Positions 1 through 64,000 of a stretch of DNA of 64,000 bases are shown piece after piece. Position 1 is the first letter of the stretch; every line of letters starts with the position of its first letter. Both the position numbers and the translations under genes were made by a program. The DNA lies in contig OZ244999.1 in the NCBI GenBank assembly GCA_965223265.1, positions 1,504,001-1,568,000 of the forward strand. Direction: 5' to 3'. The notes beneath the pieces are model-generated. The model was not told the DNA's origin. It saw nothing but the letters and a program-made list of their open reading frames with translations, and searched no databases. The stretch comes from Planctomycetota bacterium (GTDB lineage: Bacteria; Planctomycetota; UBA8108; SXIK01).

Positions 1-764
1 TTGACATCCCAGCTCAGTGAGTCATTGCCTCTTTCGTGATGGGTCGTGACTCGACCGACTATGTCCGCCATGACGTGGAGCTTTCCGAAGGCGCGAGCTC
101 CAGTGACGAAGAAAGAGAGTTCATCCTCAGTTCCCTGAAAGACATCGCGTGAACCGTTGGACAATCTCCACCGCATACCGGTTGAGACGATCGAGAGAGT
201 TTCAGGATCGACGTACACGGCGCCCTTGAGGCCCAAGGCGACGTCGTTGTAACCCTCGCCTTCTGGAATAGCGACCGCTTCGAGGTCGGTGTGCCCGTCA
301 GCTGTGGCGATGAACTGAAGCCGTTCCAGGAGCGCCAATCGAGCTTGGACCGCCAGTGCCGTCAAGTCGCCGCCACCGAGAAGGCTGTCTTTAGGAAACT
401 CGTGGTAGAGAAGAAGCGGACGCAGATCCGAGTTGATGTACGGATCTTCGAAGTAGAGGGGCGAGCCTATCGGGCGGGGAGCCTCCTCGAATCCGCCTCG
501 CAGTCCAGTCAGAAATCCAGGCCAGAGGTACTCGCGAGATGTGTCGTCGCTGAGTTCGTCGGTCGGTTCGTCAGTCTCCGCAGCGAAGACCGACGACGGG
601 AGGCTCAAGCTGGGCAGGCCGAGTCCGAGTCGACTTGAGAGTGGCGACAGAGCGTCATCTTCGCACACCACCGCAGCGCATGACATGGCTGCCACGAGAG
701 AGAGTGCAGAGAGAGCAGGCTTGAGGTGCGAGAGCCACGGTGAGTGTGTTGGGATTTTCCGCAT
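1..764 (-). CDS. Planctomycete-type secreted/outer-membrane beta-barrel-like protein (partial, runs off the window start)
   Basis: Not in the ORF track because it has no stop in the window. Hand translation from ATG 764 is open to the edge: MRKIPTHSPW..., with a hydrophobic N-terminus, then PIGSPLYFEDPYINSDLRP...GGDLTALAVQARLAL...GYNDVALGLKG and amphipathic strands. Confidence 0.7.
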   Translation of the reverse strand, partial: MRKIPTHSPWLSHLKPALSALSLVAAMSCAAVVCEDDALSPLSSRLGLGLPSLSLPSSVFAAETDEPTDELSDDTSREYLWPGFLTGLRGGFEEAPRPIGSPLYFEDPYINSDLRPLLLYHEFPKDSLLGGGDLTALAVQARLALLERLQFIATADGHTDLEAVAIPEGEGYNDVALGLKGAVYVDPETLSIVSTGMRWRLSNGSRDVFQGTEDELSFFVTGARAFGKLHVMADIVGRVTTHHERGNDSLSWDV

Positions 765-962
765 TGAATGTTCACCATCCGACGTGAAAGACTTGATCGG
801 AGACACCACAGCGAGCCACCCTATGGGTGGCACAACGGCGGTTCTGTGACCGGGGTCACGGCTGACCGCACGTCTGGGCGAGCCGTTTCAGGAGGACGCG
901 CGACTTGAAAGCGGGCGACGCGGTGCGGACGATGGCGGCGTAATTCCCCGTCCTCAGCCACT

Positions 963-2591
963 GTGACACCTCGAATCGTGAGGATCTTTTTGGTGAATTG
1001 CTGCGCTTTTCTTCTCGGACGTCTCGGCGCCACGCTTGTGTTGGTTTTGCTCGCGACGCTCGCGAGTCCATCGGTCCGTGCACGCGACGCGGTCGCCAGA
1101 CCGAACATCGTCTTCATCATGGCAGACGACATGGGCTACGGCGACGTGGGCTGCTACAACCCGGACTCAAAGATTCCGACACCGCACATGGATCGACTGG
1201 CGCAAGAGGGTGTTCGTTTTACCGACGCTCATACGCCGTTTGCCGTTTGCACACCGACGCGTTACGGCGTTCTGACTGGACGCTATGCCTGGCGCACGCC
1301 GATGCGGCACGGGGTTTGTGGCGGCTACAACGGACCGCTGATCGAGAAAGATCGGCTGACAGTGGCAGGACTCTTGAGACGCAGCGGCTACGCGACCGCA
1401 GCTTTCGGCAAGTGGCATCTCGGGGTGGGGTGGCGACTCAAAGACGACGATAGCTTCGAGTTTCCGATCTTGCTGAATGCCCACAGGATTCGGGTCGATC
1501 GCGAGTTTGCTCAGCGCATTGCCTTCGACCAGCCGATGCGTGGTGGCCCGACCGCCGCCGGCTTTGACTACTTCTTTGGCACGGCGGGCTGCTCGACCGC
1601 CAACAGTCCGTTTTGTTTCATTGAGAACGACCGCGCGACCAGCACGCCTGTCTACCGTGAAGGCCTCGGGATGAGTGCACCCGACTGGCAGCACAAGGGC
1701 GCAGACCCTGCCTTCGCTGCCAAAGCTGTCGCATACATCGAAAGGCAGGCAGCGTCGGATCAGCCATTTTTTCTCTACGTGTGTCCGTCGGCACCACACG
1801 AGCCTTGCCGTCGTGAGGTCGTGCCGGAGTTCGCGCGCGACAAGAGCAGAGCGGGAGCTCGTGGCGATCTTGTCTGGCTGGTCGACTGGATGGTGGGGCA
1901 AATTGTCGATGCGCTCAAGCGCACTGGCAAGTACGAGGATACGTTACTTATTGTCACAAGCGATAACGGCGGTTTGCCAGGCGACCTTGTCGTCGACGAG
2001 AACGGTAAGACGCGTGCGGACGAACTGGGGCCGGTCTACGAGACGTTCGGTCACAAGACGAGCGGCAACTTTCGCGGCTTCAAGGCCCACAACTGGGAGG
2101 GAGGCCATCGAGTGCCGTTCATCGTCACCTGGCCGCGTCGTTTGCGAGGTGGTCAAGTGCGCGACGCGTTTTGTTCCCTCCTAGACTTCATGCCGACGTG
2201 CGCGGAGCTCGTCGGCGAGGAGCTCGAGGACGGCGAAGCCGAAGACGCCGTGAGTATGCTTTCGGTGATTCTTGACGACAAGGCGAAGCCGACGCGTGAG
2301 ATGCTTGTCACGCAGTCATCTTACGCGACCTACGCGATCCGCCGTGGCAAGTGGAAGCTCATCCGTGGCACGAAAAGCTCCGGCGGTTGGCCGCGGCCGC
2401 GTGGTCGAAGAGCTGTCCAAGGGGCGCCCGGGCAGCTTTATAATCTCGAGGCAGATCCTTACGAAACGAACGATCTCTACGAAGGGATGCCGGAGATTGT
2501 CAGGGAGCTTGAAGCGCTCTTGGCGAGCCAGGTCGGTCGCGAGGAAGTGCCGAAGAACTGGAGCTCGCCGGCGAGGCAGGCACAGAAGTAG
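963..2591 (+). CDS. Arylsulfatase (Cys-type sulfatase), secreted
   Basis: Signal peptide, RPNIVFIMADDMGYGD, formylglycine motif CTPTRYGVLTGR, GKWHLG, SDNG, EGGHRVP, LYNLEADPYE. Exact start uncertain. Confidence 0.95.
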   Translation: MTPRIVRIFLVNCCAFLLGRLGATLVLVLLATLASPSVRARDAVARPNIVFIMADDMGYGDVGCYNPDSKIPTPHMDRLAQEGVRFTDAHTPFAVCTPTRYGVLTGRYAWRTPMRHGVCGGYNGPLIEKDRLTVAGLLRRSGYATAAFGKWHLGVGWRLKDDDSFEFPILLNAHRIRVDREFAQRIAFDQPMRGGPTAAGFDYFFGTAGCSTANSPFCFIENDRATSTPVYREGLGMSAPDWQHKGADPAFAAKAVAYIERQAASDQPFFLYVCPSAPHEPCRREVVPEFARDKSRAGARGDLVWLVDWMVGQIVDALKRTGKYEDTLLIVTSDNGGLPGDLVVDENGKTRADELGPVYETFGHKTSGNFRGFKAHNWEGGHRVPFIVTWPRRLRGGQVRDAFCSLLDFMPTCAELVGEELEDGEAEDAVSMLSVILDDKAKPTREMLVTQSSYATYAIRRGKWKLIRGTKSSGGWPRPRGRRAVQGAPGQLYNLEADPYETNDLYEGMPEIVRELEALLASQVGREEVPKNWSSPARQAQK

Positions 2592-2618
2592 GCGTATGCG
2601 AAAGGCGAGGCACTTCCG

Positions 2619-3065
2619 ATGATTCGCCCTGCGATTCCGGCCGAGGCCAACGCGATCAGCGAGCTCGGGATCCGGTCCAAAGCTCACTGGGGATACTCTG
2701 CGGAGCAGATGCAGGTGTTCGCGGAGGAGCTCACGCTTGTGCCGGCCGACATCCGACTCCGCTCTGTCCACGTGCTCGAATCGAAGGGTCGGCTCATCGG
2801 CTACTACGCCCTCGTCCCGAAGTCCACTGCAGTGATGGAGCTCGAGCATCTCTTCGTCGACCCCGCCGAGCTCCGTCGAGGGCATGGTCGCTCCCTTTTC
2901 GCGCATGCGATCGATCTTGCCAGCCAGAAAAAGTACCAACGTTTGGCGATTCAGAGTGACCCGAACGCAGAGGGCTTCTACGTCGCGCTCGACGTGCCAC
3001 TCCTGCGGCGCATTCCCTCGAGCATTCCAGGACGGTCGATACCCTACTTCGAGTTAGAATTGTAG
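2619..3065 (+). CDS. GNAT family N-acetyltransferase
   Basis: RSKAHWGY, LEHLFVDP, acetyl-CoA motif RRGHGRSL, SDPNAEGFY. Confidence 0.9.
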   Translation: MIRPAIPAEANAISELGIRSKAHWGYSAEQMQVFAEELTLVPADIRLRSVHVLESKGRLIGYYALVPKSTAVMELEHLFVDPAELRRGHGRSLFAHAIDLASQKKYQRLAIQSDPNAEGFYVALDVPLLRRIPSSIPGRSIPYFELEL

Positions 3066-3134
3066 CCATCCATCGTCGTATTCCGACGGTGCCTGTCGCA
3101 AGACACCGAAAACGCAGGGCTCGAGGATCGCCTC

Positions 3135-3677
3135 ATGACACGACTGCACGAAGGCGCGTGTGACATCACTATCCGGCACGCTGCGGAGCGCGACGTGCAA
3201 GCGATGACGGCGATCTACAATCAAGCCGTCGAGACGACGACCGCTACGTTTGACACTCAACCGAAGACCGAGCAAGAGCAGCTCGACTGGTTCAGGGCGC
3301 ATGACGCCCAGCATCCCGTCATGGTGGCGGAGAGGGACGGCGCCGTTGTCGGCTGGACAGCACTCAGTAAATGGTCGGAGAAACTCGCGTACAGCGGTAC
3401 CGTAGAAACATCGATCTACATCGACGCGGCGTTTCGCGGTCAGGGGATCGGCCGCTGTTTGAAAGAGGCGATCCTGGAAGAAGGGCGGCGCGTTGGACTC
3501 CACACCGTCATCGCCCGCATCGCCGAGGGAAACGACGTCAGCCTCCACCTCAATGAATCTTTGGGGTTTCGGCGCATCGGCGTTATGAGAGAAGTCGGCC
3601 GGAAGTTCGGTCAGCTCCTCGATGTCCATTTGCTGCAAAAGATGCTGACCCCGCCGGAAGGTGACTCTCGACGGTAG
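3135..3677 (+). CDS. GNAT N-acetyltransferase, phosphinothricin/methionine-sulfoximine acetyltransferase (Pat/YncA-like)
   Basis: AIYNQAVETTTATFD, ETSIYI, RGQGIG, N-x-x-S-x-x-L, EVGRKFGQLLDV. Confidence 0.9.
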   Translation: MTRLHEGACDITIRHAAERDVQAMTAIYNQAVETTTATFDTQPKTEQEQLDWFRAHDAQHPVMVAERDGAVVGWTALSKWSEKLAYSGTVETSIYIDAAFRGQGIGRCLKEAILEEGRRVGLHTVIARIAEGNDVSLHLNESLGFRRIGVMREVGRKFGQLLDVHLLQKMLTPPEGDSRR

Positions 3678-3695
3678 TGGTTCGCGCGATGCGTT

Positions 3696-4997
3696 TTAGC
3701 GATCGTCCCGATCCCGTCGAATACAGTAGAGGTGATCCACATCGCGAAGAATCAGCGCTCCATGAGCCATCGCCGGTGACGCCCAGAATTGACCTTCCAG
3801 CGAGTTTGTCGCGGTGATGCGAAAGTTCGGCCCCGGGGCCAAAACGTGCGTCGTGCCAGTGTCACCGAGACAAAAGACTTCACCGCCGTAAGCCCAGGGC
3901 GTCGCCCAAAGCGCGCGCGTACCCTCGAGGCGTGCCTTGAACGACTCTTCACCTGTTTTTGCATCATAGGCGGCAACGATCCCGCTGCGCCGCTGCACGA
4001 CGTACACTTGACCGCGATAGACTAGCGGTGATGCCATCGGCGGGCCTGCGTTAGCGCGCGACCAAAGGACGCCCGCGCTGGTCTTGTCGCCATCGGCCGG
4101 CGTGATATCCCCGTTCGCTCCGGCCTTCACCGCGAAGAGCTCGCCACCGTCGGCGCGACGTTCCGAGCCGAGGTAGAGAGTGTTCTCGTCACCTGTCGGT
4201 GAAGAGGAACAGCGGCCTCCGAGGCGAAGTGCCCAGAGCAGCTTTCCCGACTTGGGATCGTACGAGCGTGCCGTGCGTCCGTTCGTGACGAGCTCAGTTC
4301 GTTCCTTGTTCTTCCAGATCATCGGCGTGCACCAGTTGGAACCTTCATCGCGGTCGACACGCCAAATCTCATCGCCGCTCTTCGGGTCGAGCGCGACGAG
4401 AAACGACTTCTCCTCCGAGTCGATTTGCAAATAGAGTCGGCCAGCGTGCAGGAGAGGCGAGCTTGAGGTGCCCCAGTCTCTTTGCATCGAGTAAGCGCCA
4501 AGGTCTTTTTTCCAGACGAGATCGCCGTCGAAATCGTAAGCGAAGAGGCCGGTCATACCGAAGTAAGCGTAGACGCGATCGCCATCGGTGACCGGCGTTT
4601 CGGAGGCGTAAGTGTTGTCCTTGTGTGTCACGATCCGCGGTGCACCATGGACGGCGGCCTTGGTCCAGAGGATCTTGCCGCTGTCGAGGTTGAGGCAGTG
4701 AACTTCCCAGCGGTACACTCCGCCTCTCAGCCGGCGCTCCGACAGCGTCGGCGCTTCCTCCTCCACGGCGCTGGTGACGAACACTTTGCTCCCCCAAACG
4801 ATCGGCGACGACCAGCCATGGCCGGGGATCGCTGTCTTCCAAACGACGCTCTCCACGCCCCAGCGTCTCGGGAGCTCCGCGTGCGCCGGCAGATTGTTGC
4901 TGGCTGCGCCGCGGAACTGTGGCCACTCGTTCTCGGTCGCGGTGACGGTGTAGGTGCTGGCGACAAGGCTGAGGATGAGAGCGCTTGAACGGATCAT
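3696..4997 (-). CDS. PQQ-binding-like beta-propeller repeat protein (BamB-like, planctomycete-expanded family)
   Basis: Signal peptide from ATG 4997, WPQFRG, WKTAIPGHGWSSPIVWG, ASETPVTDG, WGTSSSP, repeated G-x-x-x-W motifs. Confidence 0.9.
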   Translation of the reverse strand: MIRSSALILSLVASTYTVTATENEWPQFRGAASNNLPAHAELPRRWGVESVVWKTAIPGHGWSSPIVWGSKVFVTSAVEEEAPTLSERRLRGGVYRWEVHCLNLDSGKILWTKAAVHGAPRIVTHKDNTYASETPVTDGDRVYAYFGMTGLFAYDFDGDLVWKKDLGAYSMQRDWGTSSSPLLHAGRLYLQIDSEEKSFLVALDPKSGDEIWRVDRDEGSNWCTPMIWKNKERTELVTNGRTARSYDPKSGKLLWALRLGGRCSSSPTGDENTLYLGSERRADGGELFAVKAGANGDITPADGDKTSAGVLWSRANAGPPMASPLVYRGQVYVVQRRSGIVAAYDAKTGEESFKARLEGTRALWATPWAYGGEVFCLGDTGTTHVLAPGPNFRITATNSLEGQFWASPAMAHGALILRDVDHLYCIRRDRDDR

Positions 4998-5161
4998 TAC
5001 CCTACCTGCGGAGGATCGTCGGACGAGGTGCTCAGTTGACCAGACGCGTGGAGCGATTGTATCGCCTCGAGCATGTCGCGCGCTTCCGAAACTGGCGCCA
5101 GGAGCGGCGGGGTCGTGTGAGGGGCGATCGACTGTGGGGTCTCGTCGGACCCCTCGATACG

Positions 5162-5737
5162 TCAATGCCGCGCACCCTCAGAGCGCGGAACCGTTGGCAG
5201 CGCGGCGAGGAAGATGACCAATCCCGACCCGAGCACGAACAGCGTTACGTAACCGTAGACGCAGTTCGGCAGGAAAAGGACACTCAACGAAAACGCAGCG
5301 AAGACCAGCGCGATGCCAATCCATTTGGCACGCTCCGGGATGCGCCGGTGCTCCTCCCACTCGCGCACGATGCGCCCGAAGAGGCGGTGATCCCGAAGCC
5401 AAGAGTGAGCGCGCCGCGAGCCGCGGGCGAAACAAAACCCTGCGAGCAGGACGAGTGGGGTCGTCGGAAGCAGGGGAAGAAAGATTCCCAGCACGCCAAG
5501 CGTCAGTGCCAATGAGCCGGCGGCGAGGAGCAGCGCGCGTTGCCACGAAGGTCGCTCCAGTTTCCGGGCCCGTGACCCGGAAGTCGCGTCGCCAGCAAGA
5601 CCGTCGGCCTCGATGTCCGCAGGAGAACTCGTTTGCGCTACCCCAGCCTCGCTCGCCCTGCGGTCGCTCTGGTGCGTGTCCCGCGTGGAGTGCTCGCTAT
5701 CTGTTCGCGGTGGGTCTTTCTGAGGCAACGTTTTCAC
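5162..5737 (-). CDS. YbaN/DUF454 family inner-membrane protein
   Basis: GVLGIFLPLLPTTPLVLLAGFCFARGS...HSWL...FG signature. True start may lie downstream. Confidence 0.85.
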   Translation of the reverse strand: MKTLPQKDPPRTDSEHSTRDTHQSDRRASEAGVAQTSSPADIEADGLAGDATSGSRARKLERPSWQRALLLAAGSLALTLGVLGIFLPLLPTTPLVLLAGFCFARGSRRAHSWLRDHRLFGRIVREWEEHRRIPERAKWIGIALVFAAFSLSVLFLPNCVYGYVTLFVLGSGLVIFLAALPTVPRSEGARH

Positions 5738-5869
5738 CTGAATCGACGACGGTCGGCAAAGCGCTTAGCGGTCGTTTCTCATCAGAATTATCGTCCGTCA
5801 GCTCGCTACGCGCCAGGGTTTGTCGCCGCCACGCCGCAGCGAAGAGTGGCGCAATGGGCTCCAGCGTTG

Positions 5870-6919
5870 CTACGCAGCATTTTCGGCATCGCTCGCGCGA
5901 CGCTCTTGAGCAGGATCGATCTGATCGCGTGCTGCGTTTGCGGGCGACCTTGCTGGCTTACACCGAGGTGTCTTTTCGCTTTGGGATCCATGCCCTAAAA
6001 GGTTTCGAAGTGCCGACGAGATTTCAGGAAAGACGAACGTGAACCCTTCCTCGCGCAGTCGCGTCGAGACGCAGTAGCGTCCGCACAGAGCCAATTCCGG
6101 GTCCGTGCGCAAAAAGAGCGGCGCGCTGACCCGTACCAGCCAACGTGGCGCGGGCAGTCCGATCGGTCTGCCGAGAGCTCGCCGCAGGTGACGCATGAAC
6201 TCGGCGTTCGATACGGGATTGGGTGCCGTTGCGATGTATGCACCGCGCATGCTGTCGTCGGCGATGGCGCGTTCGAAGAGGCGGTTCATGTCTTCCTCGT
6301 GGATCCAACTGATACCTTGGCGTCCGTGCCCTGCTTTGCCGCCAAGACCCCAGCGTGCCAGCCGGGCGAGGCGCGGTAAGGCGCCGCCGCTTTGCCCGAG
6401 AACAAAGCTGGTGCGTAGAATCACTCGGCGCATGCCGGGAAGCACGGCGCGGTCGTAAGCTGCTTCCCACTCGGCGCCGACGAATGGGGCCAAGCCATAA
6501 CCGAACGCCGCATCCTCGTCGCACACGATTCGTGGTGGATCGCCGTAACGATGCGCGGTCGACATCTGCACCCACACGGGTGGCGGCGTACGTGTGCGCC
6601 GTAGTGCTTCTCCGAGCACTCGCGTCGATTCGACACGCGAGCGCAGAATTTCGTCGCAGTGCTCAGACGTCTTGACGCAGTCGACCGAACGACCTGCCAG
6701 GTTGACGAGAGCTGCGGTGCCGTCAAGGTGCTCGGCCCAATCGCCCAGCCGGCAACCGTCCCACGCCACGTGCATCCACGGACCAGTCTGGCGAGGAGCA
6801 TGGCGCGAAATCAGCGTCACGTGCCAGCGGCAACGCGTGAGATGGCGAGCAAGATTCATGCCGAGAAATCCGGTACCGCCAGCTATGACAACGCGCCTCG
6901 TTTGTGGTTGAGTCAGCAT
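5870..6919 (-). CDS. TIGR01777-like NAD-dependent epimerase (DUF1731 C-terminus)
   Basis: [11 protein letters not shown] Rossmann motif, [36 protein letters not shown]. Start set at ATG 6919. Confidence 0.9.
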
Positions 6920-7069
6920 TTCGCAGATTCTCCTCGTCGGTGGCGATCGCTCGTCAGCAGGCAATCGAGCGCGTCGGAAATTTTTTGACTTGTAGTCAAG
7001 CGCGCACGACCACGCCTCCAGATCCAGTGACCTCAACCGCAAGACGGTGCACTCCTTTCACACTACGGT

Positions 7070-7107
7070 TGAAAGAAACGGCCCGCAGATCGCGGCCGTA
7101 TCTTTCA
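7070..7107. other. Intergenic stem-loop between divergent genes
   Basis: TGAAAGA-A-ACGGCC...GGCCGT-A-TCTTTCA inverted repeat. Confidence 0.4.
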
Positions 7108-7238
7108 GGTCTGCGTGCCCTGTCTCCTACGGCCGGGATCTGGTATGGTTTCTCGAAACCTAGGCTCGAGCGAGACCTGCGATGGTTGTCGTCTTCGATG
7201 TGCGTATCAGCAAGGGACCCTCTGCCGTAGGAGCTCCG

Positions 7239-8676
7239 TTGCTGCCGCGGCCGGGTCGGCACCAGTTCGCTCGCAAAGGGGCTCGTCGACTGCGGCGCGG
7301 TGAATGGTGGAGTGGTCTCGCGTGGCGTTCGCGTCTCCTTACCGCGTGGTTGTCGCTAGCGCTGCTGGCGAGCTGCGGAACGGTCCAGAGTCTTCTTACC
7401 TATCCGGACCCGTACGGTGGAGCTGGCGTGGCAGCTCATCGGGACGCACGAGGCGAGGCAGTTTTCTTCATGCTCGCCGACGTTTCTTGCCAGCACTGCC
7501 GCGGACACGGTTCTTCTGCCCGTAACGATCCCGATGGCACTACTCGGTGGAGACTCTCCCGGTTCGCCGAGCGTGAGCGTCGCCGTCGATTTGCCGGTTT
7601 TCGACGGCGAGGTTTTTGTCGCCGACGATGCGACTCAAGCCTGCGTTGGTTGGCTCACCGCCGAAGGGGACGAGACCGCAGCACGTGCCATCGTCGTCAC
7701 CAGAGACCACGACCCCGCGTTTTCAAGCGCCGAGGCGCAAACGTTGTCGGCGGATACACTGAGAAGATTTCCCCAACTCGAGCGACAAGTCAGGGCGCGG
7801 GGGCTGCGCTTCAACGCCAAATTCTGGCCGGGTGGAGCAGGACCTACTCCAGGGTGGACCGCCGCGGAAGCTCCAGTGATTCGGGTTTTCGACGCTGAGA
7901 GCGCGCTCGTCTTCATTGCCGGCGACGGCAAGGACGCTGGGAAGGACGAAGTGGATGGAGTCGACGTGCGGACGGCCCGGGACGCCGTACCGCACACACG
8001 TACCCGCAGCGTTGACCTTGCCGGACGAAGGCAATGGGAGGCATTGGTGCCGCTATCGGAGGATCAACGCCATCGCTCCATCGTCACGCCGCTGGCATGG
8101 GAAGGGGAGAATTGCCTCCTGCTTGCAGCGCTGCCGGGGTTGGGGCTCATTCTTGATCGCGACAGCGGTGCGGTCAAAACGGACGTGCCGGCTCTGGGCG
8201 ACTTCGGCGCTGGTGACGCTCAGCTTTCTGAGTTGGATGTCTTTGCGCTTGATGCCGATCAGAATCTGCTGGCACGAGGTGAGCGCAGACGAGGCGTCGT
8301 TCACGTCACCGCCTTGCATCATCCGCACGAGGCACCGGTCAATATGTTGGAAGTGCCCTGGGGCCTGCGAGCGTTTTGGCGCGTCGAGCGTCTTCGTTTT
8401 GACGCCGACAAGACTCTGGTTGTGGAGTTTTCAGCTTCCGGGTCGCGCCTCTTTGCGACCGTCATCTACTCTCTACCCGAAGCACGGGTTCTCTGGTCAG
8501 AAGCCCGGCGCCGCATCGATTCTGTCGTGTTGTCCCCCGACGCAAGATGGCTTGTGTACTTGAAGGACCGCGATCGTCTTGAGATCGTGCAGCTTCAAGA
8601 AGACGCACCGATCTCCGCTGCGAGCGGCGACGTCGAATCGTTGGCGATTACCCAACCTTGTTCGCACCGTCTGTGA
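7239..8676 (+). CDS. YceK/YidQ-like lipoprotein fused to a large extracytoplasmic domain; +1 frameshift at about 7483-7485
   Basis: AGGAG at 7229 then TTG 7239; lipobox LLASC followed by GT...PYGG in one frame, while ASTAADTVLLPVTIP lies in the frame of ORF 7417..8676. Deleting one T in GTTTCTT joins them as MLADVLASTAADTVLLPVTIP. Confidence 0.65.
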
Positions 8677-8689
8677 GGAATCACCATCT

Positions 8690-9070
8690 ATGCCGTCCTC
8701 GATCACTGCCCTTTATCCAGTTGTCGCCGTCGACTCGCCTCGTGACACCGCTGCCGCGTTCGCCGAACTGTTCGATTTGCAGCCGGTGTTCGAGTCGGAC
8801 TGGTACATGCACTTGGCGAGCGCGTCAGGTGGGTGCCAGGTGGGGCTTGTGCGCTTCGATCATGAAAGTGTCCCAGAGGGGTATCAAGCCTCTGTCCGCG
8901 GCGCGTTCGTCACCATGGATTCAAACGACGTAGCAGCAATGTGGGAGGAGAAAAAGGGTCGGCTTGACGTCGTTGTTCCCCTCGCTGACGAGTCGTGGGG
9001 GCAGCGTCACTTTATTTGCCGCCTCCCAGGCGGTGTGCTCGTCGATGTGGTTCAGATGTTGACCGAGTAG
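8690..9070 (+). CDS. VOC/glyoxalase family protein
   Basis: GAGG SD before ATG 8690; FESDWYMHL, DESWGQRHFICRLPGGVLVDVVQ. Confidence 0.9.
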   Translation: MPSSITALYPVVAVDSPRDTAAAFAELFDLQPVFESDWYMHLASASGGCQVGLVRFDHESVPEGYQASVRGAFVTMDSNDVAAMWEEKKGRLDVVVPLADESWGQRHFICRLPGGVLVDVVQMLTE

Positions 9071-9179
9071 CTGGAGGAGGCTGCGTCCTGGGGCTTGTGC
9101 AGCGTCGGGGAAGCGTTACCGCCACCGCACCGAAGAACCTTTCGATGGCAAGGAAGAACATGGTAGACTCGCCGCTACC

Positions 9180-9812
9180 ATGTCACGTGTGAAGAATCGC
9201 CCGCAGGTCGTGTCCTCACAGGAGCGCAACGAACGAGTCGCGGCGGCCCTGCTCGCGTTCGTTTTTAGCGGTGTCTATTGCTTTTGGATGCCGCTTCACA
9301 TGCTCGCGTCGCCTCACGATCATGTCCTTGGGTGGGTGCCTCACTCGCATTCGGACGGGCACGGCCATGCTCACCATCGGCGTCCAGTCGACGGCCAATT
9401 GTCTCATGCCCACGGACAGCCCGCTGCGCATGATCATCACGACCACCACGATGACGATGATCACCACCACCACGCCGTTTCCATCGGTCACGGTGGGCTT
9501 CACACCGAAGTGGTCGACGAGAGCGAGTTCGGCGGGGGGAGCCTTTTGGTCCTCAGCGCGATCGAGCCGCTGAGTTCGGGAGAATCGATCGTCCATCACC
9601 ACCCTTCGTTTAAAGACACTTCGATCGACTTGCAGGCTCTCGATCTCGCCGCCTTTCTGCAGCCGCATCGCATAGTCGGCACGAGCCTCGAGCCCGTAGC
9701 CTCCGAGGTCCCGACCTCGTCGCACGACCCCCCGCAGCGTTTCGTTCACGTCCCAGCTGCGCCGCGGGCGCCTCCGGTTCAGCAGCTTTCTTCCTCGGTG
9801 TTTTGCGACTGA
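9180..9812 (+). CDS. His-rich leader-like protein with one TM/signal segment and a C-terminal RAPP motif (DUF2946-like architecture)
   Basis: Hydrophobic segment, then HSHSDGHGHAHH...HDHHDHHDDDDHHHH, then PAAPRAPP (RAPP at 9765-9776) near the stop; lies directly upstream of a metal RND operon. Confidence 0.75.
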   Translation: MSRVKNRPQVVSSQERNERVAAALLAFVFSGVYCFWMPLHMLASPHDHVLGWVPHSHSDGHGHAHHRRPVDGQLSHAHGQPAAHDHHDHHDDDDHHHHAVSIGHGGLHTEVVDESEFGGGSLLVLSAIEPLSSGESIVHHHPSFKDTSIDLQALDLAAFLQPHRIVGTSLEPVASEVPTSSHDPPQRFVHVPAAPRAPPVQQLSSSVFCD

Positions 9813-9863
9813 TTCGTCGCCTCCGGAGAATGTCTGTGTTCACGGCCCGCCGAAGTGTGATGG

Positions 9864-10008
9864 CGCCCGATTCTGGGCGGTGAATAGCGTCGATCTAGAC
9901 GCTAACGATCCAGCCTTCGTCTGGACTCACGCGACAGGTGCCCGTCTTTGTGTGCTGCTTCTCCACTCGGCGTTCAGTCGCGTTTTGACGCGAGCTGTTA
10001 GCGGAGTG
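9864..10008 (+). promoter_or_regulatory. Structured leader with three hairpins; the last one pairs with the GGAG SD of the czcB-like gene
   Basis: CGCCC/GGGCG (9864-9879); TAGCGTC/GACGCTA (9885-9904); CACTC..CAG-TCGCGT-tttg-ACGCGA-g-CTG..GAGTG (9964-10008), which covers GGAG at 10003-10006. Confidence 0.45.
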
Positions 10009-10016
10009 CACTTCGC

Positions 10017-11672
10017 ATGAAGACCAAGAAGTCAATGAGTGCAGAGGTGGCGCTGTTTTGCGTTGGGATTTGCCTCGTGGCGTGCAACCGCCACGAATCC
10101 AGCGTCCACAGTCACGGTGGTCATAGCCACGGCGCGGATGGTTCCGGCGGCCACGGCCACGATCATCCTGAGCCGCACACCGTCCAAGTGACGTTGTGGG
10201 AGGGCGGACTCGAAGCATTCGTCGAGTACAGATATCCCGTTGCCAACAAGAACGTGCGTTTCGTCACGCATCTCTCCGACCTGACGAGTGGTGAGCCGCG
10301 GCGCGAGGGGAAGATCGTTTTTTCACTCGATGGTCCGGGCGGCGGTCGTTTCGAGCATGTCGAAGAGCGGCCAGCCCGTGACGGAGTCTATCTCCCGACC
10401 CTGGTTTTTCCCGTTGCGGGCGTGTGGAAAGCGGCGCTCGTGGTCTCTAAGAAGGTCGGCGAATCGGTGCGTTTCGAATTGCCAGATGTGACGGTCTACG
10501 CCAGCGATGGCGCTGCCGAGAAGGCACCTGCGCCGCCGGAGCCGGATGGAATCTCCTTTCTCAAAGAGCAACAGTGGAAGCTCGCCATGCTGACCGACGT
10601 GGCGACGACGAGACAACTCAGTGCGCGGCGCAGTTTCCCCGCGTACGTCAGGGCAAAAGCGGGGCAGCGCGTGGCTGTGGCCTCACCGGTTGCCGGTCGG
10701 GTCGTGCCGCCCCCAGAAGGAGAATTTCCTCGCCGAGGACGTGTTGTCGGCGCGGGTGAAATCCTTGCGCTCGTCGAGCCGACGATTCCTAGCGCGGAGC
10801 TCTTGTCACTCGCTGTCAAGCTTGCCGAGGCTGAGGCCGAGGAGCTACGCGCAGCACAAGCACTCAAGCAGGCGCAGACCGTCGCCGCGCGCATCGAACG
10901 ACTTGAAAAGGTGGACGCGAAGTCTGCTCGTGAGCTCGAGCAGGCGCGGTTCGACGTCGACGCCGCGAGAACCGCCCTTGAAGCGGCCACCGCGATCAAG
11001 AAGAGCTACGAGAGTGCGCGTGCGTACACCGAGTCCTATCGGTCTGACCGGGGCAGCGGTAGCTCAGGTCTCGCGCCGATTGCCTTGACGGCACCGATTT
11101 CGGGCACGGTGATCCAGGTGGGTACGGCGCCCGGCGAGCGCGTCACCGGCGCTGAGTCGCTTTTCGTCGTTCTCGACGCGTCAACGGTTGCCATCGAAGC
11201 GAGGATCGCACAGCACGAGGCTTCAGGGCTCGCCAACCCTGCTGCCTATGTCGAGCTCGGGTCAGCGGCGACGGGCGACGTCCTGCGACGGCCCCTGACT
11301 CTCGTCTACTCCGGCCTCGAGGTTGAAGAACCGTCGCGTGCGGTGCCGTTCGTCTACGAGGTCGAGAATCGTGACGGACTGCTACGCGTTGGCATGTCAG
11401 TGAGCGTTTTCGTGGAGGTCGCCCCGCCGCGCGAGACGCTCGCGATACCCGAGTCAGCCCTCGTCGACGAAGACGGAAAGTACTGCGCTTTCGTGCAGCT
11501 CTCCGGCGAGAGGTTCGAGAAGCGGGACCTGACGCTTGGTGTGCGAGATGGTGCATTCGTCGAAGTTCTTGACGGGGTGGCACCAGGAGAGCGCGTCGCG
11601 ACAACCGATGCGTGGACGATTCGCTTAGCGTCGCTTGCGACCTCGATCCCAGCTCATGGGCATACGCACTAG
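10017..11672 (+). CDS. Heavy-metal RND efflux periplasmic adaptor (CzcB/CusB-like) lipoprotein
   Basis: LVAC lipobox, His-rich N-terminus, ISFLKEQQWK, SPVAGRV, coiled hairpin, APISGTV, LAIPESALVDE, C-terminal HGHTH. Confidence 0.93.
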   Translation: MKTKKSMSAEVALFCVGICLVACNRHESSVHSHGGHSHGADGSGGHGHDHPEPHTVQVTLWEGGLEAFVEYRYPVANKNVRFVTHLSDLTSGEPRREGKIVFSLDGPGGGRFEHVEERPARDGVYLPTLVFPVAGVWKAALVVSKKVGESVRFELPDVTVYASDGAAEKAPAPPEPDGISFLKEQQWKLAMLTDVATTRQLSARRSFPAYVRAKAGQRVAVASPVAGRVVPPPEGEFPRRGRVVGAGEILALVEPTIPSAELLSLAVKLAEAEAEELRAAQALKQAQTVAARIERLEKVDAKSARELEQARFDVDAARTALEAATAIKKSYESARAYTESYRSDRGSGSSGLAPIALTAPISGTVIQVGTAPGERVTGAESLFVVLDASTVAIEARIAQHEASGLANPAAYVELGSAATGDVLRRPLTLVYSGLEVEEPSRAVPFVYEVENRDGLLRVGMSVSVFVEVAPPRETLAIPESALVDEDGKYCAFVQLSGERFEKRDLTLGVRDGAFVEVLDGVAPGERVATTDAWTIRLASLATSIPAHGHTH

Positions 11673-11683
11673 AGGGAGACTCG

Positions 11684-14600
11684 ATGGTCGATTACCTGAT
11701 TCGTTGGTCTCTCCACAATCGAGCGCTCCTTCTCGTCTCCGCGCTCTTGGTGACCAGCTACGGTATCTACACCGCGCTGCGGCTTCCGGTCGATGTGTTC
11801 CCTGATCTTACAGCGCCGACAGTGACGATCGTCTGCGATGGTCATGGGATGGCGCCGACGGACATGGAGACGCAAGTGACGTTTCCGCTCGAAGCCGCTC
11901 TGAATGGCGCGGCGGGCGTTCGCCGCGTCCGTTCGTCAACCGCCGCTGGGATTGCAGTGATTTGGGTCGAGTTCGAGTGGGGCGAAGAGCAAGCGCAGGC
12001 GCGTCGGGTGGTCAACGAGAGGCTTTCGCTCGTGGTGCCAGACCTGCCGGAGGGCGTCACGACGATGCTCGCCCCCATCTCGTCGATCATGGGCGAGATT
12101 CTTTTTCTTGGACTCACATCGGACGTGCAGACTCCTCTCGATCTGAGAACCTATGCTGACACGTCGTTGCGACGGCGACTCCTGTCGATCCCCGGCGTGT
12201 CGCAGGTCGTCGTTATCGGCGGCGATGTGAAGCAGTACCAGATTCTGCTGCGACCGGAAGGGCTCACGAGTTACGGCGTAACCCTCGCCGACGTCGTCGC
12301 CGCGGTGAAGAAGGACAACGAGAACACGTCAGCGGGCTTCGTGAATACCGCCGGATCGGAGTACATCGTGTCGGGGCGTGGGAGGTTTTCTGATCTTCGA
12401 GACATCGGAGACGTCGTCGTTTCCACGCGGGATGAAGTCTCGGTGCTTGTACGCCACCTCGGCGACGTCGTGATTGGCCCCGCGCCCAAGCGTGGTGAAG
12501 GAAGCGTGCGCGGGCAGAAGGCGGTTGTGGTCTCCGTTCAGAAACAGCCTGGGGCGAACACGCTCGAGTTGACACGAGAGATCGACCGCGTGCTCGATCA
12601 GGTCGACGCGTCGCTTCCTGATGGCGTTTCTATCGAACGCGACCTTTTTCGTCAGGCAGGATTCATCTCGATTGCTGTGCGGAACGTACTCCACGCGCTA
12701 CGCGATGGAGGCATCTTGGTTGTGTTGATCATGTTTCTGTTCTTGGCGAGCGTCAGGGCAACGGTCATCACGCTCACTGCGATTCCGCTCTCCCTCGTCG
12801 CCGCAGTGCTGACGCTGAAGGCGTTCGGGGCGACGATCAATACGATGACGCTGGGCGGTATGGCGATCGCGATCGGTGCGCTTGTGGACGATGCCGTCAT
12901 CGATGTGGAAAACGTCATTCGGAGATTGAGAGAAAACCTGGCGCGCCCCGAAGCGGAGCGTCGCGGCAACCTTGGAGTCGTCTTCGAGGCCAGTAAGGAG
13001 ATCCGCAAATCGATCGCGTTCGCCACGCTCATCGTCATGCTCGTCTTCGTGCCTGTGTTTTTTCTTCCAGGTATCGAGGGGCGGCTTCTCAAACCACTTG
13101 GAACTGCGTACGTCGTTTCTCTCTTCGCGTCGCTCGTCGTAGCTCTGACCGTGACTCCGGCGCTTTGCCTGCTGCTGCTGCCGCGAAGCCGAGGCGTCCG
13201 CGCCCCGCATGAGCCACGGCTTGCACGCGGCGTCAAGCGACTGTACGAGTCGGGGCTCGTTTGGGTTTTGAGGCATCCTCTTGTCGTCACGACGCCGATC
13301 TTGGTCGCTTTTGGAACCTCTGTCGCGGCGCTCGTCTCCTTCGGTCGAGCGTTTCTCCCCGATTTCAACGAGGGCACGCTCACGATCAGCGCGGTGACGG
13401 TGCCCGGGATTAGTCTGCCCGAGTCCGACAAGCTCGGGCGCCTCGTCGAAGAAGCTCTTCTTGCGCACGAGGAGGTGACTTCGACGGCACGGCGAACTGG
13501 GCGTGCTGAGCTCGATGAACACGCCCAGGGTGTCAATTCCTCAGAGATCGACGTGTCACTCGATTTCAAAGAGCGTTCTCAGGGGGAGTTCCTTGCTGCC
13601 TTGCGTCGCGACCTGGCGCAGATTCCGGGGATGAACATCACGATCGGCCAGCCGATCTCGCATCGTATTGACCACATGCTCTCTGGAACCCGCGCCAATT
13701 TGGCGGTGAAGATTTTCGGCCCGGATCTCTACAAGCTTCGCCGGCTTGCAGAGCGAGTACGCATGGAAATGGAATCTGAGCGAGGTGTCGTTGACCTCTC
13801 GGTCGAGCAACAAAGTGACATTCCAGTTCTCTCCGTGCGCTACCGTCGTGACGCTCTCGCTCGCCACGGTGTCTCCGTCAGTGAAGTCTCTCACGCACTC
13901 GAAGCCGCGGTGCAAGGAGTTGAGGTCTCCAAGTTCCTGGAAGGGCGTGCGACTTTCGATGTCGTTGTCAAAATCGAAGCCGAACAGGAGTGGACAACGG
14001 ACCGCCTCGGGGTGCTACGCGTCGATGTGCCGTCGGGAGCGAGCGTTCCGTTGAGTGCTCTAGCGACCATCCACAAAGGCAAGGGGCCGAACGCTATTAG
14101 TCGCGAAGACGTCGAGCGCAAGATCGTCGTGCAAGCGAACGTTGCGGGGCGTGACATTACCTCGGTCGTCCACGCCATCAGGCAGCGCATCGATCCGCTG
14201 GTGAACGGCGAGCCTGGCTACCGCGTTGAATACGGCGGTCAATTCGAGAGCGCGGAGGAGGCGAGTCGTGTCCTCCTTGTGCTCGGGATCGTCGTTGTGA
14301 TTGGGATCGGTTTCTTGCTCCAGCTCGCGTTCGGTTCCGTGAAAGATGCTTTTTTCGTCATGGCGAACCTACCGCTCGCACTCATCGGTGCCGTGGGCGG
14401 TGTGTACATGAGTGGGGGGGTTCTCTCGGTCGCTTCGATCATCGGATTCATCACCGTCTTCGGCATCGCAACTCGTAACGGCATCATGCTCGTCTCCCAC
14501 ATACGGCACTTACAAGCCGAGGAGGGTGTCGACGACTTTCGAACTGCAGTCGTCCGCGGATCTGTGGAGCGACTGTTGCCCATTCTCATGACCGCGCTCG

Positions 14601-14788
14601 GCACCGCTTTGGCGCTGGTGCCGCTTGTCGTCGGCGGCGACAAGCCGGGAAACGAGATTCAGACGCCGATGGCGACGGTCATCCTCTATGGCCTCATCAG
14701 CGCCACCGCGCTGAACATGATCGTCGTTCCAGCGCTCTTTCTTCGATTCGGCACACAGACAGTGAATGAAGGGGATCCCTGTGAGTAG
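11684..14788 (+). CDS. CusA/CzcA family heavy-metal efflux RND permease
   Basis: LPVDVFPDL, INTMTLGGMAIAIGALVDDAVIDVEN (TM4), FLPDFNEG, GIATRNGIMLV, ERLLPILMTAL; 1034 aa from ATG 11684. Confidence 0.96.
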   Translation: MVDYLIRWSLHNRALLLVSALLVTSYGIYTALRLPVDVFPDLTAPTVTIVCDGHGMAPTDMETQVTFPLEAALNGAAGVRRVRSSTAAGIAVIWVEFEWGEEQAQARRVVNERLSLVVPDLPEGVTTMLAPISSIMGEILFLGLTSDVQTPLDLRTYADTSLRRRLLSIPGVSQVVVIGGDVKQYQILLRPEGLTSYGVTLADVVAAVKKDNENTSAGFVNTAGSEYIVSGRGRFSDLRDIGDVVVSTRDEVSVLVRHLGDVVIGPAPKRGEGSVRGQKAVVVSVQKQPGANTLELTREIDRVLDQVDASLPDGVSIERDLFRQAGFISIAVRNVLHALRDGGILVVLIMFLFLASVRATVITLTAIPLSLVAAVLTLKAFGATINTMTLGGMAIAIGALVDDAVIDVENVIRRLRENLARPEAERRGNLGVVFEASKEIRKSIAFATLIVMLVFVPVFFLPGIEGRLLKPLGTAYVVSLFASLVVALTVTPALCLLLLPRSRGVRAPHEPRLARGVKRLYESGLVWVLRHPLVVTTPILVAFGTSVAALVSFGRAFLPDFNEGTLTISAVTVPGISLPESDKLGRLVEEALLAHEEVTSTARRTGRAELDEHAQGVNSSEIDVSLDFKERSQGEFLAALRRDLAQIPGMNITIGQPISHRIDHMLSGTRANLAVKIFGPDLYKLRRLAERVRMEMESERGVVDLSVEQQSDIPVLSVRYRRDALARHGVSVSEVSHALEAAVQGVEVSKFLEGRATFDVVVKIEAEQEWTTDRLGVLRVDVPSGASVPLSALATIHKGKGPNAISREDVERKIVVQANVAGRDITSVVHAIRQRIDPLVNGEPGYRVEYGGQFESAEEASRVLLVLGIVVVIGIGFLLQLAFGSVKDAFFVMANLPLALIGAVGGVYMSGGVLSVASIIGFITVFGIATRNGIMLVSHIRHLQAEEGVDDFRTAVVRGSVERLLPILMTALGTALALVPLVVGGDKPGNEIQTPMATVILYGLISATALNMIVVPALFLRFGTQTVNEGDPCE

Positions 14789-16151
14789 ACAAGGTACTTC
14801 TTTGGCCGGGTTCCTGAGTGCAGCAATCTGTGGAGTGCTGGCAGGTTGCTCGCTTTCGTCGACCTTCCCACGAGGTGGCGACGAGCTTGCCCAAGAAACC
14901 ACCGCGCCGGTGCCGAGTGACCTGCTGCCGGAGGCGGGCGAGCAGTCAACCTCCATTGCGGAGGGCGCGACCGAGCCAGCAGGGGTTCCAGAGCCACTGT
15001 CGGTGGATGCCGCTGTTCGGTTCGCGCTCGCAAGCCACCCGGAGCTCGCGGTCTCGCGAGCACGGGTTGAAGCTGCTCTGGGACGAAAACTTCAATCGGG
15101 GGCGTTACCGAACCCAGCGCTTTCAGCTGCGATCGAGTCAGCGCCGTTTCATGGCAAGACGACTGGCGACGCGGAGTACCTGTTCGGTGTGACGCAACCG
15201 GTGCCCATCGGAGGGCGCTTGCGGCGCGCGGTCGAGGTCGAGTCGGCGCGTGAACAGCGGCTGTTGACGGAGCTCGAGGCGCAGAGGCGGGTGGTGGAGC
15301 GCAGGGTGCGTGGCGCTTTTGCAGCCGCGCTCTTTGCGCGAGCGACTCAGGTGATCGAGCGCGAGATGCTCGCAGGCGCCGAATCGGCGGCGCGGATCGC
15401 GGCGGCGAGGGTTGCTGCCGGCGATGCGACCGCAGCAGAACGGGCTCGCGCTGAGCTTGAAGGTGTCCGCGCTCGCATTTCGTTGCGTGCTGCAGAAGTG
15501 CAGCAGCGCCGAGCGCTCGTCGAGCTTCGTGGTGCGCTCGGGCTCGACGGGCGCGATCAGATCGAGCTTGTGGGCGATCTTGAATCAACACTGGCGCTTC
15601 CGGAGCTCAGTTCGGTCCTCGAGGCGCTGGAGACGAGCCCTATCTTGCGAGCCGAAGCTGCGGCGGTCGCCGAGTTGCAAGCGGCGATTTTGAGGGAGAA
15701 GGCGGAGCGCATACCGGACGTGGACGTGAGTTTCTTTTATCGACGTATCGAACAGACCGATGATGACGCGTTCGATGTCGGCGTGTCGGTTCCCGTGCCG
15801 CTGTTCGATCGCCGCGCGGGAGCGCTGAGACGCGCACACGCTGAGGTGTTAGAAGCCGAAGCGAGGCATCGGGCAGCGAGTAGGAGCCTTTCAGCATCCG
15901 TGCAGACGATCTATTGGAAATTGACACAAGCACTGGAAACCGTCCAGCTGTATCGCGACGAATTGACGCCGCAGTCGCAGACGGTACTAGAAGCCGCAAC
16001 CGCGCAATATGACGCCGGCGACATCTCGCTGGCAGAGTTGATTCCGATCCAGCGAGATCACCGTGAGCTCCGTCGTTCGTACATCGATCTCTTGCGCCAA
16101 ATCGCGCTCGACTGGGCCGAATTTCGTTCTCTCGTTCAGGCACCGCGGTGA
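14781..16151 (+). CDS. TolC-family outer-membrane factor (CzcC-like)
   Basis: LAGC lipobox, LPNPALS, QPVPIGG, VGVSVPVPLFDR, YDAGDISLAELI; overlaps the end of the permease. Confidence 0.92.
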   Translation: MSRQGTSLAGFLSAAICGVLAGCSLSSTFPRGGDELAQETTAPVPSDLLPEAGEQSTSIAEGATEPAGVPEPLSVDAAVRFALASHPELAVSRARVEAALGRKLQSGALPNPALSAAIESAPFHGKTTGDAEYLFGVTQPVPIGGRLRRAVEVESAREQRLLTELEAQRRVVERRVRGAFAAALFARATQVIEREMLAGAESAARIAAARVAAGDATAAERARAELEGVRARISLRAAEVQQRRALVELRGALGLDGRDQIELVGDLESTLALPELSSVLEALETSPILRAEAAAVAELQAAILREKAERIPDVDVSFFYRRIEQTDDDAFDVGVSVPVPLFDRRAGALRRAHAEVLEAEARHRAASRSLSASVQTIYWKLTQALETVQLYRDELTPQSQTVLEAATAQYDAGDISLAELIPIQRDHRELRRSYIDLLRQIALDWAEFRSLVQAPR

Positions 16152-16288
16152 TGGGCAGAGCCCCAGTGGCGGACAGTCGGTGGGGTGCGTCTGGTACGAC
16201 GTGATTGCCGAGCGATTCGCGACGTCAGTATCGTCCTCGCGTTGTCTTCCGGTCCTTGCGAGGGATTCCCGCGTCCATCGCTGTCTTT

Positions 16289-16357
16289 CTTCGTTACCTT
16301 CGTTTCCTTATGTTCAAGATTTCTGAGCATTGAACAGAGGAAACAAAGGAAACGAAG
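16289..16357. repeat. Inverted repeat built from about 9-nt subunits (CTTCGTTNC / GNAACGAAG)
   Basis: cttcgttaccttcgtttccttatgttcaa (16289-16317) versus ttgaacagaggaaacaaaggaaacgaag (16330-16357), between convergent genes. Confidence 0.75.
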
Positions 16358-16411
16358 ATGGCTCGCTGACGGTTGCGCGGCAGGGAAACACTCTTGGAAG
16401 CAGCCCGGTGA

Positions 16412-17440
16412 TCAGTTCGCGAACTGGAGTCCGTCGATGAGCTCCTCGGCGAGCGCACGGTCGATGGGCTTTTCGTTGATGACGCTGTACCAAAGCTTCC
16501 GTTCAGTGACGAACTCCTGGAGCGACATGAGTGCTTCGATCACTGGCTCTCGGGCCAGCTCCATGTCGACCGGCTGAAACGGCAACTCGAGGCGCTGCAT
16601 GAGCTGGATCACTTCGTCGGGATGATTGTTTTGCAGTCGACTCATGATTGCGACACCCATGCCGATGATGAAGCCGTGCACGAACGGGATGCCCAAAGCT
16701 TCTTCGAGAGCGTAAAAGAGAAAGTGCTCGGAGCCTTCTTCGACGCGGTAGTGATCACGAGGTAAGCAAATCGTATTGAGCTGCATGTACTCTTCGACGA
16801 TCGTGCGCAGCCCAGCGTCGCTGACGACTCGGATTTCGTCGGCTTGGGCTTCAATGCGCGTCAGAATTGCGCGCGCATCCTGCACGGCTTGTGCCGAGAA
16901 CTCATACTCGCTGACCCCGGACTTTTCTGCGATCTCCCAATCGAACGCTGCGGTATGGATGGAGAGGAGGTCGCCGACCCCCGCTATGTTGAGTGCCGGC
17001 GGGGCCGTGCGCAGAAGGTCGTAATCAATCACCAGCGGATCTGGGCTGGCAGTGCCGACGTACTCGACGCGACGATCGCGCCGCAGACCCGCAGCTGGGG
17101 TCACGAAGGCGTCAACGCTCAGGATCGTCGGCACGCTGACGAGGCGGCAGCCACGCTTCCAAGCGAAGTACTTGCCCAAATCGATGGCGCGACCACCCCC
17201 CACAGCGACTACGGTGTCGCAGTCGGGTGCCGATGCCACTTGGGCGTCGACGACGTCGAATTCCATCGAATCGGCTAGGAGAACCTCTGCCGGCGTACCA
17301 CCGATGCGTTCGCGCGCGAGATCCCACGGGACGTCCATCGTTGCGACGACGAAAGTGCCGACTTCGTTGCCGAGGCCGTCGACGCTCCCGGCGCCGAAAC
17401 GGCTGGAGAGGACGTTGGTCTGCCCTTCGATCTTTGCCAT
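16412..17440 (-). CDS. sn-glycerol-1-phosphate dehydrogenase-like protein (EgsA/AraM branch, Fe-ADH/DHQS superfamily)
   Basis: VGGGRAIDLGKY, VPTILSVDAF, AGVGDLLS..TA..DWEIA, GSEH, HG metal-ligand motifs. Confidence 0.8.
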   Translation of the reverse strand: MAKIEGQTNVLSSRFGAGSVDGLGNEVGTFVVATMDVPWDLARERIGGTPAEVLLADSMEFDVVDAQVASAPDCDTVVAVGGGRAIDLGKYFAWKRGCRLVSVPTILSVDAFVTPAAGLRRDRRVEYVGTASPDPLVIDYDLLRTAPPALNIAGVGDLLSIHTAAFDWEIAEKSGVSEYEFSAQAVQDARAILTRIEAQADEIRVVSDAGLRTIVEEYMQLNTICLPRDHYRVEEGSEHFLFYALEEALGIPFVHGFIIGMGVAIMSRLQNNHPDEVIQLMQRLELPFQPVDMELAREPVIEALMSLQEFVTERKLWYSVINEKPIDRALAEELIDGLQFAN

Positions 17441-17977
17441 ATCGCGATTCTCTTGCTTTCAGGACTCTTGTTTTCTCGCTTTCTACTTTCGACGCATCGC
17501 TGCTTCACCAACGCTGCGGCAGGTGGGTCAGTTTAGCGTCGATTCCGGCTGAGATTCCACTGCGCGATCTCGAGCGTGGTGCGAGAAGGCCGTCCCGACG
17601 ACTTGAAGCTGCCGAGAGCGAGGAGTTCGCCGTGGGGCAGGCTAGTTGCGTGCGGTGGGGGCAGGCTTGGGAGATGCGACACTCGGCTGCAGTGCCTCGA
17701 CGGCGGCTTGCCAGTGACTATTGCGTGTTTCGTCGGTCGAGCGGCGCGAGACTGAGGTGATCGCGCACGCTGTGAGTGACTGCGAGGACGTTCGAGGACC
17801 AGCGTCGTAGACTCACTTCACGGCCACTCCACGAGCGATGCGGTTTTCGAGTTCCGCGGCGCTCTCTCGCGACGATTCCTTCTTGCCTGGAACTTTGGTG
17901 TAGGTTCTTCTTGAACCTTGGCATTGGCTCGGTTGAGGTCTTGTCCGAGTCGTCAACCGTGCAGGAGGCCTGTCGCG

Positions 17978-19561
17978 ATGAGTAAGTCGTTTCTTCTTTC
18001 CGTCTGTCTGGCAGGTGTCCCTACAGCTGCCTTCGCGCAACATGATCGAGGCAGAAACGCCGTGCAGCAGCTTGCGGCAGGTGAGCTCGATTCTGCCGTC
18101 GAACTTGTGAATCAGGAGACGAGGCGACGGCGAAGTCCGATCACTCCGGCCGAACGCCACTTCGTCTTAGCGATGATTGCGTGCCGCCGTGGCGACGTCG
18201 CCACCGCGAGCCATGAGGCGCGACGTGCGGTCGAGCTGGGGCTTCCGGTCGAACGTCTGCAGGCTGGACCACGCGAAGTCTTCGCACCGCTCTTCAGTGA
18301 CGAGGACTTTCGTGCCTGGGTCGACGCGCGAGGCGAGCGATTGCTCCACGGTCCGCTGCTCGGTGCCGTGACCGATGTCTCCGCACGCTTTTGGGTCCGT
18401 ACTGCGGCGGAGGAGTCTGTAGAGATCGAAGTCGTGCCGTCGGCTTCGTCCGCGACGTCGCAGTCTCGCGTCACTGCCCGGGCGAGGACATCTCAGCACG
18501 CCGACTACACCGCAGTCGTCGAAGTCTCGGGATTGTTGCCGGCGGCGTCTTACCAGTACAGCGTCCTACTGGATGGAGAGAAGATGGGACCGCCTGCGCA
18601 GTTCCGAACCCATCCAAAGCGTGGTGCGCCAGCGCGCTTTAGCATCGGCTTCGGCGGCGGCGCTGGATTGACGCCAAAGTACGAGCGCATGTGGACGACA
18701 ATCTCTGGCTATGCCTTGCGAGCCTTCTTTCTGCTGGGCGACAACGTCTACATCGACGACCCCACCCACGAGGTGACGCAGCGTTACTGTTACTATCGCC
18801 GCCAGTCACGCCCGGAATGGCGACGCTTCGCGGCGGGCGTCAGCGTGCATTCCATTTACGACGATCACGACTTTGGTTTGAACGATTGTATCCCGGGAGC
18901 GGCAGTCGACGAGCCAGCGTGGAAGCGGCATGTCGTCGACGTTTTTAGGGAAAACTGGAACAACCCGGCCTATGGCGGCGGCACGGAAAAGCCTGGTTGC
19001 TGGCACGACTTCTACATCGGCGACGTGCATTTCATCTTGCTCGACGGGCGCTACTACCGAGACCTCGACGCCGGCTCCATGCTGGGGACCACGCAGAAAA
19101 CGTGGCTTTTCGACACCTTGGAACGATCAAAGGGAACCTTCAAGGTGTTGGCATCGCCGGTGCCGTGGTCGCCGGGAGTCAAGCCCAGGAGCAGAGATAC
19201 GTGGGATGGCTATGCGGATGAACGCGAGGAGATCTTCTCATTCATCGAGCGCCGCGAGATCGAGGGCGTCGTGCTCATGGCGGCGGATCGTCACCGTTCC
19301 GACTTGCGTCGGATCAGGCGGCCTCGAAGCTATGATCTCTACGAGGTGATGAGCTCGCGCCTCACGAACGTCCATACCCATGGTCTGGTGAAGAACGCGA
19401 GAGGGTCTGAGTTCATCATGGGCTACAACGAGAAATGTTCATTTGGACTCATGCAGTTCGATACGACGTTAGACGATCCACAGTTGGCGTACAGAATCGT
19501 CACGATCGAGGGCGAAGTGGTCGGGTCGCGCGTGTTGCAACTGAGTGCGCTATCGTTTTAG
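17978..19561 (+). CDS. Alkaline phosphatase D (PhoD) family protein with an N-terminal TPR-like helical segment
   Basis: GGAGG SD and ATG 17978, signal peptide, HGPLLGAVT, LLGDNVYID, YDDHDFG.ND, LDGRYYR, DTWDGY, ADRH. Confidence 0.9.
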   Translation: MSKSFLLSVCLAGVPTAAFAQHDRGRNAVQQLAAGELDSAVELVNQETRRRRSPITPAERHFVLAMIACRRGDVATASHEARRAVELGLPVERLQAGPREVFAPLFSDEDFRAWVDARGERLLHGPLLGAVTDVSARFWVRTAAEESVEIEVVPSASSATSQSRVTARARTSQHADYTAVVEVSGLLPAASYQYSVLLDGEKMGPPAQFRTHPKRGAPARFSIGFGGGAGLTPKYERMWTTISGYALRAFFLLGDNVYIDDPTHEVTQRYCYYRRQSRPEWRRFAAGVSVHSIYDDHDFGLNDCIPGAAVDEPAWKRHVVDVFRENWNNPAYGGGTEKPGCWHDFYIGDVHFILLDGRYYRDLDAGSMLGTTQKTWLFDTLERSKGTFKVLASPVPWSPGVKPRSRDTWDGYADEREEIFSFIERREIEGVVLMAADRHRSDLRRIRRPRSYDLYEVMSSRLTNVHTHGLVKNARGSEFIMGYNEKCSFGLMQFDTTLDDPQLAYRIVTIEGEVVGSRVLQLSALSF

Positions 19562-19654
19562 TGTCGACTGCTTCTGCAGCTTCCGCACCACTCTTCGTTC
19601 GACAGTCTCTTCGGGAGCGATCGAAATGACATCTCCGATGGAAGTCCTTCAACC

Positions 19655-20347
19655 ATGAGCACCTCACCCGATATCGACAACATCCTTACGAAAACGCTTG
19701 AGGACCACCGCCTGTCGCGGAGCGAGCGCCGTGCTTTCGGTGCGGTGCTAGACGGCATGAACCTGGAGAGGCGCGAGCTTGAGGTCATCCGGGCGAAGGC
19801 TTTCGATCAAGCAAGGGCTGCGCTTGCGGACGGACGCGACGCAGCGGTTCTTGAGTGGCTCGAAGATGTCGTTGCCGTGCTCGCCGCGAAAGGGAGTCCA
19901 GGGGCGCGCGGATCTCGGTCGGTGGCTTTTTTCAGTCCTGGCGAGGATTGCCGGAAATCGATTCGTGAGCTTGCGCGGTCAGCGCGCCGCTCGCTGTGGA
20001 TCTGCGTCTTCACGATTACGGACAACCGTATTGCCGATGCCATTTTGGATGCCTACCGGCGCCGAGTCGACGTGCGCATCCTCACGGACAACGAGAAGGC
20101 GGAAGACCTCGGCTCCGACATCGAAGGGCTCGAGCGCAGTGGCGTCCCGGTTCGAGTCGACGTCTCTGACAAGCACATGCACCACAAGTTCGCGATCGCC
20201 GACGGCAAGAGAGTCCTCACGGGCAGCTACAACTGGACGCGCGCCGCCGCGGAAGAGAACGAGGAAAACCTCGTCGTCAGTGACGACGTTCACCTTGTGC
20301 GGGCGTTCAGCGCCGAGTTCGAGAAGCTCTGGGCATTGTATTCGTGA
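19655..20347 (+). CDS. Single-HKD phospholipase D/nuclease family protein (Nuc/MitoPLD-like)
   Basis: FFSPGEDC, ICVFTITD, MHHKFAIAD, TGSYNWT, NEEN. Confidence 0.9.
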   Translation: MSTSPDIDNILTKTLEDHRLSRSERRAFGAVLDGMNLERRELEVIRAKAFDQARAALADGRDAAVLEWLEDVVAVLAAKGSPGARGSRSVAFFSPGEDCRKSIRELARSARRSLWICVFTITDNRIADAILDAYRRRVDVRILTDNEKAEDLGSDIEGLERSGVPVRVDVSDKHMHHKFAIADGKRVLTGSYNWTRAAAEENEENLVVSDDVHLVRAFSAEFEKLWALYS

Positions 20348-20430
20348 AGTGTGGCGCCAAGGTGACAGGCACACGGAGAGGTTGTGAACGTTGGATGGCA
20401 AAAGTCCGCCTCTGCGAGCTGAACGTCGGG

Positions 20431-22473
20431 TCAACAATCCAAACCATCGGGAGTCGGATCAAACCAGGCATGAAACACTCCCGGACTGGGAAACGCGCCA
20501 CCACCCTCGTAGAGGTGCGTTAGGGTGAAGAGCACATCTTCGATGTCGACGCGGCCGTCGTCGTTGGCGTCAGCAGCATCGTCACACGGAATCTGGTCCC
20601 TGCCGTGAAAGAGACGCTCGAGCGTGGCGACGATGTCGGCGAGATCGACGACGGCGTCGCCGTTTGCGTCGCCGCGTCGAAAGGCGCCGCGAATCGTCGT
20701 GGTGTTCACCAGGATCGTTTCAGGTCGACTTGAGCCGTCACGTGTGACACCGACGATCTTGTAGAGGAGGACACCTTGGGCCGTTTCGCGATACCCAGTC
20801 GTGCTTCCTGGGAGAGTTGCTACCAAACGTCCGTTACGTGCCACCTGAAGGAGGTCATAGAACCCGGTGGGACGCCAGGAAAGCTCCACAAAGGCTTTGC
20901 CGTGGCTGTCCCGGTAAGACTCAGCTTGCAGCTCGGCGAGAGCTCGTGCGGGTGGGGTCCCAAAGCGGATCTCTCCGGCGGCTACGACGTCGGGGAGCAC
21001 AGTCCGGCCATCGGTATTCGTGAACAGCGATGGGGTGAGACTGAAGTACCGTGAGATGAGGCTGATCGGCATTCGGTCCCCGTCGCTGAAAGCGCCTGGT
21101 TGGACAGAGAAATAGAAACTCCCGACGTGCTGCCTCAGTCCAGGGCGCAGTAGCTTCTCAGAGTCGCGACGTCCCAACAAATCAGGTAATACAGCAAGGA
21201 GTGGCCAACCGTAGTATCCGGTGACCTGCACGAAGTCAGCCTTCGGGTGGACAACGCTGCCCGCGAGCGAACGGCGGGCGTCTTCGATCAACGTCAACGG
21301 CGAGTTCTTGAGGTCGAGATTGAGTCCGACGCTGAATCCGAGATAGGACTGCGGCGTGGTGGCGTAGATCGGCACCTCGATCGTCGTCGCGTTGACTGGC
21401 ACGACGACGTCATCCACTTCGAACATCCACAGTCCCTGCGGAACACAGGTAGTCGGTGCGCTTGGGAAGCCGCGCAGCTCGCTGATGAGTGTGAATCCAT
21501 CGATCGTGGTTGTCATATCCTCGAGGTCGAATCGTTCCTCCGTGCCGCTGAGCCGCGTGAGGAACGCATCACCTTGGTAGACGTCGATGTGGTCGTAGGC
21601 GACTGGGTTTTCCCACGCGATCCCTCGCTCGTCGCAGCGTAGATCTCCGACTGGCGGTGGAGCGATCACCGTGACGTCGACGACACACTCGACGGGGAAC
21701 GACGCCACACCTTGCCGCAGCGCACTCACGAGATAGACGTATCGTCCGGGCTCCGTCACCGAATCGATGAACATTTCCGCGTTGCCCTCGAGGTTCGCTC
21801 GCAGCTTACCGCCTCGGAGAATCTCGACGGCGTCGTAGCTTTCGGTCGGCGTGAAGCGGAGGAACACTTCGTCAACCAGCTGTTCGCATCGGAGTTCTCC
21901 GACCGGTCGAGGGCCACGAGGAGGGTTGACCGTCACCCCTCCATGCGCCAGCCGGTCGACTGGAATGGATTGCCCCTTGTAGCTGAAAGTAGTGGGGCCT
22001 GCGGTCGCCTCCAGGGAGCGCCGTAGCTCGACCGGTGCGACTCCTGTCGCTGCCCCGGCGCGGATGCGAAACCGGAAATCACCAAGTCGATGGGTTCCGA
22101 GAGGAACTTGGCACGCTGCGCATGGGGGAACTCGAGCAAAGAAGGCCGCGGTGACCTCACCCGCCTCGAAAGTATTGGACTCGACGAAGAAGGCGTGGGT
22201 GGGGAGGATCGAAGCGTTGGGTTCGAACTCGACCAGTTGTAAGCGAGCGGCGTCATAGGCCAGATTGACTTGAGCTCTGTGGATCGGCGTCGCGGCCGTG
22301 CTCCTCAGCGGGACGGCAACGATCTCCCCGGGCTCTCCTGTCGCGACTCCGAGCTCGAGACGCGTTGTAGTCTCCTGCGCGTGCGTGGTGAGTCCGAGGC
22401 ATGCGACCGCGAGGCTGAGAGACCATGCCTCGTTTCTTACTCTTGGTGAGTGTTTCCAGGTTCGAGTGAACAC
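20431..22473 (-). CDS. Secreted modular protein: cohesin-like domain(s), Ig/FN3-like repeats and a C-terminal dockerin-like domain
   Basis: Signal peptide; GEPGEIVAVPL...QVNLAYDAARLQLV; repeats with YDxIxxxRxG; FRRGDANGDAVVDLAD...CDDAADANDDGRVDIED with twin EF-hand-like loops. Confidence 0.8.
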   Translation of the reverse strand: MFTRTWKHSPRVRNEAWSLSLAVACLGLTTHAQETTTRLELGVATGEPGEIVAVPLRSTAATPIHRAQVNLAYDAARLQLVEFEPNASILPTHAFFVESNTFEAGEVTAAFFARVPPCAACQVPLGTHRLGDFRFRIRAGAATGVAPVELRRSLEATAGPTTFSYKGQSIPVDRLAHGGVTVNPPRGPRPVGELRCEQLVDEVFLRFTPTESYDAVEILRGGKLRANLEGNAEMFIDSVTEPGRYVYLVSALRQGVASFPVECVVDVTVIAPPPVGDLRCDERGIAWENPVAYDHIDVYQGDAFLTRLSGTEERFDLEDMTTTIDGFTLISELRGFPSAPTTCVPQGLWMFEVDDVVVPVNATTIEVPIYATTPQSYLGFSVGLNLDLKNSPLTLIEDARRSLAGSVVHPKADFVQVTGYYGWPLLAVLPDLLGRRDSEKLLRPGLRQHVGSFYFSVQPGAFSDGDRMPISLISRYFSLTPSLFTNTDGRTVLPDVVAAGEIRFGTPPARALAELQAESYRDSHGKAFVELSWRPTGFYDLLQVARNGRLVATLPGSTTGYRETAQGVLLYKIVGVTRDGSSRPETILVNTTTIRGAFRRGDANGDAVVDLADIVATLERLFHGRDQIPCDDAADANDDGRVDIEDVLFTLTHLYEGGGAFPSPGVFHAWFDPTPDGLDC

Positions 22474-22807
22474 GAGTGGGTCGGCACAACTTCAACGTTC
22501 TTGAGATGCCGCGGAACGCATGGATTCAGGCGCATAGCCTCCGAAGTGACGCAGCCGCTGCGCCTGTCTTGCGCCGAATTTTGCGCGATGATGCGAAGAT
22601 TTCCGCGCAGAGAGGCAATATGCACTGTGGACGCAGCTTCGTCTTGCACGCGGTGAGCAATCGAAGGACGAGGAATGGTGTTTGCTTAGAGAACCTGGAG
22701 ACATCGCTGGAGATGTTCCCTGAAGAACTCTGTGAGAGCGACTCGTCGTCGGTTCACGTCGATCGTCGAGATAGTCGTGTGGTAGATTCAGTAGATATGG
22801 AGATTCT

Positions 22808-23305
22808 ATGCAATCGGTCCGCGATGTGATGCAAGCGAGTCCGAAGGTCGTCTCCCCGCGGCTTCGCTGGGTCGAACTCGAGAGGCTCTTTCTGCGGGAG
22901 AAGGTCAGCGGTTTCCCCGTGGTCGAGGAGGGGAAGCTTGTCGGGATCATCACGCGCTCGGATGTCGTCAGGCATCTTGTGGTTGAGCAAAGCCTCTCTG
23001 AGAGCGTTACGACCGACGACTGGGAGGCGAAACTTGGGGAGTTGGACATTCATCGCCGCATCGATGAGGCGGCGATCCGCGTCGCCTGTCGCCTCTCAGA
23101 TCTCCACGTCGAAGACGTAATGATTCGTAGAGTCCACACACTCTCGCCCGAGCAGACGCTCGACGACGCCGCGCAGGTGTTTCTAGAGCATCACGTTCAT
23201 CGCGCACCGGTCGTTGATGAGGAGGCGAAGGTTGTGGGCATCGTGAGTAGTCTGGATTTGGTCGCAGCTTTCACGTTGCCCGGCGAAGGCCGTCGGACAC
23301 GATAG
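22808..23305 (+). CDS. CBS domain pair protein
   Basis: GGAG SD; VRDVM, SGFPVVEEGKLVGIITRSD, VEDVM, RAPVVDE..VVGIVSSLDL. Confidence 0.92.
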   Translation: MQSVRDVMQASPKVVSPRLRWVELERLFLREKVSGFPVVEEGKLVGIITRSDVVRHLVVEQSLSESVTTDDWEAKLGELDIHRRIDEAAIRVACRLSDLHVEDVMIRRVHTLSPEQTLDDAAQVFLEHHVHRAPVVDEEAKVVGIVSSLDLVAAFTLPGEGRRTR

Positions 23306-23365
23306 AGTCTCCTCACGATGCTGCACTGTTCTTGAAAGGCCGTGCGAAAAGGATCCGGCCGTGCA

Positions 23366-26056
23366 CTAACGTCGGGTATCTGTGGCGTGGACCGACGATG
23401 GCTCCAGGAGAGACCGGATCGTGTCTAGGAGCTTTTGCGCATCGACCGGTTTGCTCAGGTATGCGTCCATACCTGCGCGGAAGCAAGCCTCTTGGTCTCC
23501 GACGACGGCGTTTGCTGTCAGCGCGATGATCGGCAGCCTTCGACGCTGGGACGGGGACGCTTGAGCGGGGCGCACGTCCTCTGCAGTGCGAATCTTGCGT
23601 GTCGCCTCGAGCCCGTCCATCTCTGGCATCTGGCAGTCCATAAGGACGAGGGCGTACTCTGTGTTCGCCACCGCCTCCACTGCCTCCCGTCCGTTCGTGG
23701 CAACGTCACACGAGTACCCAGCCGACTGCAGCATCGCGATCGTAACGATTTGGTTGACCTCGTTGTCCTCGACGAGAAGAAGCTTGGCATCGAGGCAGGC
23801 CGTCTCGTCTGGCGCGGGCGTGTCGGATTTCTCGCTGCACGAGGACCCCGACAGACAAACGTCACGTAGGACGCTCGAGAGGTCGTCCTCTCGGACCGGT
23901 TTGCTTAACGAAGCAGCAAAATTTAGCTCCTTTGCTGCCTGGTCTGTCAGGTCGTGTCCCGGTGTTAACACTACCAGAGGCGTGTGTTGGATTTCGGGTG
24001 ACCGCCGAATCACCTTGGCCAATCCAACGCCGTCCATATCTGGCATGTTTCGATCGATCAGAGCCACCGAGAACTCTCGATGACTGTCTACTGCGCTCCG
24101 CAGGCGAAGCAGTGCGAGCTCTGCGTTGTTGACTGCGTCAACTTCGACTCCCCAAGCCGCGAGTCGATCGCCGATCGCGGCACGCTGCGCTGCGTTGTCG
24201 TCGACAACGAGAACGCGGATCCCCCGAAAATCTTTTGGCAACGTAACGGAGTTTTCGCTGTTCGACGCGGCACATCCGAACGTAATCGTACACCAGAATC
24301 TGGAGCCGACCCCAAGCTCACTATCAACGCCGATCTCTCCCCCCATCAGTTCAACAAGTTTCCTTGAGATCGCGAGTCCCAAGCCCGTGCCGCCGTACTT
24401 ACGTGTGGTGGATGCATCGATTTGACGAAACGACTGAAAGAGACGTCCACGTCGCTCATTGGGAATCCCGATGCCAGTATCTCTCACCTCGAACCGGACC
24501 TGAGTATCGGCTGCTTCGCGATTGGTCACTTGAACATCGACACAGATTTCACCCGACGTCGTGAATTTGCTCGCATTGTTCAGCAGGTTTGACAGCACCT
24601 GGCGCAACCTCACGCGATCTCCCTTCACGATCGTTGGGACATCGGGAGCGATGGAACAGATCAGCTCGACGTTGCGCTCAGACGTCGCCTTGGCGAACGA
24701 AGTCACTACGTCTTCTACTACAGTGCGTAGATCAAACGGGGCACGTTCGAGTTCCATCTTTCCCGACTCGATCTTTGAGAAATCGAGGACGTCGTTGATG
24801 AGCTTGAGTAAGTCGTCGGCTGACGATTTGACCACGTCGCAATATTGACGCTGCTTTGGATTCAGCTCCGTTCTGAACAGCAGTTGGAGCATGCCGATGA
24901 CTCCGTTCATCGGAGTACGGATTTCATGGCTCATGCATGCGAGAAACTCGCTCTTGGCGCGATTGGCGGCGTCAGCCGCGCGGGCTGCCTCCTTTTCACT
25001 TGCCACGAGAGCCTGAAGGCGCCGCGCCATGGCATTGAACGAGGTCGACAGCTTGCCGAGCTCGTCTCGAGAGTTTTCGGCGACGGAGGCTGTAAGGTCG
25101 CCTCGTGTGATGGCTTCGGAGGCTAGCATCAGCTCGTTGACTGGCTCCGAAAGTCTGTCGGCGATCCAGCGACTGACGACGAGAGCGAAAGCGGCCGCGG
25201 AGAGGCCACCGATGACCAACCAGATCCAAGCCTGCTCGTAGAGTGCTGTGACCGTTGCCAAAGACTTGCATAAAATGACCGTGAAGTTCTGATCCTTCAA
25301 CGCGATGGGAATTGCGAACGAGTCACCGTCCGCCATGCGTATCCTAAATGGAGATTGTCGTTCACTTGAGTGGTGGCTATGACGGAGCGCCGCTGCGAGT
25401 AGTTCTGGATGTGGTTCCTCGCCTGAGTCAACCTCCCATGACCTGGCTACGATCTGGCCATCGCCAAAGATGAGGACGTTTCTGCCTGTCACAAGGCGGG
25501 CTTCATCGGAGAAGGCAGAGTCGACCGGATCACCGACGGCCAGTACGCCGACGATCTGGGCGTCGACCACGATAGGGACAAGGGCAACGAGAAGGATGTT
25601 GCCGCGGTATTTCCAGAGGCCTGTGAACTCGCTGCCCGCCAGAGCGACTTCGACGCCAGGTAACGTTTGTAGGTTGTCCCCGGTGCTTGCGGAGTTCGAA
25701 GCGTCGGCGAGAAGTCGACCTGTGTTGCCCATGACGACAGCAAACGGCGCGTTCGCGAGTTCGCGCGCCTCAGTTGCCGTGTGGAACACCGTCTCATGGT
25801 CGACGCTCGCGATGTTCATGACTGCCTTGAGGTATGGAGTCTCCGCGATCGCCCGTGCTTTTCCAACGAGGAGCTCGTAGCGAAGAGAGAGGAATTGTTC
25901 ATAGGATCGTCGACCTTCGTGAAGATTTTCGGCGACCTCCTTCTCCGCGAATCTCTCGATGACGATGCCGATTGCGCTCAACGCGAACAGCGTCAGCGAC
26001 AGCACGACGACTCCCATACCGATGAACAGCTTGGTGCGAAACGAAAACGCGCTCAC
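23366..26056 (-). CDS. Membrane hybrid sensor histidine kinase (TM-Cache-like-TM-HAMP-HisKA-HATPase-REC-REC)
   Basis: [36 protein letters not shown], and two receiver domains (VLVVDDN...[11 protein letters not shown]; LLVEDNEVN...[10 protein letters not shown]). Confidence 0.96.
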
Positions 26057-27087
26057 CGATACTTTCCCGGATACGGTTTGCCGAACTTATTTTTGTGCTT
26101 GATCGTTCTCGTCTTTTCGCGTGTTTGGAGATCGAGGCGTGTCAGAGTCGACTTCGAGACGGTGATTTCCTGTCGACTCGTTGCACCCCGTTCGTTCCAC
26201 GTGCGCATCGTGTACCGTCCATCGGGAACCTCGGTCAGGAGGAAGAATCCATCTTTGTCGGTGGTCGTGAAATAGGGGTTGTTCAAGACGATGATCGAGC
26301 AACTCATCTGGGGGTGAATATTGCAGAAGACCCGGACGACGCCGCTTTTGGAGAAGGTGACGGACCGCGTTTTTCCAGGCTCGTAGATGTTGAGATCGAA
26401 TGGACGTGCCTTCGACAGCGAGAAGACATTGTGAAACACTGTGTCGTCGTTGGGGAACTCGACAGTAGTTCCCTTGAGGATTGGTAGTACACTCGGAAGG
26501 AATCGACGTTCCTTCTGAGAGACCGACGGCCGTTGTCGAGAAGGATCGAACTTTCCCGGCACGCCGTCGAGGAAGACGACGACGTCTGAATGATCGCTGC
26601 GTCTCTGTCCGTCGTACGTCAGGATTTCCACTTTGCCGTAGATGGTGTTCTCTTCTGCCGGGAACAGCCCGATCTTCTCGTTGTTGCTACGGATTCTTAC
26701 GTGGCATGAGACGCAGCTTGTACGAATCTTCTGGATGGTGCCGCCGGGATCGGCGTTCGATCGAAGAGTCAGGTCCTGTGCTAGGTTCGCGATGACCTGG
26801 AGTTCTGCGCGCCAGCTTCCTGATCGTGGATCAATCTCGGATCGTGATTGCAGTGCTACCGTCGCGGCAGCGAAGAGTGATTCCGCATGCGTTGAGGCCT
26901 TGTCTGGTTGGCCTCTCGAAAGACTTTCCTCAATGGCTTTGAACGCGACAGAAAACTTCTTCATCAAGTGCTGATCGGCGTTCGCTGCTTCGTCTCTGGT
27001 GTGTTCCTTGATGGCAGGCTCTTCGGTCGCTACCGCAGTTGGCAGAAGGAGTAGGAGTGCCGGCACAATCGGCCACGCTTTTCGCAT
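26053..27087 (-). CDS. Periplasmic fusion of a helical c-type cytochrome (cytochrome c'-like) domain and a cupredoxin-like 'methylamine utilisation' domain
   Basis: Signal peptide from ATG 27087; helical domain ending in CVSCH (about 26701-26715); then [40 protein letters not shown]; stop overlaps the kinase start (GTGA). Confidence 0.85.
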
Positions 27088-27112
27088 GATCAATTCACTC
27101 CTCCACACAGGG

Positions 27113-28462
27113 TCAGAAGCTGAGGACGACTTCTGCACCGGCCAACCAACGGTCGTCGTCGCCAGGGCTGAATGGCGAGGCTCGAACGACCTCGAAGCGG
27201 TCGCCTCCAACCTCGGCCTTGAGGAGAACGTTTGGATTCGGGCGCCAACCGATGCCCAGCGAAAGTCGTTGAAAGCGCCTTGTGTCGTAGCCGAAGGCAG
27301 CATTGCCGCCTGCGGTGATCTTGCCGTCGGCGTGATAGCCGTCACCGGAGTCGTACGTACCGATCTCGCTGTAGCGTAGCACTCCGTAGATCGTTCGAGT
27401 GAAGTTGTATAGAGCTTCGACAGAGAACCAGAGGATGCGTCTGTCGAACGTGGAGTCGCGATCGTCGACGAATGCTTGGCCAAACGAGGCGGCCAAGTAG
27501 GCGCGATCGTCCCATGACACCTTGGCGTCGAGTTCATAGAGGAGCGCGTCCACTTTGCTACTATTGCTTGAACCCACCGTTGAGACGTGGGATGCCCCTA
27601 CCGGCTGGAAGTGACTGCCACCAAACTCGAAAGCGCTCTTTTCTGCTTTGCCGTTTCTCATGAAGCTGGCGCTGAGGTAGAGGGATTCGCAAGGATTTCC
27701 CCACACCTTCACGTTCACGGCCTTATCCTTGTTGTCTTCGACACTTCGCGCGTCGGTGCCGTCCGTCACGGCTACTAACCAGCCCACTTCGCGCGCTTTT
27801 CCGTAGAGCAGGATGCCTTCGTCGAATCCGTATGGGTACGCAGCAGAGTTGGTGATGAGAGGATTGTCCGAGGAGTCTTGCCAGAGATACTCCTCGCCGA
27901 ACGGGATGTCGATTCTACCAACCTTGATTCCGAGGAGATCGTCTCCCCAAGCTTTCAAAACGTTGCGAAAGTGAGCGTTGACCTCTCCGGTCCGAACGAA
28001 CAACGAGTCGTCTTTGCCGAGACGATTTGTTTGTACCTCGAAGAAGAGGGAGATGTCGTTCCATACGTCGGCCGAAAGAAACAGTGACGCTTCTTTGAGG
28101 AGGAAGCCGCCATCGGGCCTCAGCGCGTCTTTTCCCGTCGCTAAATAGTCGAAGGCACCAAAGCCGGCGATGCCGAAGTTCTGGTACCACGGTCTCGACA
28201 GGGGGTGTGAATCACCGGACTGTTCAAGGTCGTCATAGGTGACGTTCTCCTCGGACAGATCGACCTCTTGCGGCACACCGTCAGCTTCGGCAGACTCCAA
28301 GGCTTCGACCCGTTCGCGCAGTTCTTTGAGCTCGGCCCGAACGGCCGGCGGAATCTGCTCATCGGGTGTACTGGTTGCCGGGAGCGCGGGAGGGCCTCCA
28401 GCGACCAAGGAGGGCGTCGTCGCGCTTATGATCAACGCACAGCTGAGAACGTGCCGATGCAC
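27113..28462 (-). CDS. Outer-membrane porin-like beta-barrel with an N-terminal coiled coil
   Basis: Signal peptide, ELKELRERVEALE coil, KVGRIDIPFG, DNKDKAV, amphipathic strands, terminal EVVLSF. Confidence 0.8.
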   Translation of the reverse strand: MHRHVLSCALIISATTPSLVAGGPPALPATSTPDEQIPPAVRAELKELRERVEALESAEADGVPQEVDLSEENVTYDDLEQSGDSHPLSRPWYQNFGIAGFGAFDYLATGKDALRPDGGFLLKEASLFLSADVWNDISLFFEVQTNRLGKDDSLFVRTGEVNAHFRNVLKAWGDDLLGIKVGRIDIPFGEEYLWQDSSDNPLITNSAAYPYGFDEGILLYGKAREVGWLVAVTDGTDARSVEDNKDKAVNVKVWGNPCESLYLSASFMRNGKAEKSAFEFGGSHFQPVGASHVSTVGSSNSSKVDALLYELDAKVSWDDRAYLAASFGQAFVDDRDSTFDRRILWFSVEALYNFTRTIYGVLRYSEIGTYDSGDGYHADGKITAGGNAAFGYDTRRFQRLSLGIGWRPNPNVLLKAEVGGDRFEVVRASPFSPGDDDRWLAGAEVVLSF

Positions 28463-28949
28463 CTCATGTCCTTCTATGCAAAGACTTTTGTAACATCCAA
28501 GCGCTCAAGTGTTGGCGACGGTGGAGAGAAGTCTGCGCGCCGCGCGAGAACGTCAACGGAGCTGAGCGCCCCTATGCTGAGAAATCGGCTCTACGCTCCG
28601 ACTTTTCGTCTCGCTGCGTGTTACCGGTCGCACTCGTTCCTTTATCGGGAGTGCATGGTTCTCGGTGCGGCGTGGTTGCTATGGGCTGTCGTTGCAGCGG
28701 GTCCTATCGAGGGCGCCGCGCAGAATCTCTCTTAGCGGGGAATATCTCTCATCGATCCATCGGTCGTCCTCAGTGGATGCGTGCGAGCCACGAGGAACGG
28801 CGTTTGCTGAAGAGGACTCGAGACTCGAGAACCAGAGCCTTGGTGTGTCGAGCGCTGTCGGCACCGACAGCATTTCCGAGATCGTTCCACCTGAGGAGGT
28901 ACTGACAGTGTCATCAGATCAGGCCCAAACAGGGAGCCGATGTGCGCGC

Positions 28950-29807
28950 GTGCGCGAGCAGAATCGACAGCGAGGGAGACTGTTTTGCGAACTTCTGGTC
29001 GCCATGACGTTCACGGTCGTAGGCGCTTCGCTCGGCGGTTGTTCGCATGTCTCGAATTCTGCGTCTGCCGATGCAGTTGAATCGACTGACTCGCCGTCTC
29101 CGACCACACTCCACTATGTCGGCTCCTCCACCGTCGCGAACTTTATCGCCGAGGCAGAACCGAACTACGGAACCGCGAGGTTTGTCATCGATACGCTGCC
29201 GGAAAGTCTCGGCGGTGAACGCGCGATCAGCAATGGCTCGGTCGATTTCGCCGGTGTCGCGCATGAGCCACTTGTGGAGACGCTTCAGACGGGCGTCCTC
29301 GCGAACCAGATCGGCGTTGACCACTTGACCGTAATCGTCCACCAGCAGAACCCGGTCACCGAGTTGTCGATCTCGCAGCTGGCTGCCATCTTCTCCGGGC
29401 GTGTGACGAGCTGGCGGGAGCTCGGTGGTCACGACGAACAAATCATTCCCTTCATTGTCGGCAACCACTCGGCAACCCATCATGTCTTTCGGGACATCGT
29501 GCTCGGCGCGGACGCAGGCTATCAAGGTTGCTCGGAAGTCAAACCGGACGGAGACTTGCCAAAGCGTGTCGAGGAGGAGCCCGGGGGGATCGGCGTGATC
29601 AGTGTGTCATTTGTCTGCGGCGCCGGCGCTGTGCGTGTTCTACATGTCGACGGAGAGTCGCCGACTCCTCCGAATCCGGCCTATCCGCTCTCGAGGCCGC
29701 TTTACCTACTCTGGCGTCGGGGGCACCCAGAGATCGCCGAGTTCGTCGCCTGGGCTGGCAGCACGGAGGGGGAGGCGGTACTCGAGAAGTGCTTTGGTGC
29801 ACGTTGA
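28950..29807 (+). CDS. PstS-like (PBP2) substrate-binding lipoprotein
   Basis: LGGC lipobox, GSSTV, S.GGERAI, IGVDHLTVIVH..NPVTELS..QL..IFSG.V..W.ELGG, YPLSRPLYL. Start uncertain (28950-29004). Confidence 0.85.
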   Translation: MREQNRQRGRLFCELLVAMTFTVVGASLGGCSHVSNSASADAVESTDSPSPTTLHYVGSSTVANFIAEAEPNYGTARFVIDTLPESLGGERAISNGSVDFAGVAHEPLVETLQTGVLANQIGVDHLTVIVHQQNPVTELSISQLAAIFSGRVTSWRELGGHDEQIIPFIVGNHSATHHVFRDIVLGADAGYQGCSEVKPDGDLPKRVEEEPGGIGVISVSFVCGAGAVRVLHVDGESPTPPNPAYPLSRPLYLLWRRGHPEIAEFVAWAGSTEGEAVLEKCFGAR

Positions 29808-29907
29808 AGGGCAGACGTTCTTGCAGCTCATGGGTGGCCTGCACCCTGGAGGCTGAGGCAGCGCGCGGGCCGCAATTCTTGTTCTCTTAGCGGTTTAGGC
29901 GCTCCAG

Positions 29908-29936
29908 TTGACTTAGTGTTTTTTATACACTATACT
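29908..29936 (+). promoter_or_regulatory. Sigma70-type promoter of the nrtR operon
   Basis: TTGACT (29908-29913), 17-nt spacer, TATACT (29931-29936), in an AT-rich patch 40 nt upstream of ATG 29976. Confidence 0.85.
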
Positions 29937-29956
29937 TAGTGTGATAGATACACTAA
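29913..29956. promoter_or_regulatory. Two tandem 21-bp NrtR operators
   Basis: TTAGTGT-TTTTTAT-ACACTAT (29913-29933) and TTAGTGT-GATAGAT-ACACTAA (29936-29956); both have the GT-N7-AC core typical of NrtR sites. Confidence 0.88.
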
Positions 29957-29975
29957 TACATCTGTGAGCCGTGCC

Positions 29976-30665
29976 ATGCCATATAAGTACAAGTATCCCC
30001 GACCGGCATTGACTGTCGATTGCGTCGTCTTCGGCCTCGATGAGAACGACCTCAAAGTTCTATTGATTCAGCGCGACCTCGAGCCGTTCGCTGGTGCCTG
30101 GGCTCTGCCTGGTGGGTTTGTACGCGTGGACGAAGGCCTCGAAGGGAGCGCTCGACGCGAGCTCGAAGAAGAGACGGGACTGCGGAACGTGTACCTCGAG
30201 CAACTCTACACGTTCGGCGCAGTCGATCGTGACCCTCGCGAGCGTGTTGTCTCTGTCGCCTACTACGCACTCGTGAACCTGTACGACCATAAGGTTCAAG
30301 CAGCGACCGACGCGCGCGACGCCGCGTGGTTCTCTGTGGACGACCTGCCGAGTTTAGCGTTCGATCACGACCGTATTGTCGAGACGGCCCTCGAACGCCT
30401 CAAGGGCAAAGTGCGTTATCAGCCGATTGGTTTCGAGTTGCTGCCGCGCAAGTTCGCTCTCCGGCAACTTCAGGCAGTCTACGAGAAGATCCTGGAGCGG
30501 CCGCTCGACAAACGCAACTTTCGTAAGAAGGTCCTGAGCACTGGGCTTTTGGTAGAGCTCGATGAGATCGAACAAGACGTCGCCCACCGAGCCGCTCGCC
30601 TCTACAGCTTCGACGAGAAAAAATACCAGCGATTGGCAAAGAAAGGATTTCTCTTCGAGATATAG
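29976..30665 (+). CDS. nrtR: NrtR family transcriptional repressor (Nudix + winged HTH)
   Basis: [16 protein letters not shown]...[45 protein letters not shown]. Confidence 0.93.
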
Positions 30666-30698
30666 GTCACCTACTGCGGAGCAACAAGGAGGTACACC

Positions 30699-31739
30699 AT
30701 GTCGACCATCCACGGGATTGGATTCATCAAACACCTGCGCGCCGAGCCGAACCAGTTCATTCTGCACTACGCCAATGGGAAGCTGACGAAGAAGGGCGTC
30801 GGCCTGGCTTACTGGTTCAACCCTCTCTCGGCGTCGATCGCGTGCGTTCCGGTTGAGGATCTTGTGACGACGACGATCCTCAAGGAGAGAACTTCGGACT
30901 TTCAGCTTGTCTCCGTTCAGCTCACATTGACTTACCGCATTGTCGATCCGGAGAAAGCCGCGATGCGTGTCAATTTCGGCATCTCACTGAGCACCGGTGC
31001 GTGGCTGGACACTCCCCTCGAGCACCTGGCCGGGTTCTGGCAGCAGCGAGTTCAAGAGCCGGCCCGCAATATGCTCGCGAGGACCTCTCTCGTCGAGGCG
31101 CTAAAGAGTGCGCCTGAGAGAATCCGTTCGCTTCTACAGGTGCGATTTCACGATGACGGAGAGTCGAGCGACATGGGCCTGGCGCTGGTCAGCCTCGAGA
31201 TTGACCGCGTTGCTCCATCACCCGAGCTCGACAAGGCTCTTCAAACGCCGGCGCGCGAGCTTTTGCAGCAGAAAGCCGACGAGGCCCTGTTTCAGCGGCG
31301 CGCACTCGCAGTCGAAAATGAGCGAGCCATCAAAGAAAACGAGATGCAGACGCAGATCGAACTGGCGCGACGCGAAGAGCAGCTCATCACCGAGCAAGGC
31401 AACAACCGACTCTTGGACATTCGCCAGGCCGCTGCCGCCGAGCGTGAACAAGTGCAGGCGGAGCTCGAGAGAAAGCGCCTCGAGGCCGATGCCTATGCCC
31501 GCGACGTCGAGGCCCGTGCCACAGGCGATGCGCAGGCTCAGGCGGCACTCGCCGAAGCTGAGGCGGAAGGCGAAGCCAAGCGGTTTGCCGTCTGGGAAGG
31601 CGCGTCGAAGAAGGTTCTCCTCGGCCTGGCGCTGCGCGAGTTTGCTGGCAAGATCGACCACATTCAGCACCTCAACCTGTCGCCGAACGTTCTGGGTGAT
31701 GCTTTCCACAACTTTCTGACGAGCGAGGCAGAGCGATGA
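30699..31739 (+). CDS. SPFH/Band 7 domain protein with coiled coil (NrtR-regulated OrfX type)
   Basis: AAGGAGG SD; GLAYWF, TSDFQ.VSVQ..LTYRIVDP, ALQTPARE..QQKADEA.FQRRA.AVENERAIKENE, IQHLNLSP. Confidence 0.88.
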   Translation: MSTIHGIGFIKHLRAEPNQFILHYANGKLTKKGVGLAYWFNPLSASIACVPVEDLVTTTILKERTSDFQLVSVQLTLTYRIVDPEKAAMRVNFGISLSTGAWLDTPLEHLAGFWQQRVQEPARNMLARTSLVEALKSAPERIRSLLQVRFHDDGESSDMGLALVSLEIDRVAPSPELDKALQTPARELLQQKADEALFQRRALAVENERAIKENEMQTQIELARREEQLITEQGNNRLLDIRQAAAAEREQVQAELERKRLEADAYARDVEARATGDAQAQAALAEAEAEGEAKRFAVWEGASKKVLLGLALREFAGKIDHIQHLNLSPNVLGDAFHNFLTSEAER

Positions 31740-32677
31740 ACAGCGATCGAGGTTTGCCGCGTGTCGTTCTCATCACTCGCAGAACGGCTTTGGATCACCT
31801 GATCGAACGCTTCGGTACGTTCGGGCAGGCTGAGTTCTATCTACGTTCTCGCGGCCACGGGATGGATGACTGCGTACGCCAGCATGAACTTCTAAAGGCC
31901 GCCGTGACCTCGATTCAGCAGAACATCCAGCCAGAGCAGCGTCGCGTGCGCGTTGACCGAAGCGAGCTCGACAGTTTTCTTTTCGCCGACGATGACGTTG
32001 TCGTCATCGTCGGACAGGACGGGCTCGTGGCCAACGTCGCGAAGTATCTCCAGGGTCAGCCGGTCATCGGAGTAAATCCCGACCCGAGCCGCTACGACGG
32101 CATCCTCTGCCCGCATCGAGCAGAGATCTTGGGCGCGGCGCTCGACTGGGCCGCCAATCCGAGCGCTACTGAGTTCCGCCTGCAGCGGCGCGTCCTCGCT
32201 CAGGCTGTGCGCGAGGACGGTCAACGCTTGCTCGGGCTCAACGAGGTGTTCGTCGGGCACCGAACCCATCAATCTGCGCGTTATGAGCTTCACGTCGACG
32301 ATCACAAGGAGAGACAATCGTCGTCGGGTCTGGTCTGTGCCACGGGCACGGGGAGTACCGGTTGGGCTCGGTCGATCGCCGAGCAGCGAGGCATTCATGA
32401 GTTGCCGCAGCCGGAGCTCGATGCCCTTGCGTGGTTCGTCCGCGAGCCGTTCCCGTCGGTGGCTACGGGAACGGACCTAGATCACGGGGTTTTGCACGGC
32501 GGCGACCAATTGACCGTCTGTTCGAGCATGGAGACGGGCGGGGTTGTGTTCGCCGACGGGATCGAGACGGACGCGCTCGAGTTCGTCGACGGCCAGACGG
32601 TGACGATCAGCGTCGCGCCTGAGCGGCTGCACGTCGTCGTCGCAGCTCAGCCTGTTGCCGCAGGGGCGAGCAGCTGA
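31736..32677 (+). CDS. NAD kinase (PpnK)-like protein (NrtR-regulated OrfY type)
   Basis: ATGA overlap; VVIVGQDGLVANVAKYL, GVNPDP, LNEVFVG, SSGLVCATGTGSTGW. Confidence 0.85.
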   Translation: MNSDRGLPRVVLITRRTALDHLIERFGTFGQAEFYLRSRGHGMDDCVRQHELLKAAVTSIQQNIQPEQRRVRVDRSELDSFLFADDDVVVIVGQDGLVANVAKYLQGQPVIGVNPDPSRYDGILCPHRAEILGAALDWAANPSATEFRLQRRVLAQAVREDGQRLLGLNEVFVGHRTHQSARYELHVDDHKERQSSSGLVCATGTGSTGWARSIAEQRGIHELPQPELDALAWFVREPFPSVATGTDLDHGVLHGGDQLTVCSSMETGGVVFADGIETDALEFVDGQTVTISVAPERLHVVVAAQPVAAGASS

Positions 32678-32939
32678 ACGCGAGACGGGTGTCGAGCGCC
32701 AACTGCAGCGCGAGGAGCGGCGGGTGAGCCGGCAGCGGAACACGCCACGGGTTCATGAGAAAGAACCTTTCACTGCGTTGCGGCATCCAAGTTGCGCCAC
32801 AGCACAGGCTCGATTTCGTCAGATGACAGGAATCGTGTTTGGAGAGACTTCGGCTCCGGCCTATACTTGGCCGCGGAGGGATTCTTGCGACGGGTCGTCG
32901 AGTAGGGTTGTGGGCTGCGAGGGTGGGGAAGGAGCGGTG

Positions 32940-35430
32940 ATGCGAGAACTTTCATCCGCCATTTCCGCCGGAACCCTTTGCCGATTTCGCTGCGCTACGT
33001 TGGCCATCGGCATTTTCACAGTAGAAGCGAGTGGCCTCGACGCAGCCGACGCACCCTTTCGACGTGGTGATGCGAACGTCGATGGCGTGGTCGACCTCGC
33101 CGATGGCGTGCGCATTCTCGGGGCGCTGTTCCTCGGCGACGGCGATTTCACGTGCGAGGACGCGCTCGATGCCGATGACTCGGGCGTGCTGGATCTCTCG
33201 GACGCGATTTATCTTCTGCGGCATCTGTTTGCTGGAACACCGGCGCCGCCAACGCCCGGAATAGAGAACTGCGGTTTGGACTTCCTGGGGCGCGACTCGC
33301 TGTCGTGCGATGAGTATCGTCCGGCAGATGCATCGCTAGCGTGTCACGCACGAGCTGCTGAAGACGTGTTGCCGTTGCCGCTGTTTCTCGCGAACTCGCC
33401 AACACCACCACTCGCGATTTGTGACTTCAACGGCGACGAACAGCTCGACATCCTCTCGACCTCCGAGAGGCAGTTGGAGATCCGTTTCGGAGTTCCAGGG
33501 CGCCGTCTCAGCGCTCCGCAGCTCGTAGATGACGTCGATGCGCGCTCCCTGGCTCGCGTCATGTGCGCTGACCTCGATGGCGTCGACGGCGTCGATGTTG
33601 TCCGCTACGGCACCTGGCGCTACCGCGTTCTCTCCAACGACGGTAGTGGTCGCTTTCGTTTGACCGATGGTCGTCCTGTCTTCGGTCAAGCATCTCGAAT
33701 TCAGCTGGAAGCTGGGGTCGCTGTTGACGTCAATCGAGACGATGTCTTGGACCTCGTCTTTTTCGCGGGTTCGACGACCGCTCAAAGGCTAACGATCGAG
33801 AGTCTCGTCGTTGTCGTTGGGATTCCTGGCGGAGGATTCGAGCTGCCGGTCTACCCCACACTCCCTTCACCGACGCGAGTGGCGCCGCAGCGCGCGCTTG
33901 TCAGCGCGGATTTCGACGGCGATAACCTGGAGGACGTGGCTTTCCTCGAACAAGGTGCAGGTTTTGGCGTGCTCCTGCTGCTCAACAACGGTGACACGAC
34001 GTTTCTTCCGAAGAGCGTTCCTACGTTCGAGACTCAGACTTCGCTCGTGACCGGGGATTTTGATGGTGACGGCCGTATCGATCTGGCCGCAACAACGCAG
34101 ACCGGGAAGCTGAGTCTCCTCCGCGGCAATGGAACCGGCGAGTTCGCGGAGGAGATTCTCTACGACGATCCAGCCAACTCCTTCACGGATCTTTTCGCAA
34201 CGGAACCGGACGAACAGGGGCTGCGTGAGGTCGTCGCCGTTGGAACAGAAACTGTGATCTTTCAGAACGGCCCAGATGGATTCGAGCCCACCTCGTCGCT
34301 TTCCTCGATTCCGTTCCCACTGGACGCCGCCGACCTGGACGGAGACGATCGACTTGACTTCGTGACCGCGGGTAGCACTGGTTTCTCCGTCCTCTTCAGC
34401 GATGCGCGCGAGGCGTTTAGTATTTCCCGGATTCGCAGCGATCCCGCGCAGTCACTTCACCTCGCCGACGTTGATCGGGATGGAGCCCCCAGATCTAATC
34501 GTGACGTCCATCAGGGCCGTCGATGTGTTTCTCAATCAAGACGGAAGCTTTTCCGGGCCGCCCACGTCGCATGCGCTCGCAAGCGCGGGCCGCTTTTCGA
34601 TCTGCGCGGACGTTGATGGTGACCAGCTGCAAGATGTGGTCGTGGTGCATGATCCGAGCACTTCCGAAGTGACCGTGTTCCTCGCGAGCGGCAAGAGCTC
34701 GCTGACGGAGCTGCCTGCGATCCGCGTCGGACTGAGTATCACCGCGATTCAAGCCGGAGACTTGGACGGTGACGGACTGGTCGATCTCGCGCTCGTTGCC
34801 GACAACCGAATCACTGCACTGTGGGGTCGTGGCAATGGCTCTTTCGATGGACCTTTTTTGGATGACTTCCGCGGCGTGGCGTCGATGGCACTCGGGGATG
34901 CTGACGGCGATGGCACGACTGAAATCGTGGCTTCCTACGCCGGCGGCGTTGTGAGAACGTTTCGCGCCGCTGGAGCTCGCTTGGAACTCGTCGGAGAGGA
35001 ATCTTTCATTGGTCGATCTTCAAGCGCGATCGAACTGGCGGATATGAACGGGGATGGACGGCAAGATCTTATCCTGCAGATGGAGGATCGCATTGACGTG
35101 AGATTGGGCGATGGCAGCGGGACTTTTGCCGACGGCCTGCTACGAACAGCGAGTGTCAGGGACTTTTTTCTTCTCGGCATGCCGCTACCGCAAGAGCTGC
35201 AAATCGTAGATGTGGACCAAGACGGGATTTTGGATGTGGTCTCGCCCTTCGCCGCCGATGGCTTGTTTCTTCTACGCGGACAAGGCGACGGTGGGTTTCG
35301 GCAACCAGGTTTTTTTGGCTGTTGTCGTAGGCTCGTAGCGTTCGAGGATCTCGACAGAAATGGCCGTCTCGACGTCGTTTCGACTGACGACGCGGCTAGC
35401 ATTACCGTGTATCTTGATCACCGCCAGTGA
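32940..35430 (+). CDS. Secreted dockerin-like + FG-GAP/VCBS repeat protein, paralog A; +1 frameshift at C5 34486-34490
   Basis: FRRGDANVDGVVDLAD dockerin, many DxDGDGxxD repeats. ORFs 32655..34616 and 34402..35430 join as LADVDRDGAPDLIV on removing one C, which makes it collinear with paralog B. Confidence 0.85.
33045..33317 (+). repeat. Dockerin-coding segment, copy 1 (direct repeat with 37326-37598)
   Basis: Ungapped alignment at offset 4281; differences are mostly at third codon positions. Confidence 0.85.
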
Positions 35431-35488
35431 TTTGATGCTCGGGTGGGCTCGTCGATTGGAGCCGCGAGGTGTTGACAAATCGTCGTAC

Positions 35489-37041
<1,553 letters not shown>

Positions 37042-37205
37042 CTATGTCCTTGTGTTCGCTCAGGGCTGCATTCGATCGACTCTACTCGAGCACGGCAAAG
37101 GTGATTGGAGACCTGGAACCGGATCGCCTATATTGGCTGTGGAGGATGTTGCTGGACGGGTCGCAGAGGTGGCGTTGTGGTCCTGGGTGCTGGGAGGGAG
37201 CGACG

Positions 37206-39701
37206 ATGCCTGCGATTTCATGCGCTGAGGTAGTTGATTTTGTTCGGACGATTCGTTGCTTGAGGGGGTTCGTGCTAGCGACGACAACTTCGTTCGCCGT
37301 TGGCCTGGCACTCGAGATTCATTCCGCCGACGCACCTTTTCGGCGTGGCGACGCCAACGCCGACGGCGTCGTCGACCTCGGTGACGGCGTGCGCATCCTC
37401 GGCGCGCTCTTTCTCGGCGAGGGCGACGTGACGTGCGAGGACGCGCTCGACGCCGACGACTCAGGCGTGCTGGATCTCTCGGATGCGATTTATCTTCTGC
37501 GACATCTCTTTGCTGGCACACCTGCGCCGCCGACGCCGGGAATTCGAGAGTGCGGCTTTGACTTTGTCGGACGAGATGAGCTTTCGTGCGAGGAGTACCT
37601 GCCGCCGGACAGCTCGCTGGCTTGCAGCGCAAGGTTGCCCGAGGTTCTGCTGCCGCTGCCGACGTTTTTCTCCGGTCCCCGGGTGTTCGGTGAGTTCACT
37701 CCCAGTTCGCCGTTGGTCGTCTCTGACTTCAATGCCGACGGGCTCAAAGACGTCGTCTCGAACCTGGGATCAAAGCTGGAGATTCGGTTTGCCCTTGACG
37801 GGGGGCGGCTGTCGTTTCCGCAAACCGTTGACTCCGCGCTCTCGTCTCCTGCCTCCACGTCTTGCGTCGACATAGACGGTGTCCACGGTGAGGACTTCGT
37901 TCGCTACGACAACCAGACGTTTCGCGTCCTCGTCAACGAACCAGGCGGCACCTTTCGAGTAACAGAAAATCGTCAGGTGTTCAGCGTCACTTCAGGTCTG
38001 CGGCTTCAAGGAGGCGTCGAGATCGACGTGGATGTCGACGGAGTGTTCGATCTTTTTTTTCTCGGCGCCGCGGTGCAGGGGCGCGCGACCGAACGTCTCG
38101 TCACTGCTCGTGGAATGGGCGGAGGGCGATTCGAGCGACCGATCTACCAGTCGATCCCTTCGACAGGCCGTTCAGTTTCGGAGCGAGGCATTGTCAGTGC
38201 GGACTTTGACGTCGACGGATTTCCTGACATCGCTTTCATCGATCGCCGAACCAGGAATCTTACACTGTTGGTGAACCAGGGAGACTTAACGTTCTACGTC
38301 CTCGACCTTCCGACGAATCTACGGCTGCAAACGATTGCGACCTCGGACGTCGACAGTGACGGGGTCGCGGACATCGTAGGGGCGAGCTCCACCGGAAAAG
38401 TTGCGGTGCTCTACGGAGACGGACGAGGCTTGTTCGTCGAACAACTGTTTTTTGACGACCCTGCGATTGGGTTCAGAGAACTGCACATGATCGACTCAGA
38501 CGGAGGAGGTAAGACTGCGGTGGTTGCGGCTAGTGACGAGGCGCTCGTCTTCGAGGTGCAGCGTGGAGGGCTTGCGCTGACGGGCAGTCTCCCTGCCGTC
38601 CACGGTGCCATCGCGTTCAATGATTTGGACAGTGACGATCGAATCGACGTGCTCACGGACGCCTTCGCTGGTACGTCAGTTTTTTTGGGAGCCGACGCCG
38701 ATGGGTGGCGTGTCGACCGCTACGGGCCGAGCGCGGGCGTCCGATCGATCCACGTAGTTGACTTTGACGGCGATCGCGCTGACGACTTGATCATGACGAC
38801 ATTTGCAGAACTGCACTCGTTCCGCAACCAGGGCAACGGGCAGTTCGTGCCGGCGAGCTCGCAGTCGATTCCTGGCAATCACCTTGCGGTCCTCGCTGAT
38901 CTCGACGCGGACCGATCGCCCGATGTGCTTGTGGCACATGCAGCCGGTGTGATCGTCCTACTCGCCAGCAATACCCCTGGATTCTTCGAGGAGTTTCCCG
39001 CAGTCGACGTCGGTGGGGCCGTTCGCGCGATGGTACCCGCTGACCTTGACGGTGACGGTGTGGTGGATTTGGCCATGATCGTCGAGAACCGACTAAGAAT
39101 CCTCATGGGGCGCGGCGACGGGACTTTCGATCGCTTGATCGCCGACGATCCGAGGGGCGTGACGGCGATTGCCGCTCGCGAGGCGAGCGGCAATCGAAAG
39201 GCGGAGCTCTTTGTTGCGTCGCCAACCAGAATGCTGCGCATCTTTCGCGGTGACGGCGCCCGGTTGGCTCTCGCTGAAGAGTTTCGACTCGCCCGCCGGG
39301 CAACTGCGATCGACCTCGGTGACATGAATGGAGACGGCATCTCGGACCTCATCTTGGACACCGGACCTTGGCTCGAAGTGAGGTTGGGCGATGCCGAGGG
39401 CTCGTTCTCCTCCCATGAGCCAGAGGTTTTTCACTTCGGCGAGTTTTTGGATTGGATTCCGCCGGCGCGTGGAAGGCAAGTGGTGGATCTTGATCGCGAC
39501 GGCAAGATGGACCTGTGTCTGTTTCTGCCGACACACACGGCGGTACTGCGCGGGCAGGGAGATGGTCGCTTTGGGCAGCCGGAGTTCTTCGGCTGCTGCG
39601 GTGAGCACGTCCTGTTCGGTGATCTGGATGGCAACGGTCGCTTAGATGTCGTGTCGAGGCGATTCGGGCGGACGACTGTGTATCTGGATCAACGGCAGTA
39701 G
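37206..39701 (+). CDS. Secreted dockerin-like + FG-GAP/VCBS repeat protein, paralog B
   Basis: GGGAGG SD and ATG 37206; FRRGDANADGVVDLGD; repeated DFDxDG..D; ends FFGCC...DLDGNGRLDVV..TVYLDQRQ like paralog A. Confidence 0.88.
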   Translation: MPAISCAEVVDFVRTIRCLRGFVLATTTSFAVGLALEIHSADAPFRRGDANADGVVDLGDGVRILGALFLGEGDVTCEDALDADDSGVLDLSDAIYLLRHLFAGTPAPPTPGIRECGFDFVGRDELSCEEYLPPDSSLACSARLPEVLLPLPTFFSGPRVFGEFTPSSPLVVSDFNADGLKDVVSNLGSKLEIRFALDGGRLSFPQTVDSALSSPASTSCVDIDGVHGEDFVRYDNQTFRVLVNEPGGTFRVTENRQVFSVTSGLRLQGGVEIDVDVDGVFDLFFLGAAVQGRATERLVTARGMGGGRFERPIYQSIPSTGRSVSERGIVSADFDVDGFPDIAFIDRRTRNLTLLVNQGDLTFYVLDLPTNLRLQTIATSDVDSDGVADIVGASSTGKVAVLYGDGRGLFVEQLFFDDPAIGFRELHMIDSDGGGKTAVVAASDEALVFEVQRGGLALTGSLPAVHGAIAFNDLDSDDRIDVLTDAFAGTSVFLGADADGWRVDRYGPSAGVRSIHVVDFDGDRADDLIMTTFAELHSFRNQGNGQFVPASSQSIPGNHLAVLADLDADRSPDVLVAHAAGVIVLLASNTPGFFEEFPAVDVGGAVRAMVPADLDGDGVVDLAMIVENRLRILMGRGDGTFDRLIADDPRGVTAIAAREASGNRKAELFVASPTRMLRIFRGDGARLALAEEFRLARRATAIDLGDMNGDGISDLILDTGPWLEVRLGDAEGSFSSHEPEVFHFGEFLDWIPPARGRQVVDLDRDGKMDLCLFLPTHTAVLRGQGDGRFGQPEFFGCCGEHVLFGDLDGNGRLDVVSRRFGRTTVYLDQRQ
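37326..37598 (+). repeat. Dockerin-coding segment, copy 2
   Basis: Matches 33045-33317. Confidence 0.85.
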
Positions 39702-39849
39702 GAAGTTGTGGGTCCGTCCCGTGTCATGGACGATCGCGGTCGAACGAAATCCTCCTTTCGGCGGCTGTTGGGAAAATACCAGCAGGGCGCCGGTCGCGAA
39801 GGGTAACGCCCCAACCGCTGGCCCCAACGGCGGCGTGACCATCGCTAAA

Positions 39850-41592
39850 CTATTTATTCTCCCCATCCCGTGTCGGTGTACCATCCGTGTGCGGCGACTC
39901 CTTCGCTTGCCGCGCCTTGGCGCGTTCTTCCGACAGCGCCGGACTCCAAGAGCTGCCGCGGCGAAAGAGCGCACCTTCCGTGAGTTGCCACGGCGGGTCG
40001 AAGCTCATCGGCCGGCGTCCAGCCGCCCAGACCGTGCCGCGTCGAATGAGAGCTGCGGCGCGGCGTACGGACTCGTCGGCATGACCAAGGACCGTCTGGA
40101 ACACTCTCCCTTCACCATAGCTATATGCCCAAGCCAGCGGTTCATCTCTCTTGGTGACGTTCGAGTGCGCCGTGACCAGTGGCACGATCGGTAGCTCTCC
40201 TTCCTGCCGAAAGTAGAGTTCGTCGAGTGTGTCGAAGGCCTTCAAGTCGCGCGTGATGGGATGCTCGGTTTCGGGCACCACTTCAACGCGAAACTCGCCG
40301 TAGGGATCGTGGCCGCTGCGCCCCTCGCCGTGCATCCAAACGCGACGGACGATGCGGCGAAACTCGGGCCAGTCGGTGTCGCTGCGCGTTGGCAGCGTGG
40401 CGTTGAAGGCGCCGTTGGCGTAGTGAACGACAGCCAGGCCGCCGCCTTCGCTCAGGTACTTGATGAAACCGGTTTTGGCCGCGTCCGATAGCCCTGGACG
40501 GTCCCAGTTCGAGTAGTTCAATACGAGCACGTCGTATGCTGAGATTCTCTCGGTGGCGAGATCCTCGATCTCCTCCGAGACTTCGACCCGCACGTAGGGG
40601 TTTTGCTCAAGCGCCACAAGCAGCGCTGCGGCCACCGGACGCCACTTGTGGCCGGGGAAATTGTGTCCCGTCAGAATGAGCGCTTTGATCGGCGTGTCGA
40701 TGCTAGAGCTGACGCCGCCGGCGGGCACCTTTGCGCCGGAGCTCCAAACAATTGCATTCAGGATTAAACGGCGAAAGTCGTCGTTCCACCAGTTGCTGAA
40801 AAAGTGTCCGCCAGTGAATCCAAAGCCGCGCCCACCGTCGGTTCGCTCCACGGCCCAACCGACCGTCCACTCAAGAGCGTCCTGCGGTGCTGCCGCGGCG
40901 ATGGGAACGAGGCGTGGGTCCTGGTCACGAAAGCGAATGTTGTGATAGAACTCTTCGCGGACGACAAACGGCTGGACGCCGCGACAGATAGGGTGCCGCT
41001 CGCGCGGGAGCGTAACGTGCCACTCCTTCGTCGTGATGGCGGAGTACCACTTCCTTGGACCCGTTCCGGTTTCATAGTCGAAGTAGCCGCCGACCCACTC
41101 TGTGATCTTGTCGTGAACACGAACTGGGTTGAATGTGCTCCAGTGAAATTGCACCAGGCCGCAGCCACGCTGCATGTGTCGTTCTAACTGCTGCAAGCGA
41201 TCACCGACATAGAGAGGGTGATCTTCCCCGCGATGATCACCGCCGTCTGAGATGAGGACGATGGTGTCAGCGTCGTCGAGTGCCGACGGCTCCTGGGGCC
41301 AGCCCTTGAAGTAGACCTCCGTGGTGACGTCTTTCAAATTGCGCGAGGTGTCGAGGAGGTGCTTCAGCAGGATGACGCTCTTTTCGTACTCGTGCGATGT
41401 TTTTGCATGGCCGGTGATCGGGCCGGCGATGAGCACGATCTTTCGCATCGCCTGGGCCTCCGATTTGAGACTCACTAAGGGAAAAAGAAGAAGGCAAAGG
41501 CCGACGATCGCCGACCTGAGCCAGCGGATTGTCGGCTGGCGGGACGCAGCGAGAGAAGGAGCTGGTGGGGAGGGGGGGTGACGTCGCGGCAT
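39850..41592 (-). CDS. Tandem ThuA-like (trehalose-utilisation/GATase-fold) domain protein, secreted
   Basis: Domain 1: KIVLIAG...HEY...HPICRGV..F...EEFY...GGRGFGFTGGH..NW. Domain 2: ALILTG..HKW...HPITR.L..F...DELY...GRVFQTVLGH. Confidence 0.88.
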   Translation of the reverse strand: MPRRHPPSPPAPSLAASRQPTIRWLRSAIVGLCLLLFPLVSLKSEAQAMRKIVLIAGPITGHAKTSHEYEKSVILLKHLLDTSRNLKDVTTEVYFKGWPQEPSALDDADTIVLISDGGDHRGEDHPLYVGDRLQQLERHMQRGCGLVQFHWSTFNPVRVHDKITEWVGGYFDYETGTGPRKWYSAITTKEWHVTLPRERHPICRGVQPFVVREEFYHNIRFRDQDPRLVPIAAAAPQDALEWTVGWAVERTDGGRGFGFTGGHFFSNWWNDDFRRLILNAIVWSSGAKVPAGGVSSSIDTPIKALILTGHNFPGHKWRPVAAALLVALEQNPYVRVEVSEEIEDLATERISAYDVLVLNYSNWDRPGLSDAAKTGFIKYLSEGGGLAVVHYANGAFNATLPTRSDTDWPEFRRIVRRVWMHGEGRSGHDPYGEFRVEVVPETEHPITRDLKAFDTLDELYFRQEGELPIVPLVTAHSNVTKRDEPLAWAYSYGEGRVFQTVLGHADESVRRAAALIRRGTVWAAGRRPMSFDPPWQLTEGALFRRGSSWSPALSEERAKARQAKESPHTDGTPTRDGENK

Positions 41593-41627
41593 GATTCTCA
41601 CAAAAAATAAGGATCGGCGCTGCACTA

Positions 41628-41849
41628 CTACGGTCTTCGCAGCCACTGCCAGAGCCACAGGGCGAGTGTCAGCAGGACCGAAATGACGATGCAAGTAACG
41701 ATTGGAAAGTAGATTCTAAAGTTCTCTGACTCGATCCGAAGGTCGCCAGGGAGCCCTTTGAACCCGGCCTTGCCCAACCCCCAAATGAGGGCGCCGATGA
41801 TGGCGAGGGCCACAGCGAGGAGAACGATGGTCTTACCGATCTGTTCCAC
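41628..41849 (-). CDS. DUF2905 family small membrane protein
   Basis: IGKTIV...GLPGDLRIESENFRIYFPIVTCIVISVLLTL signature; GTG 41849. Confidence 0.85.
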   Translation of the reverse strand: MEQIGKTIVLLAVALAIIGALIWGLGKAGFKGLPGDLRIESENFRIYFPIVTCIVISVLLTLALWLWQWLRRP

Positions 41850-43407
41850 GACCTGAGTCCTCGTCGATTGCCTGCAGCGGGAAGATCTCGGAGCGCGTGT
41901 GCTGTGCCGCAAGGATTTTTCTCGCTTGCGCGACAATCTCGCTGTGTTCTCTCGCGATGTTGTGGGTTTCCCCCGGATCCTCTTCGAGGTCGTAGAGCTC
42001 TATCTGGAGGTTGCCGCTGTCGATCCCCTGACGCACAGCTTTCCAGCGGCCGAAACGAACTGACTGCTGGCCACCGTAGCCCTGAAACTCGCGATAGAGA
42101 AACGGTCGAGGCGGCTGCGGTTCGTTCCGTAGAGTCGGTGCGAAGCTAATGCCATCGATGCCAGCCGGCGCCGCGATTCCTACGATCTCCGCGATCGTTG
42201 GCAGGAAATCTTCGAAGCCGACGACGCGGTCTGTCGTAGTTCCCGCGATTGTTTTTCCAGGCCAGCGAACGACGAGCGGCACGCGGATGCCACCCTCATA
42301 AAGCGAGCCTTTCAGCCCGCGCAACTTGCCGACGCTAGCAAAGAAATCGTAGTCGACCTCCTCCTTGAGGTGCGTCGTGCCGTTGTCTGAGGTGAACATG
42401 ACGACCGTATTCTCTGTCAATTCGAGCTCATCGATGAGGCCCAGAAGCTTGCCGACTGATCGATCCATGTGCGTGATCATGGCGGCGTAGGCGGCCCGCG
42501 GCGTGAAGTGTGGTGTGTAGCCACCATCGGGACGAGTGAACGGTGGATCGTGCCAGCCGAGTGCGAGATAGGGTGACAGATGCTCCTGCGGGATATGCAG
42601 TGCGAGGTGAGGGATGACCGTTGGATAGAAGAGAAAGAACGGGCGGTCTTTGTTGTCGCGGACGAACTTCAGCGCGGCGTCGCGAATGCGATCTGGCGCG
42701 TAGTCTGACCCTTGAAAACTTGCGTAGCTCTTCGGGTCATTTGGTGGCGCGCCCGCAGGCAGCGATGCATGGCCGGGGACTGAAGGGGTGTTCTCCAGTG
42801 CGACGCGCTGCTGGTCGCTCCAAAGATACGACGGATAGTAGCTATGAGCGTGGCGCTGGCAGTTGTATCCGAAAAAGCGCTGAAATCCTTGGCGCAGCGG
42901 ATCGCCTTCCGATTGCGGTGGCCCGAGGCCCCATTTGCCGAAAGCACCGCTTGTGTAACCCGCGCTTGCGAGCGTTTCTGCAACCGTCACTTCCTGGCTC
43001 GGAAGCGGGGTCTGCCCTTCCGGTCGCTCCGCACGATTGTTACGGATCCACGCATGACCGGGATGCTTCCCAGTCATGAGCACGCATCGCGACGGTGCGC
43101 ACACCGCGTTTCCCGAGTAGGCCTGTGTGAAGCGCAGGCCACTCGAAGCGAGACGATCGATGTTGGGTGTGCGGATCTTCTTCTGGCCATAGCAACCCAG
43201 CTCGCGATAGCCGAGATCGTCGGCGACGATGAGGACAACATTCGGCGGTCGCACGTCAGGGAGTGCTCGCGGCGTCACGAGGAGAAGGAGCGTCCACAGA
43301 ATAGAGAAGAAGGTCGCGATCGCTGGCTCGTCCTCGAAGCGCTGCCTCAGTCTGAGAGGAAGCGGCGACGAGCGGGAGTCGTGCGAATTGAGCTGTGTTC
43401 GGTGCAT
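41833..43407 (-). CDS. Arylsulfatase (Cys-type sulfatase)
   Basis: PPNVVLIVADDLGY, CAPSRCVLMTGKH, GKWGLG, SDNG, YEGGIRVP, ELYDLEEDPGE. Start uncertain. Confidence 0.95.
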   Translation of the reverse strand: MHRTQLNSHDSRSSPLPLRLRQRFEDEPAIATFFSILWTLLLLVTPRALPDVRPPNVVLIVADDLGYRELGCYGQKKIRTPNIDRLASSGLRFTQAYSGNAVCAPSRCVLMTGKHPGHAWIRNNRAERPEGQTPLPSQEVTVAETLASAGYTSGAFGKWGLGPPQSEGDPLRQGFQRFFGYNCQRHAHSYYPSYLWSDQQRVALENTPSVPGHASLPAGAPPNDPKSYASFQGSDYAPDRIRDAALKFVRDNKDRPFFLFYPTVIPHLALHIPQEHLSPYLALGWHDPPFTRPDGGYTPHFTPRAAYAAMITHMDRSVGKLLGLIDELELTENTVVMFTSDNGTTHLKEEVDYDFFASVGKLRGLKGSLYEGGIRVPLVVRWPGKTIAGTTTDRVVGFEDFLPTIAEIVGIAAPAGIDGISFAPTLRNEPQPPRPFLYREFQGYGGQQSVRFGRWKAVRQGIDSGNLQIELYDLEEDPGETHNIAREHSEIVAQARKILAAQHTRSEIFPLQAIDEDSGRGTDR

Positions 43408-43492
43408 CTCTGGCTCTGTTACGCTTTTGAGCTCGTCATGTTTGAGGGAAACGCCCCTTCCGCACAGTGGAGGCGCATAGGGTTTTCTTTTT

Positions 43493-43590
43493 CTCTGCGC
43501 ACCTCTGCGTCCTCCGTGGTGAAAACTCTTTGGGACTCGATGTCACTGCGAGAAAGATGTTCACCGCAGAGTTCGCAGAGGAGCGCAGAG
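43493..43590. repeat. Inverted repeat made of CGCAGAG/CTCTGCG subunits at 9-10 nt spacing
   Basis: ctctgcgcacctctgcgtcctccgtggtgaa (43493-43523) versus ttcaccgcagagttcgcagaggagcgcagag (43560-43590); a degenerate partial arm also lies at 43461-43480. Confidence 0.85.
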
Positions 43591-43782
43591 TGAAAAGGTT
43601 GAGGTTTTGTGCAGCCATCGAGTCGAGCGGGTGGTGGGGTGAGGTGAACCAGCGGACTCACTCACACCAACACCCATATATAACGTCTCAGCGACGCCAG
43701 AAGTAGGCGTCGTTGCTGCGTTTCGATGCAGCTCGGTGGCAGCGGATTCCCCGCGGTGGCGCAATGCGGTATGCTCCACGCC

Positions 43783-45537
43783 ATGAAATCGAGCTCAAGC
43801 AAGAAGATGCCCTCCGTCGCGAGTTTCCGCCACGTCTTTCAGTCGATCATTTGGCCCCGTAGAGGTCGCATCGCGATCGGCCTTCTTCTCATCTTCATCA
43901 ACCGTCTCAGTGGGCTTGTGCTTCCCGGGTCGACTCGCGTCCTCGTCGACCAAGTGATTCCTGAAGAGAACTTGCGACTGCTCGGCCAACTGCTCGGTTT
44001 CGTTGGCGGCGCGATCATTTTCCAGGCGGTGTCGTCGTTTCTGCTGACACGATTTGTTGGCATCGAGGCGCAGCATCTCATCTCCGAGCTTCGCGCGCAG
44101 GTGCAGCAGCATGTCATCCGGCTGCCCGTGAGCTACTTTGACAGCACGAAGTCTGGCGCCCTTGTCTCCCGCATCATGACCGATGTCGCTGGCGTGAGGA
44201 ATTTGGTCGGTACGGGACTTGTGCAGCTCATCGGCGGCACGCTGACGTCGGCAGTGGCATTCTGCTTGATGGTACAAATCGATGCCTTCATGACACTGAT
44301 CGCGCTGATCCCGCTCGGCATCTTCGGGGTCGTCTCGATGAAGGCGTTTGCCGTTGTGCGGCCGGTCTTTCGTGAGCGCGGCGTGATCAATGCTGAAGTC
44401 ACCGGTCGACTCACGGAGTCCCTCGGCGGCATCCGCGTCATCAAAGGATTTAACGCCGAGGATCGAGAGGAACGCATCTTCGAGGCTGGAGTCGAGCGCA
44501 TCTACCAGAACGTCCGCAGGTCGATGACGGCGACGAGTCTGGTCACGTGCTCGGGCACTCTGCTTATGGGTGTCGTCAGTGTCATTCTCATGGGTTTTGG
44601 CGGCGAGCGCATCATATCGGCCGAACTGAAGATGGGTGAATTCGTCTCGTTGACCCTCTACCTCGGTTTTCTCGTCACGCCAATCATGCAGATGGCCAAC
44701 ATCGGCACACAGATCACCGAGGCGTTTGCTGGACTCGATCGCATGAACGAGGTGCTGTCGCTCGAGACGGAGGGGCGCGACCCGAACCGCACCATCGAAC
44801 TCAAGGAGATCGGCGAGATTCGTTTTCGCGACGTGTCCTTCGCGTACGAGAACGGAAAGGATGTGCTCAGAAGCATAGACTTCGTCGCGGCTCCGGGCTC
44901 GGTGACTGCGCTCGTCGGCAGTTCGGGTTCGGGGAAGACCACGCTCGCAGGGCTCGCGGCGTCGTTTCTGACCCCGTCGAGCGGCGTGGTTGAGGTCGAT
45001 GGGGTCGATCTGTCGCGTGTGACAGTCGACAGCTACCGCTCTCGTCTCGGCGTCGTACTGCAGGATGACTTCCTTTTCGAAGGGACCATCCGTGAGAACA
45101 TCCTCTTCGGTCGTCCCGATGCCAGTAACGAAGATTTGCTTGAGGCTACGCGCGTCGCGTACGTCGATGAGTTCACCGAGCGTTTCGATGATGGACTTGA
45201 CACCTTGATCGGAGAGCGTGGTGTGAAACTCTCGGGTGGGCAGCGGCAAAGAGTCGCCATCGCGCGAGCTCTGCTTGCTGACCCGACGGTGTTGATCCTG
45301 GACGAAGCGACCTCAAACCTGGATGCCGAGAGCGAGCGGTATATCCAGAAGAGCCTCACAGAGCTGATGCGCGGCCGCACCACGTTCGTCATCGCGCATC
45401 GCCTCAGCACCATCCGCATCGCCGATCAGATCCTGGTGATCGAAGGCGGTGAGATCGTCGAACGAGGGACTCATGACACACTGATCGCCGAGGAGGGGCG
45501 ATACCATGAGCTGTACACGTATCAGGCGCGTATTTGA
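43783..45537 (+). CDS. ABC exporter, fused TMD-NBD (MsbA/MdlA-like)
   Basis: Multiple TM segments, Walker A GSSGSGKTT, LSGGQRQR, ILDEATSNLD, IAHRLSTI. Confidence 0.95.
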   Translation: MKSSSSKKMPSVASFRHVFQSIIWPRRGRIAIGLLLIFINRLSGLVLPGSTRVLVDQVIPEENLRLLGQLLGFVGGAIIFQAVSSFLLTRFVGIEAQHLISELRAQVQQHVIRLPVSYFDSTKSGALVSRIMTDVAGVRNLVGTGLVQLIGGTLTSAVAFCLMVQIDAFMTLIALIPLGIFGVVSMKAFAVVRPVFRERGVINAEVTGRLTESLGGIRVIKGFNAEDREERIFEAGVERIYQNVRRSMTATSLVTCSGTLLMGVVSVILMGFGGERIISAELKMGEFVSLTLYLGFLVTPIMQMANIGTQITEAFAGLDRMNEVLSLETEGRDPNRTIELKEIGEIRFRDVSFAYENGKDVLRSIDFVAAPGSVTALVGSSGSGKTTLAGLAASFLTPSSGVVEVDGVDLSRVTVDSYRSRLGVVLQDDFLFEGTIRENILFGRPDASNEDLLEATRVAYVDEFTERFDDGLDTLIGERGVKLSGGQRQRVAIARALLADPTVLILDEATSNLDAESERYIQKSLTELMRGRTTFVIAHRLSTIRIADQILVIEGGEIVERGTHDTLIAEEGRYHELYTYQARI

Positions 45538-45564
45538 ATTGCGATGCTGCGCTCGACGCGCGTG

Positions 45565-45633
45565 GTGGACCGTGACACGGACGAACGGAGGCGGAGGCGG
45601 AGACGGAAACAGTGGGAGTCGGTCACGGTCCAC
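45565..45633. repeat. Perfect 12-bp inverted repeat enclosing CGGAGG-type hexamers
   Basis: GTGGACCGTGAC (45565-45576) and GTCACGGTCCAC (45622-45633). Confidence 0.7.
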
Positions 45634-45651
45634 GCCCACGCTCACAAGACC

Positions 45652-45681
45652 GGACGGCACACGGAGTGTGCCTGCTACTTT
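45652..45681 (-). repeat. GTAG-family REP-like palindrome
   Basis: Minus strand reads AAA-GTAG-CA-GGCACAC-TCC-GTGTGCC-GTCC, a GTAG foot followed by a perfect 7-bp hairpin. Confidence 0.75.
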
Positions 45682-45686
45682 GGGAG

Positions 45687-45752
45687 ACGCCCACGCAAAC
45701 GCCCACGCAAACGCCCACGCCCACGCAAACGCAAACGCAAACGCAAACGCAA
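45687..45752 (+). repeat. Hexamer tandem repeat (ACGCCC/ACGCAA) x11
   Basis: Directly visible. Confidence 0.92.
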
Positions 45753-45815
45753 CGCATCACGCCGTCGCGCCCGACTCCTCGTGCCGACGCCTACGCACCG
45801 CCGATCGGAGCTTCC

Positions 45816-46655
45816 ATGGCCATGAGCATCATCGACTGCCACGCCCACATTTATTCCCCGGACGAGAAACGCTACCAGCCGAAGGATGATCCGCTCCGCG
45901 TGCCTGGGGGCAAGGCGTCGATTGATGACTTGCGCAAGACGAGTCTAGAGCACGGCGTCGTCGCCGTCCGTGCTGTGCAGACGGTTTCGTTCTACGGCTA
46001 TGACAACCGTTACCTCTGCGACGCGGCGAAGGCGAACCCGAAGTGGGTTGCAGGGGTGTGCACGCTCAATCCGGACGACCCGCACAGTCCTGGCCTCATG
46101 GGGGAGTTCGTGCGTGAGTACGGCGTGCGCACACTTCGCAGCATCCCCGGGCCCAAGAGTAAGAGCTTTGACGACGACGGTGTGCGCGCACTCTGGAAGA
46201 CGTGTGCGGACCTCGGCGCCACCGTCGACATCTTCCTTATGCGACTTGAATGGGTCGAGGGCGCGGAGAAACTGCTGCAGGAGTTTCCCAAGATGACCGT
46301 GGGTTTTGATCACTGCATGGACCTCAAGCCGGGTCCTCTCTATGAGAAGACGCTCCAGGAGGTGCTGAGGCTTTCAAAATATGAGAACCTCTATCCGAAG
46401 GTCGATTTCATCAGCACGGGAACTCAGAAAGGGTACCCCGGCGAAGATCTTCACGAGGCTGCTCTGAAGATCATCGATACCTATGGATCTGAGCGTTGCG
46501 TGTGGGGGAGCAACTTCCCGAACGCCTTGTGGACTCCGAAGATGACCTACGCGGAGCACCTCAAAATCTTTACGCACGAACTGCCTTTGAACGAAGAGGA
46601 TCGTGAACAGGTTCTTGGAGGCACGGCGCGCCGGTTGTGGTTCCCGCATCTGTGA
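45816..46655 (+). CDS. Amidohydrolase family (Amidohydro_2) protein
   Basis: GGAG SD; IIDCHAHI, YGYDNRYL, DHC, YGSERCVWGSNFP, LGGTARRL. Confidence 0.92.
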   Translation: MAMSIIDCHAHIYSPDEKRYQPKDDPLRVPGGKASIDDLRKTSLEHGVVAVRAVQTVSFYGYDNRYLCDAAKANPKWVAGVCTLNPDDPHSPGLMGEFVREYGVRTLRSIPGPKSKSFDDDGVRALWKTCADLGATVDIFLMRLEWVEGAEKLLQEFPKMTVGFDHCMDLKPGPLYEKTLQEVLRLSKYENLYPKVDFISTGTQKGYPGEDLHEAALKIIDTYGSERCVWGSNFPNALWTPKMTYAEHLKIFTHELPLNEEDREQVLGGTARRLWFPHL

Positions 46656-46844
46656 CAGGAGCTGTGCGGGCATGACGGAGGTTCTTTTCGCGATTCTTCC
46701 GCGCGTGGCGGCATCGTAGTGTTGGGTTCTCAGTTGCAAGTCGGGTGCTGGAGAATCTGCGAATGGTAGCTATGATCGGGGAGATGACAACACGTGATTT
46801 CCACGTGCGATGCAACGAGACGTTCGTAAAGACAAGACGCTCCA

Positions 46845-48029
46845 TTGAGAATCCTCTTCCTAGGAACGCTGACGCCGCATCCCAGTGGGAGCGCCGTCAT
46901 GAACGGTCAGATCTTAACGGGGCTGGCGTCGCGAGGGCATCAGATCCAGGCCCTGGCTCCGTTTGAAGCAGAGGCGTACGAGCGCATGGGAGGACGCGCT
47001 GGCATGCTCGATGGCGTCGACGTGACGCCGCTTTTCGTCCCCTTTGCCCCGACGAGCATTCGATTGATTTCGGCGGAGTACCGCGAGTTTGAACGGCGCG
47101 AGGTCGAGTCGAAGCTGCCGGGCTTGATTGCGCGTGGCCGACCGCAGGTGGCGTTTTTTGGTCGAGAATCGTACGCCGAGTACCTACCGATGGTTTATTC
47201 TTATGGGTTGCCTTCGGCGCTGGTCACGCACTTCGGCGCTTCGCCAACGGATGCGCTGGAGTCTAAGTCCTCAGCATACTCGCAGGAACTCGGTGCACAC
47301 CTCCGGGAGGCAAGCGCTGTCGTTGCCGTCGCCGCGCATCAGGCCGAAGCGTGGCACCGGGTCGGGCTCCGCAACGTCCGTCTGATTCGTAACTCCATCG
47401 ATACTGAACTCTTCTCACCCACACCGAAGGATCGTTCGCTGCTTCGAGAGCTCCGCATCGATGATGACGCTGCTGTGGTTCTTCACGCCTCGAACTTCAA
47501 AGCCGAAAAGCGCCCCGGGGATCTCATCAGGTCAGCGGGCGTGGCGCTGCAGAGCCATCCGAGGCTGGTGTACATTGTCGTCGGCGAAGGCAATCTTCGC
47601 CGCGAGACTGAGACGATGTGCGAGCAGCTGGGGCTCGCGGATCGGTTTCGATTCGTGGGTTGGGTGAACCGCGAGACGTTCCCATCGTATCTCAGTCTTG
47701 CCGACGCGGTTGTGATGCCTTCGGAGATCGAGGCCCTGTCGTTGGCACTTCTCGAGGCACAGGCCTGCGGTAAGGTGGTTGTCGCGAGCGACATCCCCGG
47801 CTCGCGCGAAGCCATCGTCCACGGCGAAACGGGGCTTCTGTTTCGACTGGGCGACGTCGACGACATGGCGAAGAAGACGTTGCTCGCGGCGAGCGACCCG
47901 GAGCTGCGAGCGCGCATCGGCCGGCGAGCGAGAGAGAGTGTGTGCGCCCGCCCGCTAGCTCGCGTCGTCGATGAATACATCGAACTTTTTGAAGAGTTGG
48001 CGGGCAGAGCCGACGCGAATCTAGCGTGA
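46845..48029 (+). CDS. Glycosyltransferase family 4 (GT-B)
   Basis: IRNSIDTELF, EKRP, VGEG, MPSEIEALSLALLEAQACGKVVVASDIPG..EAIVHGETGLL. Confidence 0.93.
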   Translation: MRILFLGTLTPHPSGSAVMNGQILTGLASRGHQIQALAPFEAEAYERMGGRAGMLDGVDVTPLFVPFAPTSIRLISAEYREFERREVESKLPGLIARGRPQVAFFGRESYAEYLPMVYSYGLPSALVTHFGASPTDALESKSSAYSQELGAHLREASAVVAVAAHQAEAWHRVGLRNVRLIRNSIDTELFSPTPKDRSLLRELRIDDDAAVVLHASNFKAEKRPGDLIRSAGVALQSHPRLVYIVVGEGNLRRETETMCEQLGLADRFRFVGWVNRETFPSYLSLADAVVMPSEIEALSLALLEAQACGKVVVASDIPGSREAIVHGETGLLFRLGDVDDMAKKTLLAASDPELRARIGRRARESVCARPLARVVDEYIELFEELAGRADANLA

Positions 48030-48178
48030 TCCCAGCCACAAGACGATAAATGTGAGAGCTCGGCATGCGCGTCTCTCCCGGTCATCGGTCCTGGGTCCTG
48101 GGCGATGCCAGTCACTCTTAGAGTTCAAGATCTTTCGGTTGACAGGTCATGGCGGCGTGGGACCAGAACTCGGCTAGA

Positions 48179-49021
48179 TCAGTCGCTCTCCCACTTGGCG
48201 CGAAACTTACCGGAGATCGTCACCGTCTCGACAGCGGCCTCGTCTTCTGATGAGTAAATCATGTTCTCACCGGTGAACGTGCCTTCGACGTAACCGTCTG
48301 CGCCCACAGGGGAAAACTCGATCCGTAGCTGCGGTAGCTCGGCCTCCGAAAGCACGCTGATCGTCGGTGTGAGGCCGAAGACGAGGAGCGGGCCTTGCGC
48401 GTCCGTCGTGAGGTCGACAGTTCTCCCGAGAAGCTCCTCGGGTCGTTCGAGGTGCATGCGCCACTGGATGCTTGCCAGTGGCGTCTCGTCGTATTCCGTT
48501 TTGAAGATGTCGGATCCGAATTCGATCAAATGGTCGCCTTCCGCATTGATCGAGAAGCAGCCCAGTCGGATGTGTTCGAGCTCGTACTCCTCTGCCCCGA
48601 CGGAGAGACTCAAGTACGAATCGTCGCCGGCGAGCGAAACTCCCATCGGTCCAAGAAGTGAAAAGAGAAGGACCGCGAAGTAAGTCAGCTCGCACCCGAG
48701 AGGTACCTTCACCAGGTGTGGATTATTCTTGCCGGCGCGGTACACCGCATCTGGACGCAGAATTCCAAGGGTACCCACGACTCCCTCGTACGCGATGATG
48801 GCGCAGAGGATCCAGGCCATGAGGGAGAAGTTGGGCCAGAACACGTTCCACATCAGAATGGAAAGGAGAGCGAGCGTCACAACTACCAGGCCCGCACGCT
48901 TTCCCGTGTTCGCGCCTTGTTGTTCCTCTAAGATGTCGTCGCTGCTCCTAAGAAAACATGCCCGGAAGAGGGTTGAGACGAAGAGTAGGACGATGGGGAG
49001 AACGATGAACTTATCGGGCAT
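48179..49021 (-). CDS. Hypothetical membrane protein (about 4 TM segments plus a soluble C-terminal domain)
   Basis: AAGGAG SD and ATG 49021; hydrophobic N-terminal half, acidic beta-rich C-terminal half; no family recognised. Confidence 0.65.
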   Translation of the reverse strand: MPDKFIVLPIVLLFVSTLFRACFLRSSDDILEEQQGANTGKRAGLVVVTLALLSILMWNVFWPNFSLMAWILCAIIAYEGVVGTLGILRPDAVYRAGKNNPHLVKVPLGCELTYFAVLLFSLLGPMGVSLAGDDSYLSLSVGAEEYELEHIRLGCFSINAEGDHLIEFGSDIFKTEYDETPLASIQWRMHLERPEELLGRTVDLTTDAQGPLLVFGLTPTISVLSEAELPQLRIEFSPVGADGYVEGTFTGENMIYSSEDEAAVETVTISGKFRAKWESD

Positions 49022-49278
49022 GGGTGGCTCCTTTGCCGTCGCGGGTAACGCAACCCGCTCGCCGCGGTCGATCTGGACGCAAAGAGTCCCTTCTTTGTTC
49101 GCAGTGCTTTTCCAGTGATAGCTAGAAAACGGCAATGCAGAGGAATCTCTTGATCCATTTCTTGCGGCGGGCAGCCACTCGAGACCTTTTCGGCTCATTG
49201 GCGAGGGCGAGGAGACCTCTTGAGAGTATCTTGAGCCGCCTGCCGGCTATGCCAACTGCTCCGAATGTGTATACTCGA

Positions 49279-52200
49279 TTAGCCCTCTGACTTGAGCCAG
49301 GCGATCAGGTCGGCCATCGCTTGAGGGTCGAGGAGCTTTTCGACACCGTCGGGCATGAGGGAAACGCTCGAGCTCTCGAGGCGTGCGATTTCTTGGCGGA
49401 GCAAAACTTCGTCGGAGCGCTCTGGCACCTTCAAGCGGATGGTCGTGGGTGTTTCCTCGGCGATGACGCCGGTGAGGACTCTTCCGATACGCGTGATGGC
49501 GGTGTACTGAGTAAACTCTGGATCGACCTCCCGATTGGGATCGAGGATGCTCTGAAGTAAGAACGAAATCGGCTTTTCGCCGATGCTTTCGAGGTCGGGA
49601 CCGATCTGTCGTCCTTCGCCACGCAATCGGTGGCAAACTGCGCAGTGCTTGCGAAATAGAGCGGCGCCTCTGCCCGGGTTGCCGTTGAGCGTCTCGGCGA
49701 CGGCGTACTCTCTGATGACCGCATCGCGGTCAGCGTGTGCGGCGGTGAAGAGCTTTTGGGCTTTCTCACGAACCGTTGGCATGCGGTGTTGAAGCAGGAG
49801 CTGCTGCTGCGCGAGACCGATTTCTCCGGTTGAAATCGCATCGGTGGAGAGCGCATCGAGGAGCGTCTGCAGCCACTCCTCGCGCGTCGCAAGAACCGCG
49901 AGGACGGCCGTGCGTAGGTTCGGCGCATGCGTCTTCCAGCTGGCGAGAAGAATCTCCGAAACCTCCCGCTGTCCCGTACGCGCGAGCGACTCGACAGCGG
50001 CCAACTGCAGTGACGGTGGTGCCTGTGGGTGCAGTTGCTGGCCGAGCAACTCGAGATCTGCGCCAATTTCTGAGAGTCCTCGACCGAGAGGTCCAGCGGC
50101 GACCACGCGTTCCTCGACGCTCGTGTTTTTGCTCACAAGCGTGCGGCGCGCCGTAGCGTACAGGTTTTCAAGTCGTCGAATTGAACGCTGCAAATCCGGT
50201 CCGGACTGCTCGAAAAGCTGAGCGAGAGATGTGTCCTGGCGCCCCAGAGAATTCAGGAGAGCCGTCACCGCACGGAATTGCCACGCTGAGTATCGAGCCT
50301 GATGTCCGGTTGCGTCTATCGGTTGCGAAATCTCGTCGAGAGCAAGTGTCAGCGCCATCTCATCGCGTAGCGCGGCTGCGAGTCCGATCCAACGTTCGAG
50401 GATGCGGGCGGACGGAGCCTCGTTCCTGTCGGTGAGTAGAGCTGCCATCATGCTCGTGGCGTGAGGAACCGCCGAACTCATCACGGCCGTCTGCACGTCT
50501 TCGTCCTCGGGGTCGCGGAGAGCCAATCGAACGAGTGCCGGCCCGGCACGACCGTCGCGCCACTCACCGAGGGTGAAGGCGAGCTGGTAGCGCACGGAAA
50601 GATCGGGGTCGCCGACCGTGTCGAGAACAGCGCTCGCAAGCTCACGCCAGGGCGGTGAGTCTCTGGACGCGGGATCCTCCCAAAGTGATGCTTGGCGAAG
50701 AAAGGATTCGCTCAGCTTGAGCGCGTGCGACCGCAGAGAGGCATGTTCATCTCGCAGCGCTACGGAGAGAACCTCTGGCGACAACGTGTCGAGGCTATAC
50801 AGTACGTAGAGAGCCTGAAGGCGTGCCTCGGGGCGCATGCTCCGTCTCACGATCTCCTTGAGCGGCTCGATCGCCGCACGGTCGTTCTTCGTCACTAGCA
50901 ATCTCTGAGCCGTGTCGCGTTGCCAGCCATTGGGGTGTTCGAGAGCTGCCACGAGACCTGCGGTATCCAACTGATCAAGACGAGGCACCTGCCGCAGGTT
51001 CGCACACCGTGGGAAGACACGATAAATACGCCCGCGGTCATCGCCTGCACGGAAGTCAAGAAGCTCGCGGAGATCTGCCGGATAGTATTCTTCGTGCTCG
51101 ATGATCAACCGATACATGTCAACGACGTAAAGCGCGCCATCGGGACCGGTTTTTGTCTGCGTTGGACGGAACCAGTTGTCGGTCGAAGCGAGGAACTCGC
51201 GCTGCTCTTCGCCGCGTGCGCGCTCAGCTCGAAAGCTCACGCCGTCGGGCACCAGGTGCATGCGGCGGACGATGCTCTTGTCGACTTCGCCAATGAAGAT
51301 GTCGCTCTCAAACTCATCACCGAACAGCTCGTCGCGATAGGGGTTGAGACTGCAAGGAGCCGTCACTTGGCCCAGGGGTTGCCCCATCTGTGGCCGCGCC
51401 AGAAGCCGAGTGCGCCGGTGGATGCGCCTGAGAGGGAGCGGGTCGGCGAGGTCGCGGCGCGTGCGCGTCGCCGGTAGGTGCGGATTCCGCCTCAAATAGT
51501 GATCCGGCAGGAAAAAGTGCCAGCCCCAGTTGGCGTAGGTGTTACCGAACCAGTTGCCCCAGTCGTCGCGGTGGCGACCGAACTCGGTGACGCCGGGTTC
51601 GGTGACGAGCTCCCCGGTCTCCGGTCGGATACGGAAGTCGCGCCGATGGATGTCAACGATTTCGCCGGTGAGAAGCGACGTGACCTTGCCACCGCTTCCT
51701 CCACTGGCGCAGTAGAGCCAGCCGTCGAGTCCATACTCGAATCCGTTGACGCGGTGCTGCTGGTTGCCCAGGGCGAATCCGGTGAAGAGGACGCGCTGCG
51801 TGTCTGCTCTCCCATCGCCGTCGTTGTCTTCGGCGTAGAGGATGTCGGGAGCGGCGCTGATGAGTGCGCCACGGCGCCAGGGCATCACGCCGGAGGGAAA
51901 GTTGAGCTTGTCAGCGAAGACGCTCGAGCGGTCATACTTGCCGTCGCCGTCGTCGTCGGTGAGAACGCGGACGGCGCCGCCCGGCTCCCCCTTGCCATCC
52001 ATACCTAGGGGATAGTCACGCATCTCGACCACCCAGAGTTTGCCGTCGGCGGCCCATTCTATAGCGATCGGGTCCTGAACCAGGGGCTCGGCGGCCACCA
52101 GTTCGACCTGAAACTCCGGCGCCACTTCGATCGTTTGAAGCGACTCCTGCGGCGACAGTGGGGGAGGCAGAAGACCGCTCACGAGTTCGTCGAAGGAGCG

Positions 52201-54147
52201 ACTTTCGGTGTGGTGGTCTAGGTGCCCAGTATCCTCGTTTTGGATCCACATCCTGCCCTTTGCAAACCAGACTCCGTTGTTGCGGTAGTTACCATCGCGC
52301 ACGATCATCGGTACCTCACCGACTTCACCGCGGCGTCCCTCGGACACCGGTCGCGTCCAACCGACGTGATCGAAGGCGCGCAGCACGCCCGGTGCCGGGA
52401 TGTACAGGTTGATCGAGTACCGCTCGGCATTCGAAAAGATCACGTCGTCGAAGCCGTCGGCGTTGAGGTCCACGAAGCGGAGCCCCGCGTCACGCCCCCG
52501 AGCGTCGACGATGGCCGTGCCGCGCGGCAGCGAAAAACTCTTCTTCTGCCAGACTCTATTCTCAGCAGACCAGGCGAACACCGCGTTCTGCGACTCGTTG
52601 CCGACGACGAGCTCGCAGCGTCCATCGTTGTCGACGTCCCGCAAGCGCACGCCACGATCCCGGCCGCGACTGCCAGTCAAGATGGGCTCGCCTTCTTCCA
52701 GGTGGAGTCCCCAGAGAAGCTCAGGCGCCTCGACCCAGCGTCTGCCTTCGAATCGCCAAGCGCCCTTGGTGCGTTCGCTGCGAACGAGCATCATGGCCGC
52801 GCCGTCAGAGTCGACGACACCGAAGCGGACGCCGCTGTCTGCTCGATGGCCTGCGTCGTCCGCTGCACCCGCGGACGACGAGACAATCGCGGTCGGAAAG
52901 TCCGATGTCGTCCACGCCCTGGACTCGGCGTTCCAGACTCGCGTCTGTCGCATCTCTTCATTGCCGATGATGACGTCGAGGAATCCATCGTCGTCCAGAT
53001 CTAAGACACGTACGCCGTTGTCCCTAGCGTCTGCCGCGCGGAGTGGCTGACCAGCAAGCAGGTGTTTCTCGAGTCGATCCCTAGCTTCGCCGAGGGTCAA
53101 GAACTTCACTTTGCGGCCGTGTTGTTTCGTGGCGTGATCGATGAGAGCGATGATCTCTTCGGGCTCACACTTGCCGTGCGGATGAAAGACCAGTGTCATC
53201 ACGCCCTGCTTGAGGACGGTGGCATCCAGCGCCGCCTTCCAGTCGCGCACGGTGTGGCGTCCGTGCGCGGGGATGTAGAAGTCCGCCTGGTGATCTCCGG
53301 GGATGGTGCACGGAAACTCCCACGCCAGTCGAGCGACGACGTAGGGATAGGGGTAGTTCGAGATGTGGTTGACGTAAACGTAGTTTTTGCGTCCGACGAT
53401 CGGGACTTCTCCGGTGGTGTATTTGGCGAAGCGCTCCTTGCCGTCTTCGTCAACGACGAGGCTATGCGGTAGGTCCGGGTCTTCCGACGTGAAGAGATGG
53501 TGGACCGTCGAACTGATCTCAAGAAAATGACCAGCAGCGGTGACGCGATTGAAAATCTCGGTGTAGAACCGTGGGCTGTGGGTGTTCCAAACGTCGGAGC
53601 AGGGGCCGCGGTATGCTACTGGCCGAGCGTCGGGGATCTGCCACAGCCGGTCGGTGCAGTCGTCGACGTTATGACGCGCACGTTCGAGGTCGCCGCTGTG
53701 AAGCAGCGGGCAGGGATGCTCGATCGTGTGTGTCTCCAGACTCAAGCCTTCGTCAAGCCACGTCTGAAGCTGTGGATCATCTGGCGGCACCGACAGAGTG
53801 AAAACACTCACCGGCGCGCGGCCATCGATCTTCTTGAGGCGTTCGAGAATTGGGCGCAGGAAGGCCTCGAACTTCGCGGTCTCACTCAGGTCGTCGATCG
53901 AGAGGACGACCACAGCCTCGACCCCTTCTTCGCCGACCCACTGCGGCGTCACCAGGCGTGGGAAACGATGCGAGGGGTAGTACGGGTCACAGAAGGCGTC
54001 GAGGTACGCTAACCGGTTGCCGTCGGTGGCGTTCACCACCGACGCGTTGGTCGCGAGCGTTAACAGCAGTGCGGTGAAAAGGAGGCGCGGGACTCGATCG
54101 CTGCTGTTCGGAGCTTCTCGCCGTGGAGTCTTGGCAAGAACAAGCAT
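49279..54147 (-). CDS. PVC-type membrane-bound dehydrogenase/heme-binding protein: polysaccharide-deacetylase-like, FG-GAP, sugar-dehydrogenase propeller, HEAT repeats and cytochrome c
   Basis: VVVLSIDD...ETHTIEHPCP; DLDDDG/DVDNDG/DLNADG repeats; ELVAAEPLVQDPIAIEW..DGKLWVVEM.DYP; FLASTDNWFRP...GPDGALYVVDMYR; CAVCH..GPDL; SLMPDG. Confidence 0.93.
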   Translation of the reverse strand: MLVLAKTPRREAPNSSDRVPRLLFTALLLTLATNASVVNATDGNRLAYLDAFCDPYYPSHRFPRLVTPQWVGEEGVEAVVVLSIDDLSETAKFEAFLRPILERLKKIDGRAPVSVFTLSVPPDDPQLQTWLDEGLSLETHTIEHPCPLLHSGDLERARHNVDDCTDRLWQIPDARPVAYRGPCSDVWNTHSPRFYTEIFNRVTAAGHFLEISSTVHHLFTSEDPDLPHSLVVDEDGKERFAKYTTGEVPIVGRKNYVYVNHISNYPYPYVVARLAWEFPCTIPGDHQADFYIPAHGRHTVRDWKAALDATVLKQGVMTLVFHPHGKCEPEEIIALIDHATKQHGRKVKFLTLGEARDRLEKHLLAGQPLRAADARDNGVRVLDLDDDGFLDVIIGNEEMRQTRVWNAESRAWTTSDFPTAIVSSSAGAADDAGHRADSGVRFGVVDSDGAAMMLVRSERTKGAWRFEGRRWVEAPELLWGLHLEEGEPILTGSRGRDRGVRLRDVDNDGRCELVVGNESQNAVFAWSAENRVWQKKSFSLPRGTAIVDARGRDAGLRFVDLNADGFDDVIFSNAERYSINLYIPAPGVLRAFDHVGWTRPVSEGRRGEVGEVPMIVRDGNYRNNGVWFAKGRMWIQNEDTGHLDHHTESRSFDELVSGLLPPPLSPQESLQTIEVAPEFQVELVAAEPLVQDPIAIEWAADGKLWVVEMRDYPLGMDGKGEPGGAVRVLTDDDGDGKYDRSSVFADKLNFPSGVMPWRRGALISAAPDILYAEDNDGDGRADTQRVLFTGFALGNQQHRVNGFEYGLDGWLYCASGGSGGKVTSLLTGEIVDIHRRDFRIRPETGELVTEPGVTEFGRHRDDWGNWFGNTYANWGWHFFLPDHYLRRNPHLPATRTRRDLADPLPLRRIHRRTRLLARPQMGQPLGQVTAPCSLNPYRDELFGDEFESDIFIGEVDKSIVRRMHLVPDGVSFRAERARGEEQREFLASTDNWFRPTQTKTGPDGALYVVDMYRLIIEHEEYYPADLRELLDFRAGDDRGRIYRVFPRCANLRQVPRLDQLDTAGLVAALEHPNGWQRDTAQRLLVTKNDRAAIEPLKEIVRRSMRPEARLQALYVLYSLDTLSPEVLSVALRDEHASLRSHALKLSESFLRQASLWEDPASRDSPPWRELASAVLDTVGDPDLSVRYQLAFTLGEWRDGRAGPALVRLALRDPEDEDVQTAVMSSAVPHATSMMAALLTDRNEAPSARILERWIGLAAALRDEMALTLALDEISQPIDATGHQARYSAWQFRAVTALLNSLGRQDTSLAQLFEQSGPDLQRSIRRLENLYATARRTLVSKNTSVEERVVAAGPLGRGLSEIGADLELLGQQLHPQAPPSLQLAAVESLARTGQREVSEILLASWKTHAPNLRTAVLAVLATREEWLQTLLDALSTDAISTGEIGLAQQQLLLQHRMPTVREKAQKLFTAAHADRDAVIREYAVAETLNGNPGRGAALFRKHCAVCHRLRGEGRQIGPDLESIGEKPISFLLQSILDPNREVDPEFTQYTAITRIGRVLTGVIAEETPTTIRLKVPERSDEVLLRQEIARLESSSVSLMPDGVEKLLDPQAMADLIAWLKSEG

Positions 54148-54369
54148 GTGGAATCTCCTGGCGATCGATTGGAGGCGTTTTTTCCGCGGCGGAGGATCGG
54201 CGGGAGCATCCTATTCGCTGACGCGCAGGAGTTGAAGATTAGGAGGCAAGTTGCAGAAGGTCTGGCGGCCGTCGATGACCTATCAGTCTCCCAGATGGGC
54301 TCCGCTGCGAAGGAATTTCCAGAATTTCAGACGATTCTGTCCAGATCGGCGGTCATACAAGAGAGTGCC

Positions 54370-54858
54370 ATGGATCTTGAAATCGCCTACGACGCATACG
54401 CTGCGCAGCTTTACCGACACGCCCTGGCGATCACCGGACAACAGGCGGACGCTGAGGACGTCGTGCAGAGCGTCTTCGTCAAGCTCGCGCGTCGTCGGCG
54501 GCAAAGCCCGATCGCTGACCTCGAGGCGTACCTGCACGCAGCCGTCAGGCGGACAGCGCACGACAGCGTGACGCGGCGGCGCGCCTGGGATCGGTGGCTG
54601 CAGCGTCAGTCGACTCCGGGTGCCGAGTTGGGGCTCGTCGTTGCGAACAATGGAGCGCCTCCAGATGAAACCGAAAGCCTCAACCGCGCACTCGCTCGCC
54701 TCCCTCCGGAACAGCGTGAGGTCGTTCTCCTCCACGTCTACGAAGGCAAAACGTTTCGCCGCATCGGGGAGCTGCTCGCGATCTCTCCGGACACTGCTTC
54801 GTCCCGTTACCGCTACGCGCGTGAAAAGCTGAAGGAGTGGCTACATGGACTTGAATGA
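54370..54858 (+). CDS. ECF (sigma-70 group 4) RNA polymerase sigma factor
   Basis: DAEDVVQSVF (region 2), LARLPPEQREVVLL...TFRRIGELL.IS..TASSRYRYA (region 4). Confidence 0.93.
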   Translation: MDLEIAYDAYAAQLYRHALAITGQQADAEDVVQSVFVKLARRRRQSPIADLEAYLHAAVRRTAHDSVTRRRAWDRWLQRQSTPGAELGLVVANNGAPPDETESLNRALARLPPEQREVVLLHVYEGKTFRRIGELLAISPDTASSRYRYAREKLKEWLHGLE

Positions 54859-55225
54859 GCACCTTGCCAAATTTCGCGGCGTGGAGCCGCCGGCGGAGTT
54901 TAAGGAGCAGATCCTCGCCGCGTGCACTACGAGGGAGCGCAGACGGACGGTGTTCGGCGCAGCGATGTTGATGGCTTGTTTCGCTCTTTTGATCGGAGTC
55001 AACATTCGAATTGACTTTGGGCGTGACGCTGCGATCAAGCAACTGCGAGGGAGTATGCCAGTGAGCTCTCATCTGTTTTCTACTCCTGTTTTTGCCGTCA
55101 ATCGGAGCGCGTCGGAGTGGGAAAGTCGCCGATTTGTACGCGTTCAGTCGTTGGACGTACGCGATCAGGCCGCCGACGAGGTTTGGATTGTGATGCGGCA
55201 GCGTTTGCAGGAGGACGAACTATGA
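54845..55225 (+). CDS. Small single-TM protein, putative anti-sigma factor
   Basis: Overlaps the sigma stop; L..F...PPAEFKEQIL, then one TM helix. Confidence 0.65.
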   Translation: MDLNEHLAKFRGVEPPAEFKEQILAACTTRERRRTVFGAAMLMACFALLIGVNIRIDFGRDAAIKQLRGSMPVSSHLFSTPVFAVNRSASEWESRRFVRVQSLDVRDQAADEVWIVMRQRLQEDEL

Positions 55226-56484
55226 GCGGCTTAAGAGTCACCACGCCAAATTCAACGCCGCGCAAGCGGAAGACTCGCAAGGTCGTTTGGCTCGTTCTTT
55301 TTGTCCTTGTAGCCTACGGACTCTGGACTGTTTGGCATGCACGGGCCAGCTCGCGTTTGAGTCAAGCTGTAGCCGAGGCGAAACGTTCGGGTCTACTTCT
55401 CTCGTTTGAGGAACTCCTCGAAGGACTCGAGAGATTCGGAGGTCAACCTGCGCCGGAAGAGAATGCCGCGCCGCTCTACGAAGCGGCGATCGCACTCATG
55501 AAGGGGCTCGAGGAACCAGAGGACGGCTGGGAAGAGCGAGCCGAGGACGGTGGCCCGAGTGCAGCCGCCGAGCGACTTCTTCCGCGCTACGAAGAGGTGT
55601 TTCGGGTTGTCGAAGCGGCGTCCAAACGTCCACGCTGTGTGTTTGATCTCGCCTGGAGGAGGGGCTTCAACGTTCTGCTGCGGCACCTGACGGGACTGCG
55701 GGAGATATCATACGTCTATCGCCAACGGATTGCGCTGCGAGCCCGGGCCGGTGACATTGAAGGCGCGCTACAGGACACCAAAGCGCTCTTCTCGTTAGCG
55801 CGTGCCCTGCGGGAGGAGCCGATCGTGTTGAGCCAGCTCGTCCGCGTGGCGATCTCGAGAGTCGCCCTCCACGAGCTCAAGACTTTGTTGCCGCAGTGCG
55901 AGTCGGCGACGGCGGCGCTCGAGAAGCTCGAGATCGATGCGGCGCGCGGCGCGATGGCATTCGCGCTTCATGGGGAGGCGCACTCAGTTGTTGTCCTGAG
56001 CGAAAAGATGACAAGCGATGTGTTGACCGTCATCGGTTCGCGCCCTGCGTGGTGGTTGCGATTCAACGAGTTCATGAAACCGTACTTGCTGAACGATGCC
56101 GCGTACATGCTCGAGGCGCTGGGCCGAATCCGCGACGTCTACAAGGAAGACTCATATCCAGAGGCGCTCGAGCGAGCTGCGCTCGAGTTGGAAGAAGTCT
56201 GCGCGGGAGGTGGGTATGTCGCCGACAAACTGCTACCGCACTACAACCATTGGGTTCACCGTTCCGAGGCACGCCTAGCATCGACAATCGCCCTAGCGCA
56301 GCTCGCAGCACGTTTTCTCGACCACCGGCGTGCACATGGCGACTACCCGAGCGGCGTAGAGTCGTTTGGCGAAGCAGCTGTGGATCCCATGAGCGGCGAA
56401 CCGTTCGTGTTGCAACGCGATGAGGCCGGCTGGGTGCTGAAGAGCCCGACGGACGCTGAGGTCTCTTGGCCGCTCGAGGATTGA
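55222..56484 (+). CDS. Membrane-anchored helical hypothetical protein (same family as 35489-37041)
   Basis: GGAGG SD with ATGA overlap; basic N-terminus plus TM; ENAAPLYEAA, EPIVLSQLVRVAI, HGDYP...DPMSGEPF. Confidence 0.8.
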   Translation: MSGLRVTTPNSTPRKRKTRKVVWLVLFVLVAYGLWTVWHARASSRLSQAVAEAKRSGLLLSFEELLEGLERFGGQPAPEENAAPLYEAAIALMKGLEEPEDGWEERAEDGGPSAAAERLLPRYEEVFRVVEAASKRPRCVFDLAWRRGFNVLLRHLTGLREISYVYRQRIALRARAGDIEGALQDTKALFSLARALREEPIVLSQLVRVAISRVALHELKTLLPQCESATAALEKLEIDAARGAMAFALHGEAHSVVVLSEKMTSDVLTVIGSRPAWWLRFNEFMKPYLLNDAAYMLEALGRIRDVYKEDSYPEALERAALELEEVCAGGGYVADKLLPHYNHWVHRSEARLASTIALAQLAARFLDHRRAHGDYPSGVESFGEAAVDPMSGEPFVLQRDEAGWVLKSPTDAEVSWPLED

Positions 56485-56510
56485 ATGAAGGCCTGCGAGA
56501 CCGCCACTGA

Positions 56511-57968
56511 CTATTCCGCGTCGGCATCCGGTTGTCGCGCGGTGACATCCTGCTTCGCTGCGCTCACCAGCGTGAGAGAAATGTCGCGGCTATGGCTTCC
56601 CAGCTGCATATGTGGCTCGCCGGGACCGTGAACAGTGATGAGGCCGCGCACATCTCGAATCCCGAGTTCGCTGTTCGTCGGTTCGAGGAAGAGCGCCGGG
56701 CGCGGCAGTGAGTCGTAGACGTGACAGTCTTCGAACACGATGCCGCCGAAGTCCTTGGAGACGTGCGGCCGGCGCACCTGCAGATGGATTGGCACCCGGG
56801 CAGGCCAATGTCCCGGATGGGAGACCAGCCAGGGACTGCGAAAGTTGCAGTTGATGAATCGCAGCTCCGCTCGCGCGGCTGATTTGTCGAAGATGCGAAC
56901 GCTCTCCTTGCCGGTGTTCTCAACGGTGCAGTTGACGAACTCTATGAATCCACCCGGGCCGTCATCGCGGACCGCGGCGACGCTGATGCCAGACCAGCCG
57001 TGAGATTTGTCATCACGACCGATTCCTTGTGCTACGCCGTCAGGTCGACGGGCGGTCAGAGTTTTACGCATCAGGCAGTTTTCGAACCGGATCGACAGAT
57101 CCGGTGCGTCGCCGTGCAGATTCTTCGGATAGACGAGGACTTCGTGACCTTCGTTGTTTTCGAAGAGGCAGTTACGGATGACGATGTTCACCAGGCTCTG
57201 CTCGGCGCCGTCCGGCTCGAGGTCGAGCCCGGCACCCGGTGCCGTGCCCCAGGTGTTCGCAAAGACGCAGCGTTCGACGACGAGGTTCTCAGCGCTGATG
57301 ACGCTCATGCCTTGACGATGGTTGTCGAAGCAGGTCACGTCACGAATCACCACGTCGCGCGTGAGCTTCTTCCCGGCGCCGCCATCGATGTAGATGCCGT
57401 CACCGCCGCTGCTCTCGATGCGTACCCCCTCGACGAGCACGTTTGTGCAGCCGCGCAGCGAGAGTCCCATGCGCCACTCGGCTTTCGGGTACGGAGGTTT
57501 CATGTAGTCGCGCTTGCGCATGCGGAGCGTAGCGCCATAGCCGCGGAGGACAACGTTCTGTGCGGCGCGCGCGGTGAACAGCGAGTCGCCGCCGCCGAGA
57601 AACGCGCCTTTCTTTGCCAGGATGACGACACCGGGCTCCAAGTAGACCTCTTGATCGGATCGCAGCTGGAGTGGGCGGACAATCCACGGTGCGCCCATGT
57701 ACGGAATCTTCACGCGTTTGGCGCCTGAATCGAGCGCACCTTGGATGGCGTCCGTCACATCCTCTTTGTTGAAGCCCCACCAAGCAGTGTTGGCCTCCAT
57801 CTGCTCGCCAGAGCGCACTCGAGCGATGGCCTGCCGGTTGGCGGCGTTCTCCGCGTTCGCTTGAGTCTCCGAACCGGCACTGTGCACTGCGGTGAAGGGG
57901 GCTACGACCACAACGATCCAGCTGTGAAATCTTGAGAGGCCTGCCTTGGAGATGTGTTTTCTCATCAT
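56511..57968 (-). CDS. Right-handed parallel beta-helix protein (pectin-lyase-like fold), secreted
   Basis: DVTDAIQGALDSGA, GGDGIYI, NHRQGMSVISAENLVVERC.F.NT.GTAPGAGLDLEPD. Confidence 0.88.
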   Translation of the reverse strand: MMRKHISKAGLSRFHSWIVVVVAPFTAVHSAGSETQANAENAANRQAIARVRSGEQMEANTAWWGFNKEDVTDAIQGALDSGAKRVKIPYMGAPWIVRPLQLRSDQEVYLEPGVVILAKKGAFLGGGDSLFTARAAQNVVLRGYGATLRMRKRDYMKPPYPKAEWRMGLSLRGCTNVLVEGVRIESSGGDGIYIDGGAGKKLTRDVVIRDVTCFDNHRQGMSVISAENLVVERCVFANTWGTAPGAGLDLEPDGAEQSLVNIVIRNCLFENNEGHEVLVYPKNLHGDAPDLSIRFENCLMRKTLTARRPDGVAQGIGRDDKSHGWSGISVAAVRDDGPGGFIEFVNCTVENTGKESVRIFDKSAARAELRFINCNFRSPWLVSHPGHWPARVPIHLQVRRPHVSKDFGGIVFEDCHVYDSLPRPALFLEPTNSELGIRDVRGLITVHGPGEPHMQLGSHSRDISLTLVSAAKQDVTARQPDADAE

Positions 57969-58167
57969 ACGAGTTGCCTTCTCGCGTTAGCGATGTCAGT
58001 CGCGAGCCGCACGCACGAGCGCGCCGGCTACCATACTCACGATCGTTACACGCGTCATAGCCTGCAAACGGTGGGCGAAGCGAACGAGCCCGACCGGGCG
58101 CGCCGATCAAATCGCTATCGATTCATACGAGCGTCATGCTACTGCTCGTGGAGGCGCGTGCGAAGAC

Positions 58168-60021
58168 TCAAAACTTCGCGCGCAGCTGAAACTGCACCTT
58201 GTGGGCGGCGTCTTGGTCGTCGCGATCGAAAGCGTCGTCGGGCTCGAAGCGTCCGAGAACGAGCTCGGCGTTGAGCCAGCGTTTGTAGCGATAGCCGAAA
58301 ACCAGATCGATTTCCCAGCCGAGGTATCGGTGTTCGCCTTCGGGGTCGGCGTCGAGATCTGACTCACCCAGATCTTCAGAAGCTTCGTCTTGATGGTAGG
58401 TATGAAAGACGACGTCGATGGAGAAGTCGCGGACGGGCCGAATGCCCGCTCCCATCGTCGTGACGACGAGATTAGAGAGCTCAGGGTCGACGACTTCGCC
58501 GTAATAGCGAAAGCTCGTGACGCCACCGAACTTGGCGTTGTTGTCCTGGAGGCCGGTCTGGCGAAAAGCGACAGTGTCGCCGTCGTTATCGATCCGACCT
58601 GTGGCATAGGCGACGCCGAGCGTGAGCGTCGGCCTTAGAGGTGCGTCCACGACGTACGAAACTCCAGTGTCGATCGCGTATCCGTCGATGGGAGTGGAGT
58701 CATGTTCGCCGCGCGCTGCCGCGAGTTCGATCCAGTGCCTCAGGCCGTAGCGCGGCCTGCCCCACGATCTCAGTCCGATGACGAGAGGATTGAACTCTTC
58801 GTCTGAGGCATCCGTTCGACTGACGAAATAGCCGCTCAGGAAATGAGATGGGTTCAGGTGATATCTCAGGAGACCGATCGCGTTGAACGTGTCCTCGGTG
58901 TCGTTTCGGTCTTCGAGCAGTTCATGTTCACGGCCGGCACTCATCGACAACTCGAGGGACCACGGTCCGTCGCGCGCGTGCATGCGCACACCGTCGAGGA
59001 CTTCGTCGTAGATCCACTCCCGTTCTTCGTCGAAGTCCTGGCGACCCGCTTGGACGGCGAAGACGTCGGTGAGTGCGTGAAAAACGTAGGCCCGCGACAG
59101 GCGATGCTGGTATGTGGTCTCCTCGTGTCTCTCCCTGCGCAGTTGCTCTCTGATGCCGAACGTGCCCTCAAGAAAGACGAACGAACGCTCCTCGTTGAAG
59201 CGCCAAAGAGCGTCGAGTTTGATCTCGTTTTGAAAGATCTGTTTGTCGCGCTTTCGGTCGCGGTCGAGGTCGCGTTCATCTTCAGCGCGACCGCGGAACA
59301 TATACTGTCCTCCGAACATGAGGTCAGGCGTTGGCCGAATGCTGAAGACGACGGCCTTTTGTTCGTCTTGAAGAAACGTCTGGAGCGGGTCGGAACTGCC
59401 TGGCTCGTCATCGATCGCGTCGTCCAGTAGGTTCACGCGCGTCTCACGAGACGGCTGCACGGCGAGGCTGCCAACGGTGATGGAATTCTCTTCGGCCGGT
59501 GCCCCTACCTGCCCTAAGACTTTGAAGCGGTCCCGCGGCTGCATGCGGCGAATCGTGCGTGCGAAGAGGGAGCCATCCGGTTTGACGCGAGCTTTGACAC
59601 GGACCCAGTCGCCCGCCACGACCGGAAAACGCGGCACGACGGTTCTCTCTTCCGTCTCGAACTCTGTGTCGCCATCGACGGCAACCCTTTCGCCGAGGAT
59701 TTCGAACGAGGTGGCGTCCGTCGTCACGTCCGTCGGTACTGGGGCGGTGAGTTCAACCTTGTCGGCCGAGAAGCCTTCCTCAAAGGGGGCTTCTTCAATC
59801 TCATCGACTTCGGAGACTTGGCCATCTCCTGTCACCTGCCCTTTGACTTCCACCCACATCCCGGGCACGACTTGTTCCACATCTTTGGGCGTGTCCAAAT
59901 CTGGGTGGGCGCAGCTTCCCAGGAAGCCTGCGACGAAGGTTACGAGCGTGACGAAAAGGGAAACTCCGTGGCGAGAGGCCGACGGCGCGCGCTGCGTGAC
60001 ATGGACTCGGTGTTGCAACAT
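58168..60021 (-). CDS. Alginate-export (AlgE-like) outer-membrane porin with N-terminal DUF5666-like repeats
   Basis: LGSC lipobox-like; VEVKG / WVRVKAR repeats; AGRQDFDEEREWIYDEVLDGVR, FRQTGLQDN, PELSNL, GWEIDLV; terminal F. Confidence 0.88.
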   Translation of the reverse strand: MLQHRVHVTQRAPSASRHGVSLFVTLVTFVAGFLGSCAHPDLDTPKDVEQVVPGMWVEVKGQVTGDGQVSEVDEIEEAPFEEGFSADKVELTAPVPTDVTTDATSFEILGERVAVDGDTEFETEERTVVPRFPVVAGDWVRVKARVKPDGSLFARTIRRMQPRDRFKVLGQVGAPAEENSITVGSLAVQPSRETRVNLLDDAIDDEPGSSDPLQTFLQDEQKAVVFSIRPTPDLMFGGQYMFRGRAEDERDLDRDRKRDKQIFQNEIKLDALWRFNEERSFVFLEGTFGIREQLRRERHEETTYQHRLSRAYVFHALTDVFAVQAGRQDFDEEREWIYDEVLDGVRMHARDGPWSLELSMSAGREHELLEDRNDTEDTFNAIGLLRYHLNPSHFLSGYFVSRTDASDEEFNPLVIGLRSWGRPRYGLRHWIELAAARGEHDSTPIDGYAIDTGVSYVVDAPLRPTLTLGVAYATGRIDNDGDTVAFRQTGLQDNNAKFGGVTSFRYYGEVVDPELSNLVVTTMGAGIRPVRDFSIDVVFHTYHQDEASEDLGESDLDADPEGEHRYLGWEIDLVFGYRYKRWLNAELVLGRFEPDDAFDRDDQDAAHKVQFQLRAKF

Positions 60022-60036
60022 GGTGCAGGAGGCTCT

Positions 60037-61230
60037 TCAGGAAGGCGATACAATGTTGAGTGTGGCGAACGCGTTCAGCGCACGCTGCAGAAGCTTGGCG
60101 GCGAGATCTTGCTGCAGCGGTCTGAGTGCGTAGACCGCGGCAAGACGTGAGCGCACCAGTGCCCGGATGACCCCGACCCGTGCGTCGCTCGGGTCATACC
60201 GGAGCGTTGTGAGCAAGTGTTCACTACTTTGGAGGAGACTCGCGGCGCATCGTGGATACTGCAGCGAGCGCAGCAGCAAATGCTCCGAGAGGTTGACAGC
60301 GTCAAAGCACGGATCACCACGGTGCACGTCGTCGAGGTCGATGAGGAAGAGATCTCGTCCGTTGACGAAGCACTGTTTGTCATGCAGATCCCCGTGGACG
60401 AGGCCCTCTCCGAAGGGCTCGGCTTCCGGTAGGCCTCTCACGAGCTCCGTCAGGCGATCCACTTTCGGATTTGCCTCCGCCGCTCGGGAAATCTGTCTCA
60501 AGGTGGCGCCACGTTCGTGCTCGAACGTGCGCCGCGTGAGCTCGGTTGCCGGTGCGAATGACGCGAGTCCATGGCAAACGTCGACGAGAAGTGCAGGGGA
60601 TACCGATTCTTCATTCTTGATGAGGTCGTGAACCGATCGACCTGGGCATGCTTCCGTGAGGTAGCACTGAGCCTTGGAGGAAGAGCCCACTGGTAGGGCG
60701 AAGTGCACGTGGCCCACGGTGCTCGGCAGCGCCTGGAGGGATTCCGCTGCCCGGTCGAAAGCTGAGCGCTTGAGAACTTTGAGATAGAAATCGTGGCATT
60801 CCCCGTGTTCGTCGACCAGCTGCAAGTTGTAGACGGCGCGCCGCCTCGGATGGTAGGCGATCAGGCGTGCGCTGCCGGCGGCGATGCTGTGGAGCTTCGA
60901 CTCGTGGTCACGAAGCGTCAACCCACCCTCTTCGAGTAGCCGACAGCCGCATAGTTTGTCGTCGTCGGCTGGTGTGAGCGTCTCCAAGTGCGGTGCACGC
61001 TTCTCCTTTGCCGATCGATCTGCTTCTCTCTGCGATAGCGTGAACACCGCTGGCTCGGCGCTTCTCGGTCGCACCACGACCGCTGCTTCTTCGCTTCCCA
61101 GAGGGCGAGTGAGAACGGAGGGAGGGCCATCTCTTGTGTCGAAGCGCTGCAGAAAATCGAGTCCAGCAGGACTGGAGAGCCACGCCGACAGACGGCTGAT
61201 CGGAGTGGACGTGAATTTGCCGGCTGTCAC
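60037..61230 (-). CDS. APH/choline-kinase-fold phosphotransferase (copy 2)
   Basis: YHPRRRAV, YLKV, HGDLHDKQ, LIDLD..HRGDP; GTG start overlaps the upstream stop (GTGA). Confidence 0.85.
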   Translation of the reverse strand: MTAGKFTSTPISRLSAWLSSPAGLDFLQRFDTRDGPPSVLTRPLGSEEAAVVVRPRSAEPAVFTLSQREADRSAKEKRAPHLETLTPADDDKLCGCRLLEEGGLTLRDHESKLHSIAAGSARLIAYHPRRRAVYNLQLVDEHGECHDFYLKVLKRSAFDRAAESLQALPSTVGHVHFALPVGSSSKAQCYLTEACPGRSVHDLIKNEESVSPALLVDVCHGLASFAPATELTRRTFEHERGATLRQISRAAEANPKVDRLTELVRGLPEAEPFGEGLVHGDLHDKQCFVNGRDLFLIDLDDVHRGDPCFDAVNLSEHLLLRSLQYPRCAASLLQSSEHLLTTLRYDPSDARVGVIRALVRSRLAAVYALRPLQQDLAAKLLQRALNAFATLNIVSPS

Positions 61231-62528
61231 ACACCCTCCAGTACTTGACGTGCCCGCGTCACGAGTGTGTGTGACGCAGCGACCCAATCGCCTTGCAGTC
61301 GGCGTAGCGGTGCAAGCGAGAGGCGGAGAAGAGCGCAGGCCTCGAACCATCGCAGCTCCTCGCGCGGCAATTGCCCCCCGGCTTCTTTGTAGCCGTCCAT
61401 CAAGATCTGCAGAGCGGAGTTCGGGAGGTGCTCCGCATCGAGTGTGGCATGAGCTGAGAAGCTAGCGAGGTCGTAGGCCGCTGGTCCGAGACAGGTGCGA
61501 TCGAAGTCGACGAGTCCGGGTACGTCTGCGTCGAACAGGAATTGATCAGCGTGGAGGTCGCCGTGCAAAAGCCTCTGCATCGACGGTGACGGTATCGTCG
61601 CTGACAAAACCTCAGCGAGATCTTCGATCTGTTCGCTCAACCCTTGATTGATTGCGGCGAAGTCTGCCGCTGTTTGGTAGACACGATCGAGCTCGTTGAC
61701 TGGAAGGATCTGAGACTCAACCGTGGTGGGGGGGAGGGCGGCGTGAACTGCTGCGAGCAATCGGCCGGCGCTGATAAGCTTCTCTTGGCGCGCGACTCCT
61801 TTGGTGCGTAAGTTTTGGCCCTTGAGTTCGCACTCCAGCGCGAAGTGTGGCTCACTGACGAGACGTTCGGGGCAGCGGACGCCGTGTGCGCGCACCGCTT
61901 TCATCGCGTCGCCCGCGCCAACACCGCAGGCCCCAGTGTGTACGCGCGCGTAGAGATTAACGTGGCGCGCGCATGCGTCACCCTGCATGCACGCCAGACT
62001 CCACCGGAGAACGGCGCGTCGCTCGGGCTTATAGCGTAGGACGTCGAGGTGGCTGCGTCTTTTACCGATGCGTTCGTGTCGCTCTTCGGGGCTCGCGCTT
62101 CGCTCCACGAGCAGGCGGCGAAAACGACCCAGTCGCACGAGGTGCCGCAGACGCGAGAGCATGCGGTCGACGGGGAACGCCAGCAGAAGGACCTCGTGCT
62201 CTTCGTCGAGCGTCACCGGCCGCAAGCCCGAATACATTCGGAGTCGGCGATCGTGGAAACGTTCCGCCTCGGAGCGGAGGCGAGCGAGGGGCGCCGCACG
62301 GACGGTTAAGAACGTTTGTGCCACTTCCTCGTTCAGTCGGATCTCGAGACGCCACCCGACAAGTGCTCCGTGCTGCCCCTTGAAACGTAAGTAGTACGGC
62401 TTCAAAGAGTGCACTTCTCCTGCGTCGACGACGCGCTCAGCGATGTATGCTCGCATCGCACTCGAGTCGAGAGCCAGTTCGAGCCCCTTGAGCGAGCCGC
62501 TCCAGTCGCCGTGAATCACCGTAGTCAT
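61227..62528 (-). CDS. APH/choline-kinase-fold phosphotransferase (copy 1)
   Basis: FPVDRML..L, LRYKPERRAV, HGDLHADQFL, LVDFDR...GPAAYDLASF. Confidence 0.88.
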   Translation of the reverse strand: MTTVIHGDWSGSLKGLELALDSSAMRAYIAERVVDAGEVHSLKPYYLRFKGQHGALVGWRLEIRLNEEVAQTFLTVRAAPLARLRSEAERFHDRRLRMYSGLRPVTLDEEHEVLLLAFPVDRMLSRLRHLVRLGRFRRLLVERSASPEERHERIGKRRSHLDVLRYKPERRAVLRWSLACMQGDACARHVNLYARVHTGACGVGAGDAMKAVRAHGVRCPERLVSEPHFALECELKGQNLRTKGVARQEKLISAGRLLAAVHAALPPTTVESQILPVNELDRVYQTAADFAAINQGLSEQIEDLAEVLSATIPSPSMQRLLHGDLHADQFLFDADVPGLVDFDRTCLGPAAYDLASFSAHATLDAEHLPNSALQILMDGYKEAGGQLPREELRWFEACALLRLSLAPLRRLQGDWVAASHTLVTRARQVLEGV

Positions 62529-64000
62529 AGCTTCACCTGAGGCGTGCCTGGTCGTTCCGCGTCGAAGGGGAATCCAGACGTTACAGCGTCCGCGTTTGTC
62601 ACCTCGCGCGCTTCGAGCTCTCGAACACTGCCGTCTTCGAAGAGAATCACCCGGTCGACACGCCGCAGAATCTGTGCGCGGTGTGTGATGATGAGAACGG
62701 TGCGCTGTCGCAGCGTCGCGAGAACTTCAGACGACATGAGGGTTTCCGCGTCCGCGTCGAGTGCACTCGACGGCTCATCGAGAATGACGATCGGCGATCG
62801 CCTCAAGAGAGCGCGCGCGACAGCGACGCGTTGCCTCTGACCTCCCGAGAGCGCTGATCCTCGCTCGCCCACGCGAGTCTCCATGCCGCGCGGCAGACGA
62901 TTCGCGAACGCTGCCACTCCACTGCTCACAGCGGCCTTGACGATTTCTTCGTGCGAAGCTTCGGGGCGTCCCAGCTGCACGTTCTCATAGAGCGTGCCGT
63001 CGAAGAGGACGGAGTCTTGAAAGACGACGCTCACTTGGGCGCGTACTTCTTCGACTCCGAGGTCTTGGACATCGTAGCCATCGATCAGGACGCGTCCGGA
63101 GCTCGGAACGCGCAACCTAGGGATCAAGGATACGAAGGTGCTCTTGCCCGAGCCGTTCGCGCCTATGAGTGCAACGTGTTCACCGGCTGCGATGTTGAGA
63201 TTGATCGAGCGTAAAACAGGACAAGAATCTTCATGTGCAGGCTCATAGCTGAACGAAACTTCTGAGAAACGAATCTCTCGCCCCGAGCTCGGAGTCGGCA
63301 GAGTCGCCTGCTCGGTGGCTGCCGCAGTCTCACGGCAGGCGTCACGCGCGCTGAGGATTTCGATCAGACGTTCGCCGCTCGCGGCGGATTTCAACAGTTT
63401 CGAGCTGCGGTGAACCATGCCGCGCACCGGCTTGTAGAGCGAGCGAGCGTACGAGAGAACGACGAGGAGCTCACCCGCGGTGAGCGCGTCGTCAAGAACG
63501 CGATACGTGCCGACGAGGAGGATGAGTGCCGTGGAGCCTGAGAGCGACACCTCGGTCCAGCGACTCATGGCCCCTTCCATGCGGACCGCGGCGAGTCCCG
63601 CCTTCAGACTCTTGCGATTCTGTCTGGCGAATCGTCTTGTCGTTTCGGCTGCGAGGTCGTAGCCCTGCACAACTTCAACTGCGCCGAGCGACTCGCCCAT
63701 GACCGCGGCGATCTTGCCCTCTTTGCGGCGCTGGCGCGAGGCCGCTTGTTTGAGCCGTTTGCCGTAAAACGCGACCACGACCGCCACGGCCGGCAACACC
63801 AGAACCGTGACGACGGTCAGGCGGACGTCAAGCAGCAGCATGACGGAAATCGTTCCGACCACGACGAGCGCCTGTTGGACGAGTGTAAAAGCTCCCTCGA
63901 CCAGAAATTCCCGCATCATCGACGTGTCTCCGGTCAGCCGTGCGAGCAGGTCGCCCGAGCGATGTCGGTCGTGGTATTCGAGCGGCAGCTCCATGAGGAT
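62525..64000 (-). CDS. ABC exporter, fused TMD-NBD (partial, 5' end beyond the window)
   Basis: SGDLLARLTGD, Walker A GANGSGKST, LSGGQRQR, ILDEPSSALD; stop overlaps the kinase start (ATGA). Confidence 0.94.
   Translation of the reverse strand: MLMELPLEYHDRHRSGDLLARLTGDTSMMREFLVEGAFTLVQQALVVVGTISVMLLLDVRLTVVTVLVLPAVAVVVAFYGKRLKQAASRQRRKEGKIAAVMGESLGAVEVVQGYDLAAETTRRFARQNRKSLKAGLAAVRMEGAMSRWTEVSLSGSTALILLVGTYRVLDDALTAGELLVVLSYARSLYKPVRGMVHRSSKLLKSAASGERLIEILSARDACRETAAATEQATLPTPSSGREIRFSEVSFSYEPAHEDSCPVLRSINLNIAAGEHVALIGANGSGKSTFVSLIPRLRVPSSGRVLIDGYDVQDLGVEEVRAQVSVVFQDSVLFDGTLYENVQLGRPEASHEEIVKAAVSSGVAAFANRLPRGMETRVGERGSALSGGQRQRVAVARALLRRSPIVILDEPSSALDADAETLMSSEVLATLRQRTVLIITHRAQILRRVDRVILFEDGSVRELEAREVTNADAVTSGFPFDAERPGTPQVKL

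Follow-up and report, generated by a model that had tools for sequence, protein, structure and literature searches.

A histidine-rich, RAPP-bearing open reading frame upstream of a czcBAC-type efflux operon in a planctomycete: a candidate metal-responsive arrest leader

The window analysed here, a stretch of 64,000 nucleotides from a Planctomycetota contig (OZ244999.1, assembly GCA_965223265.1), contains a small gene for a His-rich protein, then 204 nt between its stop codon and the ATG at 10017, and then the three genes of a tripartite efflux pump, all on the forward strand (Table 1).

Table 1. Features of the leader and pump locus (positions are those of the window)
Feature	Position	Strand	Remarks
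Leader gene	9180..9812	+	210-aa protein, predicted single-pass (N-in/C-out), disordered, His-rich, RAPP motif near its end
Hydrophobic signal-anchor helix (predicted)	9237..9305	+	codons 20-42; ends in invariant W36-x-P38-x-H40, P45-H46
His-rich tract	9297..9503	+	codons 40-108; 22/69 His; includes invariant P54-H55-S56-H57
C>G bubble, candidate rut region	9540..9857	+	strongest at 9580-9757, immediately 5' of the stall site
Last HxH (HHH)	9594..9602	+	codons 139-141; 57 residues before Arg196
PRAPP	9762..9776	+	codons 195-199; invariant in 4/4 family members; predicted arrest site
Untranslated spacer	9813..10016	+	204 nt; conditional, Rho-dependent termination is proposed to take place in it
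Hairpin enclosing the czcB SD-like GGAG (10003-10006) and AUG (10017-10019)	9944..10024	+	MFE -35.8 kcal/mol
CzcB-like membrane-fusion lipoprotein	10017..11672	+	TIGR01730 102.2 bits (cutoff 94.9), 2.6e-29; HlyD_3, HlyD_D23
CusA/CzcA-family heavy-metal RND permease	11612..14788	+	TIGR00914 742.1 bits (cutoff 701.45), aligned from residue 25
CzcC-like outer-membrane factor	14766..16151	+	OEP 5.2e-42; IhpA-like 1.2e-27, below model cutoff

The initial annotation, made from the sequence alone, had described the downstream genes as a CzcBAC-type RND operon, and profile searches agree: a membrane-fusion protein, an RND permease, and an outer-membrane factor follow the leader, and the operon can be classed by sequence as an HME-RND tripartite pump of the CzcCBA/CusCBA type. 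The adaptor carries a His-rich N-terminal extension and has ZneB as its best solved relative (1.4e-17). The permease, which likely starts at the Met at 11684, matches ACR_tran at 1.1e-258 and, among solved structures, scores 431.8 bits with CusA and 423.5 bits with ZneA, against at most 261.6 bits with multidrug pumps; because the first two scores are almost equal, they carry no indication of metal specificity. Metal efflux pumps are textbook cases of control by two-component or MerR/ArsR regulators. As already noticed in the initial annotation, no regulator of either kind lies beside this operon, the nearest regulator-like gene being a hybrid histidine kinase at 23366-26056 (-).

The leader protein has one hydrophobic segment, at residues 20-38 (the best 19-residue hydropathy window, KD 1.85), and the N-terminus ahead of it is basic (K+R 5, D+E 2). 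Histidines number 28 in 210 residues, 22 of them in the tract at residues 40-108. AlphaFold2 models a single helix at residues 13-43 and no other structure or folded domain, with pLDDT of 91-96 at residues 21-40 and below 50 at residues 96-176. These features predict an N-in/C-out topology, with the His-rich chain threaded to the periplasm. Searches of Pfam and NCBIfam assign the leader to no family, in Pfam even at E<=10, and the same Pfam search, which includes DUF2946, returns nothing at that threshold for two of its relatives (P0001 and P0002) and one unrelated weak match (E 0.45) for the third (P0004).

These relatives come from an exhaustive phmmer search of 1.84 billion (1.84e9) representative proteins, where P0001 (E 1.2e-5) and P0002 (E 2.0e-5) are the relatives among three proteins at E<=1e-3, and from a profile search, which added P0004. 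The family thus consists of four sequences in three lineages, that of the window and two independent ones, with lengths of 210 (window), 155, 157, and 172 aa. Residues 1-130 of the leader alone match the three relatives with E values of 5.2e-7, 6.9e-6, and 8.7e-6 at library scale. All four members have one hydrophobic window (KD 1.64-1.85) with a basic tail before it and an acidic His-rich stretch after it. Each relative has 12-13 histidines, and the invariant ligand-type residues of the family alignment are His 40, 46, 55, 57, 66, 78, 95, and 97. The alignment has no invariant Cys column, the four members having 2, 2, 0, and 3 cysteines.

The leader frame has a codon-usage score (log-likelihood) of 0.029 per codon, against 0.03-0.22 in 16 long genes, and an antisense frame at 9216-9749 (-) scores higher, at 0.115. 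Moreover, a collection of 5.8 billion proteins yielded no exact copy of the 210-aa protein. One could therefore suppose that the leader is a chance frame in GC-rich DNA, or that the antisense frame is the real gene. Yet GC1 and GC3 are nearly the same here, so that a mirrored antisense frame scores well by construction, and this frame has no family match and stops short of the conserved RAPP region. The sense frame, in contrast, is matched by three predicted proteins on other contigs, significantly so from its N-terminal part alone; these have its helix, its His motifs, and PRAPP, and their insertions and deletions relative to the leader stay in frame. A spurious frame is thus very improbable, and on this comparative evidence the 210-aa reading frame is a real gene.

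The PRAPP motif was said to lie 11 codons before the stop, and it does, at residues 195-199 with the TGA at 9810-9812. A single RAPP occurs in the 20,060 residues of the 46 open reading frames of the window, where composition predicts 0.51, and, being near this expectation, it is unremarkable by itself. The evidential weight of the motif is in its conservation among the relatives, as judged from their sequences. The C-terminal 80 residues otherwise show no detectable similarity among them (E >= 5e3), but in these unalignable tails [S/A]PRAPP is found 6, 10, and 10 residues from the C-terminus of P0001, P0002, and P0004, so that PRAPP is invariant in the family at 6-11 residues from the end. 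Counted to the Arg of RAPP, the last HxH also lies at a nearly constant distance in the three lineages sampled, with 57, 58, 57, and 57 residues in the window protein, P0001, P0002, and P0004.

The initial annotation had named RAPP as an arrest motif, and published work backs this, describing a robust arrest core that proteomes avoid as well as metal-sensing leaders of the CruR/CutF type. In Planctomycetota proteomes, RAPP shows a depletion of about 5-fold (mean frequency bias 0.187; PMC12992588, source data EV3). The same study presents it as a versatile arrest core, reports that 7/7 tested Streptomyces lividans proteins with C-terminal RAPP/RGPP arrested translation, and finds C-terminal RAPP to be enriched in small exported proteins encoded upstream of metal genes (PMC12992588). 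Carried over to the leader, the CruR toeprint given there would predict an arrest in which the P site holds Pro198 (9771-9773) and the A site Pro199 (9774-9776).

The conservation of helix, His tract, and RxPP that was to be expected of a regulatory leader is found in 3/3 sequence relatives. It breaks down at the only syntenic comparator recovered, the Phycisphaerales locus L001, whose CzcB homologue is 34% identical to that of the window: the open reading frame upstream of it encodes a helix and a His-rich stretch but has PRATG in place of PRAPP. The similarity of this frame with the leader family is not significant (BLASTP E 0.38; hhalign probability 0.3%). The link of the family to RND pumps is seen at one locus, the one described here.

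An analogue lacking RAPP suggests that such a protein may be kept for its own sake. In this case the leader would be a membrane-anchored periplasmic metal binder (a buffer, a chaperone, or a partner of CzcB) that is co-transcribed with czcBAC without controlling it, and RAPP would do no more than pause translation while the protein itself is targeted or inserted. The His tract and the motifs at the helix end are indeed conserved as protein features, CzcB bears similar His-rich stretches, and at 155-210 aa the family lies above the <150 aa of CutF-like leaders. However, one would then not expect RAPP and its distance to HxH to be the only conserved features of an otherwise unalignable tail, given how strongly proteomes avoid this motif and how consistently it arrested translation in the S. 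lividans proteins. The absence of a folded domain also argues against an accessory role, and a 204-nt spacer is unusual within a simple operon. On balance, this explanation appears rather unlikely, and we lean, by a little, towards arrest-based cis-regulation of the pump by the leader being real.

If the leader does regulate, its output could be translational, as in CutF and SecM, with the stalled ribosome melting mRNA structure and so freeing the czcB ribosome-binding site. This was the primary model of the initial annotation, and it drew on a spacer thought to be structured and on a hairpin thought to hold the SD. The first of these is not borne out: the folding energy of 9760-10040 is -105.9 kcal/mol, shuffled versions average -101.9 +/- 4.65 (z -0.86) and fold as well in 38/200 cases, and 38.5% of 200 native 204-nt windows fold as stably as the spacer in this sequence of 60.5% GC. 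The hairpin exists in the minimum-energy fold, where it encloses both GGAG and AUG, but its stability is not above chance either (z -1.62, 10/200 shuffles fold as well), and 25.8% of 400 native 101-nt windows fold as stably. The stall-site bases 9766-9773 pair over a long range with about 9935-9942, just beside the hairpin, and CutF operates by such melting (PMC9973294; bioRxiv 10.1101/2025.02.05.636593), which speaks for the model. Nevertheless, some 170 nt separate stall site and hairpin, and the CutF authors limit stall-driven stem-loop unfolding to short spacers, most of theirs being <100 nt. Folding with a modelled ribosome at RAPP leaves the predicted pairing of SD and AUG unchanged. The SD pairing probability is 0.79 even when 9757-9790, or 9795-9826 (a ribosome at the stop codon), are forced to be unpaired, and that of AUG goes from 0.96 to 0.99 in the first case and is 0.96 in the second. 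Release of the SD is therefore an improbable output.

The spacer has no Rfam match at E<=1 and contains no intrinsic-terminator-like or sigma-70-like site, although it may hold a promoter of another type. The 3' part of the leader gene shows a marked excess of C over G: the C/G ratio reaches 1.45-1.93 in the 78-nt windows starting at 9580-9720, when its 95th and 99th percentiles across the whole stretch are 1.44 and 1.79. This bubble is a composition signal and may simply reflect Pro/Ser/His/Ala codons. Placed 5' of RAPP, it suits the fall-back of the initial annotation, an anti-termination effect, better than the SD hairpin does, and bubble and 204-nt spacer together would fit Rho-dependent attenuation of the CruR/TnaC type better than the SD-hairpin model. 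Rho presumably exists in this organism. In absolute terms, we hold the Rho route only tentatively, at somewhat below an even chance.

The preferred reading is that the main role of the leader frame would be to control the czcBAC-type pump operon in cis, through an arrest peptide, as follows. The basic N-terminus would stay in the cytoplasm with the signal-anchor helix in the membrane, and the disordered His-rich chain would pass to the periplasm. On reaching RAPP, the ribosome would arrest, as published RAPP peptides suggest, when about 160 residues are outside it and the last HxH, 57-58 residues back, is predicted to lie near the outer mouth of the translocon. Metal bound to the exported histidines could alter the pulling force on the nascent chain, or its folding, and thereby prolong the arrest, with a polarity like that of CutF. 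Arrested and queued ribosomes would then cover the C-rich, G-poor stretch just upstream and block Rho, so that RNA polymerase could cross the spacer into czcB. Without metal, the ribosome would finish and leave, and Rho would terminate transcription in the spacer. This proposed logic would be that of TnaC, and that of CruR with the opposite sign: since the genes downstream of the leader encode an exporter, metal should prolong the arrest and not relieve it as in CruR. That metal is sensed at all, with what polarity, and which metals take part, we infer purely from this reasoning. In the arrest-leader reading, the gene would probably serve the operon as a metal sensor of its own and turn on the pump. 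The full combination is more doubtful, namely that a family unrelated to DUF2946 converged on the CutF/CruR design, with a nascent chain held by RAPP reaching across the membrane, a His motif placed 57-58 residues from the arrest point sensing periplasmic Zn/Co/Ni/Cd, and a block of Rho inducing an HME-RND exporter.

To our knowledge, nascent-chain metal sensors (CruR and CutF) are a recent discovery, and their experimental dissection has been confined to copper and to Cys motifs. If the proposal is true, the leader would be the first transmembrane nascent-chain metal sensor that is His-based and not dedicated to copper. It would also be the first such sensor to control an RND pump and the first from the Planctomycetota, where it would replace the usual two-component or MerR-type control. 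A His-only RAPP leader before a Czc-type pump would in this way widen the reach of the mechanism, which would then include other metals, RND exporters, and a phylum whose regulation is little known. In about 850 nt, it would make a compact, testable module for asking how the binding of a ligand outside the membrane acts on an arrest inside the ribosome. The ruler of 57-58 residues gives a handle on the geometry, and regulation should be lost if residues are inserted between HxH and RAPP. As for annotation, no family model covers genes of this kind, which gene callers may overlook or place on the wrong strand.

Among known systems, CruR of Bordetella pertussis (Bp2923, DUF2946) is a copper-responsive uORF with a C-terminal RAPP that governs Rho-dependent termination before bfrG; its rut lies in a C>G bubble inside the uORF, and the termination stop points fall in a 162-bp spacer (PMC9426467). 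The leader resembles it in being the first gene of a metal-homeostasis operon, with an N-terminal export signal and little structure, in a C-terminal RAPP preceded by a metal-ligand motif, at a distance that may likewise be fixed, and in the C>G bubble in the 3' part of the frame followed by a long spacer (204 nt); spacers are long throughout the CruR family as described. It differs in lacking a match to the DUF2946 HMM and in using His ligands where the hallmark of CruR is CXXC, and the spacings are not the same, with 57-58 residues from ligand to RAPP and 6-11 after it, against 45 and 3 in CruR. The hosts are also of different phyla, Planctomycetota and Proteobacteria, and regulation by CruR is reported to be independent of its signal peptide, whereas the mechanism proposed for the leader would rely on export.

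CutF of Rhodobacter capsulatus, which senses periplasmic metal and induces a detoxification gene, carries CXXXC together with PPP, where EF-P can relieve the stall, and melts a nearby stem-loop (PMC9973294). The leader shares with it an exported nascent chain, a proline-based stall near the C-terminus, and a detoxification gene downstream, sensing being proposed in the leader, but has RAPP and not PPP, lacks a conserved Cys, and fails the fold test of the stem-loop model. The survey of the CutF authors finds CutF-like genes upstream of OEP, CusA/CzcA, and CusB/CzcB genes, and two His-only clusters (14 and 17) upstream of HupE/UreJ rather than RND pumps (PMC9973294), so that the general idea is already in print. 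It defines such genes by a length of <150 aa, PP within the last 15 residues, an N-terminal signal, and a same-strand gene within 1000 nt (PMC9973294). The PP at residues 198-199, the signal-anchor helix, and the spacer length of the leader fit this definition but its 210 aa do not, and the length filter excluded the whole family.

Arrest peptides of the ApdA/ApdP type were first found upstream of Sec/YidC genes (PMC10951233, PMC7897499), and a 2025 extension reached metal genes (TonB receptors, YcnI, PCu(A)C, and PepSY; PMC12992588); the words 'efflux' and 'RND' do not occur in the main text of the latter. Like ApdA, ApdP, and the S. lividans set, the leader is a small protein with a localisation signal and a RAPP core near its C-terminus, encoded upstream of a same-strand gene. 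In TnaC and SpeFL, a ligand-stabilised arrest at the end of the leader shields rut, so that the inducer brings about antitermination across a long spacer (PMC12360218); both are short peptides that remain in the cytoplasm and detect a small molecule in the exit tunnel, whereas the sensor part of the leader would be its exported His-rich chain. Judged from its sequence features, the His-based leader would then be a variant on the CutF/CruR theme.

The ORF that precedes the CzcBAC-type operon has the features ascribed to it in the initial annotation, namely its length, a single hydrophobic segment, a His-rich middle and a PRAPP motif shortly before the stop codon (see table). Its N-terminal tail is basic (five K/R versus two D/E), the best 19-residue hydrophobic window spans residues 20–38 (Kyte-Doolittle 1.85), and 22 of the 28 His lie within the 69 residues 40–108. 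The only structure predicted by AlphaFold2 from a four-row alignment is a helix at residues 13–43, with a mean pLDDT of 55.6 and values <50 at residues 96–176. Such low confidence fits a disordered sensor or leader, although a fold may still exist, as the alignment has only four rows.

Features of the His-rich ORF, the pump operon and the upstream gene of the czcB-homolog locus L001 (P0005, in coordinates of that locus).
Feature	Position	Strand	Description
His-rich ORF	9180–9812	+	210 residues; TGA at 9810–9812
PRAPP	residues 195–199, nt 9762–9776	+	in Pro/Ser-rich tail; 11 codons, then TGA
Membrane-fusion protein, lipoprotein type	10017–11672	+	TIGR01730 above cutoff; HlyD_3, HlyD_D23
RND permease	likely start 11684	+	TIGR00914 CusA/CzcA family, 742 bits versus cutoff 701; ACR_tran 1.1e-258
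Outer-membrane factor	14766–16151	+	OEP 5.2e-42
P0005, upstream gene in L001	5257–5793	+	annotated hypothetical protein, 178 aa

Codon statistics leave the gene status of this ORF undecided. In a window with 60.5% G+C, its codon log-likelihood is 0.029 per codon (0.03–0.22 for 16 long genes), whereas an antisense ORF that mirrors it (9216–9749, minus strand, 177 aa), where His codons become runs of Val/Met, scores 0.115. The antisense score is higher because GC1 approximates GC3 in this genome, and gene callers could choose the wrong strand or miss the His-rich ORF. An ABC transporter gene of the window (43726–45537, plus strand; ABC_membrane and ABC_tran) is likewise overlapped by a 484-aa ORF (43795–45249, minus strand), presumably a mirror-frame artefact of the same composition. 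The antisense ORF of the His-rich gene terminates before the RAPP region is reached and matches no family, whereas three relatives (P0001, P0002, and P0004) match the sense frame. Homology thus settles the question, and it is hardly credible that the His-rich ORF is not a gene, despite its codon score. Just upstream, a mini-ORF of 10 codons (ATG 9160 to TGA 9190–9192), preceded by AAGGAAG at 9151–9157, overlaps at its end, in a GTGA, with codon 4 of the His-rich ORF (GTG 9189–9191), and no SD-like sequence is found at the usual distance from the ATG at 9180. The mini-ORF could represent translational coupling, a different true start of the His-rich ORF, or chance.

No Pfam or NCBIfam model matches the His-rich protein even at E ≤ 10, and a word-index protein search using it alone as a query gave no hits among 1662 candidates. 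An exhaustive phmmer search of 1.84 billion representative proteins gave three hits at E ≤ 1e-3. P0001 (155 aa) and P0002 (157 aa) match with E values of 1.2e-5 and 2.0e-5; P0003, a 945-aa repeat protein with seven stretches matching the His-rich part and without the helix/His/RAPP architecture, was judged compositional and dropped. A three-sequence profile search added P0004 (172 aa, 88% identical to P0002), and the family contains three lineages (the window protein, P0001, and P0002 with P0004). A tblastn search of plasmids gave no match, and an ESM Atlas search returned only unnamed clusters of ~155 aa (score 0.94–0.95) and a further cluster in which 35% of the members have DUF6769.

When the query is restricted to residues 1–130, which excludes RAPP, the E values at the same library size are 5.2e-7 for P0002, 6.9e-6 for P0004, and 8.7e-6 for P0001, whereas for the last 80 residues by themselves E is at least 5e3. 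Hence, the relatives were found via the helix and His-motif region and not via the tail. All the same, SPRAPP is present in 3/3 relatives, 6, 10, and 10 residues from the C-terminus, and the window protein has APRAPP, so that (S/A)PRAPP occurs in 4/4 members, in agreement with the conservation of RAPP implied by the initial annotation. The four-sequence alignment has two invariant motifs, P54-H-S-H57 and P195-R-A-P-P199, invariant helix columns at A22, L25, F29, Y33, W36, and P38, eight invariant His (H40, 46, 55, 57, 66, 78, 95, and 97), and no conserved Cys. RAPP occurs once in the 20,060 residues of 46 ORFs in the window, where composition predicts 0.51 occurrences, and this is insignificant by itself; it is the retention of the motif by all relatives, in an otherwise unalignable tail, that speaks for it in the sequence comparison.

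The position of RAPP relative to the His motifs is also constant. In a local alignment of the tails, the Arg of RAPP lies 57, 58, 57, and 57 residues from the last HxH motif in proteins of 210, 155, 157, and 172 aa; this motif is HHH (139–141) in the window protein and HEH in the relatives. Between the two motifs the sequence has diverged and contains indels, despite the constant spacing, and the ~53 extra residues of the window protein are all upstream of its last HxH. Fixed spacing in three lineages is suggestive, but is not proof, of a ruler.

The downstream operon is of CzcBAC type, as had been proposed, and the permease start is likely at 11684, given that the TIGR00914 alignment begins at residue 25. 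In a comparison with solved structures, the permease scores nearly equally with CusA (431.8 bits) and ZneA (423.5 bits) and far lower with multidrug pumps (at most 261.6 bits); it therefore belongs to a heavy-metal RND pump, the metal being one that sequence does not name. The best structure match of the adaptor is ZneB. This CzcB-like protein (551 aa) has an N-terminus ~190 residues longer than the ZneB/MacA type (structure matches start at 193–243), with a His-rich stretch directly after the lipoprotein signal, and its C-terminus is HGHTH. The neighbors of the operon are a weak glyoxalase-like ORF, an ORF without family, an epimerase, and a Fe-ADH-like gene. The reported lack of an adjacent MerR/ArsR or CzcRS-type regulator holds, as no regulator-type gene is closer than a hybrid histidine kinase on the opposite strand (23366–26056, minus). 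Elsewhere, the window codes for sulfatases, FG-GAP proteins, a giant DUF7133/cytochrome c protein, and an ECF sigma factor, a gene content typical of Planctomycetota and relatives. The giant protein (DUF7133/HEAT/cytochrome c, 1622 aa, minus strand) is back-to-back with the ECF-type sigma factor gene (54148–54858, plus strand; region 49279–54858).

A czcB-based scan, with one genome per species, gave from 198 pattern matches a single locus, L001, from a Phycisphaerales MAG, an origin that, like the gene content of the window, is in keeping with Planctomycetota. Its CzcB is 34% identical and shares the N-terminal extension (matches from residue 45 on). The product of the upstream gene, P0005, combines a basic tail with a single helix and a short stretch rich in His (HEHDDEGSHAH), and about 93 nt separate the gene from the likely czcB start (ATG 5887). 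At the position of the PRAPP of the family, its tail has PRATG. The initial annotation had proposed to look for a helix, a His tract, and RxPP in ORFs upstream of czcB homologs; the first two are found at this one locus and the third is not, and homology between P0005 and the family is undetectable (E = 0.38 in BLASTP; probability 0.3% in hhalign, the aligned piece being only the tail). As a query in the protein collection, P0005 retrieved no relatives besides itself. Either upstream His-rich proteins exist without RAPP, which favors an accessory role, or P0005 is unrelated to the family. An ordinary accessory protein is a rather unlikely reading of the His-rich ORF, although it would gain from P0005 if the two are analogous. 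The link between the family and RND pumps rests on one locus, that of the window. Downstream of the czc operon, L001 also has a 70-aa ORF (13383–13595, plus strand) whose RAPP is 19 residues before the stop; it is probably spurious, as it has no hydrophobic segment and lies where several open frames overlap.

In the initial annotation, arrest at RAPP would act on czcB either through a relay of structures, in a spacer whose last hairpin pairs with the SD, or through anti-termination. The spacer between the His-rich ORF and the membrane-fusion protein gene (204 nt) is not structured above chance: its region folds with z = −0.86, 38 of 200 shuffles are equally stable, and so are 38.5% of 200 native 204-nt windows. 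The hairpin exists as a fold (9944–10024) and encloses GGAG and AUG, but its stability is not above chance either (z = −1.62; 10/200 shuffles and 25.8% of 400 native 101-nt windows equally stable). When a ribosome footprint at RAPP (9757–9790) is forced unpaired, SD pairing stays at 0.79 and AUG pairing goes from 0.96 to 0.99; with a footprint at the stop codon (9795–9826) the values are 0.79 and 0.96. SD unmasking was hence rejected as the main route, since pairing at the SD and AUG stays essentially in place, and with folds at chance level a route of CutF/SecM type is unsupported. The CutF authors expect the stem-loop route only with short spacers (PMC9973294), and for the spacer found here we consider it improbable.

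Other forms of control were also considered. A riboswitch or known RNA element was set aside, as Rfam gave no matches in 8800–10300 at E ≤ 1, and so was hisL-type attenuation by His-tRNA supply, considered for the His runs, as the His tract ends ~100 codons before the stop. No intrinsic-terminator-like site was found in the spacer. As for an independent promoter in 9813–10016, no sigma-70-like site was seen, which counts for little given how poorly promoters of planctomycetes are known; the only promoter-like site (9295–9323) is inside the His-rich ORF.

Rho is present in the phylum Planctomycetota. C exceeds G in 78-nt windows from about 9540 to 9857. In those starting at 9580–9720, which reach up to the stall site, the C/G ratio is 1.45–1.93, and the 95th and 99th percentiles over the whole window are 1.44 and 1.79. 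The lack of a structural relay, this composition, and the CruR-like layout together favor an output of TnaC/CruR type (for TnaC-type Rho-dependent output, see the review PMC12360218). An arrested ribosome would shield this candidate rut region and block Rho, and transcription would run on into czcB; if the ribosome finishes and leaves, Rho would terminate in the spacer. Metal would prolong arrest, the polarity of CutF and the one required for an exporter. We put the Rho route forward tentatively, whereas arrest-based control of the pump in cis is moderately likely. In conclusion, the initial observation is partly confirmed (ORF, motif, and operon, not spacer structure above chance) and its interpretation is partly supported.

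RAPP and RGPP arrest translation in several different peptide contexts and, as argued by Fujiwara et al. (EMBO J 2025; PMC12992588), RAPP peptides regulate diverse genes. According to the same paper, the two motifs rank with the four-residue words that bacterial proteomes avoid most (in its source data, the mean frequency bias in Planctomycetota is 0.187 with RAPP and 0.154 with RGPP). They concentrate close to the C-terminus of small proteins, secreted or membrane-bound, that are encoded upstream of, among others, metal-homeostasis genes. All seven Streptomyces lividans proteins of this type that were tested there gave motif-dependent arrest, and the CruR toeprint places RAPP codons three and four in the P and A sites. 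The words "efflux" and "RND" are absent from its main text.

The functionally closest systems are CruR of Bordetella pertussis and CutF of Rhodobacter capsulatus. Like them, the His-rich protein is putatively exported, carries an arrest motif at its C-terminus, and is the product of the first gene before metal genes, with a long spacer after it. Mapping of the CruR rut site placed it in a C>G bubble within the uORF, with stop points in a 162-bp spacer, and long spacers are noted across the CruR family; the fixed CXXC-to-RAPP spacing of CruR may have a counterpart in the HxH-to-RAPP spacing described here (PMC9426467). In CutF, copper bound in the periplasm by the exported chain enhances stalling (PMC9973294; bioRxiv 10.1101/2025.02.05.636593). 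CutF-like genes preceding those for OEP, CusA/CzcA, and CusB/CzcB had already been listed in the CutF survey, together with two His-only clusters, both upstream of HupE/UreJ (PMC9973294). Unlike CruR and CutF, both DUF2946 proteins (PMC9426467, PMC9973294), the His-rich family does not match this model and has no conserved Cys motif (CXXC in CruR, CXXXC in CutF), and it also fails the <150-aa filter for CutF-like proteins. A literature search for His-rich or RAPP leaders with czc or RND genes retrieved no papers other than those on CutF and CruR. The concept of exported-chain arrest sensors before metal genes is therefore already known; the novelty lies in a His-only family, invisible to the DUF2946 model, before an HME-RND pump in Planctomycetota, with a 57–58-residue spacing that may be a ruler and an arrangement suggestive of Rho control.
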